Shown here: piece by piece, positions 1-64,000 of the stretch
How the letters are laid out: the number at the start of each line of letters is the position of its first letter
How positions within the stretch are numbered: the first letter of the stretch is position 1
Assembly: GCA_018670095.1 (NCBI GenBank)
Contig: JABHRR010000040.1
Span: forward strand, 7,331 to 71,330
Length of the DNA: 64,000 bases
Direction: 5' to 3'
From: Candidatus Woesearchaeota archaeon
GTDB lineage: Archaea; Nanobdellota; Nanobdellia; Woesearchaeales; GW2011-AR9
Made by a program: the position numbers and the translations under genes
Notes under the pieces: model-generated
What the model was told of the DNA's origin: nothing
The model's database searches: none
What the model saw: only the letters and a program-made list of their open reading frames with translations

Positions 1-204
1 ACTTCTGACGCCTATAAAAAGATAAGGTGGAGTGCATCTGATTATTATATGGAAACTGAAATGATTATAAACACTGGTAAACACAAATTAAAATATATAG
101 AAATTCCTATTGAAACTATTTACGCAGATAAATATAAAGGAACAACAGTGCTTGATGGAGTTAAAATTGTTCTTAAAATGCTTACTTGGAGGTTATTAAG
201 ATGA
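1..204 (+). CDS. C-terminal fragment of a GT2 polyprenyl-phosphate sugar synthase-like glycosyltransferase (5' partial)
   Basis: Frame 1 is open from the window edge to TGA at 202-204. The translation ...GKHKLKYIEIPIETIYADKYKGTTVLDGVKIVLKML is typical of the C-terminus of GtrB/DPM1-like GT2 enzymes. Confidence 0.45.
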   Translation, partial: TSDAYKKIRWSASDYYMETEMIINTGKHKLKYIEIPIETIYADKYKGTTVLDGVKIVLKMLTWRLLR

Positions 205-548
205 ATACAACACTTTGGATACAATTATTAGGAATCATTTTTGGGTTAGGAATGATTTACTTTACTTTTGTTAAGTATAAGAGAAAAGAATTAAGGAAAC
301 AGGAATTTTTAATGTGGCAGTTATGTTGGTCAGTATTAATTCTAGTTGCAATTATTCCCTCAATTCTTGATCCAATCATTGCTCCGCTTAACTTTTATCG
401 CCGATTAGATTTCTTTGTAGTGTTTGGGTTTTTTGCTCTCTTGGCACTTGGATTTTATAACTATGGGATTACTAAAAACTTACAAAGAAAATTAGAAAAA
501 TTTGTCAGAAAAGATGCAATTAGAAAAGAGGAAGAAAAAAAAGAATGA
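201..548 (+). CDS. small integral membrane protein (DUF2304-like), often paired with GT2 enzymes
   Basis: ATG at 201 lies 7 nt after GGAGGT. Two or three hydrophobic helices and a K/E-rich tail. The ORF track starts at TTG 186. Confidence 0.5.
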   Translation: MNTTLWIQLLGIIFGLGMIYFTFVKYKRKELRKQEFLMWQLCWSVLILVAIIPSILDPIIAPLNFYRRLDFFVVFGFFALLALGFYNYGITKNLQRKLEKFVRKDAIRKEEEKKE

Positions 549-1696
549 AAATACTTTTTGTCTGTGAGAATTATATCCCTCATTATGGAGGAGCGGAAGT
601 TGTTTTTAAGAATCTCGCAGAAAGTTATGTTAAGTTGGGTCATGAAGTAATTCTGTTAACACAAAAACTAAAAGGAACAAAAAGAAAAGAGATCATTGAT
701 GGAGTAAAAGTTTATCGGGTAAATTCGTTCGGTTCTCGTTATCTGTTTACATTCATTTCATTATTCAAAGCGATTAAGTTTGCTAAAAAAAGTGATGTTA
801 TTCAAACAACTTCTTTTAATGGTGCTCCTCCAGCTTGGTTAGCAGGAAAGATTGCTGGAAAGCCAGTAGTAATAACGGTACACGAAATTTGGATTGGAAA
901 ATGGAATCAAGTTACTAGTTTTCCAAAATGGAAATGTTGGATTCATGAATTACTAGAAAAAGCGATTTATTCCATTAATTATGATAAATATGTTTGTGTT
1001 TCTAATGCCACCAAAAAGGATTTGTTACAAACAGGTATAAAGCCGGAAAAAGCAGTAACTATCCATAATGGTTTAGATTATGAGTTTTGGAACGAAAAAG
1101 ACATTGACAATAATAAAATTAAAAGTATTAAGAAAAATTTAGGTTTAGAAAATAATTTTGTATACTTCTCTTGGGGCAGACCAGGAGAATCGAAAGGTTT
1201 TGAATATGTAATTAAAGCCGTACCAGAAATTTCAAAAAAAATCCCTAATGCGATCCTTGTGCTAACATTTGGTTCCATTGACAAATATCAGAAAAAATAT
1301 AACCAACTAATGAAACTTATTAAAGAATTGAAGATTGAGGATAAAGTTAGATTAATTGATACTGTTCAGCACCAGGATTTACGTTATTACTTGAAAGCGT
1401 TTGATTGTGCAGTTATCCCTTCTATTGCAGAAGGGTTTGGATATAATGCTGTAGAAGCGATTACAATGGGCATTCCGGTAGTTGTGAGTGATGCAGGCTC
1501 ACTTCCAGAAGTAGTTTCTGGAAAACATTTGATGTTTGAAAGTAAGAATCATCTTGATTTGGCTGAAAAAGTGATTCTTGTTTCGCAAGGTAAGTACAAT
1601 AATGAAGAAGTAAGAGAATACAACTGGGAACCAAGTGTTGAAAAATATTTAGAAGTTTATGAGAAATTATGCTCTAAAATGAACCCAAAATCATAA
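545..1696 (+). CDS. glycosyltransferase family 4 (GT-B)
   Basis: E-X7-E motif EGFGYNAVEAITMGIPVV; length and layout of GT4 retaining enzymes. Confidence 0.75.
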   Translation: MKILFVCENYIPHYGGAEVVFKNLAESYVKLGHEVILLTQKLKGTKRKEIIDGVKVYRVNSFGSRYLFTFISLFKAIKFAKKSDVIQTTSFNGAPPAWLAGKIAGKPVVITVHEIWIGKWNQVTSFPKWKCWIHELLEKAIYSINYDKYVCVSNATKKDLLQTGIKPEKAVTIHNGLDYEFWNEKDIDNNKIKSIKKNLGLENNFVYFSWGRPGESKGFEYVIKAVPEISKKIPNAILVLTFGSIDKYQKKYNQLMKLIKELKIEDKVRLIDTVQHQDLRYYLKAFDCAVIPSIAEGFGYNAVEAITMGIPVVVSDAGSLPEVVSGKHLMFESKNHLDLAEKVILVSQGKYNNEEVREYNWEPSVEKYLEVYEKLCSKMNPKS

Positions 1697-1730
1697 ATGT
1701 TATAAAGTAATTTTACTGATTTTTCTTATC

Positions 1731-2984
1731 ATGAGAATCCTTTTTATATCTGAATATTTTACGCCAAAAATTATGGGTGGTGGAGAAATTAATTTATTTC
1801 TGATAGCTAAAGCACTTGTTAAAAATGGAGAAGATGTTTCCGTACTAACTTCTTATCATTCGGGATTAAAAAGAGTTGAGATTATTGAGGGGATCAAAAT
1901 TTATCGCAAGCTGAAGACTGCAGACAACCCAAGCGGGGTTAAAAATAATTGGATTAGGAGCAGATTGTTTCCAAAATCAATTGTTAAAGAAACTAAAAAA
2001 CTTAATAAAAAATTAAAATTTGATTTGATTCATTTTATTGGAACAAGCATCATTGCGGCAAAAGAATTGCGGAAGATTAAAAAATTACGAAGAGTTAATG
2101 TGCCTTTGTTTGCGACCATCGAAAGTTATCCTGCCCTTTGTCCAAAAGGGGACAGATTTTATCATGGAAAAAGAGAATGCAAATATGTTTGTTCGTTCTC
2201 TAAATTTTTATCTTGTCAAATGAATTCTTCTGAAATTGGAAAAACTAAGAATAGTTGGTATTTGAAGTATAATCTTTTGTTTTTGTATTATGTGTATAAT
2301 TATTATAAAAAATTAAATGAGGGATTAAAATATTGTAAGTTAATTGCCATTAGCGAATATGTGCAGAAAATATTATTACAGCAAGGAAGAGAAAGTGTTG
2401 TTATTCCGAATATGTTAGAAGTTAATAAATTTAATGTTAAGATTAATAAGAAAACAAACAAAAGTAAAAAAACAAGAATACTTTATTTGGGATCTTTAAC
2501 CAAATTTAAAGGCCCACAAGTATTATTGAAAGCAATCAAAGGATTGAATAATGTAAGATGTAATTTATATGGAGATGGTCCGTTAAAAGATGAATTACAA
2601 AGATATATCAATAAAAATAACCTTGATGCAGAGATTTATCAACCTGTTTCTTATGATCAAATTCCTGAAGTTTATGCCAATCATGATCTTGTTGTTTTTC
2701 CCTCCATTTGGCCAGAACCATTCGGCAGGATTGCGATTGAAGCAATGGCTGCTGGTAAACCGGTAATTGGTAGTGATGTGGGGGGGATTAGGGAGACTAT
2801 TGAGAAAGGAAAAGGAATACTTGTTAAGGTGGGAGATGTTAAAGAGATTCATAACGCAATTAAAGAGTTAATTATTAATTCAGAATTTAAAAAAGTAATA
2901 AAAGAGAAAAGAGAAATAGAAGAAAAAAAGTATGATGAAAAAGTGGTTATTAAAAAACTGATAACTAGTTACAAGAGATTATAA
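1731..2984 (+). CDS. glycosyltransferase family 4 (GT-B)
   Basis: EPFGRIAIEAMAAGKPVIGSDVGG motif; 417 aa. Confidence 0.75.
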   Translation: MRILFISEYFTPKIMGGGEINLFLIAKALVKNGEDVSVLTSYHSGLKRVEIIEGIKIYRKLKTADNPSGVKNNWIRSRLFPKSIVKETKKLNKKLKFDLIHFIGTSIIAAKELRKIKKLRRVNVPLFATIESYPALCPKGDRFYHGKRECKYVCSFSKFLSCQMNSSEIGKTKNSWYLKYNLLFLYYVYNYYKKLNEGLKYCKLIAISEYVQKILLQQGRESVVIPNMLEVNKFNVKINKKTNKSKKTRILYLGSLTKFKGPQVLLKAIKGLNNVRCNLYGDGPLKDELQRYINKNNLDAEIYQPVSYDQIPEVYANHDLVVFPSIWPEPFGRIAIEAMAAGKPVIGSDVGGIRETIEKGKGILVKVGDVKEIHNAIKELIINSEFKKVIKEKREIEEKKYDEKVVIKKLITSYKRL

Positions 2985-3057
2985 AAAAATAAAAAAAATT
3001 AAGAGTACTCAAGTAAAGGAAAGTTTATATAATCTTATTAAGAGACAAATCATTAAA

Positions 3058-3879
3058 ATGGCTTTAAGAAAATCAGACAAATTAAGAGAATCAATCCTTA
3101 CTCTTCCACCAATTAGTAAAACATATTATTTTTTAGCTTGGTTAATCAGCGATGCCTACATTCTCTCCTATCCTAGAAGTGGTAGAACTTGGTTAAAAGT
3201 AATGCTAAATAAAATGTTATCATTAAAATATAATTTAAAAAAAGACAATATTTATTTATATCGAAAAACATTATTCTCAAAAGCCCCAAATATTGTTAGT
3301 GAACATCCATTCGAGCCAGACTATCCTACTATATATCCATATCCAAAAATGAAAGTGGGAAAAAAGTTTAAAAAGAAAAAAATAATCCTCCTTTTTAGAG
3401 ATCCAAGAGATCTCGTGGTGTCTAATTATCATGAATATACAAAAAGGAAAAAAATCTGGCAAGGAGAATTATCACAATTCATTAAAGAACCGTATACATT
3501 ACCTAGAATTATTAAATTTATGAATTTATGGCATGAAGAAACTAAAAAGAGAAAAGATATCCTAATATTAAAGTACGAGCGAACCAAGGAAGATCCTTTT
3601 GGAGAACTAAAGAAAGTTTCAGAATTCTTAGGGATTAACGCCAGTGACGAAATTTTAAAAGAAGCAGTAGAGTATGGATCAATTGAAAACATGAGAAAAT
3701 TAGAGGTAAAAGACCATTTTAAACACGACAAGTTAAGACCCGCTAACCTTGATGATATTAATAGTTATAAAGTAAGAAAAGCTAAAGCAGGAAGCTATAA
3801 AGAAGAATTAAATGAAGAGGATATTGCTTACATGAATCAACAAATTAGTGAAAGGCTGGTAAAAGAAATAGGATATTAA
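3058..3879 (+). CDS. PAPS-dependent sulfotransferase
   Basis: 5'-PSB motif YPRSGRTWLKV and 3'-PB motif RDPRDLVVS, spaced as in the sulfotransferase family. Confidence 0.7.
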   Translation: MALRKSDKLRESILTLPPISKTYYFLAWLISDAYILSYPRSGRTWLKVMLNKMLSLKYNLKKDNIYLYRKTLFSKAPNIVSEHPFEPDYPTIYPYPKMKVGKKFKKKKIILLFRDPRDLVVSNYHEYTKRKKIWQGELSQFIKEPYTLPRIIKFMNLWHEETKKRKDILILKYERTKEDPFGELKKVSEFLGINASDEILKEAVEYGSIENMRKLEVKDHFKHDKLRPANLDDINSYKVRKAKAGSYKEELNEEDIAYMNQQISERLVKEIGY

Positions 3880-4584
3880 TCAGTTGTATGGAAAGAGTTC
3901 TTCTGCTTTCTTTAAGTCTTCAGGAAAGTCTATATCAACAAATGAAGCACCCTCTATATCACGAGCAGTTATCGTTTCTCCATTTTTAATAAGACTGTCA
4001 ATCACTTCTATTAAAGAGGCATTAAGATTAGTCTTTGCGGTTTGATTAAGTTCAGTAATTAGTTTATCCGCCCCAATACTAGAGAATTTTGCAATGCCAA
4101 TAAATTCTCCGTTTTCTTCAACCGTTCTTACTTTGCTGATATTTGTTATTATTCCATCTTTTACCACAACTTTCTCAGCTTCTTCTCTGACTACAATTCT
4201 TTTCTTTTTAATAGATAAACAAATATCCCATTCACTTTCCAATAAATATGTAATTATTTTTGGATCAAACAAAACATCAGAATAAAGGAATATAAAACTT
4301 TCTTTTAACTCTTTTTGGACGAGCCACAAAGCCAGAGCCATCCCTGAAACTTCATAAAAAGGATTAAATAAAGTTTTGATCCCCAGTTCTTCTTTACATT
4401 TTTCTATTTCTTTTGATAAATGGCCAGTGATTACAATAATATCTTCAATGCCCAATTTCTTTAGGTTCTCAACTTGTCTCTCCAAAATTGTTTTGGATCC
4501 TACTTTTAATAAACATTGAGGGGTGTATTTAGTTAGAGGCAATAGTCTTGTTGCTTTTCTTGTTGCTAAAATAATGACTTTCAT
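3880..4584 (-). CDS. LicC/IspD-like nucleotidyltransferase (CDP-alcohol or CMP-phosphonate forming)
   Basis: N-terminal ILATRKATRLLPLTKYTPQCLLKV matches the GxGTRLxPLT loop. The C-terminal FVDIDFPEDLKKAEELF is typical of the LicC/MobA-like NTP_transf_3 family. Co-oriented directly downstream of phnDCE. Confidence 0.6.
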   Translation of the reverse strand: MKVIILATRKATRLLPLTKYTPQCLLKVGSKTILERQVENLKKLGIEDIIVITGHLSKEIEKCKEELGIKTLFNPFYEVSGMALALWLVQKELKESFIFLYSDVLFDPKIITYLLESEWDICLSIKKKRIVVREEAEKVVVKDGIITNISKVRTVEENGEFIGIAKFSSIGADKLITELNQTAKTNLNASLIEVIDSLIKNGETITARDIEGASFVDIDFPEDLKKAEELFPYN

Positions 4585-4676
4585 TTGTTTTGTCCCTAAG
4601 AGTACATATTATATATTTTGTATACTTATTAATTTCTTATATTTCTTAAATCTTTAGGAGTATATTTGCAATTTTA

Positions 4677-5528
4677 TTACAGATCTACTTTTACTATTCT
4701 TTTTCTAATATAAGCGCTGAATCTATCTATGGTCGTAACCATAACAATCATAATAATCAAAATAGTTAAAACTTCTTGATTTTTAAAAAGCCTCATACTT
4801 GTTAATAATTCCATCCCAATACCCCCCGCCCCAACTAAACCTAAAACTGTTGCGGCCCTAAAATTATTTTCAAGGTAGTAAAGTGTATAATTAACAAATA
4901 AAGGTTTAACTTGAGGAAAAATCCCCCTAACAATAACCTGAATTTTGTTTGCCCCTGTTGAAACAACCGCTTTAATCACTTCTTGATCAACAGTTTCTAT
5001 TGCCTCAGAAAAATATCTTCCTAAAGCACCAGTAACATGGGCAGATAACGCTAAAACTCCTGGAAAAGGTCCTAAGCCCACCATAGAAACGAAGATAAGA
5101 CCCCAGATTATTTCGTTTATCCCTCTAAGGCCATCAAATATTGTTCTAACAAAATGGTAAACTAATTTATTGGGCATAATGTTTCTTGCAGCCAGAAAAG
5201 ATAACGGTAAAGCGATCATCGCCCCAATAGTAGACCCAACTATGGCCATTTGTAAAGTTTCAACAGCTTTTTTTAAAAATAAGCTCAAATGGGTTATATC
5301 GGGAGGGAACATTCTTTTAACAAAATCTATCATGAAAGGAATACCTTTAACAAAACCAGTAGGGCTAGTCTGAGTGCCAGCCAGAGCCCAATAATAGATA
5401 ATGGCAACTAATAAACCGATTATTAATCCTTTATATTTCCAAGGAAGTTTAGAGGAAAGTTCAGAGGAAAGTCTGGGCGGAAGTTTAGAGGAAAGTTCAG
5501 ATGAAGATTTAGATTTTGGTATTGTCAT
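4677..5528 (-). CDS. phnE: phosphonate-type ABC transporter permease
   Basis: EAA-like loop EAIETVDQEVIKAVVSTGANKIQVIVRGIFPQV, about 6 TM helices, located next to phnC and phnD. The N-terminal tail holds a tandem peptide repeat. Confidence 0.75.
   Translation of the reverse strand: MTIPKSKSSSELSSKLPPRLSSELSSKLPWKYKGLIIGLLVAIIYYWALAGTQTSPTGFVKGIPFMIDFVKRMFPPDITHLSLFLKKAVETLQMAIVGSTIGAMIALPLSFLAARNIMPNKLVYHFVRTIFDGLRGINEIIWGLIFVSMVGLGPFPGVLALSAHVTGALGRYFSEAIETVDQEVIKAVVSTGANKIQVIVRGIFPQVKPLFVNYTLYYLENNFRAATVLGLVGAGGIGMELLTSMRLFKNQEVLTILIIMIVMVTTIDRFSAYIRKRIVKVDL
5459..5517. repeat. 23-nt perfect direct repeat (ggaagtttagaggaaagttcaga) present twice with a 13-nt spacer, inside the 5' end of phnE
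   Basis: Read directly from the sequence. It encodes the duplicated peptide LSSELSSKLP in the PhnE N-terminal tail. Confidence 0.8.
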
Positions 5529-5530
5529 CT

Positions 5531-6304
5531 TTAAAAACCCGTTTTACCATAAAGGTACCATTCTTTTGTTTTACCATATATTTCTACAATATCTTTTTCG
5601 GTAAGGTCTTCAGATTTTCCGTCAAAGACAATTTTTCCGTTTCTCATTCCAATAATTCTAGCACCATATCTCTTAGCAAAATCAAGAAAATGTAAGCTAG
5701 CAATAAAAGTAATTCCACTTTCAGTACAAATGGTTTGCAACAAATCCATAATTTCTTTCATCAACTTGGGGTCTAAATTAGAAACGGGTTCGTCAGCAAG
5801 AATAATATCTGGTTTTTGGCATAAAGTCCGGGCGATAGCAACTCTTTGTTTTTGCCCCCCACTAAGATTCAGAACTGTTTCATTCTCATAACCTTGTAAT
5901 CCAACTTTTTCAAGGTTTTCTTGTGCCAAAGTATAATCTTCTTTAGAAAATTTTCCAAGTATTGTTTTAAAAGAACTATTAAAACGTAATCTACCATTTA
6001 AAACATTTTTCAAAACGGTCTCATTTTCAGTGAGATTAAAGTTCTGAAAAATCATCCCAATCTTCCCTCTTATTTTTCCTGCCTTTTTTATCGGACCATT
6101 TAAAATATTATCATTTCCAATAAATATATCTCCAGAGCTGGGTTCTATTAAACGATTAATACACTTTAATAATGTTGATTTTCCTGAACCACTAGATCCA
6201 ATAATGACTGCACTTTCATTTTTCTTAAAATGAAGACTAATATCTTTTAGAGCATCTTCGTTTCTATTATTATACCTGTGAACAAGTTTTTCTATTCTAA
6301 TCAT
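5531..6304 (-). CDS. phnC: phosphonate-type ABC transporter ATP-binding protein
   Basis: Walker A GSSGSGKST, Q-loop IGMIFQ, signature LSGGQKQRVAIAR, Walker B IILADEP. Confidence 0.85.
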   Translation of the reverse strand: MIRIEKLVHRYNNRNEDALKDISLHFKKNESAVIIGSSGSGKSTLLKCINRLIEPSSGDIFIGNDNILNGPIKKAGKIRGKIGMIFQNFNLTENETVLKNVLNGRLRFNSSFKTILGKFSKEDYTLAQENLEKVGLQGYENETVLNLSGGQKQRVAIARTLCQKPDIILADEPVSNLDPKLMKEIMDLLQTICTESGITFIASLHFLDFAKRYGARIIGMRNGKIVFDGKSEDLTEKDIVEIYGKTKEWYLYGKTGF

Positions 6305-6365
6305 TTTAATATTCTCAATATTTAAATTAATGGAAAAAATGGATAATAAAAAATAATAAAAAATC

Positions 6366-7280
6366 TTATTTATTAGCTGCCTCTGGATTAGTAACGTCCA
6401 TTCCTAAAATTTTAGCTGTTTCTCTAATTACGTCATAGTCACTGTCATATACTCTTTTATAACGAGAAATCCCGCCCCAGCCATCAACTTTATGGATGGT
6501 TTGTTGATCCATTTTAACTAACGCCAACTGGATTTTTAATTTAATGAGTTTAGGAAGATCTCCTCTAACAGCAATTGGCGAACCGGGAATAGGATCAGAG
6601 GTATAGATAATCTTGTTTACTTGTGGGTCTATTTCTCCTTCTTTTACCATCCTCTTGTATACATTATCACCAGTTGCTCCTGCATCTACTTTGCCATTTG
6701 CAACAGCATACATAACCGCATTATGAGTCCCAGCATAATAACTCGTACTAAAATCGCTATCTGGATCAATTCCGTTCTCAATTAATATTTTTCGAGGAAT
6801 AAGATTTCCAGAGGTAGAAGCAGGATCTACAAAAGCAAAGGATTTCCCTTTTAAATCTGCCAAAGTATTAATTCCGCTATCGACGTTAGTGACAATTACA
6901 GATTTATAAGTTGAACTTCCAGTTTCATCTTTTACGCCATTAACAATTGCTTCTGCCCCAGCAACATTTGCTGCGATAACATATGAAAACGGACCAAACC
7001 AAGCCATATCAATATGTTTATATCGCATTGCTTCAATAGCAGCAGTATAATCAGAAGTCACTTGAATCTCAACAGGAATCCCTAATTCTTTGGATAAGTA
7101 TTCTTTAATGGGTTCATAATTTCTAAGCATTTCATCAGCATCATCAGCAGGAATTAAACCCATTTTCAAAACTTTAATATCGGAAATTGCTCCTCCAGTT
7201 GGGCTTTGAACACCATTACAACCAGCCAGAAATATAACTAAACACAACAACAAACTTAATATTATTTTTTTCATTTTCAT
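6366..7280 (-). CDS. phnD: phosphonate/phosphite-type ABC substrate-binding lipoprotein
   Basis: Signal peptide with lipobox LAGC. The PhnD-like periplasmic binding fold comes first in the phnD-C-E gene order. Confidence 0.7.
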   Translation of the reverse strand: MKMKKIILSLLLCLVIFLAGCNGVQSPTGGAISDIKVLKMGLIPADDADEMLRNYEPIKEYLSKELGIPVEIQVTSDYTAAIEAMRYKHIDMAWFGPFSYVIAANVAGAEAIVNGVKDETGSSTYKSVIVTNVDSGINTLADLKGKSFAFVDPASTSGNLIPRKILIENGIDPDSDFSTSYYAGTHNAVMYAVANGKVDAGATGDNVYKRMVKEGEIDPQVNKIIYTSDPIPGSPIAVRGDLPKLIKLKIQLALVKMDQQTIHKVDGWGGISRYKRVYDSDYDVIRETAKILGMDVTNPEAANK

Positions 7281-7331
7281 TTCACCTTTTTATTTTATTA
7301 AAGTTTACTTTATCCATTATAAACTATTCAC

Positions 7332-7351
7332 AAATCATTTATGAATGATTT
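7332..7351. promoter_or_regulatory. inverted repeat AAATCATT-tatg-AATGATTT in the divergent promoter region between phnD and the PAPS synthase gene
   Basis: 8-bp perfect palindromic arms with a 4-nt spacer, read directly from the sequence. A candidate operator. Confidence 0.35.
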
Positions 7352-7510
7352 ACACAGTCTACTAGTTTTCGCCTTTCGGTTTATAAATTTAATGAATATA
7401 TGACCTAGATTAATAAAGAAAATAATCCATTTAATAATCATTGAAACTTCATAAATCTTTTAAAGGGACACCAATATTAAAACTTACAAAAAAAGAAAGA
7501 TTAAAGATAA

Positions 7511-10306
7511 ATGGTAAAGATAATTACAACAATAGGGACTAGTTCCATTAAACCAGGAGTATTACATAAACTTAAATCTCATCATGTTGATTTTGTCAGA
7601 ATTAATCTCTCTCATACTAAAGAAAAAGATATTGAAAAAAATATTGAACAGTTAAAAAATTCTAAACTGCCAATCATTATTGATACTGAAGGATCAAAAA
7701 TTAGAACGGGACAATTGAAAGAAGATGTTACCATTCTTGTTAAAGATAAAATTATAAAAGTTTTTAAAGGAGAGATTCCAAATGATTGTGAGGATAATAC
7801 TATCGCAATTAAACCAAAAGAAATTTTGGATTATGTTCGCCCTGGAAATTTGATATCTGTTGATTTTGATTCTGTATTACTAAAAGTAACGGATACTTCC
7901 GCATTAAAAGAAGGTGATTATATTACCTGTCAAGTAATTATTGGAGGCCTAGTTGGAAGCAATAAGTCCGTTCATATTGAAGATTTAAAAATTAAATTGC
8001 CACCTTTTAGCCAAAAAGACTTTTTAGCAATTGAACTTGCCAAAAAACACAAAGTAAAGTTTTTCACATTATCTTTTATTGACCATGGTAGGGAAGTTAA
8101 AGCATTCAAAGAGATATACCCTGAATCATTTGTGTACGCAGAAATCGAAACAAGAGCAGGAATCATAAATTTTGAAAGTATTATTAAAGAAAGTGATGGA
8201 ATTATGGTTGATCGAGGCGATCTCAGTAAAGAAATTTCTCTAGAAAAAATACCCTTAGCACAAAAAATAATTATTAAGAGATGTAATCAAGAAAATAAGG
8301 AGGTATTAATTGCTACTAATATTCTTGAAAGTATGTGTAATTCTCTTAAACCAACCAGAGCAGAAGTAAATGATGTTATCAACACGATTCTAGACGGAGC
8401 TACGGGATTAGTGTTAACAAAAGAAACCGCCATTGGAAACTATCCGTTGGAGACAATAAATATGCTCCATAACCTTATTCAACACGCCAGTTTTGCATTA
8501 AATTCAACAAAAATCAATGAAGCACTTACAGAAAAGAAAGCAAGTAAAACGTTGTTAGAATTAGATTATATCACAAACCCTTACATCACAGATTCATTAA
8601 ATCCTCCTCATGGGGGCAGGTTAGTAAATCAGGTAATGGATGAAAGTGAAATTAAAAAGTACGATTTGCTCACAATGAAAAAATTGGAAGTAAATGAAAC
8701 TACATTAATAGATGCTGAACAAATAGCTATTGGGACTTATAGTCCTTTAGAAGGGTTTATGGTAAAAGAAGATTTCGTCTCCGTTTTAAATAATATGAGA
8801 CTAAAGAACGGCGTCATTTGGCCAGTCCCAATATATTTACAAATAAAAGAGAAAGTGGTGGCAGATTTTTTTCCGAAAGAAAATATCTTATTAATATCAA
8901 AAAAAGATAAGGAAGCGTATGCAATTCTTCATTTAAAAGAGATATACCCACTAAATTTACAAGAGACAGCACTTAAACTTTTTGGAACCACGGACGAAGA
9001 ACATCCCGGGGTGAAAAATTTATTTACACAAGGCAATTTTTTTTTAGGGGGGAAAATAAGTTTAATTAAAAAGTTACCTTCCTCACATAAACACCATGAA
9101 TTAACGCCAAAACAAACCAGAAAGATATTTCAAGAGAAAGGCTGGAAAAGAATTGTTGGTTTTCTTTCTCACAATGCAATCCATCGATCTCATGAGATAA
9201 TCCAATTAGAAGGCATAGAAATGGGTGAATGTGATGGTTTATTTGTCCATCCAATGGTGGGAAAGAAAAAAGAAGGTGACTTTAGAACCGAGATTGTTAT
9301 TAAGAGTTATGAGCTAATGATGGAAAAGTTTTATCCACAAAATGTCATCTTTAGTACGTTTTTGATATACTCTCGCTGGTGCGGTCCCCGAGAAGCAGTT
9401 TTTAGTGCAATATGTAAGAAAAACTTTGGTTGCAGTCATTTTATTGTGGGTAGAGACCACGCTGGAGTTGGTGGCTTCTATGGCCCAAAAGAAGCCCATA
9501 ACATATTTAATAAATTTCCTAATTTGGGGATTGAACCTGTTTGTTTTAATGACATTTTTTATTCAAAAAAAGAAGGAAAGCACATTGAAGATAATCCAGA
9601 AAACAATAAAGAAAACCAAAAAGAGGAAAACAAATCCACAATAAGTGGAACCATTGTAAGAAAAATGTTAAAATCTGGTCAACAACCACCAGCATGGTTA
9701 ATGCGGCCCGAAATTTCTGAAATGATTATCAATTGCATTAATCAAGGAGAAGAAGTATTTTACGAAGAAGATCAGAAAAAGTGTAAAGTCCTCTGGTTTA
9801 CTGGGTTATCTGGATCTGGAAAGACAACTCTAGCTTTAGAACTTAAAAAAAAACTTGAAGAGTTAGGAAAAAAAGTAGAAATTCTTGATGGAGATATTGT
9901 TAGAGGTACGATAAACAAGCACCTAGGTTTTTCAAGAGAAGATATTAGAGAAAATAATAAAATAATGGCAGGATTAGCAAAAGAAAAAATGAAAGATTCT
10001 GATTTTGTTCTTGTTCCAAAAATATCCCCTTACAAAGAAGACAGGGAAAAAACGCAATTTCTTATTGGCGATAACTTCCTGGAATTATTTATTAATGCCC
10101 CCCTACAAGAATGCATAAAAAGAGATGTAAAAGGCCTATATCAAAAAGCCCTTGCTGGAGAAATCAAAGATTTTGTGGGGATTGCCCAATCTAATCCTTA
10201 CGAAGCCCCTGATAATCCCCATTTAGAAATAAAAACTGATCAACAGTCTTTAGAAGAAAGTGTAACAACTATATTAGATTTTTTAAAAAGCCGTCAATTA
10301 TTTTAA
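7511..10306 (+). CDS. tri-domain protein: pyruvate-kinase-like domain + sulfate adenylyltransferase (ATP sulfurylase) + adenylylsulfate kinase
   Basis: Residues 1-330 match the PK barrel (INLSHTKEKD, IIIDTEGSKIRTG, MVDRGDLSKEISLEKIPLAQK, PTRAEVNDVINTILDGATGLVLTKETAIG). The middle region has the HRSHE and GRDHAG motifs of ATP sulfurylase. The C-terminus has GLSGSGKTT, LDGDIVRG and KISPY of APS kinase (CysC). Confidence 0.8.
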   Translation: MVKIITTIGTSSIKPGVLHKLKSHHVDFVRINLSHTKEKDIEKNIEQLKNSKLPIIIDTEGSKIRTGQLKEDVTILVKDKIIKVFKGEIPNDCEDNTIAIKPKEILDYVRPGNLISVDFDSVLLKVTDTSALKEGDYITCQVIIGGLVGSNKSVHIEDLKIKLPPFSQKDFLAIELAKKHKVKFFTLSFIDHGREVKAFKEIYPESFVYAEIETRAGIINFESIIKESDGIMVDRGDLSKEISLEKIPLAQKIIIKRCNQENKEVLIATNILESMCNSLKPTRAEVNDVINTILDGATGLVLTKETAIGNYPLETINMLHNLIQHASFALNSTKINEALTEKKASKTLLELDYITNPYITDSLNPPHGGRLVNQVMDESEIKKYDLLTMKKLEVNETTLIDAEQIAIGTYSPLEGFMVKEDFVSVLNNMRLKNGVIWPVPIYLQIKEKVVADFFPKENILLISKKDKEAYAILHLKEIYPLNLQETALKLFGTTDEEHPGVKNLFTQGNFFLGGKISLIKKLPSSHKHHELTPKQTRKIFQEKGWKRIVGFLSHNAIHRSHEIIQLEGIEMGECDGLFVHPMVGKKKEGDFRTEIVIKSYELMMEKFYPQNVIFSTFLIYSRWCGPREAVFSAICKKNFGCSHFIVGRDHAGVGGFYGPKEAHNIFNKFPNLGIEPVCFNDIFYSKKEGKHIEDNPENNKENQKEENKSTISGTIVRKMLKSGQQPPAWLMRPEISEMIINCINQGEEVFYEEDQKKCKVLWFTGLSGSGKTTLALELKKKLEELGKKVEILDGDIVRGTINKHLGFSREDIRENNKIMAGLAKEKMKDSDFVLVPKISPYKEDREKTQFLIGDNFLELFINAPLQECIKRDVKGLYQKALAGEIKDFVGIAQSNPYEAPDNPHLEIKTDQQSLEESVTTILDFLKSRQLF

Positions 10307-10322
10307 ACTCTTTAAATAAAAA

Positions 10323-11015
10323 ATGGATGATATCAACAAAGAAAAATACCAAAAGAATGGAATTATTGGTGTCTTAACTAGAAAGTTCATTTCAACCAAA
10401 ATTAGTTCTCTTTTAGCTAAAACTCGATTAACTCCAAATCAAATAACATTATTTTCATTAATTATTGGATTAATTGGAATTTATTTCTTGTCTACAGGAG
10501 AACGAACAAATTTAATTGTAGCTGGAATATTAATCTTCTTCTCAAAGATATTTGATGCGGTTGATGGGGAGTTAGCAAGACTTAAAAGAATGGAAACTCC
10601 TCGCGGAGCTTGGATTGACGGAATTTCTGATCGCTTTAAAGAAAATTTAATTTTCTTGGGGGTTGCAATTGCCCTCTATAGACAAACAGGAGATGTTTAT
10701 GTCTGGCTTTATGCTTTCATTGCTGTAATTTCGATACATATGTTATCCATAGTACTAGAACACACAGGAATGATGGATAAAAACGCATTAAAGAATACGC
10801 AAGAAGATTTTTGGATGGTAAGATTTGCGAAAAAGATAGGCATTCGTCCACAATTCCTTGCTTTGCAAGCCGACACTTATTTGTTTATTATTTACGTTAG
10901 TATAATCCTCAACCAATTAATGTTTATTCTCTGGTTTTTTATGGTTGTGATGAATTTATATTGGATAGTAATAGTTATTCTAGTATTTATTAAAAAAGGT
11001 GAAGAAGAAAAATGA
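10323..11015 (+). CDS. CDP-alcohol phosphatidyltransferase family membrane protein
   Basis: Motif DAVDGELARLKRMETPRGAWIDGISDRF fits D-G-x2-A-R-x8-G-x3-D-x3-D. Several TM helices. Its stop overlaps the start of the next gene. Confidence 0.75.
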   Translation: MDDINKEKYQKNGIIGVLTRKFISTKISSLLAKTRLTPNQITLFSLIIGLIGIYFLSTGERTNLIVAGILIFFSKIFDAVDGELARLKRMETPRGAWIDGISDRFKENLIFLGVAIALYRQTGDVYVWLYAFIAVISIHMLSIVLEHTGMMDKNALKNTQEDFWMVRFAKKIGIRPQFLALQADTYLFIIYVSIILNQLMFILWFFMVVMNLYWIVIVILVFIKKGEEEK

Positions 11016-12037
11016 AAATCTATTTTGATGCGGATGTTGAAGAAAGAAAATATGAAGGAAGATCACAAACTTCAATCTTAATGAAAAAGTTTTTAGAAAG
11101 TAAAGGGTTCACTTTCGTAGACCATCCTCGCAAAGCAGATTTAATTCAGTTTCATAGTAGTGGGATATTTGCTTCATTTAGAGCTGCAAAATGGAAAAAA
11201 AAGTACAAAGTGCCTGTAATTTATACGCTATATTCTCTTTCTAAAACAGAGCCATTTAATCACATTAGAAATCATTTTGCACAAAGATATTATTTAAGAA
11301 AACGTAAAACTAGTTTTTTATTGAGTTATTCAGCGATATTACCACTTAAATGGAGAGGATATAATTTAAAAAAGTTAGATTTAATAATTACCCCTTCAAT
11401 TTTTGTTAAAAAAAGATTGTTTGAAAATACGAAACTAATCAGAATTGGAATTGATACAAAAAAATTTAGACCATTGAAAATTAATAAACAAAAAGATGAA
11501 AAAATGAGAGTGGGATATTTTGGCCATCCCAGTGCTTACAAGGGAGTGTTAGATTTTGCTCGAGCTTCAAAGAAATTCTCAAAAGATTATCAAAGTTATA
11601 TCTTCATCTCAGACACTTCTAAGAAAATGTTAAGAAATCTAAAAGAAATTAATCCAAAACTAAATATTTATGGACACACAAAAAATATTACCAAAGCTTA
11701 TAATGACATGGACATTATCGTTTTACCATACAGAAGCCATTTAGCTGGCGTGGCCAACCCTTTAGTTTTAATTGAAGCAATGGCTTGTGGTAAAGCTATT
11801 GTGACAACGAATTTTTCTTATCTTAAAGAAATTGTTAAAGATTCCGCCTTATTAATTAAACCATATTCGCCAAAATCTATTGTCAAAGCGGTTAAAAAAT
11901 TAAAGAATGAAAAGTTAAGAGAATTATTAGGAAAGAAAGCAAAGGAAATTATCGAAAAAGAATATGGTCAAGAGAAAATGTTTAATGAGTATCTGAAAGT
12001 TTATCGGTTCTTTGAGAATAAAATGAATAAAAATTAA
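11012..12037 (+). CDS. glycosyltransferase family 4-like (GT-B)
   Basis: C-terminal ANPLVLIEAMACGKAIVTT; ATGA overlap with the upstream gene. Confidence 0.6.
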   Translation: MKIYFDADVEERKYEGRSQTSILMKKFLESKGFTFVDHPRKADLIQFHSSGIFASFRAAKWKKKYKVPVIYTLYSLSKTEPFNHIRNHFAQRYYLRKRKTSFLLSYSAILPLKWRGYNLKKLDLIITPSIFVKKRLFENTKLIRIGIDTKKFRPLKINKQKDEKMRVGYFGHPSAYKGVLDFARASKKFSKDYQSYIFISDTSKKMLRNLKEINPKLNIYGHTKNITKAYNDMDIIVLPYRSHLAGVANPLVLIEAMACGKAIVTTNFSYLKEIVKDSALLIKPYSPKSIVKAVKKLKNEKLRELLGKKAKEIIEKEYGQEKMFNEYLKVYRFFENKMNKN

Positions 12038-12070
12038 AAGCGGTAAGATTAAGAAAAAATTAAAAATAAA

Positions 12071-13510
12071 ATGCAATTTAAAAATACTCCAGAAAACATC
12101 ATGCAAATCATTGAACTATTTCATAATCAGGGATTAAAATATAATTTGTTCAAATGTGAACATATCTTTGCAGGAAACAATGAGAATTTAGACATTCTTT
12201 TTGCAACTAAAGAAGATTACAATAAAGCATCTTCATTGTTAAAAGAAAATGGTTTCATCATTTATATGTCTGAAAAAGTAGAGAAATATAAAAAGATGTA
12301 TTTAAAACTAAACAATGGAACATTAACAAAAATCCATTTGCATCGAGAAATTGCTTGGAATGGAGTAAAAGTTCTTGATGAAAATAATATTTTTGCAAGA
12401 CAAGTAGAATTAAATAAAATGATTTATTTCCCTTCACCAGAAGATTCCATTCTGATTCACATTGCGCACATTTTATTTGAGAATTTTACGATTGGGCCTA
12501 AAGAAGTTAAATATATCGCTGCATGCTTAATAGAAAAAAATAACAAAAAAGGAAGTGAAATAAATTATAGATATATTAACAAACAATTAAACCAATTTGG
12601 TTGGAAAAAAGAATTCTATTATTTATTTAATAAGTTTAACAAAAATAAAGTGGAAGTTGGAAAAAAGGTTTCTTTTACAATGATTATTAAAAGTTATTTT
12701 AAAGCAATCCTAAAACAACCATTAATAATCCCTCACCTAACCAAAAGAGTAATTAAACTAATTGGAAACAAAATATCATTAAAAAGAAAAGGGACATTAA
12801 TCGCTTTAATTGGAGTTAATGGTTCTGGTAAAACAACGACTACCGAATTATTAAAAGAAGAACTTAAACTGTTAGCAACATTCTTTCATGTTCCCATTGA
12901 GGGATACTACTTTGGATGGCGTCCATTCTCACCAATAGCAAAACTATTATCAAGAATCATGAAGAAGAAGAAAACATTCAAGAAAATCGCTGAACAAGAG
13001 GGTATAACAAAGAAAGAGGAAAAAGAAAATGAGAAGAAGGGAAAGAAATTAAGTATGTTCCAGGAGGGTTTGTTTTTATACAATTTCATGGAATATTTAT
13101 TAAGGTATTGGATTCAAATTTATCCGAAGTTGAGAAAGAGAGAGATAATTATTACTGATAGATACTTTTACGATATTTATGGGCAGTATCCGTATGCTGA
13201 GAAAAGTATACTTATCAAAAATTTAATGAAGTTATTTCCAAAACCTGATAAAACTTTTATTCTTGATGCAGATATTGAAACTATTATGAAAAGAGGGAAA
13301 ACAAATAAAGAATATGAAACTACTAAGACAAAACTAAAAGAAGAAAGAAAAATCAAATCTAAAAATTATTTAGAAGGGCAAAGAAAAAGATATAAAGAAA
13401 TAAACAAAATCATCAAGTCAATTATTATTACTACAGAAGAAGATAAGATAGAAACGACAAGAAAAATTACAAACAAAATTTGGAAACTTAGTGTTAAAAA
13501 AAGTCTTTAA
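12071..13510 (+). CDS. two-domain protein of unknown function: N-terminal conserved domain + thymidylate-kinase-like P-loop kinase domain
   Basis: Walker A GVNGSGKTTT and DRY motif (IIITDRYFYD) in the C-terminal half. The N-terminal 240 aa is a paralog of the N-terminus of the 33692..35041 protein (shared ...DYxKxxxxLxENGF... and ...W.gV..LDE..I...). Confidence 0.5.
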   Translation: MQFKNTPENIMQIIELFHNQGLKYNLFKCEHIFAGNNENLDILFATKEDYNKASSLLKENGFIIYMSEKVEKYKKMYLKLNNGTLTKIHLHREIAWNGVKVLDENNIFARQVELNKMIYFPSPEDSILIHIAHILFENFTIGPKEVKYIAACLIEKNNKKGSEINYRYINKQLNQFGWKKEFYYLFNKFNKNKVEVGKKVSFTMIIKSYFKAILKQPLIIPHLTKRVIKLIGNKISLKRKGTLIALIGVNGSGKTTTTELLKEELKLLATFFHVPIEGYYFGWRPFSPIAKLLSRIMKKKKTFKKIAEQEGITKKEEKENEKKGKKLSMFQEGLFLYNFMEYLLRYWIQIYPKLRKREIIITDRYFYDIYGQYPYAEKSILIKNLMKLFPKPDKTFILDADIETIMKRGKTNKEYETTKTKLKEERKIKSKNYLEGQRKRYKEINKIIKSIIITTEEDKIETTRKITNKIWKLSVKKSL

Positions 13511-13549
13511 TTCATAAAGGTTAATAAAAGAAGTTAATGGGAAAGTATA

Positions 13550-15142
13550 ATGGAAGCTGTAGATTATTTTTTAAAAAATTGGACTGGAAACAAAAAGATA
13601 GGAGATGTTATGTTAGATGAACTGCTATCTCTTGATGGGGTGCCATTATGGTGGTTTTTTGAAAGAATTTTTGTTTACCATATTTTGCCAAGACAAATTA
13701 ATACGTTTGAAGAAATTGAAAAAAGAGAAAAATTGAGCCCATTCAAGAAAATTAAGCTGAAAGCAAGCGCACAGATAATTAAAAAAATGATTATCAGTAA
13801 TGAAAATAAAAAGTTAAAATACTTTGGAAATAAAAAATTTAAAAGTCCTGATCATAAACCAACTGGTGATCAAAACAAAGTTCTTTTTCTCAGCTACACT
13901 AACCATATTCTTCCAAATGGCGATTTATTTAGAATCCAAAAAATCATTAATGAAGTTAAAGAAAAACATTTCTTAGAGCCTTTTGTCCTTTTTGCTGATA
14001 CGTTGTCTTCTAGAAATTATAAAAAATTAAATGATAAAAATACTATTTACCAATATTCTGATAATGATATAAATAAAAAAGCAAAAACTTTTTCTAATGA
14101 CATGTATGAGAAATGGAAAAGTATTTCCGATAGCAAAAAAGAAGAATTATTGACCAAAGGCGATTTATCTTATTGGCCATATTTGAAGCATGCATTTGAA
14201 GTATTTTATTCCAAAGAGTTCTTAGAGTTATTATATATTTATTACGAAAGTGCAAAAAAAACAATAATCTCAGAAAAAATTAAAGTAGTAGTCTTAACTT
14301 CACAAAATGGCATCTTTGATAAGTGTATCATTGCTGCTGCTCAAGAATTAAATGTACCTGTATTAAGGCTTCAACATGGAATTGGAGAATGTTTAATTCC
14401 TTATCATCCTTTTGACAAATATTATAAATTAATTTTTAGTGAAGAAGTTAAAAGAAATTTAATGAATGTGGGTTGGCCTGAAGAACAATTAATCATTACC
14501 GGCCCAATAATATTTGATGAGATTAACAATTATATTCTTCCAAAAAAAAATAAAGAGAAGAATATTTTTATTGCTACTGCGCCCCTTATTACAGAAAGTG
14601 GAGGGGGAAAAAAGTATTATCAAAAAATAGAGAGTATTATGAAAGATATTAAAAAGATAAAAAATGTAAAAGTAATCCTCAAGGTCCATCCCGCGGAGCA
14701 CCCCATAGAGAAAACGATTAAGAAATATCGAAACTGTGCCAGAAAAGTTGACCTAAGGGTAAAAATTTATGGGACTGATATATCAAGAAAAGAATTTTAT
14801 CAATTATTTCAATGGTGTGATGTCTTCGTAAACTTTGGTTCCACCACTGCACTTGAAGCGATGATTATTGGGAGACCGGCAGTAACAATAAAAGCGATAG
14901 ATTTCCCAGCAATGTATAATTGGATGGAAGAAAATAAGATTGCGCCAGTTATTGAATATAGAAATAATAAAGAAGAGCATGAAGAACTAGTCTCTGCGAT
15001 TAAAAAATCGTTAGAAGGAAATTCAGAGTTTGTTGAGAATATTAAAGAATTTATTAAGAAAAAGTGTGGAATCATTGAGGGTAATGCATATAAAAAAACT
15101 TCCGTGATCATAAAACAATTCTACAAAGAACAAGAAAAATAA
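13550..15142 (+). CDS. GT-B-like transferase with HP motif (TagF/KpsS/sialyltransferase-like; CDP-alcohol or CMP-sugar dependent), putative
   Basis: KVHPAEHP motif followed by DVFVNFGSTTALEAMIIGRPAV, which resembles TagF/Capsule_synth/bacterial sialyltransferase families. Paralogous to the N-terminal half of the 24656..26788 protein. Confidence 0.35.
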   Translation: MEAVDYFLKNWTGNKKIGDVMLDELLSLDGVPLWWFFERIFVYHILPRQINTFEEIEKREKLSPFKKIKLKASAQIIKKMIISNENKKLKYFGNKKFKSPDHKPTGDQNKVLFLSYTNHILPNGDLFRIQKIINEVKEKHFLEPFVLFADTLSSRNYKKLNDKNTIYQYSDNDINKKAKTFSNDMYEKWKSISDSKKEELLTKGDLSYWPYLKHAFEVFYSKEFLELLYIYYESAKKTIISEKIKVVVLTSQNGIFDKCIIAAAQELNVPVLRLQHGIGECLIPYHPFDKYYKLIFSEEVKRNLMNVGWPEEQLIITGPIIFDEINNYILPKKNKEKNIFIATAPLITESGGGKKYYQKIESIMKDIKKIKNVKVILKVHPAEHPIEKTIKKYRNCARKVDLRVKIYGTDISRKEFYQLFQWCDVFVNFGSTTALEAMIIGRPAVTIKAIDFPAMYNWMEENKIAPVIEYRNNKEEHEELVSAIKKSLEGNSEFVENIKEFIKKKCGIIEGNAYKKTSVIIKQFYKEQEK

Positions 15143-15170
15143 ACTAAACAAAAGAAGGGATGTCATAAGT

Positions 15171-16358
15171 TTATAAAGAAATGTTAGAGATTATTTTTTT
15201 AGCTTTCTCATAATATGAACTAACTAAATTTTTATTTTTATGATTAAATGAAAAATCAACATCTAATTTACCCCCAATAAAATCAATATAAATCAGTGCT
15301 GCCGAAACTTGTTTTACTGGTTCTAGAAAATTTTCAACCTCAATATCAAATGAAATAGGTATATTATTATCAAGATTGTTAATAAACTTTCCAACATCAA
15401 GAATTTCTTTACCGGATAATCCCTCTAACAACCCCAACCCTTCTTCAAGAATTTGCCCATCATCATTCTTCTCTTTTCTTTCTGGTTTCCAGATTTGACC
15501 ATAATCTACAAGTTGTACATCAAATACCCTTCCACCCATAAAAATAAATTCTTTAATTAAATCACACATGCTAGGTTGTATGCTAAAGTTACCAGGATAC
15601 AATGGTCCATAACCAAATTTGGTGAATTGATTATTCATTATATAATTATCTTCATGATCATCTAATAATTTATTAATACTGTCTCTCGCTAAACCATAAT
15701 GTGCAGTATCAAAACATAAACCAACATTAGGTGTGTCTCTGAAAAAATTTGCGAATAATAAAAAGAATTCTTTAGTAACAAAAGAAGGTTCATAAATAAT
15801 CTCTTTAGGATTAGTGGTAACATTACCTTTCAAAGGGACAGGCATATTCTCCACACCAATTTTAATTTCTGTTTGGTTCGCTAATAGCTTGATATTTTCA
15901 AATGCTGGAAAAATGATTTCTTCTTTTATTTTATCAAAGTTATTATCTTTATAAGGCCAAACCAACATTTCTGGAGAGTTATCTACAGAAGATTGGTAAT
16001 AATTTGTTCCAAAATGAACAGTAATTGATTTTGCTTTAATCTCTTCTGCCAATTTAATTGTTTGTTTAAAAAAAACAATAGATTCCGGCAAACTGAAATT
16101 AAGATAACGATTAGGACAATGTGAAGAAAAAGGAGCGTGTAAAGTTAATATAAAATCGGAGGGTACATAGGCCAAAATATTTTTTTTTACTTGATTAAAA
16201 AGAGAATTATAATTTGGGAAAACATCCCCAAAATAAATTAAAAGACCTTTTTGGTGTCCTAAGGGCACAATTTTATTAATTATCTTAATCTTTAATTTTA
16301 ATTGTTCTTCATCCAATGGATTGACTGGTAATTGTAAAACTGCCATATTATCAAACAT
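15171..16358 (-). CDS. xylose-isomerase-like TIM-barrel sugar(-phosphate) isomerase/epimerase family protein
   Basis: ITVHFG, IGVENMP and GLCFDTAHYGL motifs of the AP endonuclease 2/xylose isomerase-like TIM-barrel fold. Confidence 0.45.
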   Translation of the reverse strand: MFDNMAVLQLPVNPLDEEQLKLKIKIINKIVPLGHQKGLLIYFGDVFPNYNSLFNQVKKNILAYVPSDFILTLHAPFSSHCPNRYLNFSLPESIVFFKQTIKLAEEIKAKSITVHFGTNYYQSSVDNSPEMLVWPYKDNNFDKIKEEIIFPAFENIKLLANQTEIKIGVENMPVPLKGNVTTNPKEIIYEPSFVTKEFFLLFANFFRDTPNVGLCFDTAHYGLARDSINKLLDDHEDNYIMNNQFTKFGYGPLYPGNFSIQPSMCDLIKEFIFMGGRVFDVQLVDYGQIWKPERKEKNDDGQILEEGLGLLEGLSGKEILDVGKFINNLDNNIPISFDIEVENFLEPVKQVSAALIYIDFIGGKLDVDFSFNHKNKNLVSSYYEKAKKIISNISL

Positions 16359-16361
16359 AAT

Positions 16362-17396
16362 TTAATCTAAAGGTTCATTTAAGATAGAACCAAACATATT
16401 TCTAATACCATCTTTATCTAATAAAATTTTACTGTGTTTTGAAAAAAGTGTTTCTTGAGGGTCACTTTTAAAAAATCCTTTCTCATAAAATTTTTCATAA
16501 TAATTATCTGCTTGAGTAATAATTGGTAATCTGACAAATAAATTATCGTTCTCAAGAATAAACTCATTTTCTTCTTCAAAAAACAATTTTTCATGCATTC
16601 TTTCTCCGGTGGCTTTACCAATTATAGTGTGATGAGAAGCATCTTTATGGTTAAATTCTAAAAAAACTTCTGCCAAATCTTGCATTTTTACCGAGTTCAT
16701 TTTAAAAATAAAAGTTTCTCCTTCTTCAGCAAGTAAAGTAGCATAGAAAATTAGTTTTACACTCTCCGGAATAGTCATAAAAAAACGAGTCATTTCAGGG
16801 TCTGTAAGATGTATAGGTTCTTCATTTAATAATTGTTTTTTCCATATTTCTAAAACTGAACCACGAGAATCAAGTACATTACCAAAACGAACGGCACCAA
16901 ATTTAGTTTCTGATCTTCCTCTATGATATGCCATTGAAGAAATTAGCCTTTCAGCCAATAATTTAGTAGTCCCCATAACACTACAAGGGTTAACTGCTTT
17001 ATCAGTAGAAATAAGAATTACTTTATGGACATTATTAAACATAGCAGCTTCAATTACATTCTGGGTTCCTAAAACATTTGTTTTAATTGCTTCAAAAGGG
17101 TCATACTCAGATGAAAGAACATGTTTAAGAGCAGCGGCATGATATACAATGTCTACCCCTTGCATTGCCCTAATTAATCTTTCTTTCTCCCGTACATCAC
17201 CATGAAAAAAACGAATGTGATCATGATGGGATAATTTTTTTCTAGCATAGAAAAGTTCAGTTTCACGATTATCCAAAACCCTTATTTGGGCAGGATTAAG
17301 TTTTAAAAGCTCAGTAACAATCGCTTCTCCAATAGAGCCTAGTCCGCCAGTAATAAGGATTGTTTTTCCCTGAAAAAAATCATTGATGCTTTCCAT
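16362..17396 (-). CDS. PseB/CapD-like UDP-sugar 4,6-dehydratase (nonulosonic acid pathway step 1)
   Basis: ILITGGLGSIG Rossmann motif and the hallmark STDKAVNPCSVMGTTK. Confidence 0.75.
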   Translation of the reverse strand: MESINDFFQGKTILITGGLGSIGEAIVTELLKLNPAQIRVLDNRETELFYARKKLSHHDHIRFFHGDVREKERLIRAMQGVDIVYHAAALKHVLSSEYDPFEAIKTNVLGTQNVIEAAMFNNVHKVILISTDKAVNPCSVMGTTKLLAERLISSMAYHRGRSETKFGAVRFGNVLDSRGSVLEIWKKQLLNEEPIHLTDPEMTRFFMTIPESVKLIFYATLLAEEGETFIFKMNSVKMQDLAEVFLEFNHKDASHHTIIGKATGERMHEKLFFEEENEFILENDNLFVRLPIITQADNYYEKFYEKGFFKSDPQETLFSKHSKILLDKDGIRNMFGSILNEPLD

Positions 17397-17506
17397 TAGT
17401 TTTCACCTTTTCTTTTATTTAATTCACTTAAACTTTCATTAAGACAACTAACCACTTTTTTTATCTTTCTATCTTTATGGGCTAATAAATCATTTGAAAT
17501 GGCCAT

Positions 17507-19123
17507 TCACTCATCCCCTTTATTAAAAAACTCTTTAATGGAAGAGGAAATGTATCTTAAATCTTCCTCATTTAATGTCACTGACATAGGTAAAGTTAAT
17601 ACTCTTCCAGACAATTCTTCTGTTAGCGGCAGATCCCCTTCTTTAAAACCATAGTTTCTTTTGTACAAAGTTTTTAAGTGTACCGGATTAAAATAAACCT
17701 TGCTCATAATCCCTTTACTCTCCAAGAAAAATTGAAGTTGGTCCCTTACTTGTTTATTAGGTAAAGTTATAGTGTACATTTGATAAATATGATTAAAACC
17801 AACCAAAGGCAAAGGACACTTTACCCCAGGGGTCATAGACAATTCTCGATTTAAAAAAGTAGCTTTCTTTTTCCTCTCATTAATCATAAAGTTTATTTTT
17901 CTCAATTGAGAAAGCCCTAATGCGGCATTCATTGTTGGCATTCTAAAATTAAAACCAACTTTTAAATAATCACAATCTTTAATAGAAGAGAAATAATCCC
18001 CCTCCACTTCCTCTATTCTTCCTAAAGAACGTAACAATTTCATTCTTTCATATAATTTTGGATTCTCAGTAACAATAACTCCCCCCTCACCACAGGAAAT
18101 AATTTTATTCTGACAAAAACTAAACATAGCAGCAGTACCAAATGTCCCAACTTTTTTCCCATTAACATCTGCCCCTAAAGATTCAGCGGCATCGTCTAAT
18201 AATAAAAGATTATTATCATTACAAAGGCGTGCTAACTTCTCAATATCACGACAAGCACAACCACCATAATGGATAGGTATAACTGCTTTTGTTTTAGAGG
18301 TTATTTTTTTTCTAACATCTTCTGCATCTAATCCAAAAGTCTCTGATTCGCATTCTGCAAAAACTGGGATACCTCCCGCAAGAATAACTGCGTTAGCAGT
18401 AGCAATAAATGTAAACGAAGGAACAATCACTTCTTTCCCTTTTACATCACAAGCTAAAAGAAGCGTGTGTAATGCTGAAGTTCCAGAATTAAAAGTTAAA
18501 GCATATTTTGTCCCCACAAATTTAGCAAGTTCATATTCAAACTCTTGGATTTCTGGCCCTACAGCCCAATTAGTTCCTCTTTTAATAACCTTAGCTATTG
18601 CTTCAATATCATCTTTGTCGGAATATGTTTTAAAAAATGGCATTTTCCATTTTTTAGTTTCACTAATTGGGTCACTAGAACTTAGTATCTTGTCAACTTC
18701 ATATTCTTCACCCACTCGCCTCTCATCAAGACATTTAATTACTTTAGCCGGAATACCATAAGCAACAACATTATCAGGAAGATCTTTGTTAACGAAAGAA
18801 TGAGCCCCAATAGTTGTGTTCTCCCCTATTGTAACATTGGGCATGATAGTACAATGAGTGCCTACACAAGCATTTTTTTTAATAATTACTTTTCCTTTTT
18901 TATTATCGATAGTAGAAACTGAGTAAATGGAACAATGACTACCAATCTGAACATTATCACCAATTTCAACGTATTCTTTAGCATTGATATAAGTAAATGC
19001 ACCAATATCAACAGATTGTCCCAATGATAATTTATCAGGATGTTGAACTAACCAATTCCACTTTGTAAGTTTATTATGTTCAATTATTGGAGTCTCCCAA
19101 TTTTCAAAACGTTCTTTTTCCAT
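17507..19123 (-). CDS. fusion: left-handed beta-helix (hexapeptide) N-acetyltransferase + DegT/DnrJ/EryC1 PLP aminotransferase
   Basis: N-terminal hexapeptide repeats (IGDNVQIGSHCSIY, IGENTTIGAHSFV). C-terminal DegT fold with the PLP-lysine motif MFSFCQNKIISCGEGG. Confidence 0.75.
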   Translation of the reverse strand: MEKERFENWETPIIEHNKLTKWNWLVQHPDKLSLGQSVDIGAFTYINAKEYVEIGDNVQIGSHCSIYSVSTIDNKKGKVIIKKNACVGTHCTIMPNVTIGENTTIGAHSFVNKDLPDNVVAYGIPAKVIKCLDERRVGEEYEVDKILSSSDPISETKKWKMPFFKTYSDKDDIEAIAKVIKRGTNWAVGPEIQEFEYELAKFVGTKYALTFNSGTSALHTLLLACDVKGKEVIVPSFTFIATANAVILAGGIPVFAECESETFGLDAEDVRKKITSKTKAVIPIHYGGCACRDIEKLARLCNDNNLLLLDDAAESLGADVNGKKVGTFGTAAMFSFCQNKIISCGEGGVIVTENPKLYERMKLLRSLGRIEEVEGDYFSSIKDCDYLKVGFNFRMPTMNAALGLSQLRKINFMINERKKKATFLNRELSMTPGVKCPLPLVGFNHIYQMYTITLPNKQVRDQLQFFLESKGIMSKVYFNPVHLKTLYKRNYGFKEGDLPLTEELSGRVLTLPMSVTLNEEDLRYISSSIKEFFNKGDE

Positions 19124-19184
19124 CTTTTTTATTAAAATTATTTTTTAATTTTTTTCTAAATTGTTTTTCAAGTTACTTAAATAT

Positions 19185-19979
19185 TTAAATACTAGTCCAA
19201 CCACCATCAACCATAAATGTGGTGCCGGTTATATAAGAAGCTGCATTAGAAGCTAAAAAAACTGTAGCTGATGCAATTTCTTCTGGTTTTCCCATTCTAT
19301 TCAAAAGTGTTCTTTTTTCATAACTTGAAATAAACTTTTCTTCTTGATTATTGATGATTCCACCAGGACAAAGACAATTAACTCTAATTCCAAAACCCCC
19401 ATAATATGAAGCCAGATACTTTGAAAAGTTTATTATTCCGCCTTTTATCGCTGAATAAGCAGCGGGGAAAGTTAAATGATTATCTTTGTAAATATCAAAT
19501 GTTGGTGCCACCACCCCATAAATAGAACCAAAGTTGATGATTGAACCTTTTACATTATTATTTTTCATTAATTGTGCTACTTCTTTTGCCAAAAGACAAG
19601 CAGAATTAAGTTGTAAATCAATATTCCTCTGCCAAGAATCAATTTTAATGTCTTCAATTTCATTTAACCAATCAGCTGTTCTGGGGTAAGCAACATTAAC
19701 AAAAATATCAATTGGACCTTGTTCTTGATTAAGCCCAGTTAATATTTCTTTGTAATTAGATAAATTTGCAATATCAAATTTTTTATAAATTATTGAAAGC
19801 TTACTTTTCTGACATTCTTCTTGAAAAGATAAACCTAAATCATCACTAATATCTAAAATAATTACTTTAGCACCGGCTTGGGCAAGAGCAATAGAAATTT
19901 CCCTACCCAAAAGACCTAAACCACCACAAACTAAAGCCACTTTTTTTTCAAGTCGAAATTTATTAATATAATCTATCAT
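19185..19979 (-). CDS. short-chain dehydrogenase/reductase (PtmA-like)
   Basis: CGGLGLLG cofactor motif and YSAIK catalytic motif. Confidence 0.7.
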   Translation of the reverse strand: MIDYINKFRLEKKVALVCGGLGLLGREISIALAQAGAKVIILDISDDLGLSFQEECQKSKLSIIYKKFDIANLSNYKEILTGLNQEQGPIDIFVNVAYPRTADWLNEIEDIKIDSWQRNIDLQLNSACLLAKEVAQLMKNNNVKGSIINFGSIYGVVAPTFDIYKDNHLTFPAAYSAIKGGIINFSKYLASYYGGFGIRVNCLCPGGIINNQEEKFISSYEKRTLLNRMGKPEEIASATVFLASNAASYITGTTFMVDGGWTSI

Positions 19980-19990
19980 TTAAAATACCT

Positions 19991-22039
19991 TCAAGTTAAC
20001 CTTTTAAACCCGACATTTGCTACCGGTCCTTCCAAAAGTTGATGAACGTTATTGTTCGCTATTGATTTACTTATGATTGTAAATACTTTATCAACAGCAA
20101 TCAAATAATTATCCACTATATCCTCTGTGTGACAATAAGACACATAAACACTTTTAGTAGTTAAATATCCTAATTTAAGCATTTCTTGTGTAAACAAAGT
20201 ATGTAAAGCATGACTATCTTTATGCTGAATAATAAATGTGGTTAATGGTCTAATACCCACAACTTTGACATCAATATTATGCTTAGTTGCTAATTTTCCC
20301 CAACCTTCACTAATTCTATCACCTATCTTAATCAAATGCTCAAAAACATTATTTTCTGCCATCTTTTTAATTGTAGTTAAAGCTGCAACAAAACCAACAC
20401 GATCTGTCCAGTAAGTACTAGTTATAAAACTCTCTTGTGCAATGTCCATTATATTCTTTTTACCAATAATTGTAGCCATTGGAAACCCGTTACTTATCCC
20501 TTTAGCATAAACAACAATATCTGGTTCAAGCCCATATTTCTGGTAGGCACCTCCCAACATTATTCTCCAACCTGAAGTAATCTCATCAAGAATTAAAACT
20601 GCACCAGTTTCTCTAACAATTTTTTGAACACCCATTAAAAATTCAGGAGTAGGTTCTTTGTGACGGATAGTTTCTAATACAATTACACCAATATCATTTT
20701 CTGTGACAATTCTTTTTAAATGTAACAAATCATTATATTCGAATGGAATTGCTGTACCTTTCAATGAACGTGGAACCCCCAATGGTTTTAAACCCGGCAA
20801 CAAATGTCCATCAAGATTTTTATCATCAGCTAGATTAGCTGCAAGATACCAATCATGCCACCCATGATAACCACAAAAAGCAACTTTATCTTTTTTTGTA
20901 TAAGCACGAGCAATTCTAACTGCAACAGACATAGCTTCTCCACCAGTTTTTGCAAATTTAACATATCCTGCCCAAGGATGCATATTTAACAATAATTCAG
21001 CTAATTCAACTTCTTCAGGACAATTTAATGTGGTCATAGAACCATCATCAATGCATTTTTTAACTGCGTCATTTACATCATCATCAGCAAAACCTAAAAT
21101 ACATGTTCCAATACCCATATATGTCATATCAATAAATTTATTATCATCTAAATCCCAAACTTCCACGCCTTTTGCTTTTTTAAAATAAGCTGGCCATTGA
21201 TTTGGCAAAAACATCTCAGGACGTTTAGAAAGTAACTGACAACCACCAGGGATCATAGATTTAGCTTTCTCCCAAAGTTTAATCCCCTTATCAATTTTGT
21301 TTGTTTGATAATATTTTGATTTCATTAAAGCTTCAATCACAACCATATCCATTTCCTCATCAATCTCAAACTGCTGATATCTTTTTACGGGATAACCCAT
21401 AGTTAATTGGTGGTAAAATGTTTTTTTTTGTTTAAATGCTTCTACTTCAGAAATATAAACTGTTCCCTCTGGGAAATATACTTCTCCTAAATCCTGCCTT
21501 CTTTTAGCATGAGAACTATCCCCCCCTAATTCAATTCCTAATCCTGCACCCAGAGGTTTTATCAAACCGTCAGCATGAAAAGTCATAGTAAATTCCGGAT
21601 GCGAAGACTCTGGTTGAGCAACGCCAACAATAGATTCTGCTTTCTCATTTGAATCTAACATTTCAAGGGCACAATCAATATCTTCTGCTTTTCTCAGAGG
21701 AGAAGTAGGATCAAGTTGAATAATATAATCATAATGTTCACCTGATTTTTCACAGAAATCAAGGGCATGTAGCAAAACATCAGCAGAAGTTGCAGTATCA
21801 GTGGCCAAATAAGAAGGCCTCATAAAAGGAACATCACCACCGCAGTTCTTTGCGACCAGTGCTATTTCTTCATCATCAGTTGAGAGAATAACTCTGTCAA
21901 CATACATTGATTTCTGACCTGCTTCTATACTCCAAGCAACCATAGGTTTACCCGCAATAATTTTTATATTTTTCCTTGGAAAACCTTTACTTCCACCACG
22001 TGCAGGAATTACGCCCAAAACTTTTTTGTTGTTTATCAT
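19991..22039 (-). CDS. fusion: CMP-nonulosonic acid synthetase (NeuA/PseF-like cytidylyltransferase) + class-III (glutamate-1-semialdehyde aminomutase-like) aminotransferase
   Basis: N-terminal IPARGGSKGFPRKN. C-terminal KFAKTGGEAMSVAVRIARAYT and the PLP-lysine region DIVVYAKGISNGFP. Confidence 0.75.
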   Translation of the reverse strand: MINNKKVLGVIPARGGSKGFPRKNIKIIAGKPMVAWSIEAGQKSMYVDRVILSTDDEEIALVAKNCGGDVPFMRPSYLATDTATSADVLLHALDFCEKSGEHYDYIIQLDPTSPLRKAEDIDCALEMLDSNEKAESIVGVAQPESSHPEFTMTFHADGLIKPLGAGLGIELGGDSSHAKRRQDLGEVYFPEGTVYISEVEAFKQKKTFYHQLTMGYPVKRYQQFEIDEEMDMVVIEALMKSKYYQTNKIDKGIKLWEKAKSMIPGGCQLLSKRPEMFLPNQWPAYFKKAKGVEVWDLDDNKFIDMTYMGIGTCILGFADDDVNDAVKKCIDDGSMTTLNCPEEVELAELLLNMHPWAGYVKFAKTGGEAMSVAVRIARAYTKKDKVAFCGYHGWHDWYLAANLADDKNLDGHLLPGLKPLGVPRSLKGTAIPFEYNDLLHLKRIVTENDIGVIVLETIRHKEPTPEFLMGVQKIVRETGAVLILDEITSGWRIMLGGAYQKYGLEPDIVVYAKGISNGFPMATIIGKKNIMDIAQESFITSTYWTDRVGFVAALTTIKKMAENNVFEHLIKIGDRISEGWGKLATKHNIDVKVVGIRPLTTFIIQHKDSHALHTLFTQEMLKLGYLTTKSVYVSYCHTEDIVDNYLIAVDKVFTIISKSIANNNVHQLLEGPVANVGFKRLT

Positions 22040-22213
22040 ATTTGAAACCCGTTATTATAAAAAATTATTATCTATTCACAAAATGTGGTTTAAAAATGTT
22101 ACTAAACTGTAAACTATGTTACACCTAAAGTATAGGGGATGTTTCTTTTTAATAAACTATATAAATGAACGATAAACTATTAAGTAAGAATAAAAATTTA
22201 TAAACTAAAGTAA

Positions 22214-23257
22214 ATGACATACAAAACATGTATAATTGGATGCGGAAATATTGCGAGTATATGGAGCAATTTATTCTCTAAATGGCCAGTTACTCATATG
22301 GCGGCTTACCAAAAACATTCTAAAACAGAAGTGGTAGGAGTTTGTGATATTGATATTAACAAAGCTAAAGAATGTGCATTAAAATGGAATGTTAAAAAAT
22401 TTTATTCTAACATGGATGAAATGTTATCACAGCTAAAACCAGACATTGTTAGTGTTTGTACGCCTTGTGAAAACCATTATGACACTGTTAAAAAAATTCT
22501 TCAATTTCCCATCAAAGCAATATTATGTGAAAAACCAATAGCAGATAACCTAAACAAAGCAAAAGAAATGATTAAATTATGTAAAGAGAAAAATGTACCA
22601 TTAATTATCAATCATCCAAGAAGATATGATGAATTACATAATTATGTGAAAAACAACCTTTCTCATTTGGTTGGAAATCCAAAAAAAATTTCTTTTTTCT
22701 ATTCCGGAGAGATAATCAATCATGGTTCACATCTGTTTGATTTATTAAAAAATTATTTTGGAGAAATAAAATGGGTTCAAGCAGATAGTGAAGGAGATGG
22801 TTTAAATATATTGTTAAAGTTCAAATCAGGATTAGTTGGATCTGTGCTTAGTTTTGATTTTGATGACATTTCAATTTTTGACTTAAGCATAATTGGTGAC
22901 AAAGCAAGAATAGATTTGATCAACAAACCTTTTTGGGATTATGATTACAGATATTTTAAGAAAGAAAAAGATTTAATAATGGATAAAGCAAATATTTTTT
23001 CTAAAAACCATAGTGAAGATATTGATAAAAAATTTGATAGAGAATTTTTTGTAAAAGCAGTTGATGATACTATCCGAAGTATAGAAAGTGGAGAAAAACC
23101 AATCTCTCCTGGAGAAGAAGCTTTGGCGGCTTTAGAAGTGATGATGGCCGCAATATATTCTTCTCAAAATGAAGGAAAAAGAATAAATCTTCCGTTTGAA
23201 ATAGATATGATTTTACCTAAAGCTAAAGGAGAATTAAAAAAATGGCAGAAAGATTAG
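22214..23257 (+). CDS. Gfo/Idh/MocA-family NAD(P)-dependent sugar oxidoreductase (WbpB-like)
   Basis: IIGCGNIA dinucleotide-binding motif and the EKP motif (ILCEKPIA). Confidence 0.7.
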   Translation: MTYKTCIIGCGNIASIWSNLFSKWPVTHMAAYQKHSKTEVVGVCDIDINKAKECALKWNVKKFYSNMDEMLSQLKPDIVSVCTPCENHYDTVKKILQFPIKAILCEKPIADNLNKAKEMIKLCKEKNVPLIINHPRRYDELHNYVKNNLSHLVGNPKKISFFYSGEIINHGSHLFDLLKNYFGEIKWVQADSEGDGLNILLKFKSGLVGSVLSFDFDDISIFDLSIIGDKARIDLINKPFWDYDYRYFKKEKDLIMDKANIFSKNHSEDIDKKFDREFFVKAVDDTIRSIESGEKPISPGEEALAALEVMMAAIYSSQNEGKRINLPFEIDMILPKAKGELKKWQKD

Positions 23258-24615
23258 CAATATTAGGGGGTCAACCCATTAGGACCATACCTTTTTTAAA
23301 CAGAAAAACAATGGGAACAAACGAAATCGAAGCAGCTACAAGAGTTATTAACTCAGAAATTCTTTCTGGATTTTTAGCTGCCCCAGGGAGTTTTTTTAAT
23401 GGAGGAAAAGAAGTTAAAGCGTTTGAAAAATCTTGGGCAGAAAAATACGGTTTTAAACATGCAATTAGTGTTAATTCATGGACCTCAGGATTGATGGTGG
23501 CAGTTGGAGCAGTAGGTATTAAACCAGGAGATGAAGTAATTTGTTCGCCCTATTCAATGTCAGCTTCGGCTACTGCTGCTTTATTTTATGGAGGCATTCC
23601 TGTATTTGCAGACCTTGATCCAGAAACATTTTGTCTTGATCCAAAATCTATTGAAGAAAAGATAACATCAAAAACAAAAGCGATTATTGTGGTTCATTTA
23701 TTTGGAGGTCCTGCAGATATGGATTCCATTATGAAAATTGCTAAACCAAGAGGAATTAAAGTAATTGAAGATTGTGCACAAGCCCCAGGAGTATTCTATA
23801 AGAATAAAGCAATTGGAGCGATAGGTGATATTGGAGGGTTTAGTTTTAATTTTCACAAACATATCCATTGTGGAGAAGGTGGTCTTTTGGTAACAAATGA
23901 TGACGAATTAGCTTTTAGAGCACAATTAATTAGAAATCACGGAGAAAATTGTTTTGATTTGTCTAAATTATCTGATTTAGGAAACGTAATTGGAGGAAAT
24001 TATAGATTAACTGAAATTCAAGCCGCAATTGCATTTGAACAATTGAAAAAGTTAGAAGATATATTAGAGCGAAGACAGACGTTAGCAAAATACCTAAATG
24101 AAAGATTGTCTAAAATTAATGGGATTAGTGTTAAAGAAGTAGAAGAGGGTAGTACCCATGCATATTATATGTATCCATTCAGATTTCATGAAGATATTTT
24201 TGGAATCTCAAGAAATCTTTTTTTACGTGCAGTAAGTGCTGAGCTGCCTAAACCTTCAAACTGGGAGACGACTCCATTAGCTGAAGGTTATGTGAAACCA
24301 TTATATCTTAACGATATTTATCAACAAAAAATAGCTATTGGAACCAAAGGATTTCCATTTAATGTAAATAAGGAAGTAAATTATGATTATTCTAAAGGCA
24401 TTTGTCCCGTTACTGAAAAACTATATTACCAAGAAATGTTATATTCCCCTTTAGTAAGAGAACCACTATCCATTGAAGATATGAAAGATTTTGTTGATGC
24501 AATTGAAAAAGTAATCAACAATATAGATCAATTAAAAAACAGTGATCTCAATAATGGAACAGATGAGATTCATGATGCTGTGAAAGCTGTTGAAGATGTA
24601 GGAACAACAAAATAA
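23242..24615 (+). CDS. DegT/DnrJ/EryC1-family aminotransferase (WbpE-like)
   Basis: GGFSFNFHKHIHCGEGG PLP-lysine motif; 16-nt overlap with the upstream oxidoreductase gene. Confidence 0.75.
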   Translation: MAERLAILGGQPIRTIPFLNRKTMGTNEIEAATRVINSEILSGFLAAPGSFFNGGKEVKAFEKSWAEKYGFKHAISVNSWTSGLMVAVGAVGIKPGDEVICSPYSMSASATAALFYGGIPVFADLDPETFCLDPKSIEEKITSKTKAIIVVHLFGGPADMDSIMKIAKPRGIKVIEDCAQAPGVFYKNKAIGAIGDIGGFSFNFHKHIHCGEGGLLVTNDDELAFRAQLIRNHGENCFDLSKLSDLGNVIGGNYRLTEIQAAIAFEQLKKLEDILERRQTLAKYLNERLSKINGISVKEVEEGSTHAYYMYPFRFHEDIFGISRNLFLRAVSAELPKPSNWETTPLAEGYVKPLYLNDIYQQKIAIGTKGFPFNVNKEVNYDYSKGICPVTEKLYYQEMLYSPLVREPLSIEDMKDFVDAIEKVINNIDQLKNSDLNNGTDEIHDAVKAVEDVGTTK

Positions 24616-24655
24616 ATATCCAAATAAGGTATTAAGAAGATAAATAATCAGAAAA

Positions 24656-26788
24656 ATGAAAAAAATATTATTTACTGCCCAAGACCCCTCTAGTGGGAAT
24701 ATTGTTTCTGTCCTAGTTAAGAAAATTAAAAATACTGAATTAAAAATACTTGGTTCAAAAGAAAGTAAGAAAATATTCATAAAAGAAAAGATTAGTTTCT
24801 TAGATGTTGATCAAGAGGATAAAATATTTAACTTTGAACAGATTGTTGAAGAATTTCGACCAGACTTAATTGTTACTGGTGCTAGCGTTGGAGATACCAT
24901 TGACAGAAAAGCAATCTTATTAGCACGTGAAAAAAAAGTACCTTCCGTTTCGATTTTAGATTTTTGGGTGAATTATGTTGAGAGATATAGTAACTTGGAC
25001 AATGGAGATAAATTAGTATTCTTACCAGATTATGTGTTTATCCCAGACAAATTAGCTAAAGAAGACATGATAAAATTAGGTTTCCCTGAAGAAAAGTTGG
25101 TAATTACTGGAAATCCCTATTTTGATACTTTTACACAATCAACAAAGAAGGGGGATTATATTTTATATATATCTCAAACAAAACCAACATTAGAAAAAGA
25201 TAACGTTGAATTTAATTTCGAACCTCGAGTATTAGATGATTTATTAGAATTTTTAAGTAAAGGTCAAAAATTAGTAATAAGACTTCATCCTAAAGATAAT
25301 ATAAAAGATTTTGAGAATTACCTAAAAAATAAAAACAGAGAAGACATAATCTTAGATCAAGATAGTAATCTAGATGAACTTATCGATGAGAGTAAAATAA
25401 TAATAGGTATCTCTTCAATTGTTTTATTACAAGCTGCGTTGAAAAAAAAAATTGTTATAAGTTATATCCCAAACATAGATCAATCAAAAGATAATTTTAT
25501 TTGTAAAAGATTAAACATCTGTTATAGTGCTTATGAAAAAGAAGAATTTTTAAGATTGCTTGAAGAAGCAACTAGTGGAAAATTAAAGCCTATCTCTTTT
25601 GAAAATAAACTTAATAAACAAACAACAGAAAGAGTTCTAGAAGAATTTAACAAAATTATAAATCATCAAGGGAGTATAAATAACCATGGAAATAACGACA
25701 ATAAGAGCGAGGGTGGTGGTGATGATAAAGACAATTTGTTTCAGATAGAAAAATTTACAGAAATAAATAGGGAAGAATGGGACCAGTTTTGTTTACAATC
25801 AAACGATGCTTGGTTTTGGCACACTACTACTTATATGGATTATTCATTATGTTATATACCTAAAGCCAATCCAGTTAATAAATCTTTTTTAATTAGGAAT
25901 GGGAAAGAAATTTTAGCAATATTTACTTTAATAAAACAAACAATTGATGGAAACAATATCCTAAAACATGGATATAACCCCAATCCAAATCCTTGCTTCA
26001 GAAATAATGATGGTTCTAGTTTTAAAAAAAAACTAATGAAAATTGGAATGGAAGAAATAGATAAAATCGCTAAAGAAGAAAATTGTAAAGAATGTCAAAT
26101 AGAAATAACCCCTTTAAGTAAAAATAGGATGTTTGACTTAAAATATAATTACTTGATGGATTTTGATTTTTTAAATTATGATACGGTCACTTTAATTGTT
26201 GACATATTTCCAGATATAGAGAAAGTAAAAAGTAATATTAGAAAAACTTATCGTCACATTTTCAACAATTATAAAAACAAAATAATTTGTAATGTGTATG
26301 ATGAAAAGAATATTACTTGGGAGATATATTTGAGATACAAAGAATTACATCACAAAGATGCAGGATATCAAACCAGGCCAGACGAAAACTTTAAAGTGAT
26401 GTATAAAGCAATTAAAGAAGGAAATGGATTTCTAGTAGAAATTACTAAATTAAATGAAGAACATTTAGGATATGGATTATTTAATCTTTACAAAAACAGT
26501 GCATTATATAGTTCTGCTTGTACTGACCCTTCTTGTAAATTACCTGTTGGCCATTTAGTTCAATGGGGAGCTTTGCAGTATTTAAGTAAGATTGGTGCAT
26601 CACATTATGATACCAGTAATCAGTTTCCTAGCAAGCAATTATTACAAGATTTTGATGAAAAAAGAAAAGCAATTTCATTTTTCAAGAGGGGATTTGGGGG
26701 AGAGTTACACCAAGTTTTCCGAGGAAGAAAGTTTTATGATTCTGAATATCTGAAGAACGAAATTATGAAACAGATTGATAACGAGTAA
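24656..26788 (+). CDS. two-domain protein: N-terminal HP-motif GT-B transferase-like domain + C-terminal FemAB/GNAT-like (aminoacyl/acyl-transferase) domain, putative
   Basis: N-terminus has RLHPKDN ... IIIGISSIVLLQAALKKKIV, paralogous to the 13550 protein. The C-terminal about 340 aa (EWDQFCLQSNDAWFWHT...) resembles the FemAB-family Acetyltransf_6 fold. Confidence 0.35.
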   Translation: MKKILFTAQDPSSGNIVSVLVKKIKNTELKILGSKESKKIFIKEKISFLDVDQEDKIFNFEQIVEEFRPDLIVTGASVGDTIDRKAILLAREKKVPSVSILDFWVNYVERYSNLDNGDKLVFLPDYVFIPDKLAKEDMIKLGFPEEKLVITGNPYFDTFTQSTKKGDYILYISQTKPTLEKDNVEFNFEPRVLDDLLEFLSKGQKLVIRLHPKDNIKDFENYLKNKNREDIILDQDSNLDELIDESKIIIGISSIVLLQAALKKKIVISYIPNIDQSKDNFICKRLNICYSAYEKEEFLRLLEEATSGKLKPISFENKLNKQTTERVLEEFNKIINHQGSINNHGNNDNKSEGGGDDKDNLFQIEKFTEINREEWDQFCLQSNDAWFWHTTTYMDYSLCYIPKANPVNKSFLIRNGKEILAIFTLIKQTIDGNNILKHGYNPNPNPCFRNNDGSSFKKKLMKIGMEEIDKIAKEENCKECQIEITPLSKNRMFDLKYNYLMDFDFLNYDTVTLIVDIFPDIEKVKSNIRKTYRHIFNNYKNKIICNVYDEKNITWEIYLRYKELHHKDAGYQTRPDENFKVMYKAIKEGNGFLVEITKLNEEHLGYGLFNLYKNSALYSSACTDPSCKLPVGHLVQWGALQYLSKIGASHYDTSNQFPSKQLLQDFDEKRKAISFFKRGFGGELHQVFRGRKFYDSEYLKNEIMKQIDNE

Positions 26789-27946
26789 TCATTTATCTTC
26801 AAGATCTACTTTTATGAAACCGGAATGAGTCCTAAATAGAGGAACAATAAAAATAAATGAAATGAAAAGGATAATAACTGAAAAAAGATAAATAATTCGT
26901 GATTGACTTATCCAAAATAATAATATAGCAAATAATACTCCAGCTTGTTGTGCCATTAAAAATAAAGCAGATAAAGATTCTGTGTTTTCAGTAACAACTA
27001 TGTCTTTCAATAAAGAAATAGTTAAAGGGTTAGTTATTGCTGAACCAAGAGCCAAAAGAACAATCCCCATTACCAGAAAAAATGGGGAATTGCCAAGATA
27101 AAGAGCGATAAGACCTAAAGATATTATTAGATAAGAAAAAAACACCATAAGAGTTTTTCCTTTTTTGTCAGATAATTTCCCTAATGAATAAGAGAAGAAA
27201 ATTGGAAAAATGTAAAATAGAGATGACAAACCACCAACATATTTAATCCCAAGCGTGTGGTATATATTCAAAGGGATAATACTAATAGCCATACCAATAA
27301 CAAAAGTGAAAGAAAACCAGATAGTTGCTAATTTTAAAATTGTTTTGTTACGGAGATATTTTCCAAATAGACCTAGTTGATCATTTTTCGGGGAAAATTT
27401 TGTTTCTTTTAAAAAAGAAAGTAAGATAAAACCAGCAAATGGAAATAAAGAAAAAATGATGAATGAGAGATCAAAAGAATATCTAATAACAAAAAAACTG
27501 AAAACAAAAACACTTAATATTGAACTTAATGACATTAAGACACTAAAATATCCCGCATTTCTACCAGCAAGATGATCTTTGCTAAATTTTAAAAAATAAC
27601 ATCTTTGACCAACCCATAATAAAGATCCTGCAATACCCAGTAAAGCAGATGAAATAAAGATAATAATTACAGAATTGGTCAAAAGTGATAAAATAAACAT
27701 TGAATAAAATAAAGAAGAGACCACCATTGATTTTTTTGAACCTATTTTTGCAATTATATGGGCAGAAAAAGGGTTTGAAATTGCAACAAATAAATAAATT
27801 ATAAAAAGTATCGTAAATCCAAGAGAACCTAAACCTTTTTCAGTGAAAAATGTGGTAATGTGTTGCTGGACACCAACATAACCTAAAAAAATAAACAGAA
27901 AAGCCAATGATAAAACTTTGATTTGCTTATCAACTTTTATGGCCAT
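26789..27946 (-). CDS. polytopic membrane transporter (MFS-like), about 10-12 TM
   Basis: Hydrophobicity pattern only. Confidence 0.4.
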   Translation of the reverse strand: MAIKVDKQIKVLSLAFLFIFLGYVGVQQHITTFFTEKGLGSLGFTILFIIYLFVAISNPFSAHIIAKIGSKKSMVVSSLFYSMFILSLLTNSVIIIFISSALLGIAGSLLWVGQRCYFLKFSKDHLAGRNAGYFSVLMSLSSILSVFVFSFFVIRYSFDLSFIIFSLFPFAGFILLSFLKETKFSPKNDQLGLFGKYLRNKTILKLATIWFSFTFVIGMAISIIPLNIYHTLGIKYVGGLSSLFYIFPIFFSYSLGKLSDKKGKTLMVFFSYLIISLGLIALYLGNSPFFLVMGIVLLALGSAITNPLTISLLKDIVVTENTESLSALFLMAQQAGVLFAILLFWISQSRIIYLFSVIILFISFIFIVPLFRTHSGFIKVDLEDK

Positions 27947-28003
27947 TGAAAAGTTTAAAAAAATGCTACTTATATATCTTACTAAATTATGTTCAATAAA
28001 TGA

Positions 28004-28981
28004 TTAAGAAAAATTAAATTGGTTAACTCTTTCTCTAGACTTAATCATTTTGTAACATATCTCAATAGTTTTAGCTGACAAATTATGATTCTGTGCTTTA
28101 TCTAAAAGAACTCCAAGCGTACTATCTGCTTCTGTCAATTTTTTCCCAAGACGAATATCTTGTACTAATGAGGACACAGGGGATTCTATTTCAATGAGTT
28201 TCTTTCCTAGAGAATAAAATTTTAATTTACTTTCTTTTCTGTCAATCAAAAAATTAGAAAGTAAAAGTGGATGATCCCCCAATAAAATATTTTCAGCTAA
28301 AGAAACTGTTTTAATTTCTTCCAAGGAATCTAAGAGTAATTCTAATGCAAAATCATTATTAAATAATTCTACAGCATTATAATTTAATGCTCCAGAAACC
28401 GCAAAACCAGAAACACAATTCATAAATTTATACCAAGTTAAAGTCTCCAGGTCATTGCTAACACCGGTCAAAAGGCCACAATCATTCAATACAGAAGTTA
28501 AATCTTCAGCCATCTCTTGTTTAATAGTATTGTTTTCTTCTTTAAAAATGCCAAAATAAGTGGCGCCTTTATTAGAATAATAAATTTCTCCAGGGGCAGT
28601 CATTTTTGCTGCTTCATTTACAACACAACCTAAAACTCTTTCTAACCCAAAAGAAGAGATTAATTTATCATCTTTTAAACCATTCTGGATAGAAGCAACT
28701 AAATCAAATTTAATTCTATTATTTTTTAAATAATTAAGTAGATTATCTGTGTCATAAGTTTTAACTCCAACAATGCCTAAATCAAAATGTTCATCACTTA
28801 ATTCAGAGACCGCCCTTAATTCATATTCTTTTTCTCCATTAATTCCAAGAATCTTTAACGCAGTAGAAGAAATTTTCTCTATGTGGTTCTGTCTACCATA
28901 AAGAGTAACATCATGCTTTTTAGAAAGATAAGCTCCAAGCAATGAACCCAAAGCACCAGCACCAAAAATTCCAATTTTCAT
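28004..28981 (-). CDS. ketopantoate reductase (ApbA/PanE) family 2-oxoacid reductase
   Basis: MKIGIFGAGALGSLLGAYL N-terminal Rossmann motif; two-domain ApbA layout. Confidence 0.6.
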   Translation of the reverse strand: MKIGIFGAGALGSLLGAYLSKKHDVTLYGRQNHIEKISSTALKILGINGEKEYELRAVSELSDEHFDLGIVGVKTYDTDNLLNYLKNNRIKFDLVASIQNGLKDDKLISSFGLERVLGCVVNEAAKMTAPGEIYYSNKGATYFGIFKEENNTIKQEMAEDLTSVLNDCGLLTGVSNDLETLTWYKFMNCVSGFAVSGALNYNAVELFNNDFALELLLDSLEEIKTVSLAENILLGDHPLLLSNFLIDRKESKLKFYSLGKKLIEIESPVSSLVQDIRLGKKLTEADSTLGVLLDKAQNHNLSAKTIEICYKMIKSRERVNQFNFS

Positions 28982-29013
28982 TTTTAATAAAAATATAAAT
29001 TAAACTAAATTAA

Positions 29014-30105
29014 TCAAACTAAATCAGCAAAACTAACTAAATCGTCAACTTTTAATTCTGTTTTTAATTTTCTTCCAACTACAAAATTTATTTCTGAAGG
29101 TTGAATACCAATTCCTGGCCTTTTTAATGCAAGATCCTCTTCACTAATAATCTCTCCAGCGGTCATATCTCTATTAGCAACAATACTTCTTCTAAATAAT
29201 GCTCTTTTATCAATTTCATCTTGAGGAAGAATACGTTGGTGACTACCTAACGATTTCCAAATCTCTTTTGAATTATTAACAATTATCATCAATTCTTCTG
29301 GAGTGGCAGATACTTTATGGTCCCATCCCGGAAGATTTTTATCAAGAGTAAAATGTTTTTCAATTACACACGCACCTTTAGCGACCGAAGCCAAAGAAAT
29401 AGTATTACCAATAGTATGATCAGACCACCCAATCGGAAAAGGAAAATTTCTTCGAAAAAGGTCTAAATTATTTAAATTAATATTTTCATTTTTTGGAGGA
29501 TAAGTTGAAACACAATGAAGCAAAACTAATTGATCATTTCCTGTTTTGACAATAGTATCGACGGCTTTAATAATTTCATGAAAAGAAGCCATACCTGTTG
29601 AAATAATAATTGGTTTATTTTTTCGAGCAAGATAATCTAAAAAATCATAATTGTTTAAATCCATAGATGCAACTTTAATAAAATCCATACCTAATTCATC
29701 AACTAAAAAATCTACAGCGTTTCGGTCAAGAGGAGTGCAAGAAAAAATGATATTCTTTTCATCACAATACCTCTTTGCTTCGCTCAATAATTCTTTTGAA
29801 GCCATATATTCTTGCATTTCTCTTTTTAATTCTGGATGAACATCAGTAAAAAAACGTTGTAAAGAAGAAGATTCTTCCATTAATTTTAGCCTTCTTTCAT
29901 CCCCTTCATAACAAGCCTCCGAAAACAAATTAGTATCAAAAGCTTGAAACTTAACAGAATCAGCCCCAACTTCAACTGCTTTATCAATTAACTGTTTTGC
30001 CAGTTCAAGATTACCATTATGATTAGAACCAATCTCCGCAATAATAAATGGTTCACCAAAATTTTTTATTTCCTTATTTTTAATCTTTACGATTTTTTCT
30101 CCCAT
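29014..30105 (-). CDS. NeuB-family nonulosonic acid synthase (sialic/pseudaminic/legionaminic acid synthase) with C-terminal SAF domain
   Basis: FIIAEIGSNHNGNLELAK motif and C-terminal SAF-like region. Confidence 0.8.
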   Translation of the reverse strand: MGEKIVKIKNKEIKNFGEPFIIAEIGSNHNGNLELAKQLIDKAVEVGADSVKFQAFDTNLFSEACYEGDERRLKLMEESSSLQRFFTDVHPELKREMQEYMASKELLSEAKRYCDEKNIIFSCTPLDRNAVDFLVDELGMDFIKVASMDLNNYDFLDYLARKNKPIIISTGMASFHEIIKAVDTIVKTGNDQLVLLHCVSTYPPKNENINLNNLDLFRRNFPFPIGWSDHTIGNTISLASVAKGACVIEKHFTLDKNLPGWDHKVSATPEELMIIVNNSKEIWKSLGSHQRILPQDEIDKRALFRRSIVANRDMTAGEIISEEDLALKRPGIGIQPSEINFVVGRKLKTELKVDDLVSFADLV

Positions 30106-30211
30106 TTTAATTACAAACTAAAATAAAGCTTATAAACTTTATGAAGGCCATTTTTGTATCTAAATATATATTTCCTAACATTTATAAATAGAATTTAACC
30201 TAAAAGAAAAG

Positions 30212-30748
30212 ATGACCTTAGTACAAAAAATAACAAAGATAAAAATCTTAAATAAAGTATTAGGAAATCTCTATTTGGGGTTAAGATTATTTTATCAAGA
30301 AATGAAATGCCAAGAATTTAGGAAAAAATATGATCTCCATCCAACTTTTAGATTTAATGGACCAAATACCATCTTTTATGGTGATGGAAATATAGAAGGA
30401 GGTAAAAGTTCCCATATAGGAAGATCGAGTGCAATCTATGTTTCTAAGGGAAATAAAGTGACTATTGGAGAGAATTGTTCTATAAGTCATTATGTTACTA
30501 TGTATACTGAAAGTAAAAAAACAAACCAAGACTTTTCAATAAAACCGCATCAGCAAGAGTCTGGAGATATTATGATTGGAAACCATTCTTGGATTGGGGT
30601 TGGAGTGTTTATAAAACATGGAGTTAAAATCGGAAAGAATTGTATTATTGGAGCAAATAGTGTTGTTACAAAAGACATTCCTGATTATTCTATAGCTGTA
30701 GGCGCTCCAGCAAGAGTAGTAAAAGAAATAAGCACAATAAAACAATAA
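30212..30748 (+). CDS. hexapeptide-repeat sugar acetyltransferase (NeuD/maltose O-acetyltransferase-like)
   Basis: GNHSWIGVGVFIKHGVKIGKNCIIGANSVV beta-helix repeats. Confidence 0.65.
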   Translation: MTLVQKITKIKILNKVLGNLYLGLRLFYQEMKCQEFRKKYDLHPTFRFNGPNTIFYGDGNIEGGKSSHIGRSSAIYVSKGNKVTIGENCSISHYVTMYTESKKTNQDFSIKPHQQESGDIMIGNHSWIGVGVFIKHGVKIGKNCIIGANSVVTKDIPDYSIAVGAPARVVKEISTIKQ

Positions 30749-30793
30749 CTCCATTTCAATAAGTTTAAATACAAATGATTAAAATTCATTATT

Positions 30794-31939
30794 ATGCGAA
30801 TTGCTTTATTAGTTTCAGGAATGCTTCAAAAGAAAACAGAATCTTTAACTATAACAACACAAGAGTTTGCTAAAAAACTTACTAAAAAAAATCATAAAGT
30901 TTTTATTATTACACAAAAGAAGTTTCCTTCTCCCTCAATAGAAATTAAAGACAAAATAACTTACTATCGAATAAATAAATGGGGTAAATTCTCATTATAC
31001 AACAAATTAATCTCTTTTCCTTTTGCAATCAGAAAAATGCAAAAAGAGGGAAAATTTAATATTATTCACGGATTTAGTGCTTCTCCAATTTTGGTCCTAA
31101 GGGGTATCTTGGCAAAAAATTTCTTCTCTAATAAAACAAAGATAGTTCATACATTAAAATCTTACCCCATCAAAAAAGATGTTAAAGCAGGAGGAAAAAA
31201 TAAATTAATCAGTAGAATTGGTGATTGGGGATATAAATTACTTAATTTAGCAGATATAATAACTGTACCCACAAATGTTCATGCTAAAAAATTAATTAGG
31301 AAAGGAGTAAATAAGAATAAAATTAAAGTGATTCATTCATTTATAAACCTAGATAAATTCTTTCCAAAAGATAAAAAAAAACTTAAAGAACAATATGGAT
31401 ATCAAGATAATAAAGTTATTTTTAATTATGGTTCAATGTGGGAAATAAAAGGTACAGACCAATTGATAAAATCTATGCCTGATCTAATAAAACAGTTTCC
31501 AAACGTCCGGTTACTCCTTGCTCCTAGAAACAGAAAACAAGCATTAAATAAATACCTAAAAGTAATACAAGAAATGGAATTGACAAAATATGTCCAGTTT
31601 ATATTAGAAGATGTAAATATCGAGGATTATGTAAACCTAGCAGATGTAATAGTGCTCCCTTATCCTCACTTAGAAGGAACAGAAGGTAATCCTTCTTGTC
31701 TTTTAGAAGCATTAGCATGTAAAACACCTGTAGTAACAACCAATTTGCCAGAATTAAATGAATTGTTCTCAGAATGCACAAAAGTAGTAGAACCAAATAA
31801 TATTGAAGAACTCACTAAGATGGTATCCTTTGTTTTAAAAAATGATAACCAAAGAATAATTGAAGAAGGATTAAAAATTGCACAAAAATTCAATATTGAC
31901 CAAAATGTTGATTCTTTTATTTCTGTGTATAATGAATGA
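30794..31939 (+). CDS. glycosyltransferase family 4 (GT-B)
   Basis: EGTEGNPSCLLEALACKTPVV E-X7-E motif. Confidence 0.7.
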   Translation: MRIALLVSGMLQKKTESLTITTQEFAKKLTKKNHKVFIITQKKFPSPSIEIKDKITYYRINKWGKFSLYNKLISFPFAIRKMQKEGKFNIIHGFSASPILVLRGILAKNFFSNKTKIVHTLKSYPIKKDVKAGGKNKLISRIGDWGYKLLNLADIITVPTNVHAKKLIRKGVNKNKIKVIHSFINLDKFFPKDKKKLKEQYGYQDNKVIFNYGSMWEIKGTDQLIKSMPDLIKQFPNVRLLLAPRNRKQALNKYLKVIQEMELTKYVQFILEDVNIEDYVNLADVIVLPYPHLEGTEGNPSCLLEALACKTPVVTTNLPELNELFSECTKVVEPNNIEELTKMVSFVLKNDNQRIIEEGLKIAQKFNIDQNVDSFISVYNE

Positions 31940-31994
31940 GTATAGTAATTATGGTGATTATATAAAAAGAAGTAGAAGTAGAAGAACTTTACAA

Positions 31995-33392
31995 TTACAA
32001 ATTATTACTTTTTTTCTCCATTAAATATAATGTCCTACATGAACTATTTATTTTCTTTTTCTCAACTATTGTAAAAAACTCATTAAACTCTTTTTCGAAG
32101 TGATCAATGTAATACTCAGTAAAAATATCTTTTCGAGAAGACAACAATTTTTTAACTTGAGAGTCTTCTTTTGGAACAAATTCAATAATTAAATATTTAC
32201 AAGCCTTTGAGAAAAAATGAGCTATTTTACTTAAAGGAACATTATTTGAAATTGCTAAATGATGGATTAATGCTAATGCAAAAACCAGATCCACTGGACC
32301 ACGATTAATAAGAGAATTTCTTTCATCACAACCCCAACCAAGATTAGGACTAGGGTTGGTCAAATCCAATAATAGAGGTAATTGATAACCGTTCTTATTA
32401 TTTTTTTGGCGCAAATAATTTCTTTCAACACAAGAAAAATCAACATCAAAAGCAATAGTTGTGATCTTGTTATCTGAGGTGATATCACTAAAAAACCCAT
32501 CATTTGCACCCAGGTCCCAAACCATTTTAGGGCTAACTTTTTTAACAAACTCTTTAACTAATTCTTTTTTGTGTAAAAGGGAAACATCATCATAATTACA
32601 ATTCCCAGAATAGTAAGTATCCCATTCGGTATTTCGTTTTGCTTTTGGTAGATTCTTAATTGCTTTTTCCAAACTATTAATAATACCTTTAAATTGTAAT
32701 TCCCCAAAGGAATTTTTTCCTTTTTCTTTTTGAATATTTTTATCAGAATATCTTTTAAGTGCTTTTGAATGTAAACTAAGATGAAAAATAATACCTGCTT
32801 TAAATTTAGATTTAGTTGGAAGTAAAGAATTTGCCAAATCTAAAGGAATCCCATCAATATATGATCTTAACAAAGTATTTAATCTATCATCTCGATACGA
32901 CATTAGTGCTAAAGGGGCAAGGAAATGTTGACAAAATTGTTTATAACCCTCCCAGGGTTTTCCTGGGACATATTTCTCAAAAGATAAGGTATCAATAAAA
33001 ATAGGATTAGACCCGATAAATTGAATATTATAGGCACTAGCATCTTTAATTACCATGCCATAATCTAATGATTTTTTTAGAATTTTTAAAGTAAGAAGAG
33101 CAGCATCTTTAAGTTGACTAAAGCTCCACTCATATGGATAAGAAACAAAAGGGATAATTTCAGGTTGAATTATTTTATATCCAAAATCATCTTCAAATGA
33201 GAATTTATCAACTTCTTGGTGTGAAACTAAAAGATTTAATTTTACCAAATTATTGTAAAGTCCAGAATTCATTAATAATTCATAATTATCTTTATAACTT
33301 TTATTTATTTGACGATAAAGAACTTCACTTTCAAAAAAAAGAAATCCGTTAGGGTCACGAAACGAACCAGAAACTTTAGAAATATTATCCAT
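31995..33392 (-). CDS. two-domain protein: N-terminal kinase-like (PKL-fold?) domain + C-terminal class I SAM-dependent methyltransferase
   Basis: C-terminus has MVWDLGANDGFFS (motif I) and a downstream acidic/hydrophobic motif. N-terminus has IKDASAYNIQF and IFIDTLSF, reminiscent of a phosphotransferase catalytic loop and DFG-like loop. The N-domain call is weak. Confidence 0.4.
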   Translation of the reverse strand: MDNISKVSGSFRDPNGFLFFESEVLYRQINKSYKDNYELLMNSGLYNNLVKLNLLVSHQEVDKFSFEDDFGYKIIQPEIIPFVSYPYEWSFSQLKDAALLTLKILKKSLDYGMVIKDASAYNIQFIGSNPIFIDTLSFEKYVPGKPWEGYKQFCQHFLAPLALMSYRDDRLNTLLRSYIDGIPLDLANSLLPTKSKFKAGIIFHLSLHSKALKRYSDKNIQKEKGKNSFGELQFKGIINSLEKAIKNLPKAKRNTEWDTYYSGNCNYDDVSLLHKKELVKEFVKKVSPKMVWDLGANDGFFSDITSDNKITTIAFDVDFSCVERNYLRQKNNKNGYQLPLLLDLTNPSPNLGWGCDERNSLINRGPVDLVFALALIHHLAISNNVPLSKIAHFFSKACKYLIIEFVPKEDSQVKKLLSSRKDIFTEYYIDHFEKEFNEFFTIVEKKKINSSCRTLYLMEKKSNNL

Positions 33393-33403
33393 TTTATTAA
33401 TTA

Positions 33404-33610
33404 TTATTCTTTGTTTTTATTAAACAAACGAGATTTTAGTTTATACCATCTCGCTTTAATTATAAACCCAGCTGCAACAATCCCACCTAATAGTATTTGA
33501 AGCATCATACTTCCAGAACCAGGATCTAAATAAGCATAAACTGGCTTTAAATAAATAAGAAAAACACCCAGGAATACAATACATTTTTTTAAAAAGATAT
33601 TATTTCTCAT
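33404..33610 (-). CDS. small membrane-anchored protein, unknown function
   Basis: 68 aa, N-terminal hydrophobic segment, a second TM and a basic tail. Confidence 0.3.
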   Translation of the reverse strand: MRNNIFLKKCIVFLGVFLIYLKPVYAYLDPGSGSMMLQILLGGIVAAGFIIKARWYKLKSRLFNKNKE

Positions 33611-33691
33611 GATATATATTAAAAAAGTAGTTTTTTATAAATTTATCTATTCTAGAAAATAAAAAACAAAAAGAGAATATTAATTATTAGA

Positions 33692-35041
33692 TTACCACCA
33701 ATTTCGCATTAAATAACTGGAGATATGGTTAATAATGATGTCTCTATTTTTCTCTTTATTCAATGTTTTTATCTTTAAATCATAATTAAACTTGTTAAAA
33801 ATGGCCATTTGTCGATCTAACTCAGAAACAGATTCTTCTGGCCTTCTCTCATGAAGGGTCTGAGCAGAATTGTATAAGTAAATAGAAATTGTTGGCTTTG
33901 GGAATAAGCCAAGTAATATCCTTTTAAACCAAAAAGGAACATTTTCCATTAAAATTATATCAGAACAATAACGATCTGTAATTACTATATTCTTATTAAA
34001 CCTTTTTGGAAAAATTCTGAACCAGTATCGTAAAAATAGGTCTAAACTGAAAACTGGAGCCGCTAAAGTGTATAATATCTTTCTTTTAATTTTTCCATTC
34101 AAACTTTTTTTATTTGTATTATTAGGATTACTTTTAGCAATTTCAGAAACTAATGTTTTAGGATCTGGCCGAATTCCGTCATTTATTTTTTCTGCACGTT
34201 TGTATTTTCTTCCAATTAAACTAATAGGAAGAATATGATCTCTCCCTCTTCCAGTATAAACTAAAGAGGTGTTTTTTCCCGAATCTCTGAGAAAAACATT
34301 TAGATGATTGACAAGAGTAGACTTTCCTGAACCATCTGGGCCAATAACACTAATTAAAGGTGCAATATTAAAAGGGTTCTTTCTTTGTTTCACCCAGCGA
34401 AAGAATAAAGCAATAAATATAGTTAAATGGTTCGGTTTTTTTAAAAGAAAGTAAGTAACTAAGTTTTTTGTTTTGATTTTATCAAACTGGTTATTTCTTA
34501 CTAAACAAATTAATTCTTTTGCGACTTTCTTATTAAAAATATTAGAAAGATGGTCATAAATATATTTATTATTCACACTATTAATTAATTCTAATAAAAT
34601 TCTTTGATATTTTTGTTTAAAGAATCTTTTTCCTAAGATTGAATGAACCAAAAGCATTACAAAAGTATTGTCATTGTTTGGGACATTAAAAAATTCTTTT
34701 TTGAGTCTATTTCCAAGAATTATCTTCTCATCCAAATAACAAATATCATTCCAATGAACCCCTCCAACCTGAATATCAAAACTAACTTTTTTAAGATTAA
34801 TTAATTTAAAAAAAGCTTTGTGTTTTAATGAGAATTGTTGTGTTCTCTCTTCGAAACCATTCTCAATTAGAATTTTTCTCATCTTTTCATAATCTTTTTT
34901 AGAAACAACAGTATCCAAACTTTCAATATCGCTTGGTTTTCCCCCATTTAACAAAAATTCATAATTTCTTAGAATACAATAAGAAATACTTTCTCCTTCA
35001 AATTCTTTTAGTACAGTTTTGATAAATTCTATTCGTTCCAT
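33692..35041 (-). CDS. two-domain protein of unknown function: N-terminal conserved domain + thymidylate-kinase-like P-loop kinase domain (paralog of the 12071..13510 protein)
   Basis: Walker A GPDGSGKST and DRY (IVITDRYCSD) motifs. The N-domain aligns with the 12071 protein and has an SDIESLD acidic cluster suggesting a Pol-beta/LicD-like nucleotidyltransferase fold. Confidence 0.5.
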   Translation of the reverse strand: MERIEFIKTVLKEFEGESISYCILRNYEFLLNGGKPSDIESLDTVVSKKDYEKMRKILIENGFEERTQQFSLKHKAFFKLINLKKVSFDIQVGGVHWNDICYLDEKIILGNRLKKEFFNVPNNDNTFVMLLVHSILGKRFFKQKYQRILLELINSVNNKYIYDHLSNIFNKKVAKELICLVRNNQFDKIKTKNLVTYFLLKKPNHLTIFIALFFRWVKQRKNPFNIAPLISVIGPDGSGKSTLVNHLNVFLRDSGKNTSLVYTGRGRDHILPISLIGRKYKRAEKINDGIRPDPKTLVSEIAKSNPNNTNKKSLNGKIKRKILYTLAAPVFSLDLFLRYWFRIFPKRFNKNIVITDRYCSDIILMENVPFWFKRILLGLFPKPTISIYLYNSAQTLHERRPEESVSELDRQMAIFNKFNYDLKIKTLNKEKNRDIIINHISSYLMRNWW

Positions 35042-35122
35042 GGAAAATCTAATTTTTTATTTTTAGCTATATAAAGATTGTTAGGATTCATCATATAATA
35101 AATAAAATTTCATTTGATATAT

Positions 35123-36607
35123 TTATTTTCTAACTAACTTGGAGTAATATTTTATTTCATCTAAATTTAGTAAACCAAAAGTGTAAGCTAAAAATAAATA
35201 AACTAATCCGGCAATAATCAAACCAACAATCATTTCAAACCAAATATTAAAGCTAAAAAAACTTTTTATTATAGCTAAAGTGATTAAAAACCCGAATGTA
35301 GGAAAAATTAATGTAACCCATTCTTTTAAAGGTAATTTAAGGGTTACCTGTTTCTTAGTCTGATAAGTGGATAATAATAACATCATTAAATAACTTAAGG
35401 TCGTAGATATCGCAGCACCATTAATGCTTAACAAAGGGATCAAAATTATATTTAAGACTACGTTCAATGAAGCAGTAGACAAAATAATTGCCATCACTAT
35501 TTTTGGTTTTCCAATACCTGAAATAAAATTATTATTTACTGAGGCTAAAACATAAAAAGAAACACCAATTAAAAGAATCTTAAATGCGGTGACCCCAGAA
35601 ACATATTCTAATCCAAACAATTTTACAATCAGAACATCTGTATAAACATAAATGATTAAGAAAAAAGGGATTATAGTTACAAAAGTATACTTATATAACA
35701 ATGTTAAACCTTTACTTAGCTTTGTTTGATCCTTTTTTGCCCATAATTCTGAGGATAAAGGAAAAAGTACTGCAGAGATGGCTTTACTAAAAAATAAAAA
35801 GATTAAAGCTGATGGTAAAATGGCATTATAAACTCCTACTTCTGACAAAGTTCCAAAATAAGTTAAGATTATTGTGTCTATATAACCAATAAGTTTCCCC
35901 CCAATTGAGGTTGCGAATACTGGTATTCCAAACAAAAAAAGTTTTTTGGATATTTTCTTTAAATGTACTACTTTATAACTAAAAAAATTAAATTTTCTAA
36001 ACAAAAAAGGAGCATAAATCAGAAAAAGAAGAGGACAAACTAAAGCATAGGCATATACGGGTGCAAAACTTTTTTGACCAAAATAAAAGAATATTAAAAT
36101 TAAAACCAAAACAATTAGATTTTTCATTAACTCCATAGAGGAGAAAAAAAACATTTCTTGAAAACCCTGAAATATTTGTTTGACAATTATAAAAAAAACA
36201 CTAAAGATAACATAAAAGACTAATATTCTTAAAATTAAAGATGCTTGTGGATTTTTAAAATAATATTGTGCCAAAAAACTTGAAGAAAAAATAAATATAA
36301 GAACAAAAATTATTGAACTAAATAATTGAATTGAGAAAACAGAAACAATTGCTGTTTTTATCTCATTAAACTGATTATTTACTTTAAACTCTGCCATATA
36401 CTTAACTAACGCCTGGCCTAATCCTAAGTCTCTAAAAAAAAGGAATAAAATAATAAAAGTGAAAACTGAATAAAATAATCCATATTCTTCAACAGAAAGA
36501 TTTCTTGCTAAAACTAAACGAGTAACATAAGCAACAACTGCAGCAAGAATGCTCATGATTAAAGTTATTCCTGCACCTCTAACGGCTCTCTTAGTATAAT
36601 TAACCAT
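35123..36607 (-). CDS. wzx: Wzx-type oligosaccharide flippase (polysaccharide biosynthesis protein, PST family)
   Basis: 494 aa, 12-14 TM, with a Wzx-like N-terminus. Confidence 0.65.
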   Translation of the reverse strand: MVNYTKRAVRGAGITLIMSILAAVVAYVTRLVLARNLSVEEYGLFYSVFTFIILFLFFRDLGLGQALVKYMAEFKVNNQFNEIKTAIVSVFSIQLFSSIIFVLIFIFSSSFLAQYYFKNPQASLILRILVFYVIFSVFFIIVKQIFQGFQEMFFFSSMELMKNLIVLVLILIFFYFGQKSFAPVYAYALVCPLLFLIYAPFLFRKFNFFSYKVVHLKKISKKLFLFGIPVFATSIGGKLIGYIDTIILTYFGTLSEVGVYNAILPSALIFLFFSKAISAVLFPLSSELWAKKDQTKLSKGLTLLYKYTFVTIIPFFLIIYVYTDVLIVKLFGLEYVSGVTAFKILLIGVSFYVLASVNNNFISGIGKPKIVMAIILSTASLNVVLNIILIPLLSINGAAISTTLSYLMMLLLSTYQTKKQVTLKLPLKEWVTLIFPTFGFLITLAIIKSFFSFNIWFEMIVGLIIAGLVYLFLAYTFGLLNLDEIKYYSKLVRK

Positions 36608-36742
36608 GACAACAAATTATTCGAAAACTGCCTTTTTAAAGTTATTGATACTATATTCTAACAATTCTCATTTATATTCTCTAGTAATGATTTCAGTGTT
36701 CCAGAAGCTTTTTAAACGCTCATTCCCAAAATAATTAATACC

Positions 36743-37879
36743 ATGAAACGAGCATTAATTACGGGAATTACTGGCCAAGACGGACCATATTTAGCAAGAT
36801 TATTATTAAGTAAAGGATACAAAGTTTACGGAACCTATCGAAGAACTTCTTCACCAAACTTTTGGCGATTACAGCATTTAGGAATACTTAAAAAAATCAC
36901 TTTGATTCCTGCTGACTTAAGCGATATGTCCTCATTATTAGAAGCGGTTACTGTTTCCAATCCAGACGAGATTTATAACTTAGCTGCGCAAAGTTTTGTT
37001 GGAGCATCATTTGATCAGCCTTTACACACAACAGAAATTGATGCAAGTGGAGCAACTCGTTTTTTAGAAATTATTAGGCATTTGAATAAAAACATCAAAT
37101 TTTATCAGGCATCTACCTCAGAACTGTTTGGAGGAGCAAAAGAATGTCCACAAGATGAAAGAACACCAATGATGCCAAATTCACCCTACGCCGCAGCAAA
37201 ATTACATGCTTATCACATGACAAAGATTTATCGTCATTCTTATGGGATTTTTACTTGTAATGGAATTTTATTTAATCATGAATCTCCTTTAAGGGGATTA
37301 GAATTTGTTACCAGAAAGATTACTAACTCTGTAGCAAAAATCAAATTAGGATTACAAAAAGAATTAGTTCTTGGAAATTTAGACGCTAAACGAGACTGGG
37401 GTTATGCTGGAGATTTTGTTAAGATGATGTGGATGATGATGCAGCACGATAAACCAGATGATTTTGTAATTGCCACTGGAGAAACTCATTCTGTAGGAGA
37501 GTTCGCTGAAGAAGCGTTCAAAGTTGTTGGTTTAGACTGGAAAAAATATGTTAAATCTGACCAAAAATTACACCGACCAATGGAAGTTCATCAATTATGT
37601 GGAGATGCAAGAAAAGCTAGAGATGTACTTGGTTGGGAAGCAGAAATAAAATTTAAAGAATTAGTAAAAATGATGGTAGAATCTGATTTGAGATTATGGA
37701 AGAAATTTACTTCTGGAGAAAATTTCCCTTGGGACGCGCCAAGTTTCCCGCATGGAATGGATGTTATTGCTCGAAACGTTACTCGTGATGCCAGTAGAGA
37801 AGCTGCTGCTGGTAGAGGTAATAAGATAGCTGGGATGAAGAAAAAGAAGTCTACTTGGAAGAAGCTGTTGAAAGGATGA
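36743..37879 (+). CDS. gmd: GDP-mannose 4,6-dehydratase-family NDP-sugar dehydratase (divergent paralog 1) with about 45-aa basic C-terminal extension
   Basis: ITGITGQDGPYL motif, STSELFG, YAAAK catalytic dyad, RR-S-N--R-HL region. Confidence 0.75.
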   Translation: MKRALITGITGQDGPYLARLLLSKGYKVYGTYRRTSSPNFWRLQHLGILKKITLIPADLSDMSSLLEAVTVSNPDEIYNLAAQSFVGASFDQPLHTTEIDASGATRFLEIIRHLNKNIKFYQASTSELFGGAKECPQDERTPMMPNSPYAAAKLHAYHMTKIYRHSYGIFTCNGILFNHESPLRGLEFVTRKITNSVAKIKLGLQKELVLGNLDAKRDWGYAGDFVKMMWMMMQHDKPDDFVIATGETHSVGEFAEEAFKVVGLDWKKYVKSDQKLHRPMEVHQLCGDARKARDVLGWEAEIKFKELVKMMVESDLRLWKKFTSGENFPWDAPSFPHGMDVIARNVTRDASREAAAGRGNKIAGMKKKKSTWKKLLKG

Positions 37880-37894
37880 AAATGTTTTAATTAT

Positions 37895-38701
37895 TTATTC
37901 TTGATTTAATTTTAAAATATATTCTAAACCTTGAACTACACCTAAAGGTCCTCGTTGTTCTGGAATAAAATGATGTTTATAAGAGTTAATAATTTTTTCT
38001 TGTTCAGGGTTTGTTCCCACATAGACCGTTAATCCGCCTTCTTTACCAACAACCTCAAACATGGGCATATCGTTCCCAGAATCGCCAAAGACAGCAATCT
38101 GATCTAAAGAGATACCTGTAACTTGAGAATATTTTGCAGTTGGTTTAGCTTTGGTTACTCCTCTAGCAAAGACATCGATTGCATCAGCAGACATAGAAAC
38201 TTCTGCGTATGGAAACTGTCTTTCAATTGCATCTTTAGTTGCTGGGAATCTGCTCTGTAATAAAGCCAAATCAGTTCTTCCTTCAGTAATAAATGGAGGG
38301 GTTACATAACCAGTTTGAGTTTCATATTTATCATTATTAGATTGTGGAACTAATCCTACACATAAATCATGTTTAACAATAAAAGCTTTAATCTCTTGAA
38401 CTTGATCTTTTTTTAAGCCTCCGAGAACAAAAGATTCAGCTTTGTCAAACATTTTTAGTGAAGAGCCCTCATAAAGAATACCTTCTTGGGGATTTTTGTT
38501 CTCATCTCCAATCAGAAGGTCATAAAGGATCTCTTGTTCAAAGAAAGGTCTCCCAGAAGCTAAGTTGAATAATATTCCATCAGAACGGACATTGGCAATA
38601 GCTCCTTTTAATTCTGGAGGGAAATTCTGAAAGTTTCCTCCTTCGATAAGAGTACCATCGGCGTCGGCCAAAATTGATTTTATTTGTTTCATTACTATCA
38701 A
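37895..38701 (-). CDS. HAD-IIB (Cof/sucrose-phosphatase/mannosyl-3-phosphoglycerate phosphatase-like) hydrolase
   Basis: Motif I DADGTL and motif IV FGDSGNDMPMF. Lies in the higher-GC segment. Confidence 0.65.
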   Translation of the reverse strand: MIVMKQIKSILADADGTLIEGGNFQNFPPELKGAIANVRSDGILFNLASGRPFFEQEILYDLLIGDENKNPQEGILYEGSSLKMFDKAESFVLGGLKKDQVQEIKAFIVKHDLCVGLVPQSNNDKYETQTGYVTPPFITEGRTDLALLQSRFPATKDAIERQFPYAEVSMSADAIDVFARGVTKAKPTAKYSQVTGISLDQIAVFGDSGNDMPMFEVVGKEGGLTVYVGTNPEQEKIINSYKHHFIPEQRGPLGVVQGLEYILKLNQE

Positions 38702-38707
38702 AGATTA

Positions 38708-39658
38708 TTAGTCTCTTAATTCTCCTGGTTTAAGACTCATTAAAGCTCCACGAGTAGAGTACATGATATCAAATTCTCTACCATCTGGCACTTTACCAGT
38801 ATCTAATATACGTTGAACATCACTCATTGAACTTAATTGAATTAAAGGTTTATGTTCTCTTTCAGAAACTTTTTCCATCCATCTACCTGAAGAAAAGTAC
38901 TCATCAGGAGCATCTGTTTGAGCAATATAAGTGAAATCTAAATCGCCTTTAATTGGATTTGAATAAACACCAGCAAAAAATGGACGTTCAATCAAAGAGG
39001 ATTCTAATAATCCAAACTCTTCTTCCATTTCTGCTAATAAATCTTCATTCAAATCAACTTTTTCTGGATGACGATATTTTAAATGTCCGGCAACTGCATT
39101 TAGTAACCCTTTAGCATCTTCATTTGTTCTTTCTCCAATAAAAACAGAACCTTCTTTAGTTATGGGAAGAACAGCAATTCCTGGTGCTCTGGAAAAGAAA
39201 GCGTATTTATCACCAAACAATTCTTCACCTCTCTTTTGAAGAGCTAAATTTTCTTCATCACTTCTATTTTGATCGGCTTGGAAAGCTTTGTAGTGAGTTA
39301 TTCCAAAAGGTAAGGTAAATGAAGTTCGATCTCTGACTGATGATAATGGAATAAGTGTTGGAGTATTATATCTTAATTTCCGATCATCAAATGGAGAATC
39401 ACTACCATCACTAATCTCTCCACTCTTCACCAGAGGATTAATAACATTATCAATATGCCATTGAAAGTCTCTTGATTGAGAAATGTCATCAGGATTAGCT
39501 GCACATAATCCCTCTTTTGTGAACATGTGATCAACACACCAATGACTAATAAGTTCTCTTGATAAACTTTTTCTTAACCGTTTTTCAATTATAGGTACCG
39601 TCGTTACATAATCAAAATAGTTTACTTCTTCAACTTGAAAATCATTTGTATTTGTCAT
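38708..39658 (-). CDS. hypothetical protein (possible degenerate Nudix-like box GHLKYRHPEKVDLNEDLLAEMEEEFG)
   Basis: The ORF is intact and the codon usage is consistent with coding, but no firm family assignment. Higher-GC segment. Confidence 0.3.
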   Translation of the reverse strand: MTNTNDFQVEEVNYFDYVTTVPIIEKRLRKSLSRELISHWCVDHMFTKEGLCAANPDDISQSRDFQWHIDNVINPLVKSGEISDGSDSPFDDRKLRYNTPTLIPLSSVRDRTSFTLPFGITHYKAFQADQNRSDEENLALQKRGEELFGDKYAFFSRAPGIAVLPITKEGSVFIGERTNEDAKGLLNAVAGHLKYRHPEKVDLNEDLLAEMEEEFGLLESSLIERPFFAGVYSNPIKGDLDFTYIAQTDAPDEYFSSGRWMEKVSEREHKPLIQLSSMSDVQRILDTGKVPDGREFDIMYSTRGALMSLKPGELRD

Positions 39659-39695
39659 TTTTATTTACCTCATAGAATGTTTCTTTAATGATAAT

Positions 39696-40142
39696 TTATT
39701 CGAGATGGTCTGAACTTATTACTACCCCATACTTCACTTCTCCTTCTAAACCATTTGAAGTAGTTGCTTCTTTAAAAAGTAAGCGAGGACCACCCTCCCT
39801 AAATTTTAATGTGTTTTCAGGAAGTTTAGTAAGTTCAGGAATAATTTCTTTTCCTTCTTCAACAGATGAAGCAACACCAACTTGATACAAAACTTTAGCA
39901 AGATCATCTAAAGGTAAAATCCGAGTATTATTTGCTGGATATCCAAAACATCTATTCAGTTGATATCCCAACCCACAGTCTTTAAATACTTCTTTAGCAA
40001 TTTTGTTTACACCTTTTCTTTGTCTACGGGTATTATACTGTTCTCTTTCAGTACTTGTTAAGAATTCTTCTAATTTATCATCCATTCCAGATATTCTTCG
40101 AATATATCCACAAACATCGTGTTTTTTAGAGTGTTCAACCAT
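39696..40142 (-). CDS. hypothetical protein
   Basis: 148-aa ORF in the higher-GC segment, co-oriented with its neighbours. Confidence 0.3.
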   Translation of the reverse strand: MVEHSKKHDVCGYIRRISGMDDKLEEFLTSTEREQYNTRRQRKGVNKIAKEVFKDCGLGYQLNRCFGYPANNTRILPLDDLAKVLYQVGVASSVEEGKEIIPELTKLPENTLKFREGGPRLLFKEATTSNGLEGEVKYGVVISSDHLE

Positions 40143-40209
40143 AAATTAATTAGAAAACTTTTAGTTTATAAATCTTTTGAAACAATAACTATTTGTTAGT
40201 AAGAAAAAA

Positions 40210-41854
<1,645 letters not shown>

Positions 41855-41856
41855 TC

Positions 41857-43158
41857 TTAATCAACAACTCTAAATTCTGGCAAAGGAACAATCCACTTAC
41901 CACCTTTTAATCTCCATTCTTTTTCCCGAGCATACATTTCATTAAAAAAAGCATAAGGCAATACTAAAAAATAATCAGGTTGGGCTTTCCTAGCTTCCTC
42001 TTCAGAAACAATAGGGATATTTGTTCCTACTGTATATCGTCCAAACTTCCAAGGACTTCGTTCAGAAGCAGCCGTAATTAATGAATCATCTAATCCGTAA
42101 TATTGTAAAATAACATTGCCTTTAGTAGAAGCGCCGAAAACCCAGACTTTCTTGCCATTAGCAGTTTCCTGTTTGATAAAATCAACACACTTCTTCTTAT
42201 TATCTTCCAATCTCTGAAAAAAATCTTGATAAACTTTCTTATCTTGAAAATCTTTTTCTTCTTCTTTAACTTGAGCAATTCTTTCTGCCGCTCCTTCTGG
42301 AATATTGATCATTGCACCTTTCTTTTTTGCATATAACCTGTAACTACCACCATTAACATTATTAATTTCAATATCAAAAATTTCTAAACCATTCTGCCCG
42401 AAAAGATATTCAAGAGAAGCAAAAGAATAATATTCTAAATGTTCGTGACAAATATTGCCAACATCATTACTATCCAGCATATTTTTTAGGCACATCAACT
42501 GCGCAATAAAAACACCGTCATCAGTTAAAGCTTTTTCCGCATCAGCAATAAACTGGTTAGGGTCTTCCATATCGTAAAACATTCCTAAAGCAGTGATCAC
42601 TTTTGCTTTTTTACCAACAACAGAAAAGTATTTGTCATAAATCCAAAAATCGTTAATTAAATGAGTTATTCCTTTACTACCTTCTTCAGCCAGATTAGTT
42701 GCTGGTTCAACACCAACAGTAATCAATCCTGGAACAGTAAATTGTCGCAAAAGGGTACCATCATTACTGCCGATGTCAAGCATAACGTCACCAGACTGTA
42801 GATTAAATTTTTGTTCAGCAAGATTCGCAATCTCTTTAAGCGCTTTGATCATCGTTTCAGTAACACCGGACTTGTACCAATAAAAGCCAGTATAAAGCAA
42901 TTCCTGAGGAGCAGTATGTTTTAATTGTACTAATGAACAGTTCTCACAAAAAATCATTTCTAAAGGTGCTTTCCTTAGTTTGTGGAAATCTTCTTTTTTA
43001 GGGAAATCGTTGATATATTGATCTCCAAGAGTAAACAAGAAAGTTAGTTTATCAGAATTACAAACTCGGCAAGTTGTTCTAGTAGTATAAGCAGTAGGGA
43101 TCTTTACTTCGTTTCCAACCTCATTTTGCTCGTTATTCATATTATATGTCTTTCTCAA
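41857..43158 (-). CDS. TylCIII/NovU-like NDP-hexose C-methyltransferase family protein
   Basis: N-terminal Zn-ribbon CRVCNSDKL...CENCSLVQL, SAM motif LDIGSNDGTLL, length and C-terminal domain consistent with the Methyltransf_13/14 architecture. Confidence 0.65.
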   Translation of the reverse strand: MRKTYNMNNEQNEVGNEVKIPTAYTTRTTCRVCNSDKLTFLFTLGDQYINDFPKKEDFHKLRKAPLEMIFCENCSLVQLKHTAPQELLYTGFYWYKSGVTETMIKALKEIANLAEQKFNLQSGDVMLDIGSNDGTLLRQFTVPGLITVGVEPATNLAEEGSKGITHLINDFWIYDKYFSVVGKKAKVITALGMFYDMEDPNQFIADAEKALTDDGVFIAQLMCLKNMLDSNDVGNICHEHLEYYSFASLEYLFGQNGLEIFDIEINNVNGGSYRLYAKKKGAMINIPEGAAERIAQVKEEEKDFQDKKVYQDFFQRLEDNKKKCVDFIKQETANGKKVWVFGASTKGNVILQYYGLDDSLITAASERSPWKFGRYTVGTNIPIVSEEEARKAQPDYFLVLPYAFFNEMYAREKEWRLKGGKWIVPLPEFRVVD

Positions 43159-43215
43159 TCTAAATATTATAAAGTTTTCTGTTCTCTAACACTTAAAAAG
43201 AATACTTATAAAATT

Positions 43216-43650
43216 TCATACTTTAAAGACAAAATATTTGTTAAATAGAAAATTAATAATTGAAACAGTGCCCGCAACAATAACAATGGCAAATAAATAG
43301 TGCCAATTTAATAATTCAGTAGTTAAATAAACTAAAATCCAATTTAAGTCGCTGATAAACAAGATGATGAGAAAAAATAAAATAAAATTACCTTTTTTCT
43401 TAAATGTGATTACAGAGTGATATAAAAATAAAAAAAATATTTCCATGCCTAAAGCAATTGCAAATGAAGCCATATACCAAATATGAACATATTCGGTTAA
43501 AATAAAAGTGATAAATAAATTTAAAAGTAAACTTAATCCTCCGCCAATTAAAAATTTAAAATAACGAAAATAGTTTGAGTTTAATATCTTAGGATTAAAA
43601 TAATTTTGACCCCATTCATTGCTTTTTGTGTAATCCATATTTTTAACCAA
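43216..43650 (-). CDS. GtrA-like small membrane protein (polyprenyl-phosphate sugar flippase component)
   Basis: 144 aa, 4 TM, with the typical GtrA N-terminal GGGLSLLLNL. Confidence 0.6.
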   Translation of the reverse strand: MVKNMDYTKSNEWGQNYFNPKILNSNYFRYFKFLIGGGLSLLLNLFITFILTEYVHIWYMASFAIALGMEIFFLFLYHSVITFKKKGNFILFFLIILFISDLNWILVYLTTELLNWHYLFAIVIVAGTVSIINFLFNKYFVFKV

Positions 43651-43652
43651 AA

Positions 43653-44381
43653 TTAATATTTTCCAAATCTTAATTTTAAGACTCTTAGACCATAATCTTT
43701 TCCTAACCTAAATAAAGTCCCTAAATCACCATCAGATTTAGATACTCCTTCTGTTCTAATGTTATAAACGCAAGGCATTTCGATAATTTTATATCCTGCT
43801 TTTTTTGCTTTGTAAGCAAAATCAATGAAATATTCTCCAAAGCCTTTTCGAGAGAAGTGTACTTTATCAAACACTTCTTTACGAACAGCAGCAAAACCGG
43901 AAGTGTAATCTCTCACCCCAAAACCCAAAAAAGTCATAGCATAAAGATTTATTAAAATGCTAACAAAAACTCTAAATGCCGGCCGAGGATCTTTACCGCC
44001 TTTAACATATCTGGAACCAATAGCAATATCATACTTATCTAACTGAGATACCAAGCCAGGAATCTCTTCAGGAGACAATCCCAAATCACAATCCAACCAA
44101 ACAATAACATCTCCTTGAGCAGCTCTAATCCCATCATCTAAAGCAGAAGCTAAACCTTTCTCATTAATTCTGCGAATAAGTTTTACTTTTGGATTGTTTA
44201 ATTCTTCAACCAATTTCCAGGTTAAATCAGGAGAATTATCATCTACAATAATAATTTCTAATAATTGTTCACAAACAGCATTACTGATCCGATTAATCGC
44301 TTCCACAATATTATCTTTTTCATTATAAGAAGGAAGAATTACAGAGACTTTAAATTCATTAATATTATTATTTGTTTGCAT
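43653..44381 (-). CDS. GT2 polyprenyl-phosphate hexose synthase (DPM1/ArnC-like, soluble form)
   Basis: SVILPSYNE ... IIIVDDNSPD ... WLDCDL (DxD) motifs. Paralog of the 52543..53331 gene. Confidence 0.75.
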   Translation of the reverse strand: MQTNNNINEFKVSVILPSYNEKDNIVEAINRISNAVCEQLLEIIIVDDNSPDLTWKLVEELNNPKVKLIRRINEKGLASALDDGIRAAQGDVIVWLDCDLGLSPEEIPGLVSQLDKYDIAIGSRYVKGGKDPRPAFRVFVSILINLYAMTFLGFGVRDYTSGFAAVRKEVFDKVHFSRKGFGEYFIDFAYKAKKAGYKIIEMPCVYNIRTEGVSKSDGDLGTLFRLGKDYGLRVLKLRFGKY

Positions 44382-45519
44382 TCTCTTCTCTATTCTCTTT
44401 CTGAATCTCTTTTATCTGATTAACAATGAAAATTATTTGCTTATTAGTCAAATGACTAGTAGATGGCAAATAGAACCCTTTAGCTTCCAATTCATCTGAA
44501 CCAGGATAATTTCCAGTAGTGTCCGGAAAACGAGGATCATCACCAAAATAAGCAGGTTGTTTATGCATGCCAATAAAGAAAGTTCTAGTATCAACTCCTC
44601 TTTCTTTTAATTTTTTGCAAAGTTCTGGCATGGTCATTCCAAATTCTGGTTGTACCAAAATGCTGTACATCCAATAAACATTCTTGGCCCAATCTTTTTC
44701 TGGTGGTAAAGTTATCCCTGGAACATCTTTAAGCAGTTCATTGTAAAGATGAGCATTGTTTCTTCTCATCTCAACATAATCATCTAATTTTTCAACCTGA
44801 GCAAGACCAATAGCTGCCTGAAGATTAGTTAAGCGATGATTATATCCTACTTTCTGATGTAAAAATCGAGGTTCACCAAAATAATGGTTTCTTAATTTTC
44901 TTGCTTCCTCAGCAATTTTATCGTTACTTGTTATCACCATACCACCTTCACCGGTTGTAATGAGTTTGTTAGCATAAAAACTAAAACAAGCCACATCACT
45001 TAAACTACCAGCTTTTTTACCTTTGTACTCGGCACCATGCGCTTCAGCAGCATCTTCAATAACAAACAGATTATGTTTGTCAGCAATTTCTTTTACTCTG
45101 TCCATATCAACAGGATGGCCGTAAGTATGGACTACCATAATTGCTTTTGTTTTTTCAGTAATATTTTCTTCAATCTTATCAATGTCCATATTCCAAGTAT
45201 CTAGTTCAGAATCAATTAATACGGGTTTAGCCCCCGAATAAATTATGGCATTAGAAGAGGCAGCCATGGTAAATGTTGGAGTAATCACTTCATCGCCTTT
45301 ACCAATACCAAGAGCTTCAATCGCCAAATGTAAAGCAGTGGTTCCATTTGTACAACTGATTCCATGTTTGACACCACAATAAGCAGCAAACTTTTCTTCA
45401 AACTGTTTTAAGAAAGATCCACCAGAAGAGATCCAGCCGGTTTGCACAGCTTCTGTAACATATTTTAATTCGTTACCTTGTAAAGTCGGTTCACAAACAG
45501 GGATAAAATTTTGATTCAT
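44368..45519 (-). CDS. DegT/DnrJ/EryC1-family sugar aminotransferase (perosamine synthase-like)
   Basis: CFSFYANKLITTGEGG PLP-lysine motif; 14-nt overlap with the downstream GT2 gene. Confidence 0.75.
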   Translation of the reverse strand: MNQNFIPVCEPTLQGNELKYVTEAVQTGWISSGGSFLKQFEEKFAAYCGVKHGISCTNGTTALHLAIEALGIGKGDEVITPTFTMAASSNAIIYSGAKPVLIDSELDTWNMDIDKIEENITEKTKAIMVVHTYGHPVDMDRVKEIADKHNLFVIEDAAEAHGAEYKGKKAGSLSDVACFSFYANKLITTGEGGMVITSNDKIAEEARKLRNHYFGEPRFLHQKVGYNHRLTNLQAAIGLAQVEKLDDYVEMRRNNAHLYNELLKDVPGITLPPEKDWAKNVYWMYSILVQPEFGMTMPELCKKLKERGVDTRTFFIGMHKQPAYFGDDPRFPDTTGNYPGSDELEAKGFYLPSTSHLTNKQIIFIVNQIKEIQKENREENANK

Positions 45520-45980
45520 ATGTAATCACCTTCTTTATTTGTTTCTTTAACGTCTCTTTTCTCGTTCTCTCGGCCCCGATAAGGACCTTGTTTAAGTTCA
45601 ATCACTTTAGTATTATCTTCTAAAAAAGTGAAACCATGACCACAATTAAGAATTATGGAATCTCCTGTATTCACAATCACTTCAGAAATTTTAAGATCAT
45701 TCTCACTTTCATCATAGAGATCAATCTTAATACTTCCTGAGATAATATAAAAAAATTCTTGCACTGGAAAATTTGTCAGTTGAGAAAAAGGAATATGAAC
45801 ATGAGGAGTGCAAACATCACCCTTTGGCCGATTATGCATTCCTACTTGAAATGGAAATTCGTCCGGACTAACAAACAACATACTTTTACCAGATTGTTCC
45901 AATTCTTGCAATGCCTTAGCTCGAGTAACAATTGCGAGAATCTTACCGTTACGCTCTATTCTTTCTATTGAATTTTCCAC
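45516..45980 (-). CDS. WxcM/FdtA-like cupin (NDP-4-keto-6-deoxyhexose 3,4-ketoisomerase), putative
   Basis: 154-aa cupin with the His pair PHVHIP; 4-nt overlap with the aminotransferase gene. Confidence 0.5.
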   Translation of the reverse strand: MENSIERIERNGKILAIVTRAKALQELEQSGKSMLFVSPDEFPFQVGMHNRPKGDVCTPHVHIPFSQLTNFPVQEFFYIISGSIKIDLYDESENDLKISEVIVNTGDSIILNCGHGFTFLEDNTKVIELKQGPYRGRENEKRDVKETNKEGDYI

Positions 45981-46063
45981 TTTAAACTACCTAATTTCAA
46001 TTAATAAAGTCTTAATCCAATCTTTATATAAAAAGGTTATGGGCTTAAAGAAGATATTAAGAA

Positions 46064-47782
46064 TCAAAATCTTCTCTTTCTGAAAACAAGATAAAAAACA
46101 AAAGGAATACTTAATATTGCAAGAATAACATCTAACCACAAAATAAAAAATCCAACCCCCTCAACTACTTTTTCAAAACCAGTTGCTTGATAATAATCAA
46201 CAGCTTGTTCTGGATATTTCCAACCAACCGGATAAAACCAAAACTGATGTGTTTTATCAATAGCTTCCAACGCTTCGTTTGGTAAACTGATTTGTCCTTG
46301 ATAAATTAAGAAGTGATGGGTTGCTTTTACTTCGCCCACTGATTGCAAATTTTCTTTGAAATAAGTACTGATTTGTTCTCCAGTATCAAAAACACGTTGA
46401 AAGTCTTCGGGTTTCCAACCACAATTAGTTCCTGGACCACACTCGATATAATACAAAGGCACAGTAACTTTGTTTGGAGCATCTTTAACTTGTTCCATTA
46501 AATCAAAGAAATGCGTTCCTTCAAAATAATGTTTATCATTAAAGACCCATGCATGAATACCACGATAAATTCTAGGATCAATTACAACGACAGCATTGTT
46601 GGGAATGTTTTCGTGTGTATATTCTCGTAATGCTAAGGTTATTGATTGTTCACGTGACTCTTTTAGTTCCGGGATTATAACAAAGAAAGTAATCATTAAT
46701 ATGATGATAATTACAAATGAGCTGAGATGTTTAAAATTAAATTTCTGTTTTATTTTCTCTGATAATAAAAAAATAGAATAAGCAGAAAAAACACTAAATA
46801 TTGCTGAAATCCAAATATAATGACTTCCACTACCTGTCTGGCCAGCTAAATAAACAAAAGGAAAAACAATGGACAAAATAAACAAAGAAGCAACTAAACG
46901 ATTTCTTTTAAAATAATATATTAATCCGAGGAGTCCAAAAATAAAAATAAAAGGTTCTAATTTTAATAATAATAAAATCTTACCGCTGGTTATACTTGTA
47001 AGTTTATCAAATGACCATTCAGTTTTCATCCCTTGATGGACCGTTTCTCCAATTCCTAAAACATTTGAAAAGAAATAATCTGTTATTCCCTTTTCTTGAT
47101 AAACAAGATAATTATAAGAAAATATTGGGATAATTAAAATTATAAAAATTAATGCACAAAAAAGAACTAATTTAATGTTTTTTGGGGACAAAATGAAACT
47201 GCCGTCTTTAACAAGATTACTTTGGGAATACTCTTTAATAATCCAAATGACAGCAAGAATGGGAACAAAAAGAATTGCAATTGGTTTTACTAAAATACCT
47301 AAAGAAAGAAATAAAGTGGCAAGATATAAATGATGATGATTTTTTAACCCACGAATAAAAAATAAAATACTGAGGAAAACAAAAAAATAAGCAAGCATAT
47401 CCATCTCATAATTAAATTTTATTGCATGTCCTGAAAAAGCAAAAAGAAAAGCAGCAAAAAGAGCATTTTTTTTATTGTCAAACAACTCTTTGGCGATTAA
47501 AAAAATAATAAAAACAGAAAGGGCACCAAATATAATTGCAGTTAATCTCAAAGAGATGGGAGTAATCCCACCAAACAATTTATAGCTAATATCTGTAAGA
47601 TAAAAAAATAGAGGTGATTGTTCTATTGTTCCCAATCTATCTGCAGAAATAATATTTAATGGAATAATGGAGTAAATCATCTCATCGGTGGATACATCCG
47701 TATTATTAGCGGCATAAATCCTAATAACAAATGCTAAGATAAATATTATAACCAAAAAGATTAAAGTTTTTGTAACTTTCAT
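46064..47782 (-). CDS. GT-C membrane glycosyltransferase (PMT_2/ArnT-like, GT39/GT83-type), no. 1
   Basis: First-loop acidic motif STDEMIY and the pattern SLRLTAIIFGALSVFIIFLIAKELF typical of ArnT/PMT; many TM helices. Confidence 0.6.
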   Translation of the reverse strand: MKVTKTLIFLVIIFILAFVIRIYAANNTDVSTDEMIYSIIPLNIISADRLGTIEQSPLFFYLTDISYKLFGGITPISLRLTAIIFGALSVFIIFLIAKELFDNKKNALFAAFLFAFSGHAIKFNYEMDMLAYFFVFLSILFFIRGLKNHHHLYLATLFLSLGILVKPIAILFVPILAVIWIIKEYSQSNLVKDGSFILSPKNIKLVLFCALIFIILIIPIFSYNYLVYQEKGITDYFFSNVLGIGETVHQGMKTEWSFDKLTSITSGKILLLLKLEPFIFIFGLLGLIYYFKRNRLVASLFILSIVFPFVYLAGQTGSGSHYIWISAIFSVFSAYSIFLLSEKIKQKFNFKHLSSFVIIIILMITFFVIIPELKESREQSITLALREYTHENIPNNAVVVIDPRIYRGIHAWVFNDKHYFEGTHFFDLMEQVKDAPNKVTVPLYYIECGPGTNCGWKPEDFQRVFDTGEQISTYFKENLQSVGEVKATHHFLIYQGQISLPNEALEAIDKTHQFWFYPVGWKYPEQAVDYYQATGFEKVVEGVGFFILWLDVILAILSIPFVFYLVFRKRRF

Positions 47783-47872
47783 TTTACATTCTTTGTTTTT
47801 TTTTGTTATTTGTTCTTTACTCTTAATTCTTTGTTATTAATTTTTAGTTTTTATTATTTGTTTTTGTGTTAA

Positions 47873-48127
47873 TCATTCAAAAACACAAATATACCCATTG
47901 TTTGATTGAGCAACATGTCCTCCAGCACCCAAACAACAATTATTTACTTCTCTAAACTTCTGGCAAAAATCTTCACCTTTAGCAATGCATTTTTTTTGTA
48001 TACAATTATCATAACCACTTTTATCCGTATTTTTCATTGCTCCAATTGAAAAAATAACCATTAAGATAAGTAAGCTATATAATATAAACAATAACGATTT
48101 TTGTCCGAATGATAAATTATTTTCCAT
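47873..48127 (-). CDS. small secreted/membrane-anchored cysteine-rich protein
   Basis: 84 aa, N-terminal hydrophobic anchor, 7 Cys in the C-terminal 45 aa (CIQKKCIAKGEDFCQKFREVNNCC...). Confidence 0.4.
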   Translation of the reverse strand: MENNLSFGQKSLLFILYSLLILMVIFSIGAMKNTDKSGYDNCIQKKCIAKGEDFCQKFREVNNCCLGAGGHVAQSNNGYICVFE

Positions 48128-48136
48128 TTTATCTGA

Positions 48137-50092
48137 TTACTTAACTGTTAAAGCAATAAATACCCCCTCTTTCTGATAAACAGGTTCAAATAAACCGGAA
48201 TTAATAAAGTCATTATACTTTTCCTGAAGTACGCCCAAGGATTTTTCTTCCCCGACTTCTTTTTTGAAAAATTTCAAGTCGTTCTTTATACTTAATAACA
48301 GATATTTATAATCTTTACTTTTTAAGAACCCATGAAGTTCTTTTGCACTTACATTAATAATCTTTTTTCTGAGTTCAATCTCTTCTTGACACCAATTACA
48401 ACTATATTTCCCAAACCCAACAGCAATTTTTGGTCTTGAAATCATAAAAACTTTTTCATTAACTGGAATTGAATTAAACCAAACACCATACTCAAAAGCC
48501 TCTTGAGGACTATTAAAGAAACTTGAAGTGGGCCAAACAGTAGTGTTATGTTGGATTTTGTAAGTAGCAGAAGTAAAAAAAATGCTAAAAATAATAATTA
48601 GAAGAATAAAAAACCTAATCACTTTTTTCTTACTAAAGAAATCTTTAATGAAGAAAGCACCTTCGGTCGAAACAATTGCAACTGGAATTGCTAATAACAT
48701 CCAAACCCTAAATGCACCTTTAGCAACTGAAAAAGGAAAAGTTATTCCATTAACTCCCCAAAAAGTATATATTAACCAAAATAAAATAATGCAAGCCCAC
48801 GCATTTCTCTTTTTAACAATTGAAGTTTTATACTTCCAAAGCAAATAAATTACACCAACTAAAACTAAAAGACTAATTACTATCCCGATTCCTATTGGAT
48901 TATTAATCATGTTCTCACTTTTTGCAATCATAAAATCTTTCAATGTGTAAGCACGTGAAGCAGAACCTCCGGGATTAACAACTGCAGAAATAGCATTAAC
49001 AATAAAAGATTTTGAGGGGGGAGGCAATGGGGCCCCGGTAATTGTAACAGAAGGAGCAGCGCCAAGTATCCTATAAGAAAAATAATAAGTTAAAAATCCA
49101 AATCTCCCATATTTAAATAACATTGATCCAAACCAAAATAAAGAGATACCAATCCCACCAAAAATAGCACTAAAATGGAAAAATAATATTTTCCGATTAG
49201 CAATAGATAAAATAATAACGTAAATAAAAATAAGGGTTGTTAATTTAATTGGTTGAGAAAAATTTTGTGAAACCCATAGCCCAGCAACCAATAAAGCAGA
49301 AATAACCCACCATCTTTTATCATGTTTGATTCTTTCAAATGCATACATTGTCGGGAAAAATAAAGTAACAATAAATGAATGTGCCCAAATAAAATGGCTA
49401 AGATAACATGGAATTGCAGCTAAAACAAAGGTTGCGAAAAGTGCTTTATTACGATTCCCTACAAATTGCCAGGCAAAGAAAAAGAAAAAAATGAAACCTA
49501 AAGAGATTATTAAAGCATTAAAAAATTTCATAGTCCAGGTTAAATCTGGAGAAGTTTGATGTAAAACTCCTAAGAACACATCATAAGCGGGCGGATAAGG
49601 ATCCAAATAAGACAATACTGGTTCTAATCTTTCTGAATCTTTTGGAGGTGGACCATAAGCAGTCTTTTCAATAGAAACATATTTAATTCCTTCTGAATGG
49701 CCCCAAGGATCTTCATTTTCTAAATAAGGGTAACTAAAAGCACCTTTTGCGTACATATAAAAAGAAGCGAAGAAAATTAATAAAACAATCACAATAATCA
49801 AATTTGATTTGGTTAACTTTAATTTTGGTAATCTTAAATTGCCTGCCTTTACTTTCTTAATCAAATCATAAATAGGAACGATTAAACTTAAAATTAAAAA
49901 TATTTTCCAATCTAATGGAACTCGAAAAAAATTAAGAATGATTGATAATATTGCGAAAATACCTAAACCAATCCCCACATTCATCAAATTTCTTTCTAAT
50001 GCATTTTCAGATTGTTTTACGAAATAGGTAACTGTAAAACCTAATCCCCAAGCATACAAGAAAAATAAAATAATTGTTATTATGCTAACCAT
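48137..50092 (-). CDS. large polytopic membrane protein, GT-C-like glycosyltransferase candidate, no. 2
   Basis: 651 aa, more than 12 TM, acidic ENEDPWGH in an early loop. No WWDYG motif, so not an STT3/AglB oligosaccharyltransferase. Confidence 0.35.
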   Translation of the reverse strand: MVSIITIILFFLYAWGLGFTVTYFVKQSENALERNLMNVGIGLGIFAILSIILNFFRVPLDWKIFLILSLIVPIYDLIKKVKAGNLRLPKLKLTKSNLIIVIVLLIFFASFYMYAKGAFSYPYLENEDPWGHSEGIKYVSIEKTAYGPPPKDSERLEPVLSYLDPYPPAYDVFLGVLHQTSPDLTWTMKFFNALIISLGFIFFFFFAWQFVGNRNKALFATFVLAAIPCYLSHFIWAHSFIVTLFFPTMYAFERIKHDKRWWVISALLVAGLWVSQNFSQPIKLTTLIFIYVIILSIANRKILFFHFSAIFGGIGISLFWFGSMLFKYGRFGFLTYYFSYRILGAAPSVTITGAPLPPPSKSFIVNAISAVVNPGGSASRAYTLKDFMIAKSENMINNPIGIGIVISLLVLVGVIYLLWKYKTSIVKKRNAWACIILFWLIYTFWGVNGITFPFSVAKGAFRVWMLLAIPVAIVSTEGAFFIKDFFSKKKVIRFFILLIIIFSIFFTSATYKIQHNTTVWPTSSFFNSPQEAFEYGVWFNSIPVNEKVFMISRPKIAVGFGKYSCNWCQEEIELRKKIINVSAKELHGFLKSKDYKYLLLSIKNDLKFFKKEVGEEKSLGVLQEKYNDFINSGLFEPVYQKEGVFIALTVK

Positions 50093-50173
50093 TTTTTCTT
50101 TTTTTAAATTAAATGAATCTATGTTATTAAGAGTATATAAAGTTAATTAAATTGGAAGATATAAAAGAAATAA

Positions 50174-51643
50174 TCAAATTTTGGAATTATAATAATATAA
50201 ATCTAATTCTTTATAACTTTCCGAATAAATTAAATTATACTTATCTTTCAATAACTTAACGTAATAATCACCCGTTTTTATATTTCTTGAAGAAATAAGC
50301 CAAAATTCTTTTTTCTGATTTAATAAACTAAATAACTGAGACTCATTTATTTTAATTAATTCCCTTTTATTTTCCCAAGTAAGCTTAATCTGGTCATATC
50401 CCCTATACAATTCAGTATCCCAATAATAATCGAACAAAAGAACATTAGAACCAGAACGATCAAATAAAATTAAAGGTTTACTTGAAGAATGTTCTTTAAT
50501 AGTGATTACTGCTTCATCCCAGGGGGCTTTGGTAGTTTCACCATAATATAGGGTTAGAGTAAAAAAGTTAAAAATTAAGATTAAAAAAACAATTATTATT
50601 TGAGTTCTCTTTAATTTTAATAGGCTTATTACTTTTGCAACTAAAACATAAAAGAAGGGAATAATAAAAAAAGAATGTCTTACTAAAGCAAAAGATCTTG
50701 TAATTGTATCCATTAAAAATAAATGAATTATTCCAATGAATGCTAAAGAAACAAATGTAACCCAAATTATAGTATTATTTTTAGGCATTTTAAATGAATA
50801 TTTTCTAAACAAAACAAGAATGCCGATTGTAAATAATAGAAGTAAAATTAACGGAAGTAAATAAAAACCAACACCCAGATTACTTAAAAAAACTGGCACA
50901 CCCCTTAAAACTAAACTTTCTTGTAAAATGGGATGACGAATCATTGTTTGAATAAATAATATTTGTAATCCGGGAATAAAGAAAATGATTGAAATTATTG
51001 CCGAAGAAAAGTGATTTTTTAAATTCAGGTGAGATTTGTGTTCCCGGTAATAAAAAAATAAAATTAAAGAATGGAAGATGATTACAAATAAAGCCATGTA
51101 GTTAGTATACAGCAGTATGGCATTTACCAATGAATAACCAAACAGAAAATAAATTTTCTTTCTTTTGTTGAGAGGAGTTTGAGATAATAATATAAATAAA
51201 TAAGTTGAAAGCAAAACTAAAAACCCAAACAAAGCATAAGGCCTTGCTTCTTGAGCATAAACAATTTGTAACATTGTTGTTGAGAAAATTAAAGCACTAA
51301 TTAGACCTACTTTTTTGTTAAAAACTTTTGCCCCTAAAAGATAAATTAAAATCACTGATAAAGAGTCAAAGAATGCTGATAAAAAACGTAAAGAGAACTC
51401 ACTAGTTCCAAATAAAGATGCCCAATACTTTAAGGTTATAAAATAACCAGGAGGCATTAATTCAGTGTAAATCACAGAATCAATTAACCCTTTATAATTT
51501 TCTTTCTGAGTATGAATTAAAGAAACCATCTCATCTGTCCATAAAGATTCTGTACTTAAATCATAAAAACGTAAGGTAGCACCTAAAATTACAATTAGAA
51601 ATAAAATCAAATAAACTTTTTTCTTATTTTTTTCCAAATTCAT
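50174..51643 (-). CDS. GT-C membrane glycosyltransferase (PMT_2/ArnT-like), no. 3
   Basis: LRFYDLSTESLWTDEM acidic first-loop motif; YWASLFGTSEFSLRFLSAFFDSLSVILIYLL. Confidence 0.65.
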   Translation of the reverse strand: MNLEKNKKKVYLILFLIVILGATLRFYDLSTESLWTDEMVSLIHTQKENYKGLIDSVIYTELMPPGYFITLKYWASLFGTSEFSLRFLSAFFDSLSVILIYLLGAKVFNKKVGLISALIFSTTMLQIVYAQEARPYALFGFLVLLSTYLFILLSQTPLNKRKKIYFLFGYSLVNAILLYTNYMALFVIIFHSLILFFYYREHKSHLNLKNHFSSAIISIIFFIPGLQILFIQTMIRHPILQESLVLRGVPVFLSNLGVGFYLLPLILLLLFTIGILVLFRKYSFKMPKNNTIIWVTFVSLAFIGIIHLFLMDTITRSFALVRHSFFIIPFFYVLVAKVISLLKLKRTQIIIVFLILIFNFFTLTLYYGETTKAPWDEAVITIKEHSSSKPLILFDRSGSNVLLFDYYWDTELYRGYDQIKLTWENKRELIKINESQLFSLLNQKKEFWLISSRNIKTGDYYVKLLKDKYNLIYSESYKELDLYYYNSKI

Positions 51644-51663
51644 GGTTCACCTTTTTGTACGCA

Positions 51664-52509
51664 TTACATATATTTAAAAAAATCTTTAAAAGTTATTAAC
51701 TTATTTCCTTTTCTCTTTAACTGACTAAAATCTTCTTTGGTAGGCATCCTAGTCATCGTGGCTTTTTCTTCATCTTGTTTAAATGAGATTAGTTCATTAT
51801 CACCATTATGATTAACATTAGCATAATTATTGATAAACTCATTTAACATAAAACCAAATGATTGCGCTAATTTATGATGGAGTTCATACATGGATATGTT
51901 TTGATTATAATCGAACTTCTTTTGAAAAATAATATTACCAGTATCTAATCCGGCCTCCATAAAATGAATAGTTACCCCATATTGCTGATCTCCATTAAAT
52001 AGATACCAAAAATATTGAGCGGCACCCCTATATTCTGGAAGATAAGAACCATGAGCATTAATCAACTTATTGCCAAGAGTTTCAAAAACGTTCTTTCTTA
52101 AAATTTGGGCTACCAAACAAAGCACATAATTGGGATTTAATTCTTTAACGTTATTTAAAAAATCATTATCACTAAGATTGTTTGTTTTAATTATAGGGAT
52201 ATTATATTGACTAGCTAAGTCTTCAATAGTCTTAGCAGAATCATTTTGATACTTTTTTGTTTTTGTTAATTTATGACCTAGCAAGAGATAGTTATAAACT
52301 TTTGATTCCAATAATTTGTAAAAGAAAAAACTAAATGAAGATTTTTTTGTAAGTTTATAGGCAACTTTTAGTTGATCAGTAAATGATTCCCCTTTAAATT
52401 GACTAGCAAGGACAATTGCTTTGAGTCTATCTGAGTTATTTATTAAGACTTCTCTTGTAGCCACTATAGAAGCCATTGTATTCTGAGTGAAAACGATAAT
52501 ATCTTTCAT
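51664..52509 (-). CDS. formyltransferase-family protein (sugar N-formyltransferase / ArnA-FT / Fmt N-domain-like)
   Basis: NAHGSYLPEYRGAAQYFW and GVTIHFMEAGLDTGNII match the N10-formyl-THF binding and catalytic motifs. Confidence 0.65.
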   Translation of the reverse strand: MKDIIVFTQNTMASIVATREVLINNSDRLKAIVLASQFKGESFTDQLKVAYKLTKKSSFSFFFYKLLESKVYNYLLLGHKLTKTKKYQNDSAKTIEDLASQYNIPIIKTNNLSDNDFLNNVKELNPNYVLCLVAQILRKNVFETLGNKLINAHGSYLPEYRGAAQYFWYLFNGDQQYGVTIHFMEAGLDTGNIIFQKKFDYNQNISMYELHHKLAQSFGFMLNEFINNYANVNHNGDNELISFKQDEEKATMTRMPTKEDFSQLKRKGNKLITFKDFFKYM

Positions 52510-52542
52510 CTTTTGTTTATCAAATGATAACTTTTGTAAAAA

Positions 52543-53331
52543 TTAAATCTTTTTAAATCTCAGTTCAATTATTCTTTTCAAATATAACATCCCATACTTG
52601 AAAAGGCCAGATAAAGTATCAGCAGTTTTTGATTGTCCTGCCCTTCTATCAACAAAAGGATATCCTACCTCTTTGATTTTGTATCCTTTCTTTCCTGCAG
52701 TATAAAGAAATTCAATACAATATTCTCCATAAGCAGAGTCAGAAAGAGTTATTTTCTCAAGGACCTCTTTTTTTGCAGCAATAAAACCACTATCATAATC
52801 CAACACATTAAAGTTAAGGACGATATTAGTAAAGACGTTGATAAATCTACTTGATACAACCCTTAACAAAGGCCGTTTATCTTTACCACCTTTAGCATAC
52901 CTTGAACCAACAACAACATCGTAATGATCAAATTTCTGTAACATTCGCGGGATTAATTCTGGAGGCATAGATTGATCTGCATCCATCCAAACAACATATT
53001 TGCCCTTTGCTTCTTTAATAGCATTTGAGATTGATTTGACTAAACCTCGATCTTCTAATCTTCTGATTACTTTCACATCAAAAGAGTTTAAATCTTCTGC
53101 AATTTTCCAAGTACCATCTGGACTATTATCATCAACAACAATAATCTCTTTAGAATGATTAACTAAAGCTTGTTGTGTTCTTTGAATTAATGGGATTATG
53201 TTTTCTGCTTCGTTATATGTTGGAAATATAACTGAAACCTCAATTTCTGAATTACTGATATCTTTTCCCATATTTTTTACCATATCTGTTTCTATTGCTT
53301 TCCCTATTGTCTTTTTTATTATTTTTTCCAT
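52543..53331 (-). CDS. GT2 polyprenyl-phosphate hexose synthase (ArnC/DPM1-like, soluble form)
   Basis: VSVIFPTYNE ... IIVVDDNSPD ... WMDADQ. Paralog of the 43653..44381 gene. Confidence 0.75.
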   Translation of the reverse strand: MEKIIKKTIGKAIETDMVKNMGKDISNSEIEVSVIFPTYNEAENIIPLIQRTQQALVNHSKEIIVVDDNSPDGTWKIAEDLNSFDVKVIRRLEDRGLVKSISNAIKEAKGKYVVWMDADQSMPPELIPRMLQKFDHYDVVVGSRYAKGGKDKRPLLRVVSSRFINVFTNIVLNFNVLDYDSGFIAAKKEVLEKITLSDSAYGEYCIEFLYTAGKKGYKIKEVGYPFVDRRAGQSKTADTLSGLFKYGMLYLKRIIELRFKKI

Positions 53332-53424
53332 TTCTTTAAAGAAACTCTAATCTTTTATTTTATATACTTTTTGGAAGAGTGATTAACATATTAAAGTTAA
53401 TGTATCACAAGTTTTTAAAGTGAT

Positions 53425-54897
53425 TTGGTTTCATTTAGGTTAAGAATGGAAGAATTAAGAAAGAATATTAAGTTGGAAAGGGATTCTATGAGTAATAATG
53501 AAGTAATATTAAAAAGTAAACAGATTAAAGAAAGAATATTGACTTTTTCTTTGTTTAATCAATCTAATTCTATAATGTTTTATTACCAAAAAGGAAATGA
53601 AGTTAACTTAAATGGTTTAATGAGTTCACAATTAAATCATCAAAAAAGAAAGATAATTCTTCCGAAAACAAATAAAGATGATTTTTCAATGAAAAGTTAT
53701 CAAATAAATAATTTAAGTGAAGATTTGGAGAATGGCGCATTTGGAATCATGGAACCAAAAAAAGATTGTTTAGAAATTAACAAAGAACAAATTGACCTTG
53801 TTTTTGTTCCTGGGGTTGCTTTTGACTTAGCTGGAAATAGATTGGGTCATGGGTTAGGTTATTACGATCGATTTCTTGAAGATTTTAATGGGATTAAAGT
53901 GGGGGTTGCTTACGATTTTCAGATAGTTGATTCCATAAAAGTTAAAAGCCATGATGTGCCAATGGATTATGTCATAACAGAAAAGAGGGTCATTAAAACT
54001 AATCGAGAACAAAATAAAATGGGACAATTATTATCAGGAAAAGAATTATCTGAAAAAATATTAACGGCACTTAAAGAAAAAGTAGAAATACTAGAAAATA
54101 AACCAACTTTAGCGATTGTTTCTGTAGGAGAAGATCTAGCATCTAAGATTTATATCAAAAAAAAACTTAAAATTGCAGAAAAAATTGGTGTAAAAGCGCG
54201 ACATTACAAACTAAACGAAGAAACAAAAGAAGAAGAATTGTTAGGTTTGATTGAGAAGCTAAATAAGGATGATAATGTTGATGGATTTATTGTTCAATTA
54301 CCTTTACCAAAACAGATTAATGAAAATAAAGTAATTAATAGTATTAATCCCAGAAAAGATGTGGATGGTTTCCATCCAATAAATATGGGTAAAATATTCT
54401 TAGAGATCTTTGAAGAAGAAACAGATATGATTCCCGCTACGCCTTACGGGATAATGAAAATTATTGAATATTATAATCTTGATTTAGAAGGGAAAAAAGT
54501 TGTTATTGTTGGCAAAAGTAATATTGTGGGTAAACCAATTGCCCAATTGATGCTGATGAAGAATGCCACAGTAACTATTGCCCATAAAAAAACTAATAAT
54601 CTTGCTGAACATACAAAGGATGCAGACATAATTGTTGTTGCCGTTGGAAAAGAAAAACTTATTACTGCTGACATGGTCAAAGAAGGTGTGATAGTGATTG
54701 ATGTGGGGATGAACCGAACTGAAGAAGGTAAGATTGTTGGAGATGTTGATTTTGAGAATGTTAAAGAGAAAGCATCACTCATCACTCCAGTTCCTGGAGG
54801 AGTAGGACCAATGACGGTTACGATGTTACTTTATAATCTTGTAAAGACTAAAATAACAATGAGAAAAGTATCTAATGAAGAAGATAAATCTTTATAA
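53425..54897 (+). CDS. fusion: 5-formyltetrahydrofolate cyclo-ligase + methylene-THF dehydrogenase/methenyl-THF cyclohydrolase (FolD)
   Basis: N-terminal DLVFVPGVAFDLAGNRLGHGLGYYDRF (MTHFS signature). C-terminal FolD motifs ASKIYIKKK, DGFIVQLPLP, VVIVGKSNIVGKP, PGGVGPMT. Confidence 0.8.
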   Translation: MVSFRLRMEELRKNIKLERDSMSNNEVILKSKQIKERILTFSLFNQSNSIMFYYQKGNEVNLNGLMSSQLNHQKRKIILPKTNKDDFSMKSYQINNLSEDLENGAFGIMEPKKDCLEINKEQIDLVFVPGVAFDLAGNRLGHGLGYYDRFLEDFNGIKVGVAYDFQIVDSIKVKSHDVPMDYVITEKRVIKTNREQNKMGQLLSGKELSEKILTALKEKVEILENKPTLAIVSVGEDLASKIYIKKKLKIAEKIGVKARHYKLNEETKEEELLGLIEKLNKDDNVDGFIVQLPLPKQINENKVINSINPRKDVDGFHPINMGKIFLEIFEEETDMIPATPYGIMKIIEYYNLDLEGKKVVIVGKSNIVGKPIAQLMLMKNATVTIAHKKTNNLAEHTKDADIIVVAVGKEKLITADMVKEGVIVIDVGMNRTEEGKIVGDVDFENVKEKASLITPVPGGVGPMTVTMLLYNLVKTKITMRKVSNEEDKSL

Positions 54898-54938
54898 CTA
54901 AATTAAATGGATTAAAATGGAATCATAAATATTAAAAA

Positions 54939-55826
54939 GTGAAAACAATGAAAATAATAATATCCATACCGGCATATAACGAAGAGAAAACATTACCTCG
55001 AGTTTTAGAAGAGATTAAAGAAGTAATGAGTAATACAAATTATAATTATGAGTTCTTGATTCTTGATGATGGTTCAAAAGATAAAACAGTAGAAGTAGCC
55101 GAGAAACAAGGAGCAATAGTAGTTTCTAACAGAAGAAATTTGGGTTTAGCGGAAACTTTCAAAAAAGAAATGACTGAATGTCTAAAAAGAAAAGCAGAGA
55201 TTATTGTTCATACTGATGCGGATGGACAATATCATCCTCAACACATTCCGGAACTGATTAAAAAAGTTGAAGAGGGTCACGATTTAGTTTTAGGAAGTAG
55301 ATTTAAAAGAAATATCAGACATATGCCATTTCTCAAAAAGATTGGAAATATGGCTTTTGCTAAAGTGATTAGTTCTTTAACCAAAGTTAAAATTACGGAT
55401 TCCACAACTGGTTATCGTGCTTTCACAGCAGAAGTTGCTAGAAACATTAGTTTTATTAATACATTTACTTACACTCAAGAACAAATTATTAAAGCTGCCA
55501 AACAAGGTTTTAAAATAACTGAAGTCCCGATAGTTTGTAGAAAAACTAGAGAAAGTAGATTATTTAAAAATCCGTTTCAATATGCAATTAAAGCTTGGAT
55601 AAATATATTCAGAATTTATCGTGATTATCAACCATTAAAATTTTTTGGGCAGATTGGAGGAATTTTCTTTTTATTAGGATTCCTATTGGGAATTTACATT
55701 ACTATTACTTTTATTCTTACAGGGGTCGTTGGTGGAATTCCTAGAGTGATTCTAAGTATGCTTTTGATGTTAACGGGAATTCAGATAATTTTGTTTGGAT
55801 TTTTTGCGGATATGTTACATAAATGA
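54939..55826 (+). CDS. GT2 polyprenyl-phosphate sugar synthase with C-terminal TM helices (GtrB-like)
   Basis: ISIPAYNEE ... LILDDGSKD ... two C-terminal TM helices. Confidence 0.7.
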   Translation: MKTMKIIISIPAYNEEKTLPRVLEEIKEVMSNTNYNYEFLILDDGSKDKTVEVAEKQGAIVVSNRRNLGLAETFKKEMTECLKRKAEIIVHTDADGQYHPQHIPELIKKVEEGHDLVLGSRFKRNIRHMPFLKKIGNMAFAKVISSLTKVKITDSTTGYRAFTAEVARNISFINTFTYTQEQIIKAAKQGFKITEVPIVCRKTRESRLFKNPFQYAIKAWINIFRIYRDYQPLKFFGQIGGIFFLLGFLLGIYITITFILTGVVGGIPRVILSMLLMLTGIQIILFGFFADMLHK

Positions 55827-55832
55827 GTCAGA

Positions 55833-57317
55833 TTATTTCTTTTTAAAAAAACTTAGAACTAAATTTAAATCTTTCTTTTTAATTTCATTAAGAATAAGTA
55901 ATAAACAAAAATAAATTACTAATAATAAGACAAATTCTAGAAGTAAAATGATTCCAGTACCTTTCCAAAAGAAACCCAGCAAGAGAATAATTAGTGAAGA
56001 AAAAGAAATCTTTAAAGTAGATCTCCAAGAAACAAAATTACCAAATTTCTTATGAATATAAAACCCAGCAAGAGACATACAAACAAAAGAGCTAGCAACA
56101 GAAGAAATTGCGGCACCCACCATTCCAAACAAAGGAATTAAGAAAAAACTTAAAGGGAATAATATAAATAAAGTGATAAGGCCAATAAATGTTTCTATTC
56201 GTGGTTTACCATAACCCATCAGAACTGCAGTGAAAATAGTAAAAATTGCCCAGAATGTAGTATGAATCATCAGGATACCAAGAATTGGTCCAGCAGGAGA
56301 GTATTCTAGAGGATAAAAAATGTTTAAAAAACGACTTGCTGAAGAAATAATTAAAGCAGATAAAGGAAATAAAGCCATTACCAAATAACGTAAAGATTGA
56401 GTGATATATCTTTTTGCTAATAGTTTGTTGTTATTAGATAAAGCTTTAGATATTGAAGGCATAAGAGTAAAAGAAAGAGAACCAAAAATAAAAATAGGAA
56501 AATTAGATAATGTTGTTGCAGCAGTATAATAACCCGCAAAGATATTCTTTGTAAGGAATGATTTAATCAATAACACATTAACATTCTTAATTACCGTAAA
56601 AACAAGGGCAGAAAGAGTAATGGGGATTGAAAATTTTAAAAAGTCTTTGAGAGCATTATTTCTAGAGGTTATAACTTTTGAATGATTTGTAATGGGAGGA
56701 GAAGGGTTATTTTTAATGAGATTATATTTCCTATTGAAAAGAATTATACAAAAAAACAAAGAGATTATGATTGCTAAAAAATATCCCAAAAGAACACCAA
56801 ATATTTCAAAACCAAAGAAAACAAAAAAGATTACTAATGTTGCTTTAAGAATTGAGTGAACTGCACCCATAAAAGCTTGTTCTTTAAACATCCTCAGCCC
56901 ATTTAGGTAACCATTCCAATAAAGAGAAAAAATAGTGAAAAAGACTACTAATAAAAAAGTCAGAATAACGTAAAATGTTAAATCGCCATCTTTTAGTAAA
57001 CGGGATATTAATTTAGAAGATGCCACCATCAGAAGAAAAAAGAGTGAAGAAACGAGAAGTTGTAATCTAAATGAAGATTTGATTAACAACATAAGATCAC
57101 CTTTCTTTTCAGAAATAAATTTTGAAGAAGTTTTAACAAATCCTGCACTCAGAAAAGCCCCCCCCATAGTGTAAATTGACAAAAGAATCCCATAAATCCC
57201 ATAACTATTTGGATTTAATAACTTAGCTAATAAAATATGAAGTGAATAATTTGATAACAAAATAAATATTCCAGCAATTGTTAAATATACAGTTCCTTTA
57301 CCCATTACTTTTTTCAT
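55833..57317 (-). CDS. wzx: Wzx-type flippase / polysaccharide biosynthesis membrane protein (PST family), second copy
   Basis: 494 aa, about 12-14 TM. Confidence 0.55.
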   Translation of the reverse strand: MKKVMGKGTVYLTIAGIFILLSNYSLHILLAKLLNPNSYGIYGILLSIYTMGGAFLSAGFVKTSSKFISEKKGDLMLLIKSSFRLQLLVSSLFFLLMVASSKLISRLLKDGDLTFYVILTFLLVVFFTIFSLYWNGYLNGLRMFKEQAFMGAVHSILKATLVIFFVFFGFEIFGVLLGYFLAIIISLFFCIILFNRKYNLIKNNPSPPITNHSKVITSRNNALKDFLKFSIPITLSALVFTVIKNVNVLLIKSFLTKNIFAGYYTAATTLSNFPIFIFGSLSFTLMPSISKALSNNNKLLAKRYITQSLRYLVMALFPLSALIISSASRFLNIFYPLEYSPAGPILGILMIHTTFWAIFTIFTAVLMGYGKPRIETFIGLITLFILFPLSFFLIPLFGMVGAAISSVASSFVCMSLAGFYIHKKFGNFVSWRSTLKISFSSLIILLLGFFWKGTGIILLLEFVLLLVIYFCLLLILNEIKKKDLNLVLSFFKKK

Positions 57318-57384
57318 TTGCTAATAACTTTTATTTGGATTAAAGTTTATTTACTTCTTATTTCACAAAGAAAATCGAAAAAAA

Positions 57385-58122
57385 TTACTTTTCTAATCTT
57401 TCATATTTAAATATGATCCAAAATTGATAAAATAATTTTCTTACCAGTTCCAATGATAACGCAAGAGCATAAACCCACAAGATAATTTCTGGAAACCCAA
57501 ATAAAACACCAAAAAACATTAAGTTAAAAGGATTATCCATTAACAAAAAATCAGAAATTATTGACAATAAACCCCTCTTCTGACTTTTTAAAGAGATATT
57601 TTCCCCAAAAATAAGTTTGGTCATTTCATTTCTCTGATTAATATTACCATACCAGGCCAAATTAATTGTTAATGCTTTAGATAATAAGAATGTAAATGTT
57701 GCAATTCCAGAAGCAATAAAGATTATTAAATCACCAGTCTGATTATAAATCCCTAAAGCTAAAGCAATCAATAATAATGAATTACATAAATAATGACCAA
57801 TATAGTCAAGATACATCCCATTTAAAGAGTAATGTTTTCTATACCTTGCTACAATTCCATCAACACCATCAATAATGGAAGCTAATTGAAAAATTAAAAG
57901 TGAAAAAACTGTAACTAAATATCCTCCTTTAGCAATAAAGAATAAAGTAATTAGTTTAATTAAAATCCACAAAATAGTAATTTGATTAGGAGTGAAAGGT
58001 AAGTATAAAAATATCTTTGCAGGATAAAAAGCTAGATAATCACACATGGGATTAAGAAAACCATTTGTACTCTTTTTTGCATATAATTTCCTTAACTCTT
58101 TGATTTTAGGTATTTTATTCAT
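57385..58122 (-). CDS. CDP-alcohol phosphatidyltransferase (DIPPS/AIPS-like)
   Basis: IDGVDGIVARYRKHYSLNGMYLDYIGHYL fits the CDP-OH-P-transferase motif; about 6 TM. Confidence 0.7.
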   Translation of the reverse strand: MNKIPKIKELRKLYAKKSTNGFLNPMCDYLAFYPAKIFLYLPFTPNQITILWILIKLITLFFIAKGGYLVTVFSLLIFQLASIIDGVDGIVARYRKHYSLNGMYLDYIGHYLCNSLLLIALALGIYNQTGDLIIFIASGIATFTFLLSKALTINLAWYGNINQRNEMTKLIFGENISLKSQKRGLLSIISDFLLMDNPFNLMFFGVLFGFPEIILWVYALALSLELVRKLFYQFWIIFKYERLEK

Positions 58123-58291
58123 TTTTTATTTCTGATATTAAAACTTGCTTTAATTAAAGTAAAATTAAAAGGGGGTTTTTATACTTTACTAAACCAAAAT
58201 TAAGTTAAGTAAATAAAAATAATTAGATTTAGAACATAAAGCCAAAAGATATAAAAAGAGAGGTAACTGTTTAAAAAAACAATAAAACAAA

Positions 58292-59002
58292 ATGAAAGCT
58301 GTAATACTTGCCGCAGGAATGGGAACAAGAATAAATCATAATAGAGAAACTATTCCAAAACCGCTTTATGAGGTAAATAATAAATGTTTGATTGAACATG
58401 TTATTGAGAATATAAGAAAAGCGGGTATTACTGAGTTTGTAGTTGTTATTGGCTTTATGGCAGAAAAAATTAAAGAGAGATTAGGTGACGGAACAAAATA
58501 TGGTGTAAAAATAGAATATACTTTTAATCCAGAATATGAAAAGCCAGTAGGATTATCGGTTCTTTGTTCGGAGAAATATATTAATGAACCATTTATTTTA
58601 TCTATGTCTGACCATATCATGGAATTTGAAGGTTTAAAAAAAATTATTGATTACCCTCTGGAGAAAGATTCTTGTGCATTACTGGTTGATAAAAAGATTG
58701 ACACCATCTTTTGGCTAGATGATGCAGCAAAAGTTAAACTAGAGGAAAATAAAATAAAAGGTGTAAACAAAAAGTTTGAATCATTTGATGCTATCGATTG
58801 TGGGGTATTTAAGCATTCACCAATTATTTTCAATGAGATTAGAAGAATGATTCATGAACCAGATAGCATTAGTGCGGCCGTAAGTAATTTCTGTAAACAA
58901 GGAAAAATGTTTGCTGTAGATATTGAAGAATACAAATGGGTAGATATTGATGAGTATGAAGAATTAGAAGTTGCCAGAGAAATATTTAAAAATATAAACT
59001 AA
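58292..59002 (+). CDS. nucleotidyltransferase (IPCT/LicC-like; CTP:inositol-1-phosphate cytidylyltransferase candidate)
   Basis: MKAVILAAGMGTRI...IPKPL and C-terminal WVDIDEYEELEVAREIF. Divergently paired with the CDP-alcohol phosphatidyltransferase gene. Confidence 0.6.
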   Translation: MKAVILAAGMGTRINHNRETIPKPLYEVNNKCLIEHVIENIRKAGITEFVVVIGFMAEKIKERLGDGTKYGVKIEYTFNPEYEKPVGLSVLCSEKYINEPFILSMSDHIMEFEGLKKIIDYPLEKDSCALLVDKKIDTIFWLDDAAKVKLEENKIKGVNKKFESFDAIDCGVFKHSPIIFNEIRRMIHEPDSISAAVSNFCKQGKMFAVDIEEYKWVDIDEYEELEVAREIFKNIN

Positions 59003-59016
59003 AATATTTAATTTAT

Positions 59017-59955
59017 TCATTTGTTCTGATTTAAAAATTCTTGAACTTTAATTATTTCATCTATTCTTCTCTTATTACTCTTCAAAGGCAACCAAGTATT
59101 CATTTTAATACAAGCTGCATGGATGGCATAATCCATTGATTTTTGGACACTTTTTCCATCCATTCTTTGAGAGAGATAAACTGCAGAAAAAGTGCTGGTT
59201 AAACCATTTGGATTTACTAAGTCTCCAAATCTTGGAAAAGTTGTAGAATAAATTTTATTTTTTACATAAATGGAATAACCTTTTTCACCCTGACTTAAAA
59301 TAATTTCTTTAGGACCAAAACTAGAAACTTCTTGCAAAGCTTGTCTAAGATCTTCTTTTTTTGAAAGTGATTTCAAATGTTTCTCAGAAAGAATTAAATA
59401 ATTAACTTTACTTAAATATTTTTTTGCTTCTTTCCATTCTTTCTCTTCGATTTCAGTTTCATAAAAATTTCTAAAAAAACCTTGAGCATAAAGACAGACA
59501 TTCTTATTTCTTTTATAAATATAAGATAATGTTTCTAAAGAGATATCAAAAGGAGATTGTGGACCAACAAATATTAAATCTGCTTCATTTAAATTTGAAT
59601 TGCCAAGTTCTAAGATATTAACTTTTTTGTCAGAAGAAACATGATTCAGAATTTTTTGTTTCCTTTCAAAAATGTTTTTTGAAGAATAAATATTTTCAAG
59701 TAAAAAAGTATTACCCACATATATTGGATTAATAATAATCTTCTGGTGAATATCCTTTAACAAATAATTTTTATCTTTAGATAACAAAGGGATGACTGTG
59801 ACTTGATGATCAAATTTGTTAAAAGCTTCTCCTGCATAATAAACAGAACCACCTAAAGCATATCTCCGATTATTATCAAGTGAAATTAGATCTTTAGTTA
59901 ATGAACCAATTAAAATTATTTTTGCCATTTTTTGTTTTTCACCGTTTGTACCCAA
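59017..59955 (-). CDS. PfkB/ribokinase-family carbohydrate kinase (degenerate ATP-site motif)
   Basis: N-terminal ALGGSVYYAGEAF (GG motif). The C-terminal NxxGAGD motif is degenerate (NPNGLTSTFSAV). Confidence 0.5.
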   Translation of the reverse strand: MGTNGEKQKMAKIILIGSLTKDLISLDNNRRYALGGSVYYAGEAFNKFDHQVTVIPLLSKDKNYLLKDIHQKIIINPIYVGNTFLLENIYSSKNIFERKQKILNHVSSDKKVNILELGNSNLNEADLIFVGPQSPFDISLETLSYIYKRNKNVCLYAQGFFRNFYETEIEEKEWKEAKKYLSKVNYLILSEKHLKSLSKKEDLRQALQEVSSFGPKEIILSQGEKGYSIYVKNKIYSTTFPRFGDLVNPNGLTSTFSAVYLSQRMDGKSVQKSMDYAIHAACIKMNTWLPLKSNKRRIDEIIKVQEFLNQNK

Positions 59956-60212
59956 CGATGAACTGTTGACTTAGAAAGATTTATTTTTTCTTTCTCATTG
60001 ACTAATGAAACTATTTTTGCGTAGGATTTGCCTTGACAAAAATGATCAAGAACTTCTTGAATTATATAAAAAGAATAAATTGAGTTTAAATTATTTTTGA
60101 TTGTGAAAAAAGAATTACATTGTTTACATTGATAAACTTGTTTTTGAGAATATTTATTTGTTCTCATCCCATGTTTAATAAAATTATCAAAACCACACTT
60201 TTTACAAGTCAT
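59916..60212 (-). mobile_element. IS1 InsA-like zinc-ribbon + HTH protein (possible IS remnant or small regulator)
   Basis: CKKCG-x-KHG-x-QKQVYQCKQCNSFF matches the InsA C-x2-C...Q-x-Y-x-C-x2-C-x3-F ribbon, followed by a helix-turn-helix (STVHRWV). No cognate catalytic transposase ORF nearby. Confidence 0.35.
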
Positions 60213-60339
60213 AACAAATTAAAAAGAAGTCTTATTATATAAACCTAATGAAAATAGAACAAATAATCAAAACGCTTTTAAATGATTTTAGTTGTTCTTC
60301 AATTCAGGCTTAAAAAGTCAGAAAACGAGGTGTTTAAAA

Positions 60340-61578
60340 ATGACAGAAGAAAATAAATTTGAAATTAAAATTGCAATCATTGGTATAGGTAATTGTGCTA
60401 GTAGTTTGGTACAAGGGATTCATTATTATCATGCTGCTGAAGGAAAAGATTATGTCCCTGGCTTAATGCATACTGAAATTGGACCTTACAAAATTAGAAA
60501 TATTAAAGTTGTAGCTGCTTTTGATGTTGATAAAAGAAAAGTTGGTAAAGATGTATCAGAAGCAATTTTTTCTGAACCAAATTGCACACCAAAATTTTTC
60601 CCAAATGTTCCACATCTAAATGCACAGGTTTATATGGCCCCCATAATGGATGGAGTTTCAGAATTAATGCAAACTGGAGAAGAAGAAGGATATCCTGTTT
60701 TTAAACCAGCAAATATTGAACCAGTAAATGTAGCTGAAAAATTACGAACTCACAAAGTGGATGTGCTTGTTAATTATCTTCCCGTGGGATCAAGAAAAGC
60801 AACTGCTTTTTATGCACAAGCAGCAATTGATGCTGGATGTGCTTTTGTTAACGCTATGCCAAGATTTATTGCTTCAGACCCTGAATGGAGTAAAAAGTTT
60901 GAAGAAGCTGGTCTACCAGTTATTGGTGATGATATCAAATCTCAGTTTGGTGCTACATTTTCACACAGAGTCTTAATTCAAGCATTAGTTGATAGAGGAG
61001 TTAAAGTCTTAACGACCGAGCAATATAATTATGGTGGAAATACCGACTTTAGAAATATGATGGACCGTGAACGGCTTAAAGACAAACTAGAAAGTAAAAC
61101 AGACTCAATTGAGAAACGATTACCTTACAAGTTGCAAAAAACATTATATGCAGGTCCGGGAACAAGTCCGGAAGGAGAAGGAGATAAGGGGCATGGTTTT
61201 GCAAAAGGTCAGGGAGACAATAAAATTGCCGAAATTATGTTTGAGGGTACAGGATTTGGAGGAGTTCCAGTAAAAGGTCATTTAAAAGTAGATTGTTTTG
61301 ATTCACCTAACTCTGGTGGAATTGTAATTGATGCAATTAGATGTGCACAGTTAGCAAGAGATATGGGTTGTAAAGGAACAATTAACTCTGCTTCCGCTTG
61401 GTTCTTTAAACACCCTTTACTAGACATACCTGATGCACAAGCCCTACAAGAATTAGAAGCATTTATTGGCTCTTATCAGGAACGAATTGCTGAAGTAAAA
61501 GTAGATGATAAAGAAGAAAGTAAGATTGACAAAGTGGAAGAGCCGGTAGAAGAACCAGCAGAGATTTCTAACATTTAA
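60340..61578 (+). CDS. myo-inositol-1-phosphate synthase (archaeal-type MIPS)
   Basis: IAIIGIGNCASSLVQGIHYY N-terminal motif. GAGGTG Shine-Dalgarno lies 8 nt upstream of ATG 60340 (the ORF track opens at 60292). Length about 410 aa. Confidence 0.75.
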   Translation: MTEENKFEIKIAIIGIGNCASSLVQGIHYYHAAEGKDYVPGLMHTEIGPYKIRNIKVVAAFDVDKRKVGKDVSEAIFSEPNCTPKFFPNVPHLNAQVYMAPIMDGVSELMQTGEEEGYPVFKPANIEPVNVAEKLRTHKVDVLVNYLPVGSRKATAFYAQAAIDAGCAFVNAMPRFIASDPEWSKKFEEAGLPVIGDDIKSQFGATFSHRVLIQALVDRGVKVLTTEQYNYGGNTDFRNMMDRERLKDKLESKTDSIEKRLPYKLQKTLYAGPGTSPEGEGDKGHGFAKGQGDNKIAEIMFEGTGFGGVPVKGHLKVDCFDSPNSGGIVIDAIRCAQLARDMGCKGTINSASAWFFKHPLLDIPDAQALQELEAFIGSYQERIAEVKVDDKEESKIDKVEEPVEEPAEISNI

Positions 61579-61712
61579 TATTTTTTGATTAATACTTTTT
61601 ATTGTTTTTCTTTTTCATTTCATTTTTACCTAATTTTTAATATTTTGTTAAATATTTCCATCATTATTAAGATTAATAACATTTATATAAAACCAATTAT
61701 TTAAACGAAATC

Positions 61713-62483
61713 ATGAAAAAATATGGTGAAATGAACGTTAATAAATATCGTGAAATGAAAGATAGTAGGTTCAAAAAAGGCTTAAGAATTATAAAGAGAG
61801 AAGGATTACTTTCGTTTACTTATCGGTTTTTCTATTATCTTAATCGTTGTTTTTTAAGAATTGCTAGTCCAGTGGTTATTAATTTGATCCCCAGGAGATA
61901 CTTTTATTATAAAAACAAGAGATTATCTTATTTCTTACATAAAAAAAATCTTACTTGGACAAATGAAAGAGCAATTGAAGTCCCTATTATAATGGATTAT
62001 GTTAAGAATTCTGTTACAAAAAAAATATTGGAAGTGGGAGCAGTATTACCTCATTATTATCCAAAGTTTAAACACGATGTTTTAGATAAATTTGAGAAAA
62101 GCAAAGGGATTATTAACGAAGATGTTGTTAATTTTAAGCCAAAAGAGAGATATGATTTAATTATAAGTATTTCTACTTTAGAACATGTAGGATTTGATGA
62201 TGATATAAAAGATTCGGAAGGAATTATTAAAGCATTAAATAACTTAAAAGAAAATTGTTTAAAAAAGAATGGTAAAATGATCATAACTTTACCCCTCAAT
62301 TACAATAAATATGTTGACAAATATATTTACACCAATCAACTTAGTTTTGATGAAGAACATTTCTTTAAGAGAGTTGGTTTTAATAAATGGAAAGAAACTT
62401 CTAAAGAAAAAGTTAAACAACTTAAATATAATTCTGAACGTCTTAATGCGAATGCAATTCTAGTTGGTTTAATAGAAAAATAA
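61713..62483 (+). CDS. class I SAM-dependent methyltransferase
   Basis: ILEVGAVLP motif I-like and DLIISISTLEHV motif. Confidence 0.5.
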   Translation: MKKYGEMNVNKYREMKDSRFKKGLRIIKREGLLSFTYRFFYYLNRCFLRIASPVVINLIPRRYFYYKNKRLSYFLHKKNLTWTNERAIEVPIIMDYVKNSVTKKILEVGAVLPHYYPKFKHDVLDKFEKSKGIINEDVVNFKPKERYDLIISISTLEHVGFDDDIKDSEGIIKALNNLKENCLKKNGKMIITLPLNYNKYVDKYIYTNQLSFDEEHFFKRVGFNKWKETSKEKVKQLKYNSERLNANAILVGLIEK

Positions 62484-62562
62484 ATAAGAATAGATTATAA
62501 GTAAAAACGTAAAGTCCACAAAACCAAAAAACTTAAATACCAAATAAAGAAGGGATATAGTT

Positions 62563-63261
62563 ATGCAAACAGTAATATTATGTGGAGGGAAAGGTACAAG
62601 GCTGCGAGAATATACAGAAATTATTCCAAAGCCAATGGTAGAAATTGGAGGAAAACCAATACTTTGGCACTTGATGAGATTATATGCTAGTTATGGGTTT
62701 AAAGAGTTCATACTTTGTTTAGGATATAAAGGAGAAATAATTAGAGATTACTTTAAAGATAACAAAGAATGGAACATCACTTTTGTTGATACTGGACAAG
62801 AAACAAATACTGGTGGCAGAATTAAAAAAATAGAAGAGTATCTAAAAGAAGATTTGTTTTTTGCCACTTATGCTGATGGTCTTGCAAACGTAAATTTACA
62901 AAATCTTCTTAACCACCATAATGAAAAACAGAAAATAGCCACTCTTACAACAGTTAATCCACTTTCTCAATTTGGAATAATAGATATTGATGATGATCAC
63001 ACCATACTTAAATTTAAAGAAAAACCTCTTATGAACCAATGGATAAATGGTGGTTTTTTTGTTTTTAACAAAGAAATATTCAAATATCTTGATGAAGATT
63101 CAGTTTTGGAAAAAGTACCTTTTGAAAAACTTGCAGAAGACAGACAAATATCGGCGTATAAATTCAAAGGTTTTTGGAAATGTATGGATACATTTAAAGA
63201 TATGCAAGAACTAAATGAATTATATGCAAAAGAAAATTCTCCCTGGGAGGTATTGGAATGA
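62563..63261 (+). CDS. rfbF: glucose-1-phosphate cytidylyltransferase
   Basis: [36 protein letters not shown]; about 232 aa; followed, with a 4-nt overlap, by a CDP-glucose 4,6-dehydratase gene. Confidence 0.8.
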
Positions 63262-64000
63262 TTAATAACTTTTGGCAAACAAAAAATGTTTTTGTAACTG
63301 GAGGTTCAGGTCTTATTGGGTCTTGGCTTACTCAAGAGTTAGTTAATAGAGGAGCTAATGTAATATGTTTAATCAGAGACGAAGTAAATTCTTCTAATTT
63401 CAAGTCATTAAACCTAAACAAAAAAGTTACTTTGGTCAAAGGAGAAATAGAAAATTTTGATTTAATTTTAAGAACAATAAATGAATATGAAATTGACACC
63501 ATATTTCATCTTGCTGCACAAACAATAGTTACAACAGCAAATCGTTCACCCCGATCTACGTTTGAAACAAATATTAAAGGCACCTGGAATATTCTGGAAG
63601 CTGCAAGGCAACTCAATACTAAAAGAACAATAATTGCTTCAAGTGATAAAGCCTATGGCACACATGAAAAACTTCCGTACGTTGAAGATGCTAAACTATC
63701 TGGATTACATCCATATGATGTTTCAAAATCTTGTACTGATTTATTAGCTCAATCATATCATAAAACCTACAATCTTCCAGTAGCAATAACAAGATGTGGT
63801 AATATTTTTGGAGGAGGAGATTTAAATTTTAGTAGAATAATTCCCGGGACAATGAGATCCTTACTTAATGATGAACCCCCTGTAATCCGAAGCGACGGAG
63901 AATTTCTAAGAGATTATTTTTATGTAAAAGATGCAGTTAATGCATATCTTTTATTAGCAGAAAAACTTTGCGAACCAGAAGTGGTAGGTCAGGCATTCAA
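63258..64000 (+). CDS. rfbG: CDP-glucose 4,6-dehydratase (3' partial, runs off the window)
   Basis: [32 protein letters not shown] (YxxxK). Confidence 0.75.

What the first reader, a model, noticed from the sequence alone, without database searches (positions are those of the whole stretch)
3058..3879. PAPS-dependent sulfotransferase embedded in the glycosyltransferase cluster, implying a sulfated surface glycan
The ORF has clear 5'-PSB (YPRSGRTWL) and 3'-PB (RDPRDLVVS) motifs. It sits next to two GT4 genes, and the PAPS synthase described above is 3.6 kb downstream. That co-localisation argues that the glycan made by this island is sulfated, and sulfated glycans are uncommon in AT-rich prokaryotic lineages.
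Basis: partly seen in the sequence, partly recalled or inferred. Interest (0 to 1): 0.55.

Follow-up and report, generated by a model that had tools for sequence, protein, structure and literature searches.

The report
Glycan sulfotransferase in a DPANN archaeon
The gene is a genuine, intact PAPS-using sulfotransferase in a large surface-sugar gene island of a tiny DPANN archaeon, so this organism probably coats itself with sulfated sugars using a different enzyme type from the only archaeal glycan sulfotransferases studied so far.

Summary
Observation confirmed. ORF 3058..3879 (+, 273 aa) exists, both motifs are where stated, two GT4 genes lie directly upstream, and a PAPS synthase starts 3.6 kb downstream.

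Interpretation supported. Pfam Sulfotransfer_1 scores 100.5 bits (cutoff 22). A confident AlphaFold model matches PAP/PAPS-bound SULT structures. The 5'-PSB, 3'-PB and C-terminal KxR/G motifs and H83 are invariant in 26 homologs. The 5'-PSB Lys is Arg (R40), as in tyrosylprotein sulfotransferases. dN/dS is about 0.05.

The source is a DPANN archaeon (80% identity to a Nanoarchaeia MAG). The window begins inside the GT2 gene that follows AglB/STT3 in the orthologous loci. That points to a cytoplasmic enzyme sulfating a lipid-linked glycan, most likely the N-glycan.

The link to PAPS supply recurs in diverged DPANN loci. One has APS kinase and the sulfotransferase in a single reading frame. Others add a CysQ-type PAP phosphatase. 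Bacterial homologs sit in polysaccharide clusters.

The acceptor is inferred, not shown. Known archaeal N-glycan sulfotransferases (Agl30/31) have a sulfatase fold, so this is a new member of a known kind.

Side observations: a swappable phosphonate cassette, and a PK-like–PAPS synthase fusion widespread in DPANN and CPR.

The parts
1..201 (+). 3' end (last 67 codons) of a GT2 glycosyltransferase gene cut by the window edge. In orthologous loci this gene directly follows AglB/STT3.
   Evidence: tblastn: 75% identity to residues 151-217 of the L001 GT2. L001, L006 and L010 have STT3-GT2-DUF2304 in this order.
186..548 (+). DUF2304 small membrane protein
   Evidence: Pfam DUF2304 74.7 bits. Syntenic in L001, L006, L010 and L011.
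545..1696 (+). GT4 glycosyltransferase a
   Evidence: Glyco_transf_4 95 bits + Glycos_transf_1 98 bits. Orthologs 55-72% identical in L001, L006, L010 and L011.
1731..2984 (+). GT4 glycosyltransferase b
   Evidence: Glycos_transf_1 122 bits. Orthologs in L001-L004, L006 and L010.
3058..3879 (+). PAPS-dependent sulfotransferase (the finding). 5'-PSB at nt 3169-3195 (R40 in the Lys position). Candidate catalytic base E82-H83, with H83 at nt 3304-3306. 3'-PB at nt 3397-3423 (R114, S122). Y173-E174. KVRKAKAG at nt 3769-3792 (K238, R240, G245).
3880..4584 (-). LicC/PntC-like cytidylyltransferase, convergent with and abutting the sulfotransferase stop codon. Part of a variable phosphonate/phospho-alcohol activation cassette.
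   Evidence: Pfam NTP_transferase. PDB 1jyk LicC 1.6e-20 and 6pd1 3e-11.
4677..7280 (-). PhnE (4677-5528), PhnC (5531-6304) and PhnD (6366-7280)-type ABC importer
   Evidence: BPD_transp_1, ABC_tran and Phosphonate-bd at 252.7 bits. TIGR03431 PhnD 265.1 bits against a cutoff of 261.1.
7511..10306 (+). PAPS synthase: PK-like barrel (aa 2-316) + PUA_2 + ATP sulfurylase + APS kinase. It supplies the sulfate donor.
10323..11015 (+). CDP-alcohol phosphotransferase family membrane protein. Conserved next to the PAPS synthase in L001 and L010, and present in L011, which has no PAPS synthase.
   Evidence: Pfam CDP-OH_P_transf 55.7 bits. Synteny.
11012..12037 (+). GT4-like glycosyltransferase c
   Evidence: Glycos_transf_1 66.5 bits. 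Syntenic in L001, L010 and L011.
35123..36607 (-). Wzx/MOP-type flippase, a candidate translocase for the lipid-linked glycan. A second copy lies at 55833-57317.
   Evidence: Polysacc_synt 112 bits. Second copy 80 bits.

Best explanation
ORF 3058..3879 encodes a soluble, cytoplasmic, PAPS-dependent O-sulfotransferase of the Sulfotransfer_1 (SULT-like) fold in a DPANN (Nanoarchaeia-like) archaeon.

Proposed mechanism, by analogy with solved SULTs and TPSTs:
- PAPS binds through the 5'-PSB loop (S37-W45, with R40 in the place of the SULT Lys), the 3'-PB element (R114, S122) and the C-terminal K238/R240/G245 motif.
- H83, possibly with E82, deprotonates a sugar hydroxyl.
- That hydroxyl attacks the sulfuryl group in line, releasing PAP.

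The donor comes from the dedicated PAPS synthase at 7511..10306.

The acceptor is a glycan assembled by the co-directional upstream genes GT2-DUF2304-GT4-GT4. It is most likely still lipid-linked at the cytoplasmic membrane face. It would then be flipped by a Wzx-type flippase and attached to surface proteins by AglB, whose gene lies just off the window's 5' edge by synteny.

Shown here: family membership, intact motifs, fold, purifying selection, and conserved linkage to PAPS synthesis and to glycan genes.
Inferred: that the acceptor is a glycan (about 0.75), that it is the N-linked glycan (about 0.45), and the exact sugar and position (unknown).
For: Family and fold:
- Pfam 100.5 bits.
- AlphaFold pLDDT 88.8, pTM 0.86.
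- The top 50 listed Foldseek PDB hits are almost all PAP/PAPS-bound sulfotransferases (plus retinol dehydratase 1x8j of the same fold), TM 0.54-0.68.
- Profile search against PDB hits plant and animal SULTs at 1e-25 to 1e-14.

Catalytic set:
- S37, G42, R43, T44, W45, H83, R114, D118, S122, Y173, E174, K238 and R240 are invariant in 26 homologs of 31-90% identity.
- H83 lies at the end of strand 79-82.
- Arg at the 5'-PSB is catalytic in TPSTs.

Functional gene: dN/dS 0.05-0.065 against three orthologs.
Cytoplasmic: no TM segment, max KD19 1.04.

Donor linkage:
- PK/ATPS/APSK lie within about 6 kb of the sulfotransferase in L001, L005, L006, L008, L009 and L010, but almost never in the roughly 70 bacterial loci.
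- L010 has APSK and the sulfotransferase in one open frame.
- L005 has PK-ATPS, APSK, the sulfotransferase and CysQ in a row.
- L009 has GT4, the sulfotransferase, PK-ATPS, an APSK-CysQ fusion and a second sulfotransferase.

Glycan linkage:
- STT3/AglB-GT2-DUF2304-GT4-GT4-sulfotransferase in L001, L006 and L010.
- The window starts inside that GT2.
- The rest of the window is a glycan island with NeuB, DegT, Wzx, GDP-Man dehydratases and PMT_2 proteins.
- Homologs lie in polysaccharide clusters of Halomonas ventosae, S. meliloti pSymB and others. That is 9 of 10 independent context types.

Precedent: haloarchaeal N-glycans are sulfated at the dolichyl-phosphate stage.
Against: - There is no biochemical evidence on the acceptor.
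- The closest solved structures sulfate small hydrophobic molecules or glycopeptide aglycones, not sugars.
- No solved carbohydrate sulfotransferase was recovered as a near relative.
- AglB itself is not in the window. One syntenic locus (L011) shows no AglB within 6 kb.
- The island also carries PMT_2-type GT-C enzymes and two Wzx flippases, so more than one glycoconjugate may be made.
- In this window the sulfotransferase and the PAPS synthase are separated by a convergent cassette and are not co-transcribed.
- No PAP phosphatase and no sulfate transporter were found in the window.
- Three archaeal homologs (L010, L011, L018) lack His at the H83 column, so its catalytic role is not universal in the family.
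Confidence: 0.75

Rival explanations
1. The enzyme sulfates a surface glycoconjugate other than the AglB-dependent N-glycan. Candidates are an O-linked glycan (PMT_2-type GT-C enzymes), a Wzx/Wzy-type polysaccharide, or a glycolipid or lipoglycan. This is still a sulfated glycan and therefore a sub-case of the main explanation, with a different pathway and carrier.
For: The island encodes two PMT_2 proteins, two Wzx-type flippases, GtrA+GT2 and several more GTs. Bacterial homologs sit in Wzy/Wza/Wzc-type EPS clusters. L011 shows the synteny block without a nearby AglB. A CDP-alcohol phosphotransferase, typical of lipid head-group chemistry, is conserved in the core cluster.
Against: The immediate gene block GT2-DUF2304-GT4-GT4-sulfotransferase is adjacent to AglB in three of four syntenic loci, spanning 43-80% sulfotransferase identity. 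Archaeal N-glycan genes are typically aglB-anchored.
Confidence: 0.3
2. The acceptor is not a sugar. It could be a small metabolite, a lipid or isoprenoid alcohol, or the hydroxyl of a phosphonate such as 2-hydroxyethylphosphonate made or imported by the adjacent cassette. On this reading the glycan neighbourhood is coincidental.
For: The nearest solved relatives are small-molecule SULTs and the glycopeptide-antibiotic enzymes StaL/Teg. The gene abuts a phosphonate import/activation cassette. In L092 (Methylomarinovum) the homolog has no GT neighbours.
Against: Nine of ten independent neighbourhood types carry GT or polysaccharide genes. The phosphonate cassette is absent in L010 and L005 while the sulfotransferase/PAPS/GT linkage persists. 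The gene is co-directional with the GT genes, separated by gaps of 34 and 73 nt.
Confidence: 0.1
3. The protein is catalytically dead or repurposed because the 5'-PSB Lys is replaced by Arg, and the PAPS synthase serves sulfur assimilation rather than sulfation.
For: R40 replaces the canonical Lys in the query's subclade. No CysQ was found in the window.
Against: All other PAPS-binding residues are invariant. Arg is the functional residue at this position in TPSTs. dN/dS is about 0.05. No PAPS reductase was found in the ORFs of 120 aa or more scanned across the window. The APSK-sulfotransferase and APSK-CysQ fusions in relatives tie the PAPS supply to sulfotransfer.
Confidence: 0.03

Closest known systems
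Cytosolic SULT-type sulfotransferases (Pfam PF00685), e.g. human SULT1E1 (PDB 1g3m), SULT2A1 (1efh) and Arabidopsis SOTs (1q44, 5mek)
   Same: Same fold (Foldseek prob 1.00, TM up to 0.68). Same 5'-PSB, 3'-PB and C-terminal RKG-type PAPS-binding motifs. A His at the end of the strand preceding the variable loop. Soluble protein of similar size.
   Different: About 20-23% identity. Arg instead of Lys in the 5'-PSB. A loop about 9 residues longer after the His. An N-terminal two-helix extension. Those enzymes sulfate small molecules, whereas this one is embedded in a glycan-assembly operon of an archaeon.
Uncharacterised bacterial Sulfotransfer_1 homologs in polysaccharide clusters (Halomonas ventosae P0062; Sinorhizobium meliloti pSymB; cyanobacterial, Planctomycetota and Chloroflexota MAG proteins)
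   Same: Same subfamily: 30-40% identity over about 85-90% of the length, with all invariant residues shared. Same kind of neighbourhood: GT4, Wzy, Wza/Wzc, PIG-L and other sulfotransferases.
   Different: They carry Lys at the 5'-PSB. They have no adjacent PAPS synthase. They sit in bacterial Wzx/Wzy EPS or O-antigen-type pathways rather than an AglB-linked archaeal cluster. To my knowledge none has a demonstrated acceptor.
Halobacterium salinarum Agl30 (VNG1056C) and Agl31 (VNG1057C), the only experimentally identified archaeal N-glycan sulfotransferases (Zaretsky et al. 2025, PMC11980604)
   Same: Proposed biological role: sulfation of sugars of a dolichyl-phosphate-linked N-glycan. Gene located in an aglB-anchored cluster. 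One of them (Agl31) is soluble and cytosolic.
   Different: Agl30/31 belong to the alkaline-phosphatase/sulfatase-like superfamily. The present protein has the canonical PAPS-binding SULT fold and no Sulfatase domain. The two are unrelated in sequence and fold. The present cluster also brings its own PAPS synthase.
Tyrosylprotein sulfotransferases (TPST1/2, tick TPST)
   Same: PAPS-dependent enzymes with Arg, not Lys, in the 5'-PSB contacting the 5'-phosphosulfate (PMC10951654).
   Different: TPSTs use Glu as the base and act on protein tyrosines in the Golgi. They belong to a different Pfam family and did not appear among the sequence hits.
Glycopeptide-antibiotic sulfotransferases StaL, Teg12 and Teg14
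   Same: Prokaryotic members of the same fold, detectable by sequence (1.5e-15 to 4e-17 with the family profile).
   Different: They act on glycopeptide aglycones within secondary-metabolite clusters. No such cluster is present here.

Membership tests
Sulfotransfer_1 (PF00685) PAPS-dependent sulfotransferases | Profile HMM score above the curated gathering threshold over the full domain | tested here: met
   100.5 bits against a cutoff of 22; protein residues 32-266 match profile positions 3-250 of 255.
Sulfotransfer_1 (PF00685) PAPS-dependent sulfotransferases | 5'-phosphosulfate-binding strand-loop-helix motif (P-K/R-S-G-T/R-T-W) | tested here: met
   Y-P-R-S-G-R-T-W at aa 38-45. S37, G42, R43, T44 and W45 are invariant in 26 homologs. 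Position 40 is R in the subclade and K elsewhere. In the model: strand 33-37, loop, helix 43-58.
Sulfotransfer_1 (PF00685) PAPS-dependent sulfotransferases | 3'-phosphate-binding motif (R-x(7)-S on a strand-helix) | tested here: met
   R114-D-P-R-D-L-V-V-S122. R114, D118 and S122 are invariant. Strand 108-113 followed by helix 116-130.
Sulfotransfer_1 (PF00685) PAPS-dependent sulfotransferases | Catalytic base (His in SULTs) at the end of the strand after the 5'-PSB helix region | tested here: met
   H83 is invariant in alignment A1 and lies at the end of strand 79-82. phmmer and hmmsearch place the gap differently in this variable loop, so structural equivalence rests on motif and topology rather than on a superposition. 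Three other archaeal homologs lack the His.
Sulfotransfer_1 (PF00685) PAPS-dependent sulfotransferases | SULT alpha/beta fold | tested here: met
   AlphaFold pLDDT 88.8. 94 PDB matches at E<=1e-3; the 50 listed are sulfotransferases except retinol dehydratase (1x8j), a member of the same fold.
Sulfotransfer_1 (PF00685) PAPS-dependent sulfotransferases | PAPS-dependent sulfuryl transfer activity | not testable with these tools
   Needs an enzyme assay. Indirect support comes from conserved linkage and fusion with PAPS-synthesis and PAP-phosphatase genes.
Archaeal N-glycosylation (Agl) pathway component | Gene located in an aglB-anchored cluster with glycosyltransferases | tested here: inconclusive
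   Met in orthologous loci L001, L006 and L010. In the window itself AglB is not present because the window starts inside the GT2 gene that follows AglB in the relatives.
Archaeal N-glycosylation (Agl) pathway component | Modifies the dolichyl-phosphate-linked or Asn-linked glycan | not testable with these tools
   Requires MS of lipid-linked oligosaccharides or glycopeptides, or genetics.
Agl30/Agl31-type (sulfatase/alkaline-phosphatase fold) archaeal sulfotransferases | Alkaline-phosphatase-like core / Sulfatase domain | tested here: not met
   No Sulfatase or Phosphodiest domain in this ORF, or in any of the ORFs of 120 aa or more scanned across the window. Family definition taken from PMC11980604.
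NCBIfam named sulfotransferase families | Hit to any curated NCBIfam model | tested here: not met
   0 families at E<=0.01. The protein falls outside all curated prokaryotic equivalogs.

The most novel reading that the evidence does not exclude
DPANN archaea and CPR bacteria share a portable 'sulfation module'. It is built around a PK-like-PUA-ATP sulfurylase-APS kinase fusion, which in places is further joined to a sulfotransferase or a PAP phosphatase. The module plugs into surface-glycan clusters and pairs with interchangeable sulfotransferase types (Sulfotransfer_1, Sulfotransfer_2, sulfatase-fold). In this organism it would yield an AglB-dependent N-glycan carrying both sulfate and a cytidylyl-activated phosphonate or phospho-alcohol. 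That strongly anionic surface coat could matter for attachment of these episymbionts to their hosts. The sulfotransferase would be the first canonical PAPS-type 'Agl' sulfotransferase.
Probability: 0.3. Interest if true: 0.7.

Novelty: new member of a known kind. Interest (0 to 1): 0.45.

Why it matters
Sulfated protein-linked glycans in archaea are documented only for haloarchaea, where the enzymes found in 2025 have a sulfatase-like fold. This locus predicts that a very different archaeal lineage (DPANN, with tiny genomes and mostly host-dependent lifestyles) spends scarce coding capacity on a complete, dedicated sulfation route using the classical PAPS-type enzyme.

If confirmed, it would give a second, mechanistically distinct solution for archaeal glycan sulfation. 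It would also point to highly anionic surface glycans as a feature of ultrasmall symbiotic prokaryotes. And it would provide a compact gene set (GT2-GT4-GT4-sulfotransferase plus PAPS synthase) for engineering sulfated glycans in microbes.

As it stands, it is a well-supported annotation-level inference rather than a surprise to specialists in sulfotransferases.

Tried and rejected
- NCBIfam scan of the sulfotransferase gave no hit, so no curated equivalog exists.
- tRNA and Rfam scans of the window, run to identify the organism, found nothing. Taxonomy came from the genome-collection scan instead.
- I tried to fix the catalytic His by sequence alignment to solved SULTs. phmmer aligned query 'PTI' with SULT 'PTH', and the profile search placed the gap differently again. 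I rejected those local alignments in favour of invariance plus strand topology. No coordinates were available for a true superposition.
- I looked for a link to the cyanobacterial synechan sulfotransferases through the plasmid collection. No Synechocystis hit appeared, only Sinorhizobium, Embleya and Rhizobium.
- I searched the window for AglB/STT3 and CysQ, and by Pfam for a PAPS reductase, a sulfatase-fold protein and a sulfate permease. All were absent.
- An archaeal TATA-like TTTATATA lies 27 nt upstream of the start codon (3024-3031). The motif count in the window equals chance (13 against 13.9 expected), so it is not evidence of a separate promoter.
- Literature searches for a pyruvate kinase-PAPS synthase fusion and for CPR/DPANN sulfation found nothing on topic. 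This is absence in the searchable library only.
- I considered that the PhnCDE-like importer might carry sulfate for the PAPS synthase. I rejected this as the favoured reading because the same slot in the ortholog L001 holds phosphonate biosynthesis genes, and PhnD passes its equivalog cutoff.
Full report
**1. The observation**

The ORF 3058..3879 (+) is present exactly as described: ATG to TAA, 273 aa. The two motifs lie at aa 38-46 (YPRSGRTWL, nt 3169-3195) and aa 114-122 (RDPRDLVVS, nt 3397-3423).

Pfam gives Sulfotransfer_1 at E=1.3e-28, 100.5 bits against a cutoff of 22, covering almost the whole profile. It also gives Sulfotransfer_3 at 40.4 bits. The two genes directly upstream on the same strand are GT4 glycosyltransferases, separated by gaps of 34 and 73 nt.

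The 931-aa ORF 7511..10306, which starts 3.6 kb after the sulfotransferase stop, contains full-length PUA_2, ATP-sulfurylase and APS-kinase domains. It also has an unexpected N-terminal pyruvate-kinase barrel.

**2. Is it an intact sulfotransferase?**

I aligned 26 homologs spanning 31-90% identity. The invariant positions are:
- S37, G42, R43, T44, W45 (5'-PSB);
- H83;
- R114, D118, S122 (3'-PB);
- W158, Y173, E174;
- K238 and R240 of the C-terminal KVRKxKxG motif.

The SULT catalytic Lys position (aa 40) is Arg in the query and its nearest relatives, and Lys in the wider family. Arg at this position is the working residue in tyrosylprotein sulfotransferases, where it contacts the 5'-phosphate that carries the sulfate (PMC10951654).

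Pairwise and profile alignments to solved SULTs place gaps inconsistently in the variable loop after the 5'-PSB helix. The only invariant His is H83. It sits at the end of strand 79-82 in the model, in a 'P-N-I-V-S-E-H' context. From my own knowledge, not a tool result, this resembles the SULT 'P-R-I-V-K-T-H' strand that carries the catalytic His.

The AlphaFold model is confident (pLDDT 88.8, pTM 0.86). The top 50 listed Foldseek PDB matches are almost all PAP/PAPS-bound sulfotransferases, plus retinol dehydratase (1x8j) of the same fold.

The gene is under strong purifying selection: dN/dS is 0.05-0.065 against three orthologs, with dS saturated. It has no TM segment.

One caution: three other archaeal homologs (L010, L011, L018) have D-P or Q at the H83 column. 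The base may therefore vary within the family.

**3. Source organism**

The best genome match is a Candidatus Nanoarchaeia MAG at 80% identity. The next archaeal matches are Woesearchaeota, Aenigmatarchaeota and Micrarchaeota MAGs. Nanoarchaeia belong to Nanobdellota, that is DPANN. GC content is about 30% across the window.

**4. Linkage to the donor pathway**

I ran tblastn with the window's proteins against 84 fetched loci. PK, ATPS and APSK lie within about 6 kb of the sulfotransferase in six DPANN loci: L001, L005, L006, L008, L009 and L010. Their sulfotransferases are 42-80% identical to the query. The linkage is almost absent from the roughly 70 bacterial loci.

Three loci are especially telling:
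- **L010.** APS kinase and the sulfotransferase share one open reading frame (Pfam APS_kinase 127 bits + Sulfotransfer_1 105 bits).
- **L005.** The order is PK-PUA-ATPS, APSK, sulfotransferase, Inositol_P (CysQ-type).
- **L009.** The order is GT2, Wzx, GT4, sulfotransferase, PK-PUA-ATPS, two HAD genes, an APSK-CysQ fusion, then a second sulfotransferase.

Gene fusion and repeated neighbourhood across this divergence are strong evidence that the enzyme draws on locally made PAPS. The ORFs of 120 aa or more scanned across the window contain no PAPS reductase, so an assimilatory role for the synthase is not indicated.

**5. Linkage to glycan assembly**

In L001 (79% ortholog) the order is STT3/AglB-rotamase, GT2, DUF2304, GT4, GT4, sulfotransferase. 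L006 has the same AglB and GT2. L010 has STT3 (137 bits), GT2, DUF2304, GT4, GT4 and APSK-sulfotransferase.

The first 201 nt of the window encode the last 67 residues of that GT2 at 75% identity. The window therefore begins one gene downstream of where AglB lies in the relatives. No AglB homolog exists inside the window.

The rest of the window is a glycan island of 50 kb or more. It contains:
- PseB-like dehydratase, DegT aminotransferases, NeuB and a CMP-sugar synthetase fusion;
- GDP-mannose dehydratases and a C-methyltransferase;
- GtrA+GT2 and further GT2/GT4 genes;
- two Wzx-type flippases and two PMT_2 GT-C proteins.

More distant homologs lie in comparable settings:
- the Halomonas ventosae EPS-type cluster, with Wzy, Bac_transf, GT4s, Sulfotransfer_2, Wza and Wzc;
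- an S. meliloti pSymB polysaccharide cluster;
- GT2-GT4-sulfotransferase-LPG_synthase_TM modules;
- a multi-sulfotransferase/ATPS/APSK cluster;
- a GT4/PglD cluster.

Only the Methylomarinovum context lacks GTs.

**6. Mechanism proposed**

The enzyme is soluble and cytoplasmic. It would bind PAPS through the conserved motifs and transfer the sulfuryl group to a sugar hydroxyl, with H83 (and possibly E82) as base. Because PAPS is cytoplasmic, sulfation must precede flipping. This fits the haloarchaeal precedent of sulfated dolichyl-phosphate oligosaccharides.

My estimates are:
- about 0.9 that it is an active PAPS-dependent sulfotransferase;
- about 0.75 that the acceptor is a glycan made by this island;
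- about 0.45 that it is specifically the AglB-dependent N-glycan.

**7. Comparison with what is known**

It is a member of Sulfotransfer_1 by every computable criterion. Functionally it resembles the Hbt. salinarum Agl30/Agl31 enzymes, but those have a sulfatase/alkaline-phosphatase fold (PMC11980604). It is not a member of that family.

A 2024 review lists sulfated archaeal N-glycans only from haloarchaea and mentions DPANN only as a taxon (PMC11407970). My searches found nothing on DPANN or CPR sulfation.

The finding is therefore a new member of a known enzyme kind in a new biological setting. Lineage, not base composition, is what makes the case notable.

**8. Things outside the finding**

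(a) **Phosphonate cassette.** Between the sulfotransferase and the PAPS synthase lies a convergent cassette: a LicC/PntC-like cytidylyltransferase (PDB 1jyk 1.6e-20, 6pd1 3e-11) and a PhnCDE-type importer. In L001 the same slot holds phosphonate biosynthesis genes: a CTP-transferase-PEP mutase fusion, a TPP decarboxylase, Fe-ADH, HIT and a radical SAM enzyme. In L010 the slot is empty. A CDP-alcohol phosphotransferase gene follows the PAPS synthase directly in the window and in L001, and lies beside it in L010. This suggests an exchangeable phosphonate or phospho-alcohol decoration step.

(b) **PK-PAPS synthase fusion.** All 120 listed 90%-identity clusters carry the PK-PUA-ATPS core, and about three quarters also carry APS kinase. 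They come from DPANN and many CPR/Patescibacteria lineages and are annotated only as 'sulfate adenylyltransferase' or 'pyruvate kinase'. In a CPR genome the fusion neighbours a Sulfotransfer_2 gene in a Wzy/GT cluster. In another Woesearchaeote it neighbours sulfatase/phosphodiesterase-fold proteins, GT4s and Wzx.

(c) **PK catalytic Lys.** It is retained in 116 of 121 family members but is Glu (E211) in the window's protein and its three closest relatives.

(d) **L010 in-frame stop.** L010 has an in-frame TGA between ATPS and APSK-sulfotransferase, with no start codon before the APSK P-loop.

Noticed in passing
window 3880-7280 (- strand); compare L001 10913-16795 and L010: A LicC/PntC-like cytidylyltransferase plus a PhnE/C/D-type ABC importer sits between the sulfotransferase and the PAPS synthase. 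In the 79% orthologous cluster (L001) the same slot holds phosphonate biosynthesis genes: a CTP_transf-PEP mutase fusion, a TPP decarboxylase, Fe-ADH, HIT and a radical SAM enzyme. In L010 the slot is empty. It looks like an exchangeable import-versus-synthesis phosphonate activation cassette feeding the conserved CDP-alcohol phosphotransferase at 10323-11015.
   Followed up: partly
window 7511-10306: The PAPS synthase carries an N-terminal pyruvate-kinase barrel with no PK C-terminal domain. All 120 listed protein clusters from DPANN archaea and CPR/Patescibacteria share the PK-PUA-ATPS core, about three quarters of them with APS kinase as well, annotated only as 'sulfate adenylyltransferase' or 'pyruvate kinase'. 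I found no paper on it. It may couple ATP regeneration or ADP removal to PAPS synthesis.
   Followed up: partly
window 7511-10306, codon 211 (nt 8141-8143): The PK signature Lys (aligned to K of 'pKIEn' in PDB 7z4r) is Glu in this protein and its three closest relatives, but Lys in 116 of 121 fusion homologs. The whole fusion family also has DTEGSQIR and LIDRGDLS in place of what I recall as the canonical DTKGPEIR and MVARGDLG. The PK-like domain may be inactive or altered in this lineage.
   Followed up: partly
L010 7121-10831: PK-PUA-ATPS, an in-frame TGA (9368-9370), then APSK-sulfotransferase all lie in one frame, with no start codon before the APS kinase P-loop. This could be a five-domain polypeptide with readthrough or recoding, a sequencing error, or a pseudogene.
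   Followed up: partly
L009 15924-17246 and 17494-18363: A Woesearchaeota scaffold encodes an APS kinase-CysQ (Inositol_P) fusion and a second Sulfotransfer_1 paralog next to the sulfotransferase/PK-ATPS pair. The window itself has no CysQ homolog.
   Followed up: yes
L094 (Woesearchaeota) 1497-7008: Here the PK-PAPS synthase is flanked by sulfatase/SGSH_C and phosphodiesterase-fold proteins plus GT4s and Wzx. That is the fold class of the haloarchaeal Agl30/31 sulfotransferases, which suggests the donor module pairs with different sulfotransferase types.
   Followed up: no
window 16362-31939: A nonulosonic-acid (pseudaminic/legionaminic-type) gene set: a PseB-like dehydratase, an acetyltransferase-DegT fusion, a CTP_transf_3-aminotransferase III fusion, a second DegT, NeuB, a hexapeptide acetyltransferase and a GT4.
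   Followed up: no
window 57385-61578: A separate inositol-phosphate set: a second CDP-alcohol phosphotransferase, an NTP transferase, a PfkB kinase and myo-inositol-1-phosphate synthase. It resembles a split IPCT/DIPPS or an archaetidylinositol route.
   Followed up: no
window 12071-13510 and 33692-35041: Two paralogous proteins combine an NTP_transf_5-like N-terminus with a P-loop/thymidylate-kinase-like C-terminus. The first is syntenic with the sulfation cluster in L010 and L011. Function unknown.
   Followed up: no
L001 2650-6039: The AglB/STT3 of the orthologous cluster is fused to a C-terminal rotamase (parvulin-type PPIase) domain, 1129 aa in total. L010's STT3 (974 aa) shows no rotamase hit.
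   Followed up: no

What the first reader, a model, noticed from the sequence alone, without database searches (positions are those of the whole stretch)
7511..10306. Single-polypeptide PAPS synthase with an N-terminal pyruvate-kinase-like domain (PK + ATP sulfurylase + APS kinase)
ATP sulfurylase/APS kinase fusions are well known, but I do not know of a characterised example carrying an N-terminal pyruvate-kinase barrel. The domain looks complete and potentially catalytic: it has INLSHTK, DTEGSKIRTG, MVDRGDLS and TRAEVNDV...DGATGLVLTKETAIG. PAPS synthesis uses two ATP per sulfate and is thermodynamically uphill, so a PEP-driven local ATP-regenerating domain fused to the pathway would make mechanistic sense. 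The gene sits 3.6 kb from a sulfotransferase inside a glycan cluster, which implies dedicated PAPS supply for glycan sulfation.
Basis: partly seen in the sequence, partly recalled or inferred. Interest (0 to 1): 0.72.

Follow-up and report, generated by a model that had tools for sequence, protein, structure and literature searches.

The report
Pyruvate-kinase-fused PAPS synthase, altered active sites
This archaeal gene really does join a pyruvate-kinase-like domain to the two enzymes that make the sulfate donor PAPS, as in a large unstudied family found beside glycan sulfotransferases, but this copy has lost the lysine that pyruvate kinases need for catalysis, so its kinase domain probably no longer regenerates ATP.

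Summary
Bases 7511..10306 (+) are one unbroken 931-aa ORF with four domains: PK barrel (A+B, no C domain), PUA-like, ATP sulfurylase and APS kinase. It is not an artefact. More than 190 database proteins share the PK-ATP sulfurylase fusion. They come from CPR bacteria and DPANN archaea, and also from Mesorhizobium amorphae and a Rhodospirillales MAG. The genes usually lie beside sulfotransferases in glycan clusters. No paper describing the fusion was found.

In 187 of 187 other family members the PK phosphoryl-transfer lysine (PKM K270) is conserved. Here, and in the three closest relatives (Candidatus Nanoarchaeia), it is Glu (E211). The sulfate-binding QXRN motif of the sulfurylase is LSHN. 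The PK domain is still under normal purifying selection.

All readable loci of this small clade also carry phosphonate genes: PhnCDE import here, and a PEP-mutase cassette in the relatives.

Most likely the protein supplies PAPS to the sulfotransferase at 3058..3879, with a PK-like domain that is retained but catalytically altered. ATP regeneration from PEP is plausible for the family at large and doubtful for this copy. I rate it a new variant of a known kind, interest about 0.58.

The parts
7511..10306 (+). Whole gene: PK-like / PUA-like / ATP sulfurylase / APS kinase fusion, 931 aa
   Evidence: ORF; domains; AlphaFold2 model
7514..8458 (+). Pyruvate-kinase barrel (A domain with inserted B lid), residues 2-316; the last A-domain helices run to about residue 345; no C-terminal PK_C domain
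   Evidence: Pfam PF00224 E 1.3e-68 over the full profile. Aligns to PKM residues 47-406. Foldseek match to PKM2 8hmr_C, rmsd 2.6 over 346 columns.
8141..8143 (+). Codon GAA = Glu211, at the position of the PK phosphoryl-transfer lysine (PKM K270)
   Evidence: Alignment to PDB 7r6y. Glu in the query, P0001, P0002 and P0003; Lys in 117/117 and 70/70 other fusions. Codon read.
7697..7699 (+). Codon AAA = Lys63, at the monovalent-cation-site position (rabbit PK residue 117); Gln in the rest of the family
   Evidence: The significance of Glu117 versus Lys117 is taken from PMC4284704.
8501..8590 (+). Flexible interdomain linker, residues about 331-360
   Evidence: 10-residue block means of pLDDT are 50-60 for residues 331-360; the only stretch below 50 is 334-339. 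No Pfam coverage.
8603..9070 (+). PUA-like N-terminal domain of ATP sulfurylase, residues 365-520
   Evidence: PF14306 E 7.4e-45
9098..9730 (+). ATP sulfurylase catalytic domain, residues 530-740; HXXH (HRSH, 558-561) and GRDHAG (647-652) are intact
   Evidence: PF01747 E 2.7e-70. TIGR00339 scores 337.3, above its cut-off of 322.95. 41% identity and TM 0.92 to M. thermolithotrophicus ATPS 8a8d.
9164..9175 (+). Variant QXRN motif: Leu552-Ser553-His554-Asn555 (canonical Q-T-R-N; rest of the fusion family H-T-R-N)
   Evidence: Motif roles are taken from PMC6607087.
9785..10234 (+). APS kinase domain, residues 759-908, with P-loop GLSGSGKT and the DGD motif
   Evidence: PF01583 E 4.8e-47. TIGR00455 scores 183.4, above its cut-off of 138.7. 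Alignment to 5cb6 and 8a8h.
3058..3879 (+). Sulfotransferase (Sulfotransfer_1), the presumed consumer of PAPS; has the PAPS-binding motifs PRSGRTW and RDPRDLVVS
   Evidence: Pfam E 1.3e-28; sequence and PDB matches to cytosolic sulfotransferases
3880..7280 (-). NTP_transferase (3880-4584) plus the phosphonate ABC importer PhnE (4677-5528), PhnC (5531-6304) and PhnD (6366-7280), transcribed divergently from the fusion gene
   Evidence: Pfam. NCBIfam PhnE 297.5, PhnC 300.2 and PhnD 265.1 bits, all above their equivalog cut-offs.
10323..11015 (+). CDP-alcohol phosphotransferase family gene, starting 17 bases after the fusion gene's stop and probably co-transcribed; the same neighbour follows the fusion gene in L001 and L090

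Best explanation
The gene encodes a single-chain sulfate-activation enzyme of a DPANN (Nanoarchaeia-type) archaeon. It belongs to a large, uncharacterised family in which a pyruvate-kinase barrel replaces its own C-terminal regulatory domain with a PUA / ATP sulfurylase module, often followed by APS kinase.

Its most likely job is to supply PAPS to the sulfotransferase of the same surface-glycan cluster. The sulfurylase domain makes APS from ATP and sulfate, and the APS kinase domain phosphorylates it to PAPS. This is inferred from domain scores, intact HXXH, GRDHAG and P-loop motifs, and conserved gene neighbourhood.

In the family at large the PK domain keeps every catalytic residue. There it most plausibly uses PEP to turn the ADP released by APS kinase back into ATP. 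That would relieve the known dead-end E-ADP-APS inhibition and pay for one of the two ATPs. This step is inferred, not shown.

In this protein and its three nearest relatives the PK phosphoryl-transfer lysine is Glu, and the cation-site residue is Lys (Met in P0003). Ordinary PEP-to-ADP phosphoryl transfer is therefore probably lost or greatly reduced. The domain is still under normal purifying selection, and its substrate-binding and metal-binding residues are intact. It is most likely kept as a ligand-binding regulatory or scaffolding module. Precedents are the inactive sulfurylase-like domain of Thiobacillus APS kinase and the APS-kinase-like allosteric domain of fungal sulfurylase. The sulfate pocket of the sulfurylase is also remodelled (LSHN instead of H/Q-T-R-N), with unknown kinetic consequences.
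For: Architecture and completeness.

Family size and spread: at least 120 clusters at 90% identity. 73 of the top 150 representatives at 50% identity are PK+ATPS fusions. Members include CPR, DPANN and Omnitrophota names, and Mesorhizobium amorphae and a Rhodospirillales chromosome with a separate adjacent APS kinase gene.

Sulfotransferase and glycan context: window; L001 and L090; L003, adjacent Sulfotransfer_2; L007, adjacent Sulfotransfer_1; L008 and L012, sulfotransferase immediately upstream. Sulfotransfer_1 is the most frequent family among 76 neighbour ORFs of 8 genome loci. The window's sulfotransferase has PAPS-binding motifs.

Benefit of ATP regeneration: PMC9885120.

Loss of the catalytic Lys: alignment to PKM. 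Glu in 4 sequences against Lys in 117 plus 70 others. The K220A PykA mutant was among catalytic-site mutants reported to dramatically inhibit or abolish activity (PMC9009071).

The domain is not decaying. The ratio of PK to ATPS identity within the clade (76/84, 72/84, 69/78 %) matches main-family pairs of equal divergence (74.6 +/- 7.1 at 80-90 %; 61.3 +/- 6.0 at 70-80 %). R30, N32, S34, D58, T59, R65, K152, E213, D237, T269 and E305 are all kept.

The APS kinase and sulfurylase pass curated NCBIfam cut-offs.
Against: No activity has been measured for any member of the family. The sulfate-contacting Gln and Arg of QXRN are replaced (L552, H554), and R522 is Leu, so APS synthesis from sulfate is not assured. 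If the sulfurylase were inactive, the adjacent sulfotransferase would lack a PAPS source in such a small genome. Lys63 at the cation site could partly compensate for the missing Lys211, so residual or altered PK activity cannot be excluded; P0003, however, has Met there. I did not identify a sulfate transporter, a PAP phosphatase or a pyrophosphatase in the window. That overview listed only 25 of 48 families, so it is incomplete. A regulatory or scaffold role is an argument by analogy only.
Confidence: 0.5

Rival explanations
1. All three activities work, and the PK domain uses PEP to regenerate ATP locally, driving PAPS synthesis with only catalytic ADP.
For: Apart from K270, the PK substrate and metal residues are all present, and the domain is under purifying selection. 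Lys63 places a positive charge at the cation site, as in natural K+-independent PKs (PMC4284704). ATP regeneration by PK/PEP is needed for PAPS synthesis in vitro. This is the likely mechanism for the 187 family members that keep the lysine.
Against: Glu replaces the lysine assigned to phosphoryl transfer. K220A in B. subtilis PykA was among the catalytic mutations reported to dramatically inhibit or abolish activity. By my own recollection, not checked here, K240M in yeast PK lowers kcat about 1000-fold (Bollenbach 1999, which is cited in that paper). Natural K+-independent PKs keep K270 in addition to K117. P0003 has Met, not Lys, at position 63.
Confidence: 0.2
2. The Nanoarchaeia clade is neofunctionalised. 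The remodelled, less basic and more hydrophobic anion pocket of the sulfurylase-like domain activates something other than sulfate, for example a phosphonate such as 2-AEP or 2-HEP, or another oxyanion. The remodelled PK-like phosphoryl subsite binds a different ligand. The product feeds phosphonate-linked decoration of the glycan.
For: The clade-specific changes fall on anion-contacting positions in both domains: PK K211E, Q63K and P10 lost; ATPS H552L, T553S, R554H, R522L, T651A and Y623W. Each is fixed in all 4 members, or 3 of 4, while the ATPS domain is the best-conserved part of the protein within the clade (74-90 %). Every readable locus of the clade carries phosphonate genes next to the fusion gene. 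The window has PhnCDE above equivalog cut-offs plus a nucleotidyltransferase. L001, L090 and L091 have a PEP mutase-cytidylyltransferase fusion, a TPP decarboxylase, Fe-ADH and a radical SAM gene. L002 has Fe-ADH at the contig end. Main-family loci examined show no PEP mutase.
Against: The window, L001 and L090 are syntenic close relatives, so the phosphonate association is essentially one evolutionary event plus a weak hint from L002. The loci already contain a cytidylyltransferase and a CDP-alcohol phosphotransferase that can attach a phosphonate without any adenylyl route. The APS kinase domain and the PAPS-type sulfotransferase look ordinary and need APS and PAPS. No ATP-sulfurylase-fold enzyme acting on phosphonates is known to me.
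Confidence: 0.12
3. The PK domain is simply the organism's glycolytic pyruvate kinase, fused by chance or for co-expression to sulfate-activation enzymes, with no functional coupling.
For: The PK active site is invariant across the family even where the sulfurylase-like motifs look degenerate, for example Thauera sp. 27 WP_002941406.1, which is annotated as pyruvate kinase. JGI names several members 'pyruvate kinase'.
Against: The genes sit in glycan and sulfotransferase clusters, not with glycolytic genes. The fusion occurs in Mesorhizobium and Thauera; I assume, without having checked, that these also have ordinary PKs. In this protein the catalytic Lys is missing, so it cannot be the housekeeping enzyme.
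Confidence: 0.05
4. Artefact: two or three adjacent genes joined by a sequencing or assembly frameshift.
For: None beyond prior suspicion of very long multi-domain ORFs in metagenome assemblies.
Against: The frame is unbroken. The same fusion appears in more than 190 proteins from independent projects and in isolate genomes. A fragment with 100 % amino-acid identity to residues 1-139 occurs in a separate JGI metagenome (L087). The model shows a confident linker-plus-domains arrangement.
Confidence: 0.01

Closest known systems
Bifunctional ATP sulfurylase / APS kinase of Aquifex aeolicus (PDB 2gks; NCBIfam NF004040)
   Same: Same order of PUA-like, sulfurylase and APS kinase domains in one chain. 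It is the best Foldseek match to the model (E 1e-48). NF004040 aligns over residues 375-928.
   Different: It has no N-terminal PK domain. The query scores 434.8 bits, below the 669-bit equivalog cut-off. Aquifex has the canonical QTRN motif where the query has LSHN.
ATP sulfurylase and APS kinase of Methanothermococcus thermolithotrophicus (PDB 8a8d, 8a8h)
   Same: 8a8d is the closest solved relative of the sulfurylase domain (E 4e-96, 41 % identity, TM 0.92). 8a8h is the second-best solved match of the kinase domain (E 6e-39). The HXXH and GRDHAG motifs are shared.
   Different: They are separate proteins with no PK domain and a canonical QTRN motif.
Canonical pyruvate kinase (PKM, PykF, PykA; PF00224 + PF02887)
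   Same: A (beta/alpha)8 barrel with the B lid. The residues R73, N75, S77, D113, T114, R120, K207, E272, D296, T328 and E364 are all present.
   Different: It lacks the C-terminal allosteric and tetramerisation domain. The phosphoryl-transfer Lys270 is Glu, and position 117 is Lys. It scores below the TIGR01064 cut-off (278.8 against 306.4).
Hexameric APS kinase of Thiobacillus denitrificans with an inactive sulfurylase-like domain (PDB 3cr8), and fungal ATP sulfurylase with an APS-kinase-like allosteric domain (PDB 1i2d, 1m8p)
   Same: They are precedents, within sulfate-activation enzymes, for a fused domain that has lost catalysis and serves in assembly or regulation. All appear among the structural matches.
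   Different: The degenerate domain there is sulfurylase-like or kinase-like, not PK-like.
Metazoan PAPS synthases PAPSS1 and PAPSS2
   Same: One polypeptide makes PAPS. The APS kinase is inhibited through an E-ADP-APS dead-end complex that PK/PEP relieves in vitro (PMC9885120).
   Different: The domain order is reversed (kinase first) and there is no PK domain. Sequence similarity is weaker (E about 1e-24 to 1e-35).

Membership tests
Pyruvate kinase (EC 2.7.1.40; PF00224 + PF02887; TIGR01064) | PK (beta/alpha)8 barrel with inserted B domain | tested here: met
   PF00224 E 1.3e-68, profile 4-328 of 328. Foldseek to PKM2 gives rmsd 2.6 over 346 columns.
Pyruvate kinase (EC 2.7.1.40; PF00224 + PF02887; TIGR01064) | Phosphoryl-transfer lysine (PKM K270, B. 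subtilis K220, yeast K240) | tested here: not met
   Glu211 (GAA at 8141-8143) aligns with K270. Lys is found in 187 of 187 other fusion proteins.
Pyruvate kinase (EC 2.7.1.40; PF00224 + PF02887; TIGR01064) | Divalent-metal and substrate ligands (R73, R120, K207, E272, D296, T328, E364) | tested here: met
   R30, R65, K152, E213, D237, T269 and E305 are present and invariant in the family.
Pyruvate kinase (EC 2.7.1.40; PF00224 + PF02887; TIGR01064) | C-terminal PK_C regulatory domain, and the curated whole-protein score | tested here: not met
   No PF02887 hit. TIGR01064 scores 278.8, below its cut-off of 306.4.
Pyruvate kinase (EC 2.7.1.40; PF00224 + PF02887; TIGR01064) | PEP + ADP -> pyruvate + ATP activity | not testable with these tools
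   Needs an enzyme assay.
ATP sulfurylase / sulfate adenylyltransferase (PF14306 + PF01747; TIGR00339) | Domain pair and curated score | tested here: met
   TIGR00339 scores 337.3 (cut-off 322.95) and NF003166 scores 402.5 (cut-off 387).
ATP sulfurylase / sulfate adenylyltransferase (PF14306 + PF01747; TIGR00339) | QXRN motif (Gln and Arg contact the sulfate) | tested here: not met
   LSHN at 552-555; only the Asn is kept. The motif definition is from PMC6607087.
ATP sulfurylase / sulfate adenylyltransferase (PF14306 + PF01747; TIGR00339) | HXXH and (V)GRDHAG motifs | tested here: met
   HRSH at 558-561 and GRDHAG at 647-652.
APS kinase (PF01583; TIGR00455) | Curated score, P-loop GxxGxGK(T/S) and DGD motif | tested here: met
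   TIGR00455 scores 183.4 (cut-off 138.7). GLSGSGKT at 765-772 and DGD at 793-795.
Bifunctional Sat/CysC (NCBIfam NF004040) | Equivalog score cut-off | tested here: not met
   434.8 bits against a cut-off of 669. The domain order does match.
PK-ATP sulfurylase fusion family (uncharacterised; defined here from database members) | N-terminal PK barrel directly followed by PUA_2 and ATP-sulfurylase in one ORF, with APS kinase fused or adjacent | tested here: met
PK-ATP sulfurylase fusion family (uncharacterised; defined here from database members) | Family-invariant PK Lys, and the H-T-R-N form of the QXRN motif | tested here: not met
   The query clade has Glu and L/I-S-H-N.

The most novel reading that the evidence does not exclude
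The four-member Nanoarchaeia clade that includes this gene is a re-tooled version of the PK-PAPS-synthase fusion. Its sulfurylase-like domain (LSHN pocket, fewer basic and more hydrophobic residues) would adenylylate a phosphonate or another less-charged oxyanion instead of, or as well as, sulfate. Its PK-like domain (Lys to Glu) would have switched from PEP-driven ATP regeneration to binding or transforming a different ligand. This would tie the enzyme to the phosphonate import or biosynthesis genes that always flank it. It would be the first ATP-sulfurylase-fold enzyme with a non-group-VI anion substrate, and the first natural PK-fold domain working without the catalytic lysine.
Probability: 0.1. 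Interest if true: 0.85.

Novelty: new variant of a known kind. Interest (0 to 1): 0.58.

Why it matters
1. Sulfate activation is thermodynamically uphill, and APS kinase is choked by its own ADP. A natural fusion to a PEP-driven ATP regenerator would be a compact solution in energy-poor, small-genome CPR and DPANN organisms. It would also be a ready-made template for one-enzyme PAPS production in biocatalysis.

2. The family is widespread but, as far as I could find, undescribed. It occurs in cultured Mesorhizobium amorphae, and in a variant form in Thauera, so it is experimentally tractable.

3. Metagenomic surveys count 'sat' as sulfur cycling and 'pyruvate kinase' as glycolytic ATP gain in CPR and DPANN genomes (for example PMC8091004 and PMC12361377). 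A fused PK-Sat-CysC gene in glycan clusters could inflate both inferences.

4. This particular copy shows that the PK module can lose its catalytic lysine and still be conserved. That points to a second, non-catalytic or altered role, and to a possible link with phosphonate decoration of archaeal surfaces.

Tried and rejected
- **Frameshift or assembly artefact:** rejected. The frame is unbroken and many independent homologues share the fusion.
- **Second PK, sulfurylase or APS kinase gene in the window:** none found by tblastn.
- **Relaxed selection on the PK domain in the Glu clade:** rejected. The PK/ATPS identity ratios equal those of the main family.
- **Host identification from RNA genes:** no Rfam hits and no tRNAs in 64 kb. 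The host was instead inferred from a named member of the P0002 cluster (Candidatus Nanoarchaeia) and from archaeal-type NCBIfam hits of neighbouring genes.
- **More members of the Glu clade:** the metagenome scan returned only an identical fragment and distant hits. The genome scan was saturated by ordinary sulfurylases because the patterns chosen lay in that domain.
- **Literature:** six full-text searches were aimed at a description of the fusion or its taxa. None described it. One search yielded only the paper on in-vitro PK/PEP ATP regeneration. The other hits used PK only as a coupling enzyme or listed sat and PK separately.
- **PFR motif of fungal sulfurylases:** it is absent here, but it is also absent from the active Thermus enzyme, so I did not use it as evidence.
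- **The shifted Arg in the APS kinase 'GFSxEDIREN' segment:** it is family-wide, so it is not specific to this protein.
- **Distances in the model:** the structure tool returns no coordinates, so the E211-K63 distance could not be measured.


Full report
**What is there**

Bases 7511..10306 on the + strand form one ATG-to-stop ORF of 931 codons. Pfam finds four domains in order:
- a pyruvate-kinase barrel, residues 2-316, E 1.3e-68, covering profile positions 4-328 of 328;
- a PUA-like domain, residues 365-520;
- an ATP-sulfurylase catalytic domain, residues 530-740, E 2.7e-70;
- an APS-kinase domain, residues 759-908, E 4.8e-47.

There is no hit to the C-terminal domain of pyruvate kinase (PK_C). 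NCBIfam agrees. The sulfurylase part passes TIGR00339 (337.3 against 322.95) and NF003166. The kinase part passes TIGR00455 (183.4 against 138.7). The PK part falls just short of TIGR01064 (278.8 against 306.4), and the match covers only positions 3-353 of that 476-position model.

An AlphaFold2 model built on 27 family members has mean pLDDT 85.5 and pTM 0.70. Its only weak stretch is the linker at residues 331-360, with pLDDT below 50 only at 334-339. Foldseek matches the Aquifex bifunctional Sat/CysC (2gks), the M. thermolithotrophicus sulfurylase (8a8d, TM 0.92) and PKM2 (rmsd 2.6 over 346 columns).

**It is not an artefact, and it is not rare**

A search of the 90 %-clustered protein collection returned at least 120 clusters at 40-76 % identity with the same Pfam content. 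Most are 900-950 aa with all four domains. A second set of about 735 aa lacks the APS kinase. Source names include Paceibacterota, Yanofskybacteria, Doudnabacteria, Sungbacteria and Falkowbacteria (all CPR), Woesearchaeota and Nanoarchaeota (DPANN), and Omnitrophota. Databases call them 'sulfate adenylyltransferase' or 'pyruvate kinase'.

An exhaustive HMMER scan of representatives at 50 % identity shows that 73 of the best 150 are PK + sulfurylase fusions, and only three of those carry the APS kinase. The core invention is therefore the PK-sulfurylase fusion.

A scan of species-representative genomes found the fusion in Mesorhizobium amorphae NBRC 102496 and in a closed Rhodospirillales MAG chromosome. 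In both, a 726-aa PK-PUA-sulfurylase gene is followed directly by a separate APS kinase gene. The fusion also appears in Methylococcaceae, Planctomycetaceae and Longimicrobiales MAGs.

**Gene neighbourhood**

- **This window.** The gene lies in a large glycan-biosynthesis island. Glycosyltransferases, DegT aminotransferases, NeuB, flippases and sugar dehydratases fill most of the 64 kb. A Sulfotransfer_1 gene lies at 3058..3879. It has the PAPS-binding motifs PRSGRTW and RDPRDLVVS and matches cytosolic sulfotransferase structures.
- **Other lineages.** The link to sulfotransferases recurs. A Paceibacterota locus has an adjacent Sulfotransfer_2. A Woesearchaeota locus has an adjacent Sulfotransfer_1. 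Two further loci have a sulfotransferase immediately upstream. Sulfotransfer_1 is the most frequent family among 76 neighbour ORFs of eight genome loci, alongside NeuB, Wzy_C, glycosyltransferases and one inositol-monophosphatase-family protein, the family that includes the CysQ PAP phosphatases.

**The PK domain of this protein is not intact**

HMMER alignment to human PKM (7r6y) places query Glu211 opposite Lys270 of the I-S-K-I-E-N strand. Glu213 and Asp237 align with the metal ligands Glu272 and Asp296. The 26-residue spacing from that position to the RGD aspartate matches. The codon is GAA at 8141-8143.

In a MAFFT alignment of the query with the 120 close homologues, this column is Lys in 117 sequences. 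It is Glu in exactly four: the query, P0001, P0002 and P0003, at 67-76 % identity to the query. Among 71 more distant fusion representatives it is Lys in 70 of 70 aligned.

The equivalent lysine of B. subtilis PykA (K220) is assigned to phosphoryl transfer. The K220A mutant was among the catalytic-site mutations reported to dramatically inhibit or abolish activity (PMC9009071). From my own knowledge, not checked here, K240M in yeast PK lowers kcat about a thousand-fold.

Two further clade-specific changes lie in the PK domain:
- Gln63 of the family becomes Lys, or Met in P0003. This is rabbit-PK position 117, where Glu marks K+-dependent and Lys marks K+-independent enzymes (PMC4284704).
- The Pro of the G-P turn after strand 1 is lost.

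All other catalytic and binding residues are kept.

The domain is not decaying. Within the clade the PK domain is 66-76 % identical where the sulfurylase domain is 74-84 %. That is the same ratio as in main-family pairs of equal divergence.

**The sulfurylase anion pocket is also altered**

The four conserved sulfurylase motifs are QXRN, HXXH, VGRDHAG and PFR. The Gln and Arg of QXRN contact the sulfate (PMC6607087). The query keeps HRSH and GRDHAG but reads L-S-H-N where solved enzymes read Q-T-R-N. The rest of the fusion family reads H-T-R-N in 117 of 117 sequences. The four clade members read L/I-S-H-N.

Other fixed clade-specific changes in this domain are R522L, Y623W, R636K and T651A. 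The pocket is therefore less basic and more hydrophobic. Yet the sulfurylase domain is the most conserved part of the protein within the clade.

The APS kinase domain looks ordinary. Its one oddity, a shifted Arg in GFSxEDIREN, is family-wide.

**A second pattern in the wider family**

About 17 of the 71 distant representatives keep a perfect PK site but appear to have degenerate QXRN, HXXH and GRDHAG columns. The alignment is less certain there. One of them is 'pyruvate kinase [Thauera sp. 27]', WP_002941406.1. Across the family, then, the PK site is the constant and the sulfurylase module is sometimes a relic. The query clade is the only case found where the reverse holds.

**Phosphonate genes flank the clade's copies**

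- **This window.** The gene is divergently transcribed from an ABC importer whose three parts each exceed the NCBIfam equivalog cut-offs for PhnC, PhnE and PhnD. A nucleotidyltransferase follows.
- **The closest relatives.** In P0001 (locus L001) and the P0002 cluster (loci L090 and L091), the flanks are syntenic: GT4, GT4 and sulfotransferase upstream; CDP-alcohol phosphotransferase, GT1 and a thymidylate-kinase-like gene downstream. The transporter block, however, is replaced by a phosphonate biosynthesis cassette: a cytidylyltransferase-PEP mutase fusion, a TPP decarboxylase, an Fe-alcohol dehydrogenase and a radical SAM gene.
- **P0003.** Its short contig ends in an Fe-ADH gene.

The simplest reading is that the same glycan receives both sulfate and a phosphonate, which is either imported or made. 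Because these loci are close relatives, the association is essentially a single evolutionary observation.

**Host**

No rRNA or tRNA gene lies in the window. A member of the P0002 cluster is named Candidatus Nanoarchaeia. The nearest main-family relative is from a Woesearchaeota MAG. Neighbouring genes give archaeal-type NCBIfam hits. A JGI metagenome contig encodes the first 139 residues at 100 % amino-acid identity.

**How it most likely works**

- **Shown:** the architecture, the family membership, the sulfotransferase context and the substitutions.
- **Inferred:** the sulfurylase and APS kinase domains make PAPS for the cluster's sulfotransferase.
- **For the family at large:** the intact PK domain most plausibly recycles ADP with PEP. 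PAPSS1 needs exactly such a PK/PEP system in vitro to escape the dead-end E-ADP-APS complex (PMC9885120).
- **For this protein:** the Lys to Glu change makes ordinary PK catalysis unlikely. The conserved, otherwise intact domain is best explained as a retained ligand-binding regulatory or scaffolding module. Degenerate domains in other sulfate-activation enzymes (3cr8, 1i2d) are precedents.
- **Rivals:** a still-active PK, with Lys63 compensating; neofunctionalisation towards phosphonate-linked chemistry; a merely co-fused housekeeping PK; an artefact (excluded).

**Novelty**

Six full-text searches aimed at the fusion or its taxa found no description of a PK-sulfurylase fusion. Surveys of CPR and DPANN genomes report 'sat' and 'pyruvate kinase' as separate markers. 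The proteins are in public databases under generic names.

I rate this a new variant of a known kind: a PAPS synthase with an added PK module. The specific copy is an atypical member of that family.

Noticed in passing
window 3880-7280 (-) compared with L001 3886-9768 and L090 4515-9740: In otherwise syntenic loci, the window carries a nucleotidyltransferase plus a PhnCDE phosphonate importer. Its relatives instead carry a phosphonate biosynthesis cassette: a cytidylyltransferase-PEP mutase fusion like Fom1, a TPP decarboxylase, Fe-ADH, radical SAM/SPASM, and HIT in L001 only. It looks like a swap between importing and making the phosphonate for one glycan decoration.
   Followed up: partly
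window 3880-4584 (-), 10323-11015 (+), and one ORF somewhere in 22-64 kb: The nucleotidyltransferase and the CDP-alcohol phosphotransferase match the two halves of the Thermococcales bifunctional inositol-1-phosphate cytidylyltransferase / CDP-inositol transferase (74 and 66 bits, both below its cut-off). A myo-inositol-1-phosphate synthase domain is present elsewhere in the window. The pair might therefore handle inositol phosphate rather than a phosphonate.
   Followed up: no
window 12071-13510 (+); also L001 14683-16083, L090 14759-16153, L014 15114-16463: A 479-aa protein combines an uncharacterised nucleotidyltransferase domain (NTP_transf_5) with a thymidylate-kinase-like domain. Its counterpart two genes downstream of the fusion gene in the relatives shows only a faint Thymidylate_kin hit. 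A stand-alone NTP_transf_5 protein also lies near the Mesorhizobium fusion gene, next to a PqqD-domain protein.
   Followed up: no
P0176 / P0287 (Thauera sp. 27, WP_002941406.1) and about 16 other representatives: These family members have a fully conserved PK active site, but their sulfurylase-like domain appears to have lost QXRN, HXXH and GRDHAG. They may be a PK with a relic sulfurylase module in place of its C domain.
   Followed up: partly
window 19991-22039 (-) and 17507-19123 (-): Two further unusual fusions lie in the glycan island. One joins a PseF-like cytidylyltransferase to a class-III aminotransferase resembling glutamate-1-semialdehyde aminomutase. The other joins a hexapeptide acetyltransferase to a DegT-type aminotransferase.
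   Followed up: no
window 6366-7280 (-): The PhnD-type binding protein also gives a strong but sub-threshold hit to the 'putative selenate ABC transporter substrate-binding protein' model (TIGR04553, 175.7 bits against a cut-off of 250). Its ligand could therefore be another oxyanion.
   Followed up: no
window 1-64000: There are no tRNA, rRNA or other Rfam matches in 64 kb. GC content is about 30 %. Nearly every ORF looked at is a glycan-biosynthesis gene, an unusually large share for a presumably small DPANN genome.
   Followed up: partly
L087 1271-1687 (JGI metagenome contig Ga0209249_1041094): A 1.7-kb contig from an independent JGI metagenome encodes residues 1-139 of the fusion protein at 100 % amino-acid identity, so the same or a near-identical organism was sampled there.
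   Followed up: no

What the first reader, a model, noticed from the sequence alone, without database searches (positions are those of the whole stretch)
12071..13510. Paralogous pair of two-domain proteins (unknown N-domain + thymidylate-kinase-like P-loop/DRY kinase) inside the glycan island
The 12071..13510 and 33692..35041 proteins share an architecture. Each has an N-terminal domain of about 230 aa with the conserved blocks DYxKxxxxLxENGF and W.GV..LDE; the 33692 copy keeps an SDIESLD acidic cluster suggesting a Pol-beta/LicD-like nucleotidyltransferase fold. Each then has a C-terminal P-loop kinase with GxxGSGKTT/ST and a DRY motif, as in dTMP kinase. A Tmk-like kinase fused to an NTase-like or LicD-like domain in a polysaccharide locus is not a described glycan enzyme type. 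Possible roles are phosphorylating a sugar or polyprenol, or generating and transferring a phospho-substituent. One copy lies next to the TagF-like gene and the other next to a Wzx flippase.
Basis: partly seen in the sequence, partly recalled or inferred. Interest (0 to 1): 0.58.

Follow-up and report, generated by a model that had tools for sequence, protein, structure and literature searches.

The report
Kinase–nucleotidyltransferase fusion pair in glycan locus
Two related genes in this DPANN archaeal sugar-coat locus each fuse a nucleotidyltransferase-like domain to a thymidylate-kinase-like domain; they belong to a large, uncharacterised enzyme family found in polysaccharide gene clusters of archaea and bacteria.

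Summary
ORF A (12071-13510, +, 479 aa) and ORF B (33692-35041, -, 449 aa) are true paralogues. Each has an N-terminal Pol-beta-type nucleotidyltransferase-fold domain (Pfam PF14907) and a C-terminal thymidylate-kinase-fold P-loop kinase.

They are not ordinary dTMP kinases and not LicD. Neither is a one-off. A and B are two old subfamilies kept together in Woesearchaeota/Nanoarchaeota glycan loci. A sits in a conserved cassette: CDP-alcohol phosphotransferase or methyltransferase, then GT4, then A, then a ~520-aa GT-B protein. B usually sits next to the Wzx flippase.

The wider family has at least 2,865 sequence clusters and is also found in bacterial Wzx/Wzy polysaccharide loci. About 30% of top members carry a third, APH/choline-kinase-like domain, and two are fused to a Wzx-type flippase.

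Most members keep the canonical D-x-D...D nucleotidyltransferase triad. A has N-x-D...H-x-H and B has S/G-x-D...D. The kinase catalytic residues are invariant in both.

No member is characterised. My best guess (about 0.4) is an ATP-dependent enzyme that installs a phosphate or phosphodiester-linked substituent on the lipid-linked glycan before flipping.

The parts
12071..13510 (+). ORF A, 479 aa: PF14907-type NTase-fold domain plus Tmk-fold kinase (Woesearchaeal 'A' subfamily)
   Evidence: (AF2 pLDDT 92.5, pTM 0.89)
12071..12775 (+). A N-domain (residues 1-235): NTase-fold core followed by a helical subdomain and linker helices
   Evidence: PF14907 at 39.7 bits when scanned alone. The AF2 secondary-structure order a-b-a-b-a-b-b fits a Pol-beta-type core.
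12185..12193 (+). A residues N39-L40-D41, at the position of the NTase D-x-D motif; the first Asp is replaced by Asn
   Evidence: N39 and D41 are each present in 119 of 119 homologues
12335..12343 (+). A residues H89-L90-H91, at the position of the third NTase carboxylate; part of an invariant His/Cys/Glu cluster (K28, C29, H31, H89, H91, H130, H133, E137)
12812..12838 (+). A P-loop G248-VNGSGKT-T256 (Asn where Tmk has Asp/Glu)
13157..13174 (+). A motif D363-R-Y-F-Y-D368 (family hallmark DRYxxD)
   Evidence: D363, R364 and D368 are each 119 of 119. Solved Tmks have Ser/Thr at the +5 position (alignments).
33692..35041 (-). ORF B, 449 aa: same architecture ('B' subfamily, closer to the family-wide consensus)
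   Evidence: (AF2 pLDDT 93.8, pTM 0.89)
34913..34921 (-). B residues S41-L42-D43, at the position of the NTase D-x-D motif
   Evidence: Position 41 is S in 91 and G in 28 of 120; D43 is 118 of 120
34769..34777 (-). B residues D89-I90-Q91 (third NTase carboxylate retained)
   Evidence: D89 and Q91 are each 120 of 120
34316..34342 (-). B P-loop G234-PDGSGKS-T242
33959..33976 (-). B motif D356-R-Y-C-S-D361 (DRYxxD)
10323..11015 (+). CDP-alcohol phosphotransferase (AIPS/DIPPS-like), first gene of the conserved A cassette
11012..12037 (+). GT4 glycosyltransferase immediately upstream of A; this position is conserved
13550..15142 (+). 530-aa GT-B-type protein immediately downstream of A; distantly related to the BFO_1060/Tanf_01245 nonulosonic-acid transferase family
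   Evidence: A homologue is present in 37 of 56 A loci.
35123..36607 (-). Wzx-type (Polysacc_synt) flippase immediately upstream of B
31995..33392 (-). 465-aa protein with no Pfam or NCBIfam hit, immediately downstream of B

Best explanation
A and B are two specialised paralogues of a large, uncharacterised family of bifunctional glycan-locus enzymes. Each has an N-terminal PF14907 nucleotidyltransferase-fold domain and a C-terminal Tmk-fold P-loop kinase.

I propose that they work at the cytoplasmic face of the membrane on the lipid-linked glycan, or on a unit just before it is added. The kinase domain would use ATP to phosphorylate the substrate, either at a hydroxyl or at an existing phosphate. 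The N-domain would bind a nucleotide-containing co-substrate. In canonical family members it would then transfer a group onto, or from, that phosphate. The product would be a phosphate or phosphodiester-linked substituent added before Wzx flips the glycan.

In this lineage, A works with the GT4 and the putative nonulosonic-acid transferase of its cassette, and B works with Wzx.

Shown here: the architecture, an intact kinase catalytic set, the remodelled NTase sites, the conserved synteny, and the fusions to an APH-like kinase and to Wzx.

Inferred: the substrate, the order of the steps, and whether the N-domains of A and B are catalytic at all.
For: Kinase fold and catalytic residues. Both AF2 models have pLDDT above 92, and their 50 best PDB matches are all thymidylate kinases. 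The P-loop Lys/Thr, the DR of the DRY motif and the LID Arg are invariant in A, in B and across the family.

N-domain. PF14907 is above its cutoff in A and is found in 38 of 61 N-domains. Of 137 family representatives, 94 keep the D-D-D triad, so the ancestral N-domain looks like an active NTase.

Glycan context. The cassette GT4 - A - 520-aa GT-B is seen in most of 56 Woesearchaeal loci, close to an AglJ-like GT2 and to STT3/AglB. B is adjacent or nearly adjacent to Wzx in 8 of 17 loci. Bacterial homologues lie inside Wzx/Wzy EPS loci with Wza, Wzz, Wzy, Bac_transf and GT4 genes.

Gene fusions. P0469 is Polysacc_synt_3 (Wzx) plus N-K. L102 is a MOP flippase plus a PK-like domain plus N-K. Forty-one of 137 representatives are N-K-APH-like, and an APH-like gene is adjacent in eight further loci.

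Precedent. In a lasso-peptide cluster the kinase PsmK phosphorylates a Ser, and PsmN, an 'uncharacterised nucleotidyltransferase' that needs its D-x-D, is required for a hexose to be put on that phosphate (PMC6993621). A PEP-mutase gene neighbourhood is flanked by a thymidylate kinase and a PF14907 gene.
Against: No member has been characterised, so the chemistry is inferred only from domain families and context. A and B both lack the first Asp of the NTase triad, which was essential in PsmN, so their N-domains may be non-catalytic or may do something different. I did not verify that PsmN belongs to PF14907. The APH-like partner that is common in bacteria was not found in the window or in any Woesearchaeal locus. 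No phosphate-bearing glycan is known from these organisms.
Confidence: 0.4

Rival explanations
1. Precursor activation (salvage type). The kinase, together with the APH-like kinase where one is present, phosphorylates a free sugar or alcohol. The NTase domain then joins it to a nucleotide to give an NDP-X or CDP-X donor. The adjacent GT4, the CDP-alcohol phosphotransferase or the GT-B enzyme uses that donor. This is the logic of FKP, HldE, AmgK/MurU and LicA/LicC.
For: Kinase plus nucleotidyltransferase is the standard logic of sugar salvage (established knowledge). The gene overlaps or abuts a GT4 in nearly all loci. CDP-alcohol phosphotransferase is the first gene of the cassette in many loci. 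APH-family enzymes include anomeric sugar kinases and choline kinases (established knowledge); L071 gives a weak Choline_kinase hit. DPANN archaea depend on salvage.
Against: Known sugar-1-phosphate and alcohol-phosphate nucleotidyltransferases do not use the Pol-beta fold. A and B lack the full metal triad. Fusion to a membrane flippase is hard to explain for an enzyme that makes a soluble precursor. In about ten loci the CDP-alcohol phosphotransferase is replaced by a methyltransferase, yet A stays.
Confidence: 0.2
2. Local nucleotide recycling. The Tmk-like domain is a true NMP kinase, for example for CMP released by the CDP-alcohol phosphotransferase and by CMP-nonulosonate transferases, or for UMP released by phosphoglycosyl transferases. 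The NTase-like domain is a nucleotide-binding, regulatory or scaffold pseudo-enzyme.
For: The fold is specifically Tmk. Both cassette neighbours of A are of kinds that release CMP (the reaction chemistry is established knowledge). Two loci carry an extra cytidylate-kinase-like gene in the same cassette. The NTase triad is degenerate in A and B.
Against: The N-domain of A has about 20 invariant polar residues, which is far more than a scaffold needs. Most family members keep a canonical NTase triad. The kinase differs from Tmk at substrate-side positions: the Glu of the Tmk FEG motif is absent, Ser/Thr is replaced by an invariant Asp in DRYxxD, and A has Asn in the P-loop. A Cmk gene beside A would be redundant. 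Recycling does not explain the fusions to APH-like domains and to Wzx.
Confidence: 0.15
3. Housekeeping dTMP kinase with an N-terminal extension, which is how JGI names it ('thymidylate kinase').
For: PF02223 is above its cutoff in A. JGI assigns the name 'thymidylate kinase'. The genes are conserved across Woesearchaeal genomes.
Against: The scores against the dTMP-kinase equivalog model TIGR00041 are 43.3 and 13.1 bits against a cutoff of 83.25. There are two paralogues, and both are fixed in glycan-locus synteny. Bacterial members are plasmid-borne in EPS loci of organisms that are expected to have their own tmk (that tmk is essential is established knowledge). Residues on the dTMP side are changed. 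I could not check whether these archaea carry a separate canonical tmk.
Confidence: 0.03
4. A regulatory or conflict-system protein, for example a kinase/ATPase that controls export or polymerisation, or a defence or toxin module that happens to lie in a variable glycan island.
For: P-loop plus NTase combinations occur in conflict systems (established knowledge). Neighbouring GT4s give PF20706 'GT4-conflict' hits. The fusion to Wzx could reflect regulation of the flippase.
Against: PADLOC gives only weak P-loop-level hits. Synteny with biosynthetic GTs is stable across 56 species-level genomes, unlike a mobile defence island. GT4-conflict hits overlap ordinary GT4 models. No toxin/antitoxin partner is present.
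Confidence: 0.05

Closest known systems
Thymidylate (dTMP) kinase, Pfam PF02223 / TIGR00041 (e.g. PDB 2plr Sulfolobus tokodaii ST1543, 4s35 Aquifex aeolicus)
   Same: The fold is the same: the top 50 Foldseek PDB hits for both models are Tmks, with target-normalised TM-scores of about 0.65-0.74. The P-loop GxxGxGK[ST]T, the DRY motif and the LID arginines are shared.
   Different: The proteins score below the equivalog cutoff. They carry a 220-235-aa N-terminal NTase-fold domain and a 50-60-residue poorly ordered basic insert after strand 2. The Glu of the Tmk FEG motif is absent. An invariant Asp replaces Ser/Thr five residues after the DRY Asp. A has Asn instead of the P-loop Asp. The genes sit in glycan loci.
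PF14907 NTP_transf_5 'uncharacterised nucleotidyltransferase' (Pol-beta superfamily)
   Same: This is the only family the N-domain matches. A is above the cutoff, and 38 of 61 N-domains hit it. The conserved His of the helical subdomain (H133) is shared.
   Different: Only the C-terminal part of the model (positions 97-240 of 249) is matched. A and B lack the first Asp of the triad. The domain is fused to a kinase. PF14907 itself has no assigned function.
PsmK/PsmN of the pseudomycoidin lasso-peptide cluster (PMC6993621)
   Same: A P-loop kinase is paired with an 'uncharacterised nucleotidyltransferase'. The kinase phosphorylates a hydroxyl, sometimes repeatedly, and the NTase-fold protein is needed to put a hexose on that phosphate. 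This is the only experimental precedent for such a pair.
   Different: The proteins are separate. The kinase is HprK-like rather than Tmk-like. The substrate is a peptide. PsmN needs its D-x-D, which A and B lack. I did not test whether PsmN belongs to PF14907.
LicA / LicC / LicD phosphocholine decoration pathway and LicD/fukutin-type phosphotransferases
   Same: The module has a similar make-up: an APH/choline-kinase-fold kinase and an NTase-fold transferase that add a phosphodiester-linked substituent to a glycan from a CDP-activated donor, releasing CMP.
   Different: No LicD (PF04991) hit was found. There is no fused cytidylyltransferase. A Tmk-like domain is not part of Lic pathways. The resemblance is one of logic and was not shown by homology.
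Bifunctional kinase/nucleotidyltransferases of sugar activation (Bacteroides FKP, HldE, AmgK-MurU)
   Same: A kinase and a nucleotidyltransferase occur in one protein or operon, inside or feeding glycan pathways.
   Different: Those enzymes use GHMP, PfkB or APH kinases and Rossmann-like or HIGH-motif nucleotidyltransferases. None combines a Tmk fold with a Pol-beta fold.

Membership tests
dTMP kinase (TIGR00041 equivalog / PF02223) | Score above the curated cutoff | tested here: not met
   Against TIGR00041, A scores 43.3 and B 13.1 bits (cutoff 83.25). Against PF02223, A scores 46.5 (cutoff 27, met) and B 13.7 (not met). The domain family is met for A only; the equivalog is met for neither.
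dTMP kinase (TIGR00041 equivalog / PF02223) | Tmk three-dimensional fold | tested here: met
   For both AF2 models the 50 best Foldseek PDB matches are all Tmks, with E about 4e-7 to 2e-5.
dTMP kinase (TIGR00041 equivalog / PF02223) | Phosphotransfer residues: P-loop Lys and Ser/Thr, DRY Asp-Arg, LID Arg | tested here: met
   These residues are invariant in 119 A-type and 120 B-type sequences and across the 44-sequence family alignment.
dTMP kinase (TIGR00041 equivalog / PF02223) | Residues on the dTMP side: FEG Glu, P-loop Asp/Glu, Ser/Thr after DRY | tested here: not met
   A reads LIG-VNG and B reads VIG-PDG, against FEG-IDG in 2plr and 2pbr. Both have DRYxxD where the solved Tmks have DRYIYT or DRFVLS.
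dTMP kinase (TIGR00041 equivalog / PF02223) | dTMP to dTDP activity | not testable with these tools
   Needs an enzyme assay or complementation.
PF14907 NTP_transf_5 (Pol-beta-type nucleotidyltransferase) | Score above the Pfam gathering cutoff | tested here: met
   A scores 37.5 bits as the full protein and 39.7 bits as the N-domain alone (cutoff 31.2). B scores 17.1 bits, below the cutoff, but is homologous to A along its whole length.
PF14907 NTP_transf_5 (Pol-beta-type nucleotidyltransferase) | Catalytic carboxylate triad [DE]-x-[DE] ... [DE] | tested here: not met
   A has N39-x-D41 ... H89. B has S/G41-x-D43 ... D89. The triad is D-D-D in 94 of 137 family representatives and in the acidobacterial subfamily.
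PF14907 NTP_transf_5 (Pol-beta-type nucleotidyltransferase) | Pol-beta NTase fold confirmed by structure comparison | tested here: inconclusive
LicD family phosphotransferase (PF04991) | Profile match to LicD | tested here: not met
   No LicD hit at E <= 1 for A, for B or for 61 N-domains.
Known anti-phage defence systems (PADLOC-DB) | Match to a defence-system protein model | tested here: not met
   Only weak hits at the level of the P-loop were found, with the best E at 1.5e-5.

The most novel reading that the evidence does not exclude
The N-K(-APH) family is an undescribed class of glycan-tailoring machinery. It builds phosphodiester- or pyrophosphate-linked decorations directly on the lipid-linked repeat unit by successive ATP-driven phosphorylations and a Pol-beta-fold transfer step, physically coupled to Wzx. 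In Woesearchaeota the duplicated A copy has turned the nucleotidyltransferase pocket into a new His/Cys/Glu (probably metal-binding) catalytic centre with a different chemistry.
Probability: 0.2. Interest if true: 0.8.

Novelty: new variant of a known kind. Interest (0 to 1): 0.55.

Why it matters
If the proposed role is right, thousands of polysaccharide, capsule and N-glycan loci in soil Acidobacteriota, Alphaproteobacteria and DPANN archaea encode an unrecognised tailoring step that is currently mislabelled 'thymidylate kinase' or 'hypothetical protein'.

Knowing its product would improve prediction of glycan structure from sequence. It would give PF14907 a function. It would also say something about how host-dependent DPANN archaea build their surface glycans.

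Cultured carriers exist (Leisingera spp. and Agrobacterium leguminum AT13 plasmid p1), so the question is directly testable by genetics.

Tried and rejected

2. PDB sequence and profile searches with N-domain profiles, both Woesearchaeal (A3) and canonical-triad (A6). Nothing significant was found.

3. A phosphonate link. The window has a PhnCDE-like importer (4677-7280), and a paper notes PEP mutase flanked by a thymidylate kinase and a PF14907 gene. However, Phn homologues are not among the genes that recur near A in 56 loci, and no supplement was available to identify that gene cluster family. I dropped this as a general explanation.

4. An APH-like partner in the window. An HMM built from bacterial partners found none in the window or in the Woesearchaeal loci.

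5. A Cmk gene as a constant cassette member. The extra roughly 250-aa gene is Cmk-like in only two loci (L002, L004) and is a methyltransferase in about ten.

6. Defence-system membership, LicD membership and housekeeping Tmk. All were rejected or judged unlikely.

7. NCBIfam naming of the APH-like partner and of the bacterial homologues. No model matched.
Full report
**Observation**

ORF A (12071-13510, +, 479 aa) and ORF B (33692-35041, -, 449 aa) are present as described.

- They align over about 400 residues at 26% identity (E 9e-14), covering both halves.
- Alignments of 114 A-type and 118 B-type homologues match each other with hhalign probability 99.9% (E 1.5e-32, 409 columns).
- Pfam assigns A to PF14907 NTP_transf_5 (residues 40-185; 37.5 bits, cutoff 31.2) and PF02223 Thymidylate_kin (248-461; 46.5 bits, cutoff 27). 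B hits the same two families below cutoff.

The window is about 30% G+C. The relatives of A and B that carry an organism name come from Woesearchaeota/Nanoarchaeota (DPANN) metagenome-assembled genomes.

**Structure and residues**

AlphaFold2 models are confident: A has pLDDT 92.5 and pTM 0.89, and B has 93.8 and 0.89.

- For both models the 50 best Foldseek PDB matches are all thymidylate kinases. The best PDB sequence match is the Sulfolobus tokodaii Tmk 2plr.
- The phosphotransfer residues (P-loop Lys and Thr/Ser, DRY Asp-Arg, LID Arg) are invariant.
- Neither protein reaches the dTMP-kinase equivalog cutoff: 43.3 and 13.1 bits against 83.25.
- They differ from solved Tmks on the acceptor side. 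The Glu of the FEG motif is absent. A has Asn for the P-loop Asp. Both have an invariant Asp five residues after the DRY Asp (DRYxxD), where Tmks have Ser/Thr.
- A poorly ordered, Lys-rich insert follows strand 2 (pLDDT 53-67).

The N-domain has the secondary-structure order of a Pol-beta-type nucleotidyltransferase core followed by helices. PF14907 is the only family it matches, in 38 of 61 N-domains. No PDB sequence hit was obtained.

At the three canonical carboxylate positions:

| Copy | Position 1 | Position 2 | Position 3 |
|---|---|---|---|
| A | N39 (119/119) | D41 (119/119) | H89 (119/119), within H89-x-H91 |
| B | S or G41 (119/120) | D43 (118/120) | D89 (120/120) |

A also has an invariant K28, C29, H31, E68, E71, K74, R92, H130, H133, E137 set. 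This looks like a remodelled active or metal-binding site rather than a decayed one.

**Context in Woesearchaeota**

I fetched 56 species-level loci for A. ORFs were matched to the window's proteins.

- The gene order is [CDP-alcohol phosphotransferase, or in about ten loci a ~250-aa methyltransferase] - [GT4 of ~340-370 aa] - [A] - [~520-aa GT-B protein]. The last gene was recognised in 37 of 56 loci.
- The cassette lies beside an AglJ-like GT2, a DUF2304 protein, two more GT4s and, in L002, STT3/AglB.
- The C-terminal half of the ~520-aa protein weakly matches NF046086 (BFO_1060 family) and TIGR04396. BFO_1060 is the orthologue of Tanf_01245, the proposed pseudaminic/legionaminic-acid transferase of Tannerella forsythia (PMC5420450). 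The window also encodes NeuB, a PseB-like enzyme, DegT and a CMP-sugar synthetase.
- B-type genes are adjacent to A in five loci and share the locus in 11 of 56.
- B is next to, or two small ORFs from, Wzx in 8 of 17 B loci, counting the window.

**The wider family**

A metagenome scan with the B profile found full-length relatives at 21-26% identity on contigs of 33-61% G+C, again among GT4, Wzx and PseB-like genes.

- A profile of these relatives retrieved 621 proteins. One is named as from a Candidatus Acidiferrales bacterium, and some are on contigs up to 2.7 Mb.
- Their neighbourhoods are classical Wzx/Wzy loci with Wza, Wzz, Bac_transf, Wzy and GT4 genes.
- Homologues annotated 'hypothetical protein' lie in EPS loci on plasmids of cultured Leisingera spp. 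and Agrobacterium leguminum.
- An exhaustive profile search gives 2,865 cluster representatives at E <= 1e-30 and 9,519 at E <= 1e-10.
- Among 137 new top representatives, 92 are N-K and 41 are N-K plus an APH/choline-kinase-like domain. One (P0469) is a Polysacc_synt_3 flippase fused to N-K.
- Contig L102 encodes a MOP flippase, a PK-like domain and N-K in one 1,246-aa ORF.
- A separate APH-like gene is adjacent or nearby in eight further loci. None was found in the Woesearchaeal loci.
- Ninety-four of the 137 representatives keep the D-D-D triad. Ten have the A pattern (N-D-H) and six the B pattern. The acidobacterial subfamily conserves SDLDxAV and the third Asp at 90% or more.
- B is therefore the local orthologue of the general family, and A is a derived paralogue specific to this archaeal lineage.

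**Interpretation**

The kinase is almost certainly active. The family-level N-domain looks like an active nucleotidyltransferase. The gene is fixed inside glycan assembly operons and is recurrently fused to a second small-molecule kinase fold and to the lipid-linked-oligosaccharide flippase.

The only experimental parallel I found is PsmK/PsmN. There a kinase phosphorylates a Ser, and an 'uncharacterised nucleotidyltransferase' that requires its D-x-D is needed for a hexose to be put on that phosphate (PMC6993621). A PEP-mutase neighbourhood with a thymidylate kinase plus a PF14907 gene has also been noted.

I therefore favour, at about 0.4, an enzyme that installs a phosphate or phosphodiester-linked substituent on the lipid-linked glycan before flipping. 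The rivals are:

- salvage-type synthesis of an activated donor (0.2);
- CMP/UMP recycling with a pseudo-enzyme N-domain (0.15);
- a regulatory or defence role (0.05), for which PADLOC gives only P-loop-level hits;
- a housekeeping Tmk (0.03).

Because A and B lack the first triad Asp, their N-domains may bind rather than transfer. In A the N-domain may do new chemistry. This is inference.

**Novelty and score**

The domains are known kinds. The fusion, its family and its role are not described: there is no NCBIfam model, no solved homologue of the N-domain, and PF14907 appears in only one paper in the searchable library.

I rate it a new variant of a known kind, with interest 0.55.

Noticed in passing
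window 7511-10306 (+): A 931-aa fusion of a pyruvate-kinase barrel domain, a PUA-like domain, ATP sulfurylase and APS kinase (a PAPS synthase with an unusual PK-barrel N-terminus). It lies 3.6 kb from a sulfotransferase (3058-3879), which suggests a sulfated glycan. Homologues occur in 5 of 56 related loci.
   Followed up: partly
window 3880-7280 (-): A PhnD/PhnC/PhnE-like 'phosphonate' ABC importer lies next to a 234-aa NTP_transferase whose matches include the inositol-1-phosphate cytidylyltransferase half of IPCT/DIPPS. It sits just upstream of the glycan cassette. The importer is not conserved near A in other genomes.
   Followed up: partly
window 19991-22039 (-) and 17507-19123 (-): Two unusual fusions occur in the nonulosonic-acid pathway: CMP-sugar synthetase (CTP_transf_3) fused to a class-III aminotransferase (682 aa), and a hexapeptide acyltransferase fused to a DegT aminotransferase (538 aa).
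   Followed up: no
window 24656-26788 (+): A 710-aa protein has no Pfam hit, but its C-terminal 320 residues match a FemAB-family model (TIGR04421, 71.5 bits, below cutoff). It may be an aminoacyl or peptidyl transferase acting on a sugar.
   Followed up: no
window 31995-33392 (-): A 465-aa protein next to B has no Pfam or NCBIfam hit. By eye its C-terminal part resembles a class I SAM-methyltransferase. The gene at the same position in L003 is different: 500 aa with a weak transglutaminase-core hit.
   Followed up: partly
window 12182-12184 and 12359-12361 (A residues 38 and 97): The window's own A copy departs from its family at two otherwise highly conserved positions near the remodelled site. 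It has E38 where 103 of 119 have Lys, and N97 where 118 of 119 have His.
   Followed up: no
L068 5346-7375, L075 9902-11955, L084 853-2922, L095 9021-11077: In one bacterial subgroup the fused kinase domain has a decayed P-loop and DRY motif. It is followed by a separate 181-199-aa stand-alone copy of the kinase domain with intact motifs, and then often by the APH-like gene.
   Followed up: partly
L002 8303-9004, L004 6638-7336: A cytidylate-kinase-like gene of 232-233 aa is inserted between the CDP-alcohol phosphotransferase and the GT4 of the A cassette in two Woesearchaeal loci.
   Followed up: partly
L005, L006, L011 and about 25 other loci: Many GTDB records carrying this Woesearchaeal-type cassette are titled 'uncultured Methanosarcinales archaeon'. 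The 56 loci, including these, share the synteny of the Woesearchaeota/Nanoarchaeota MAGs, so the titles look like placeholder or wrong taxonomy.
   Followed up: no
L114 7152-17893, L115 1-10035: In two acidobacterial genomes the family member sits between NRPS-like genes (AMP-binding/PP-binding/thioesterase, condensation domains, a P450) and GT4/Wzy genes. This suggests an acylated or peptide-decorated polysaccharide.
   Followed up: no
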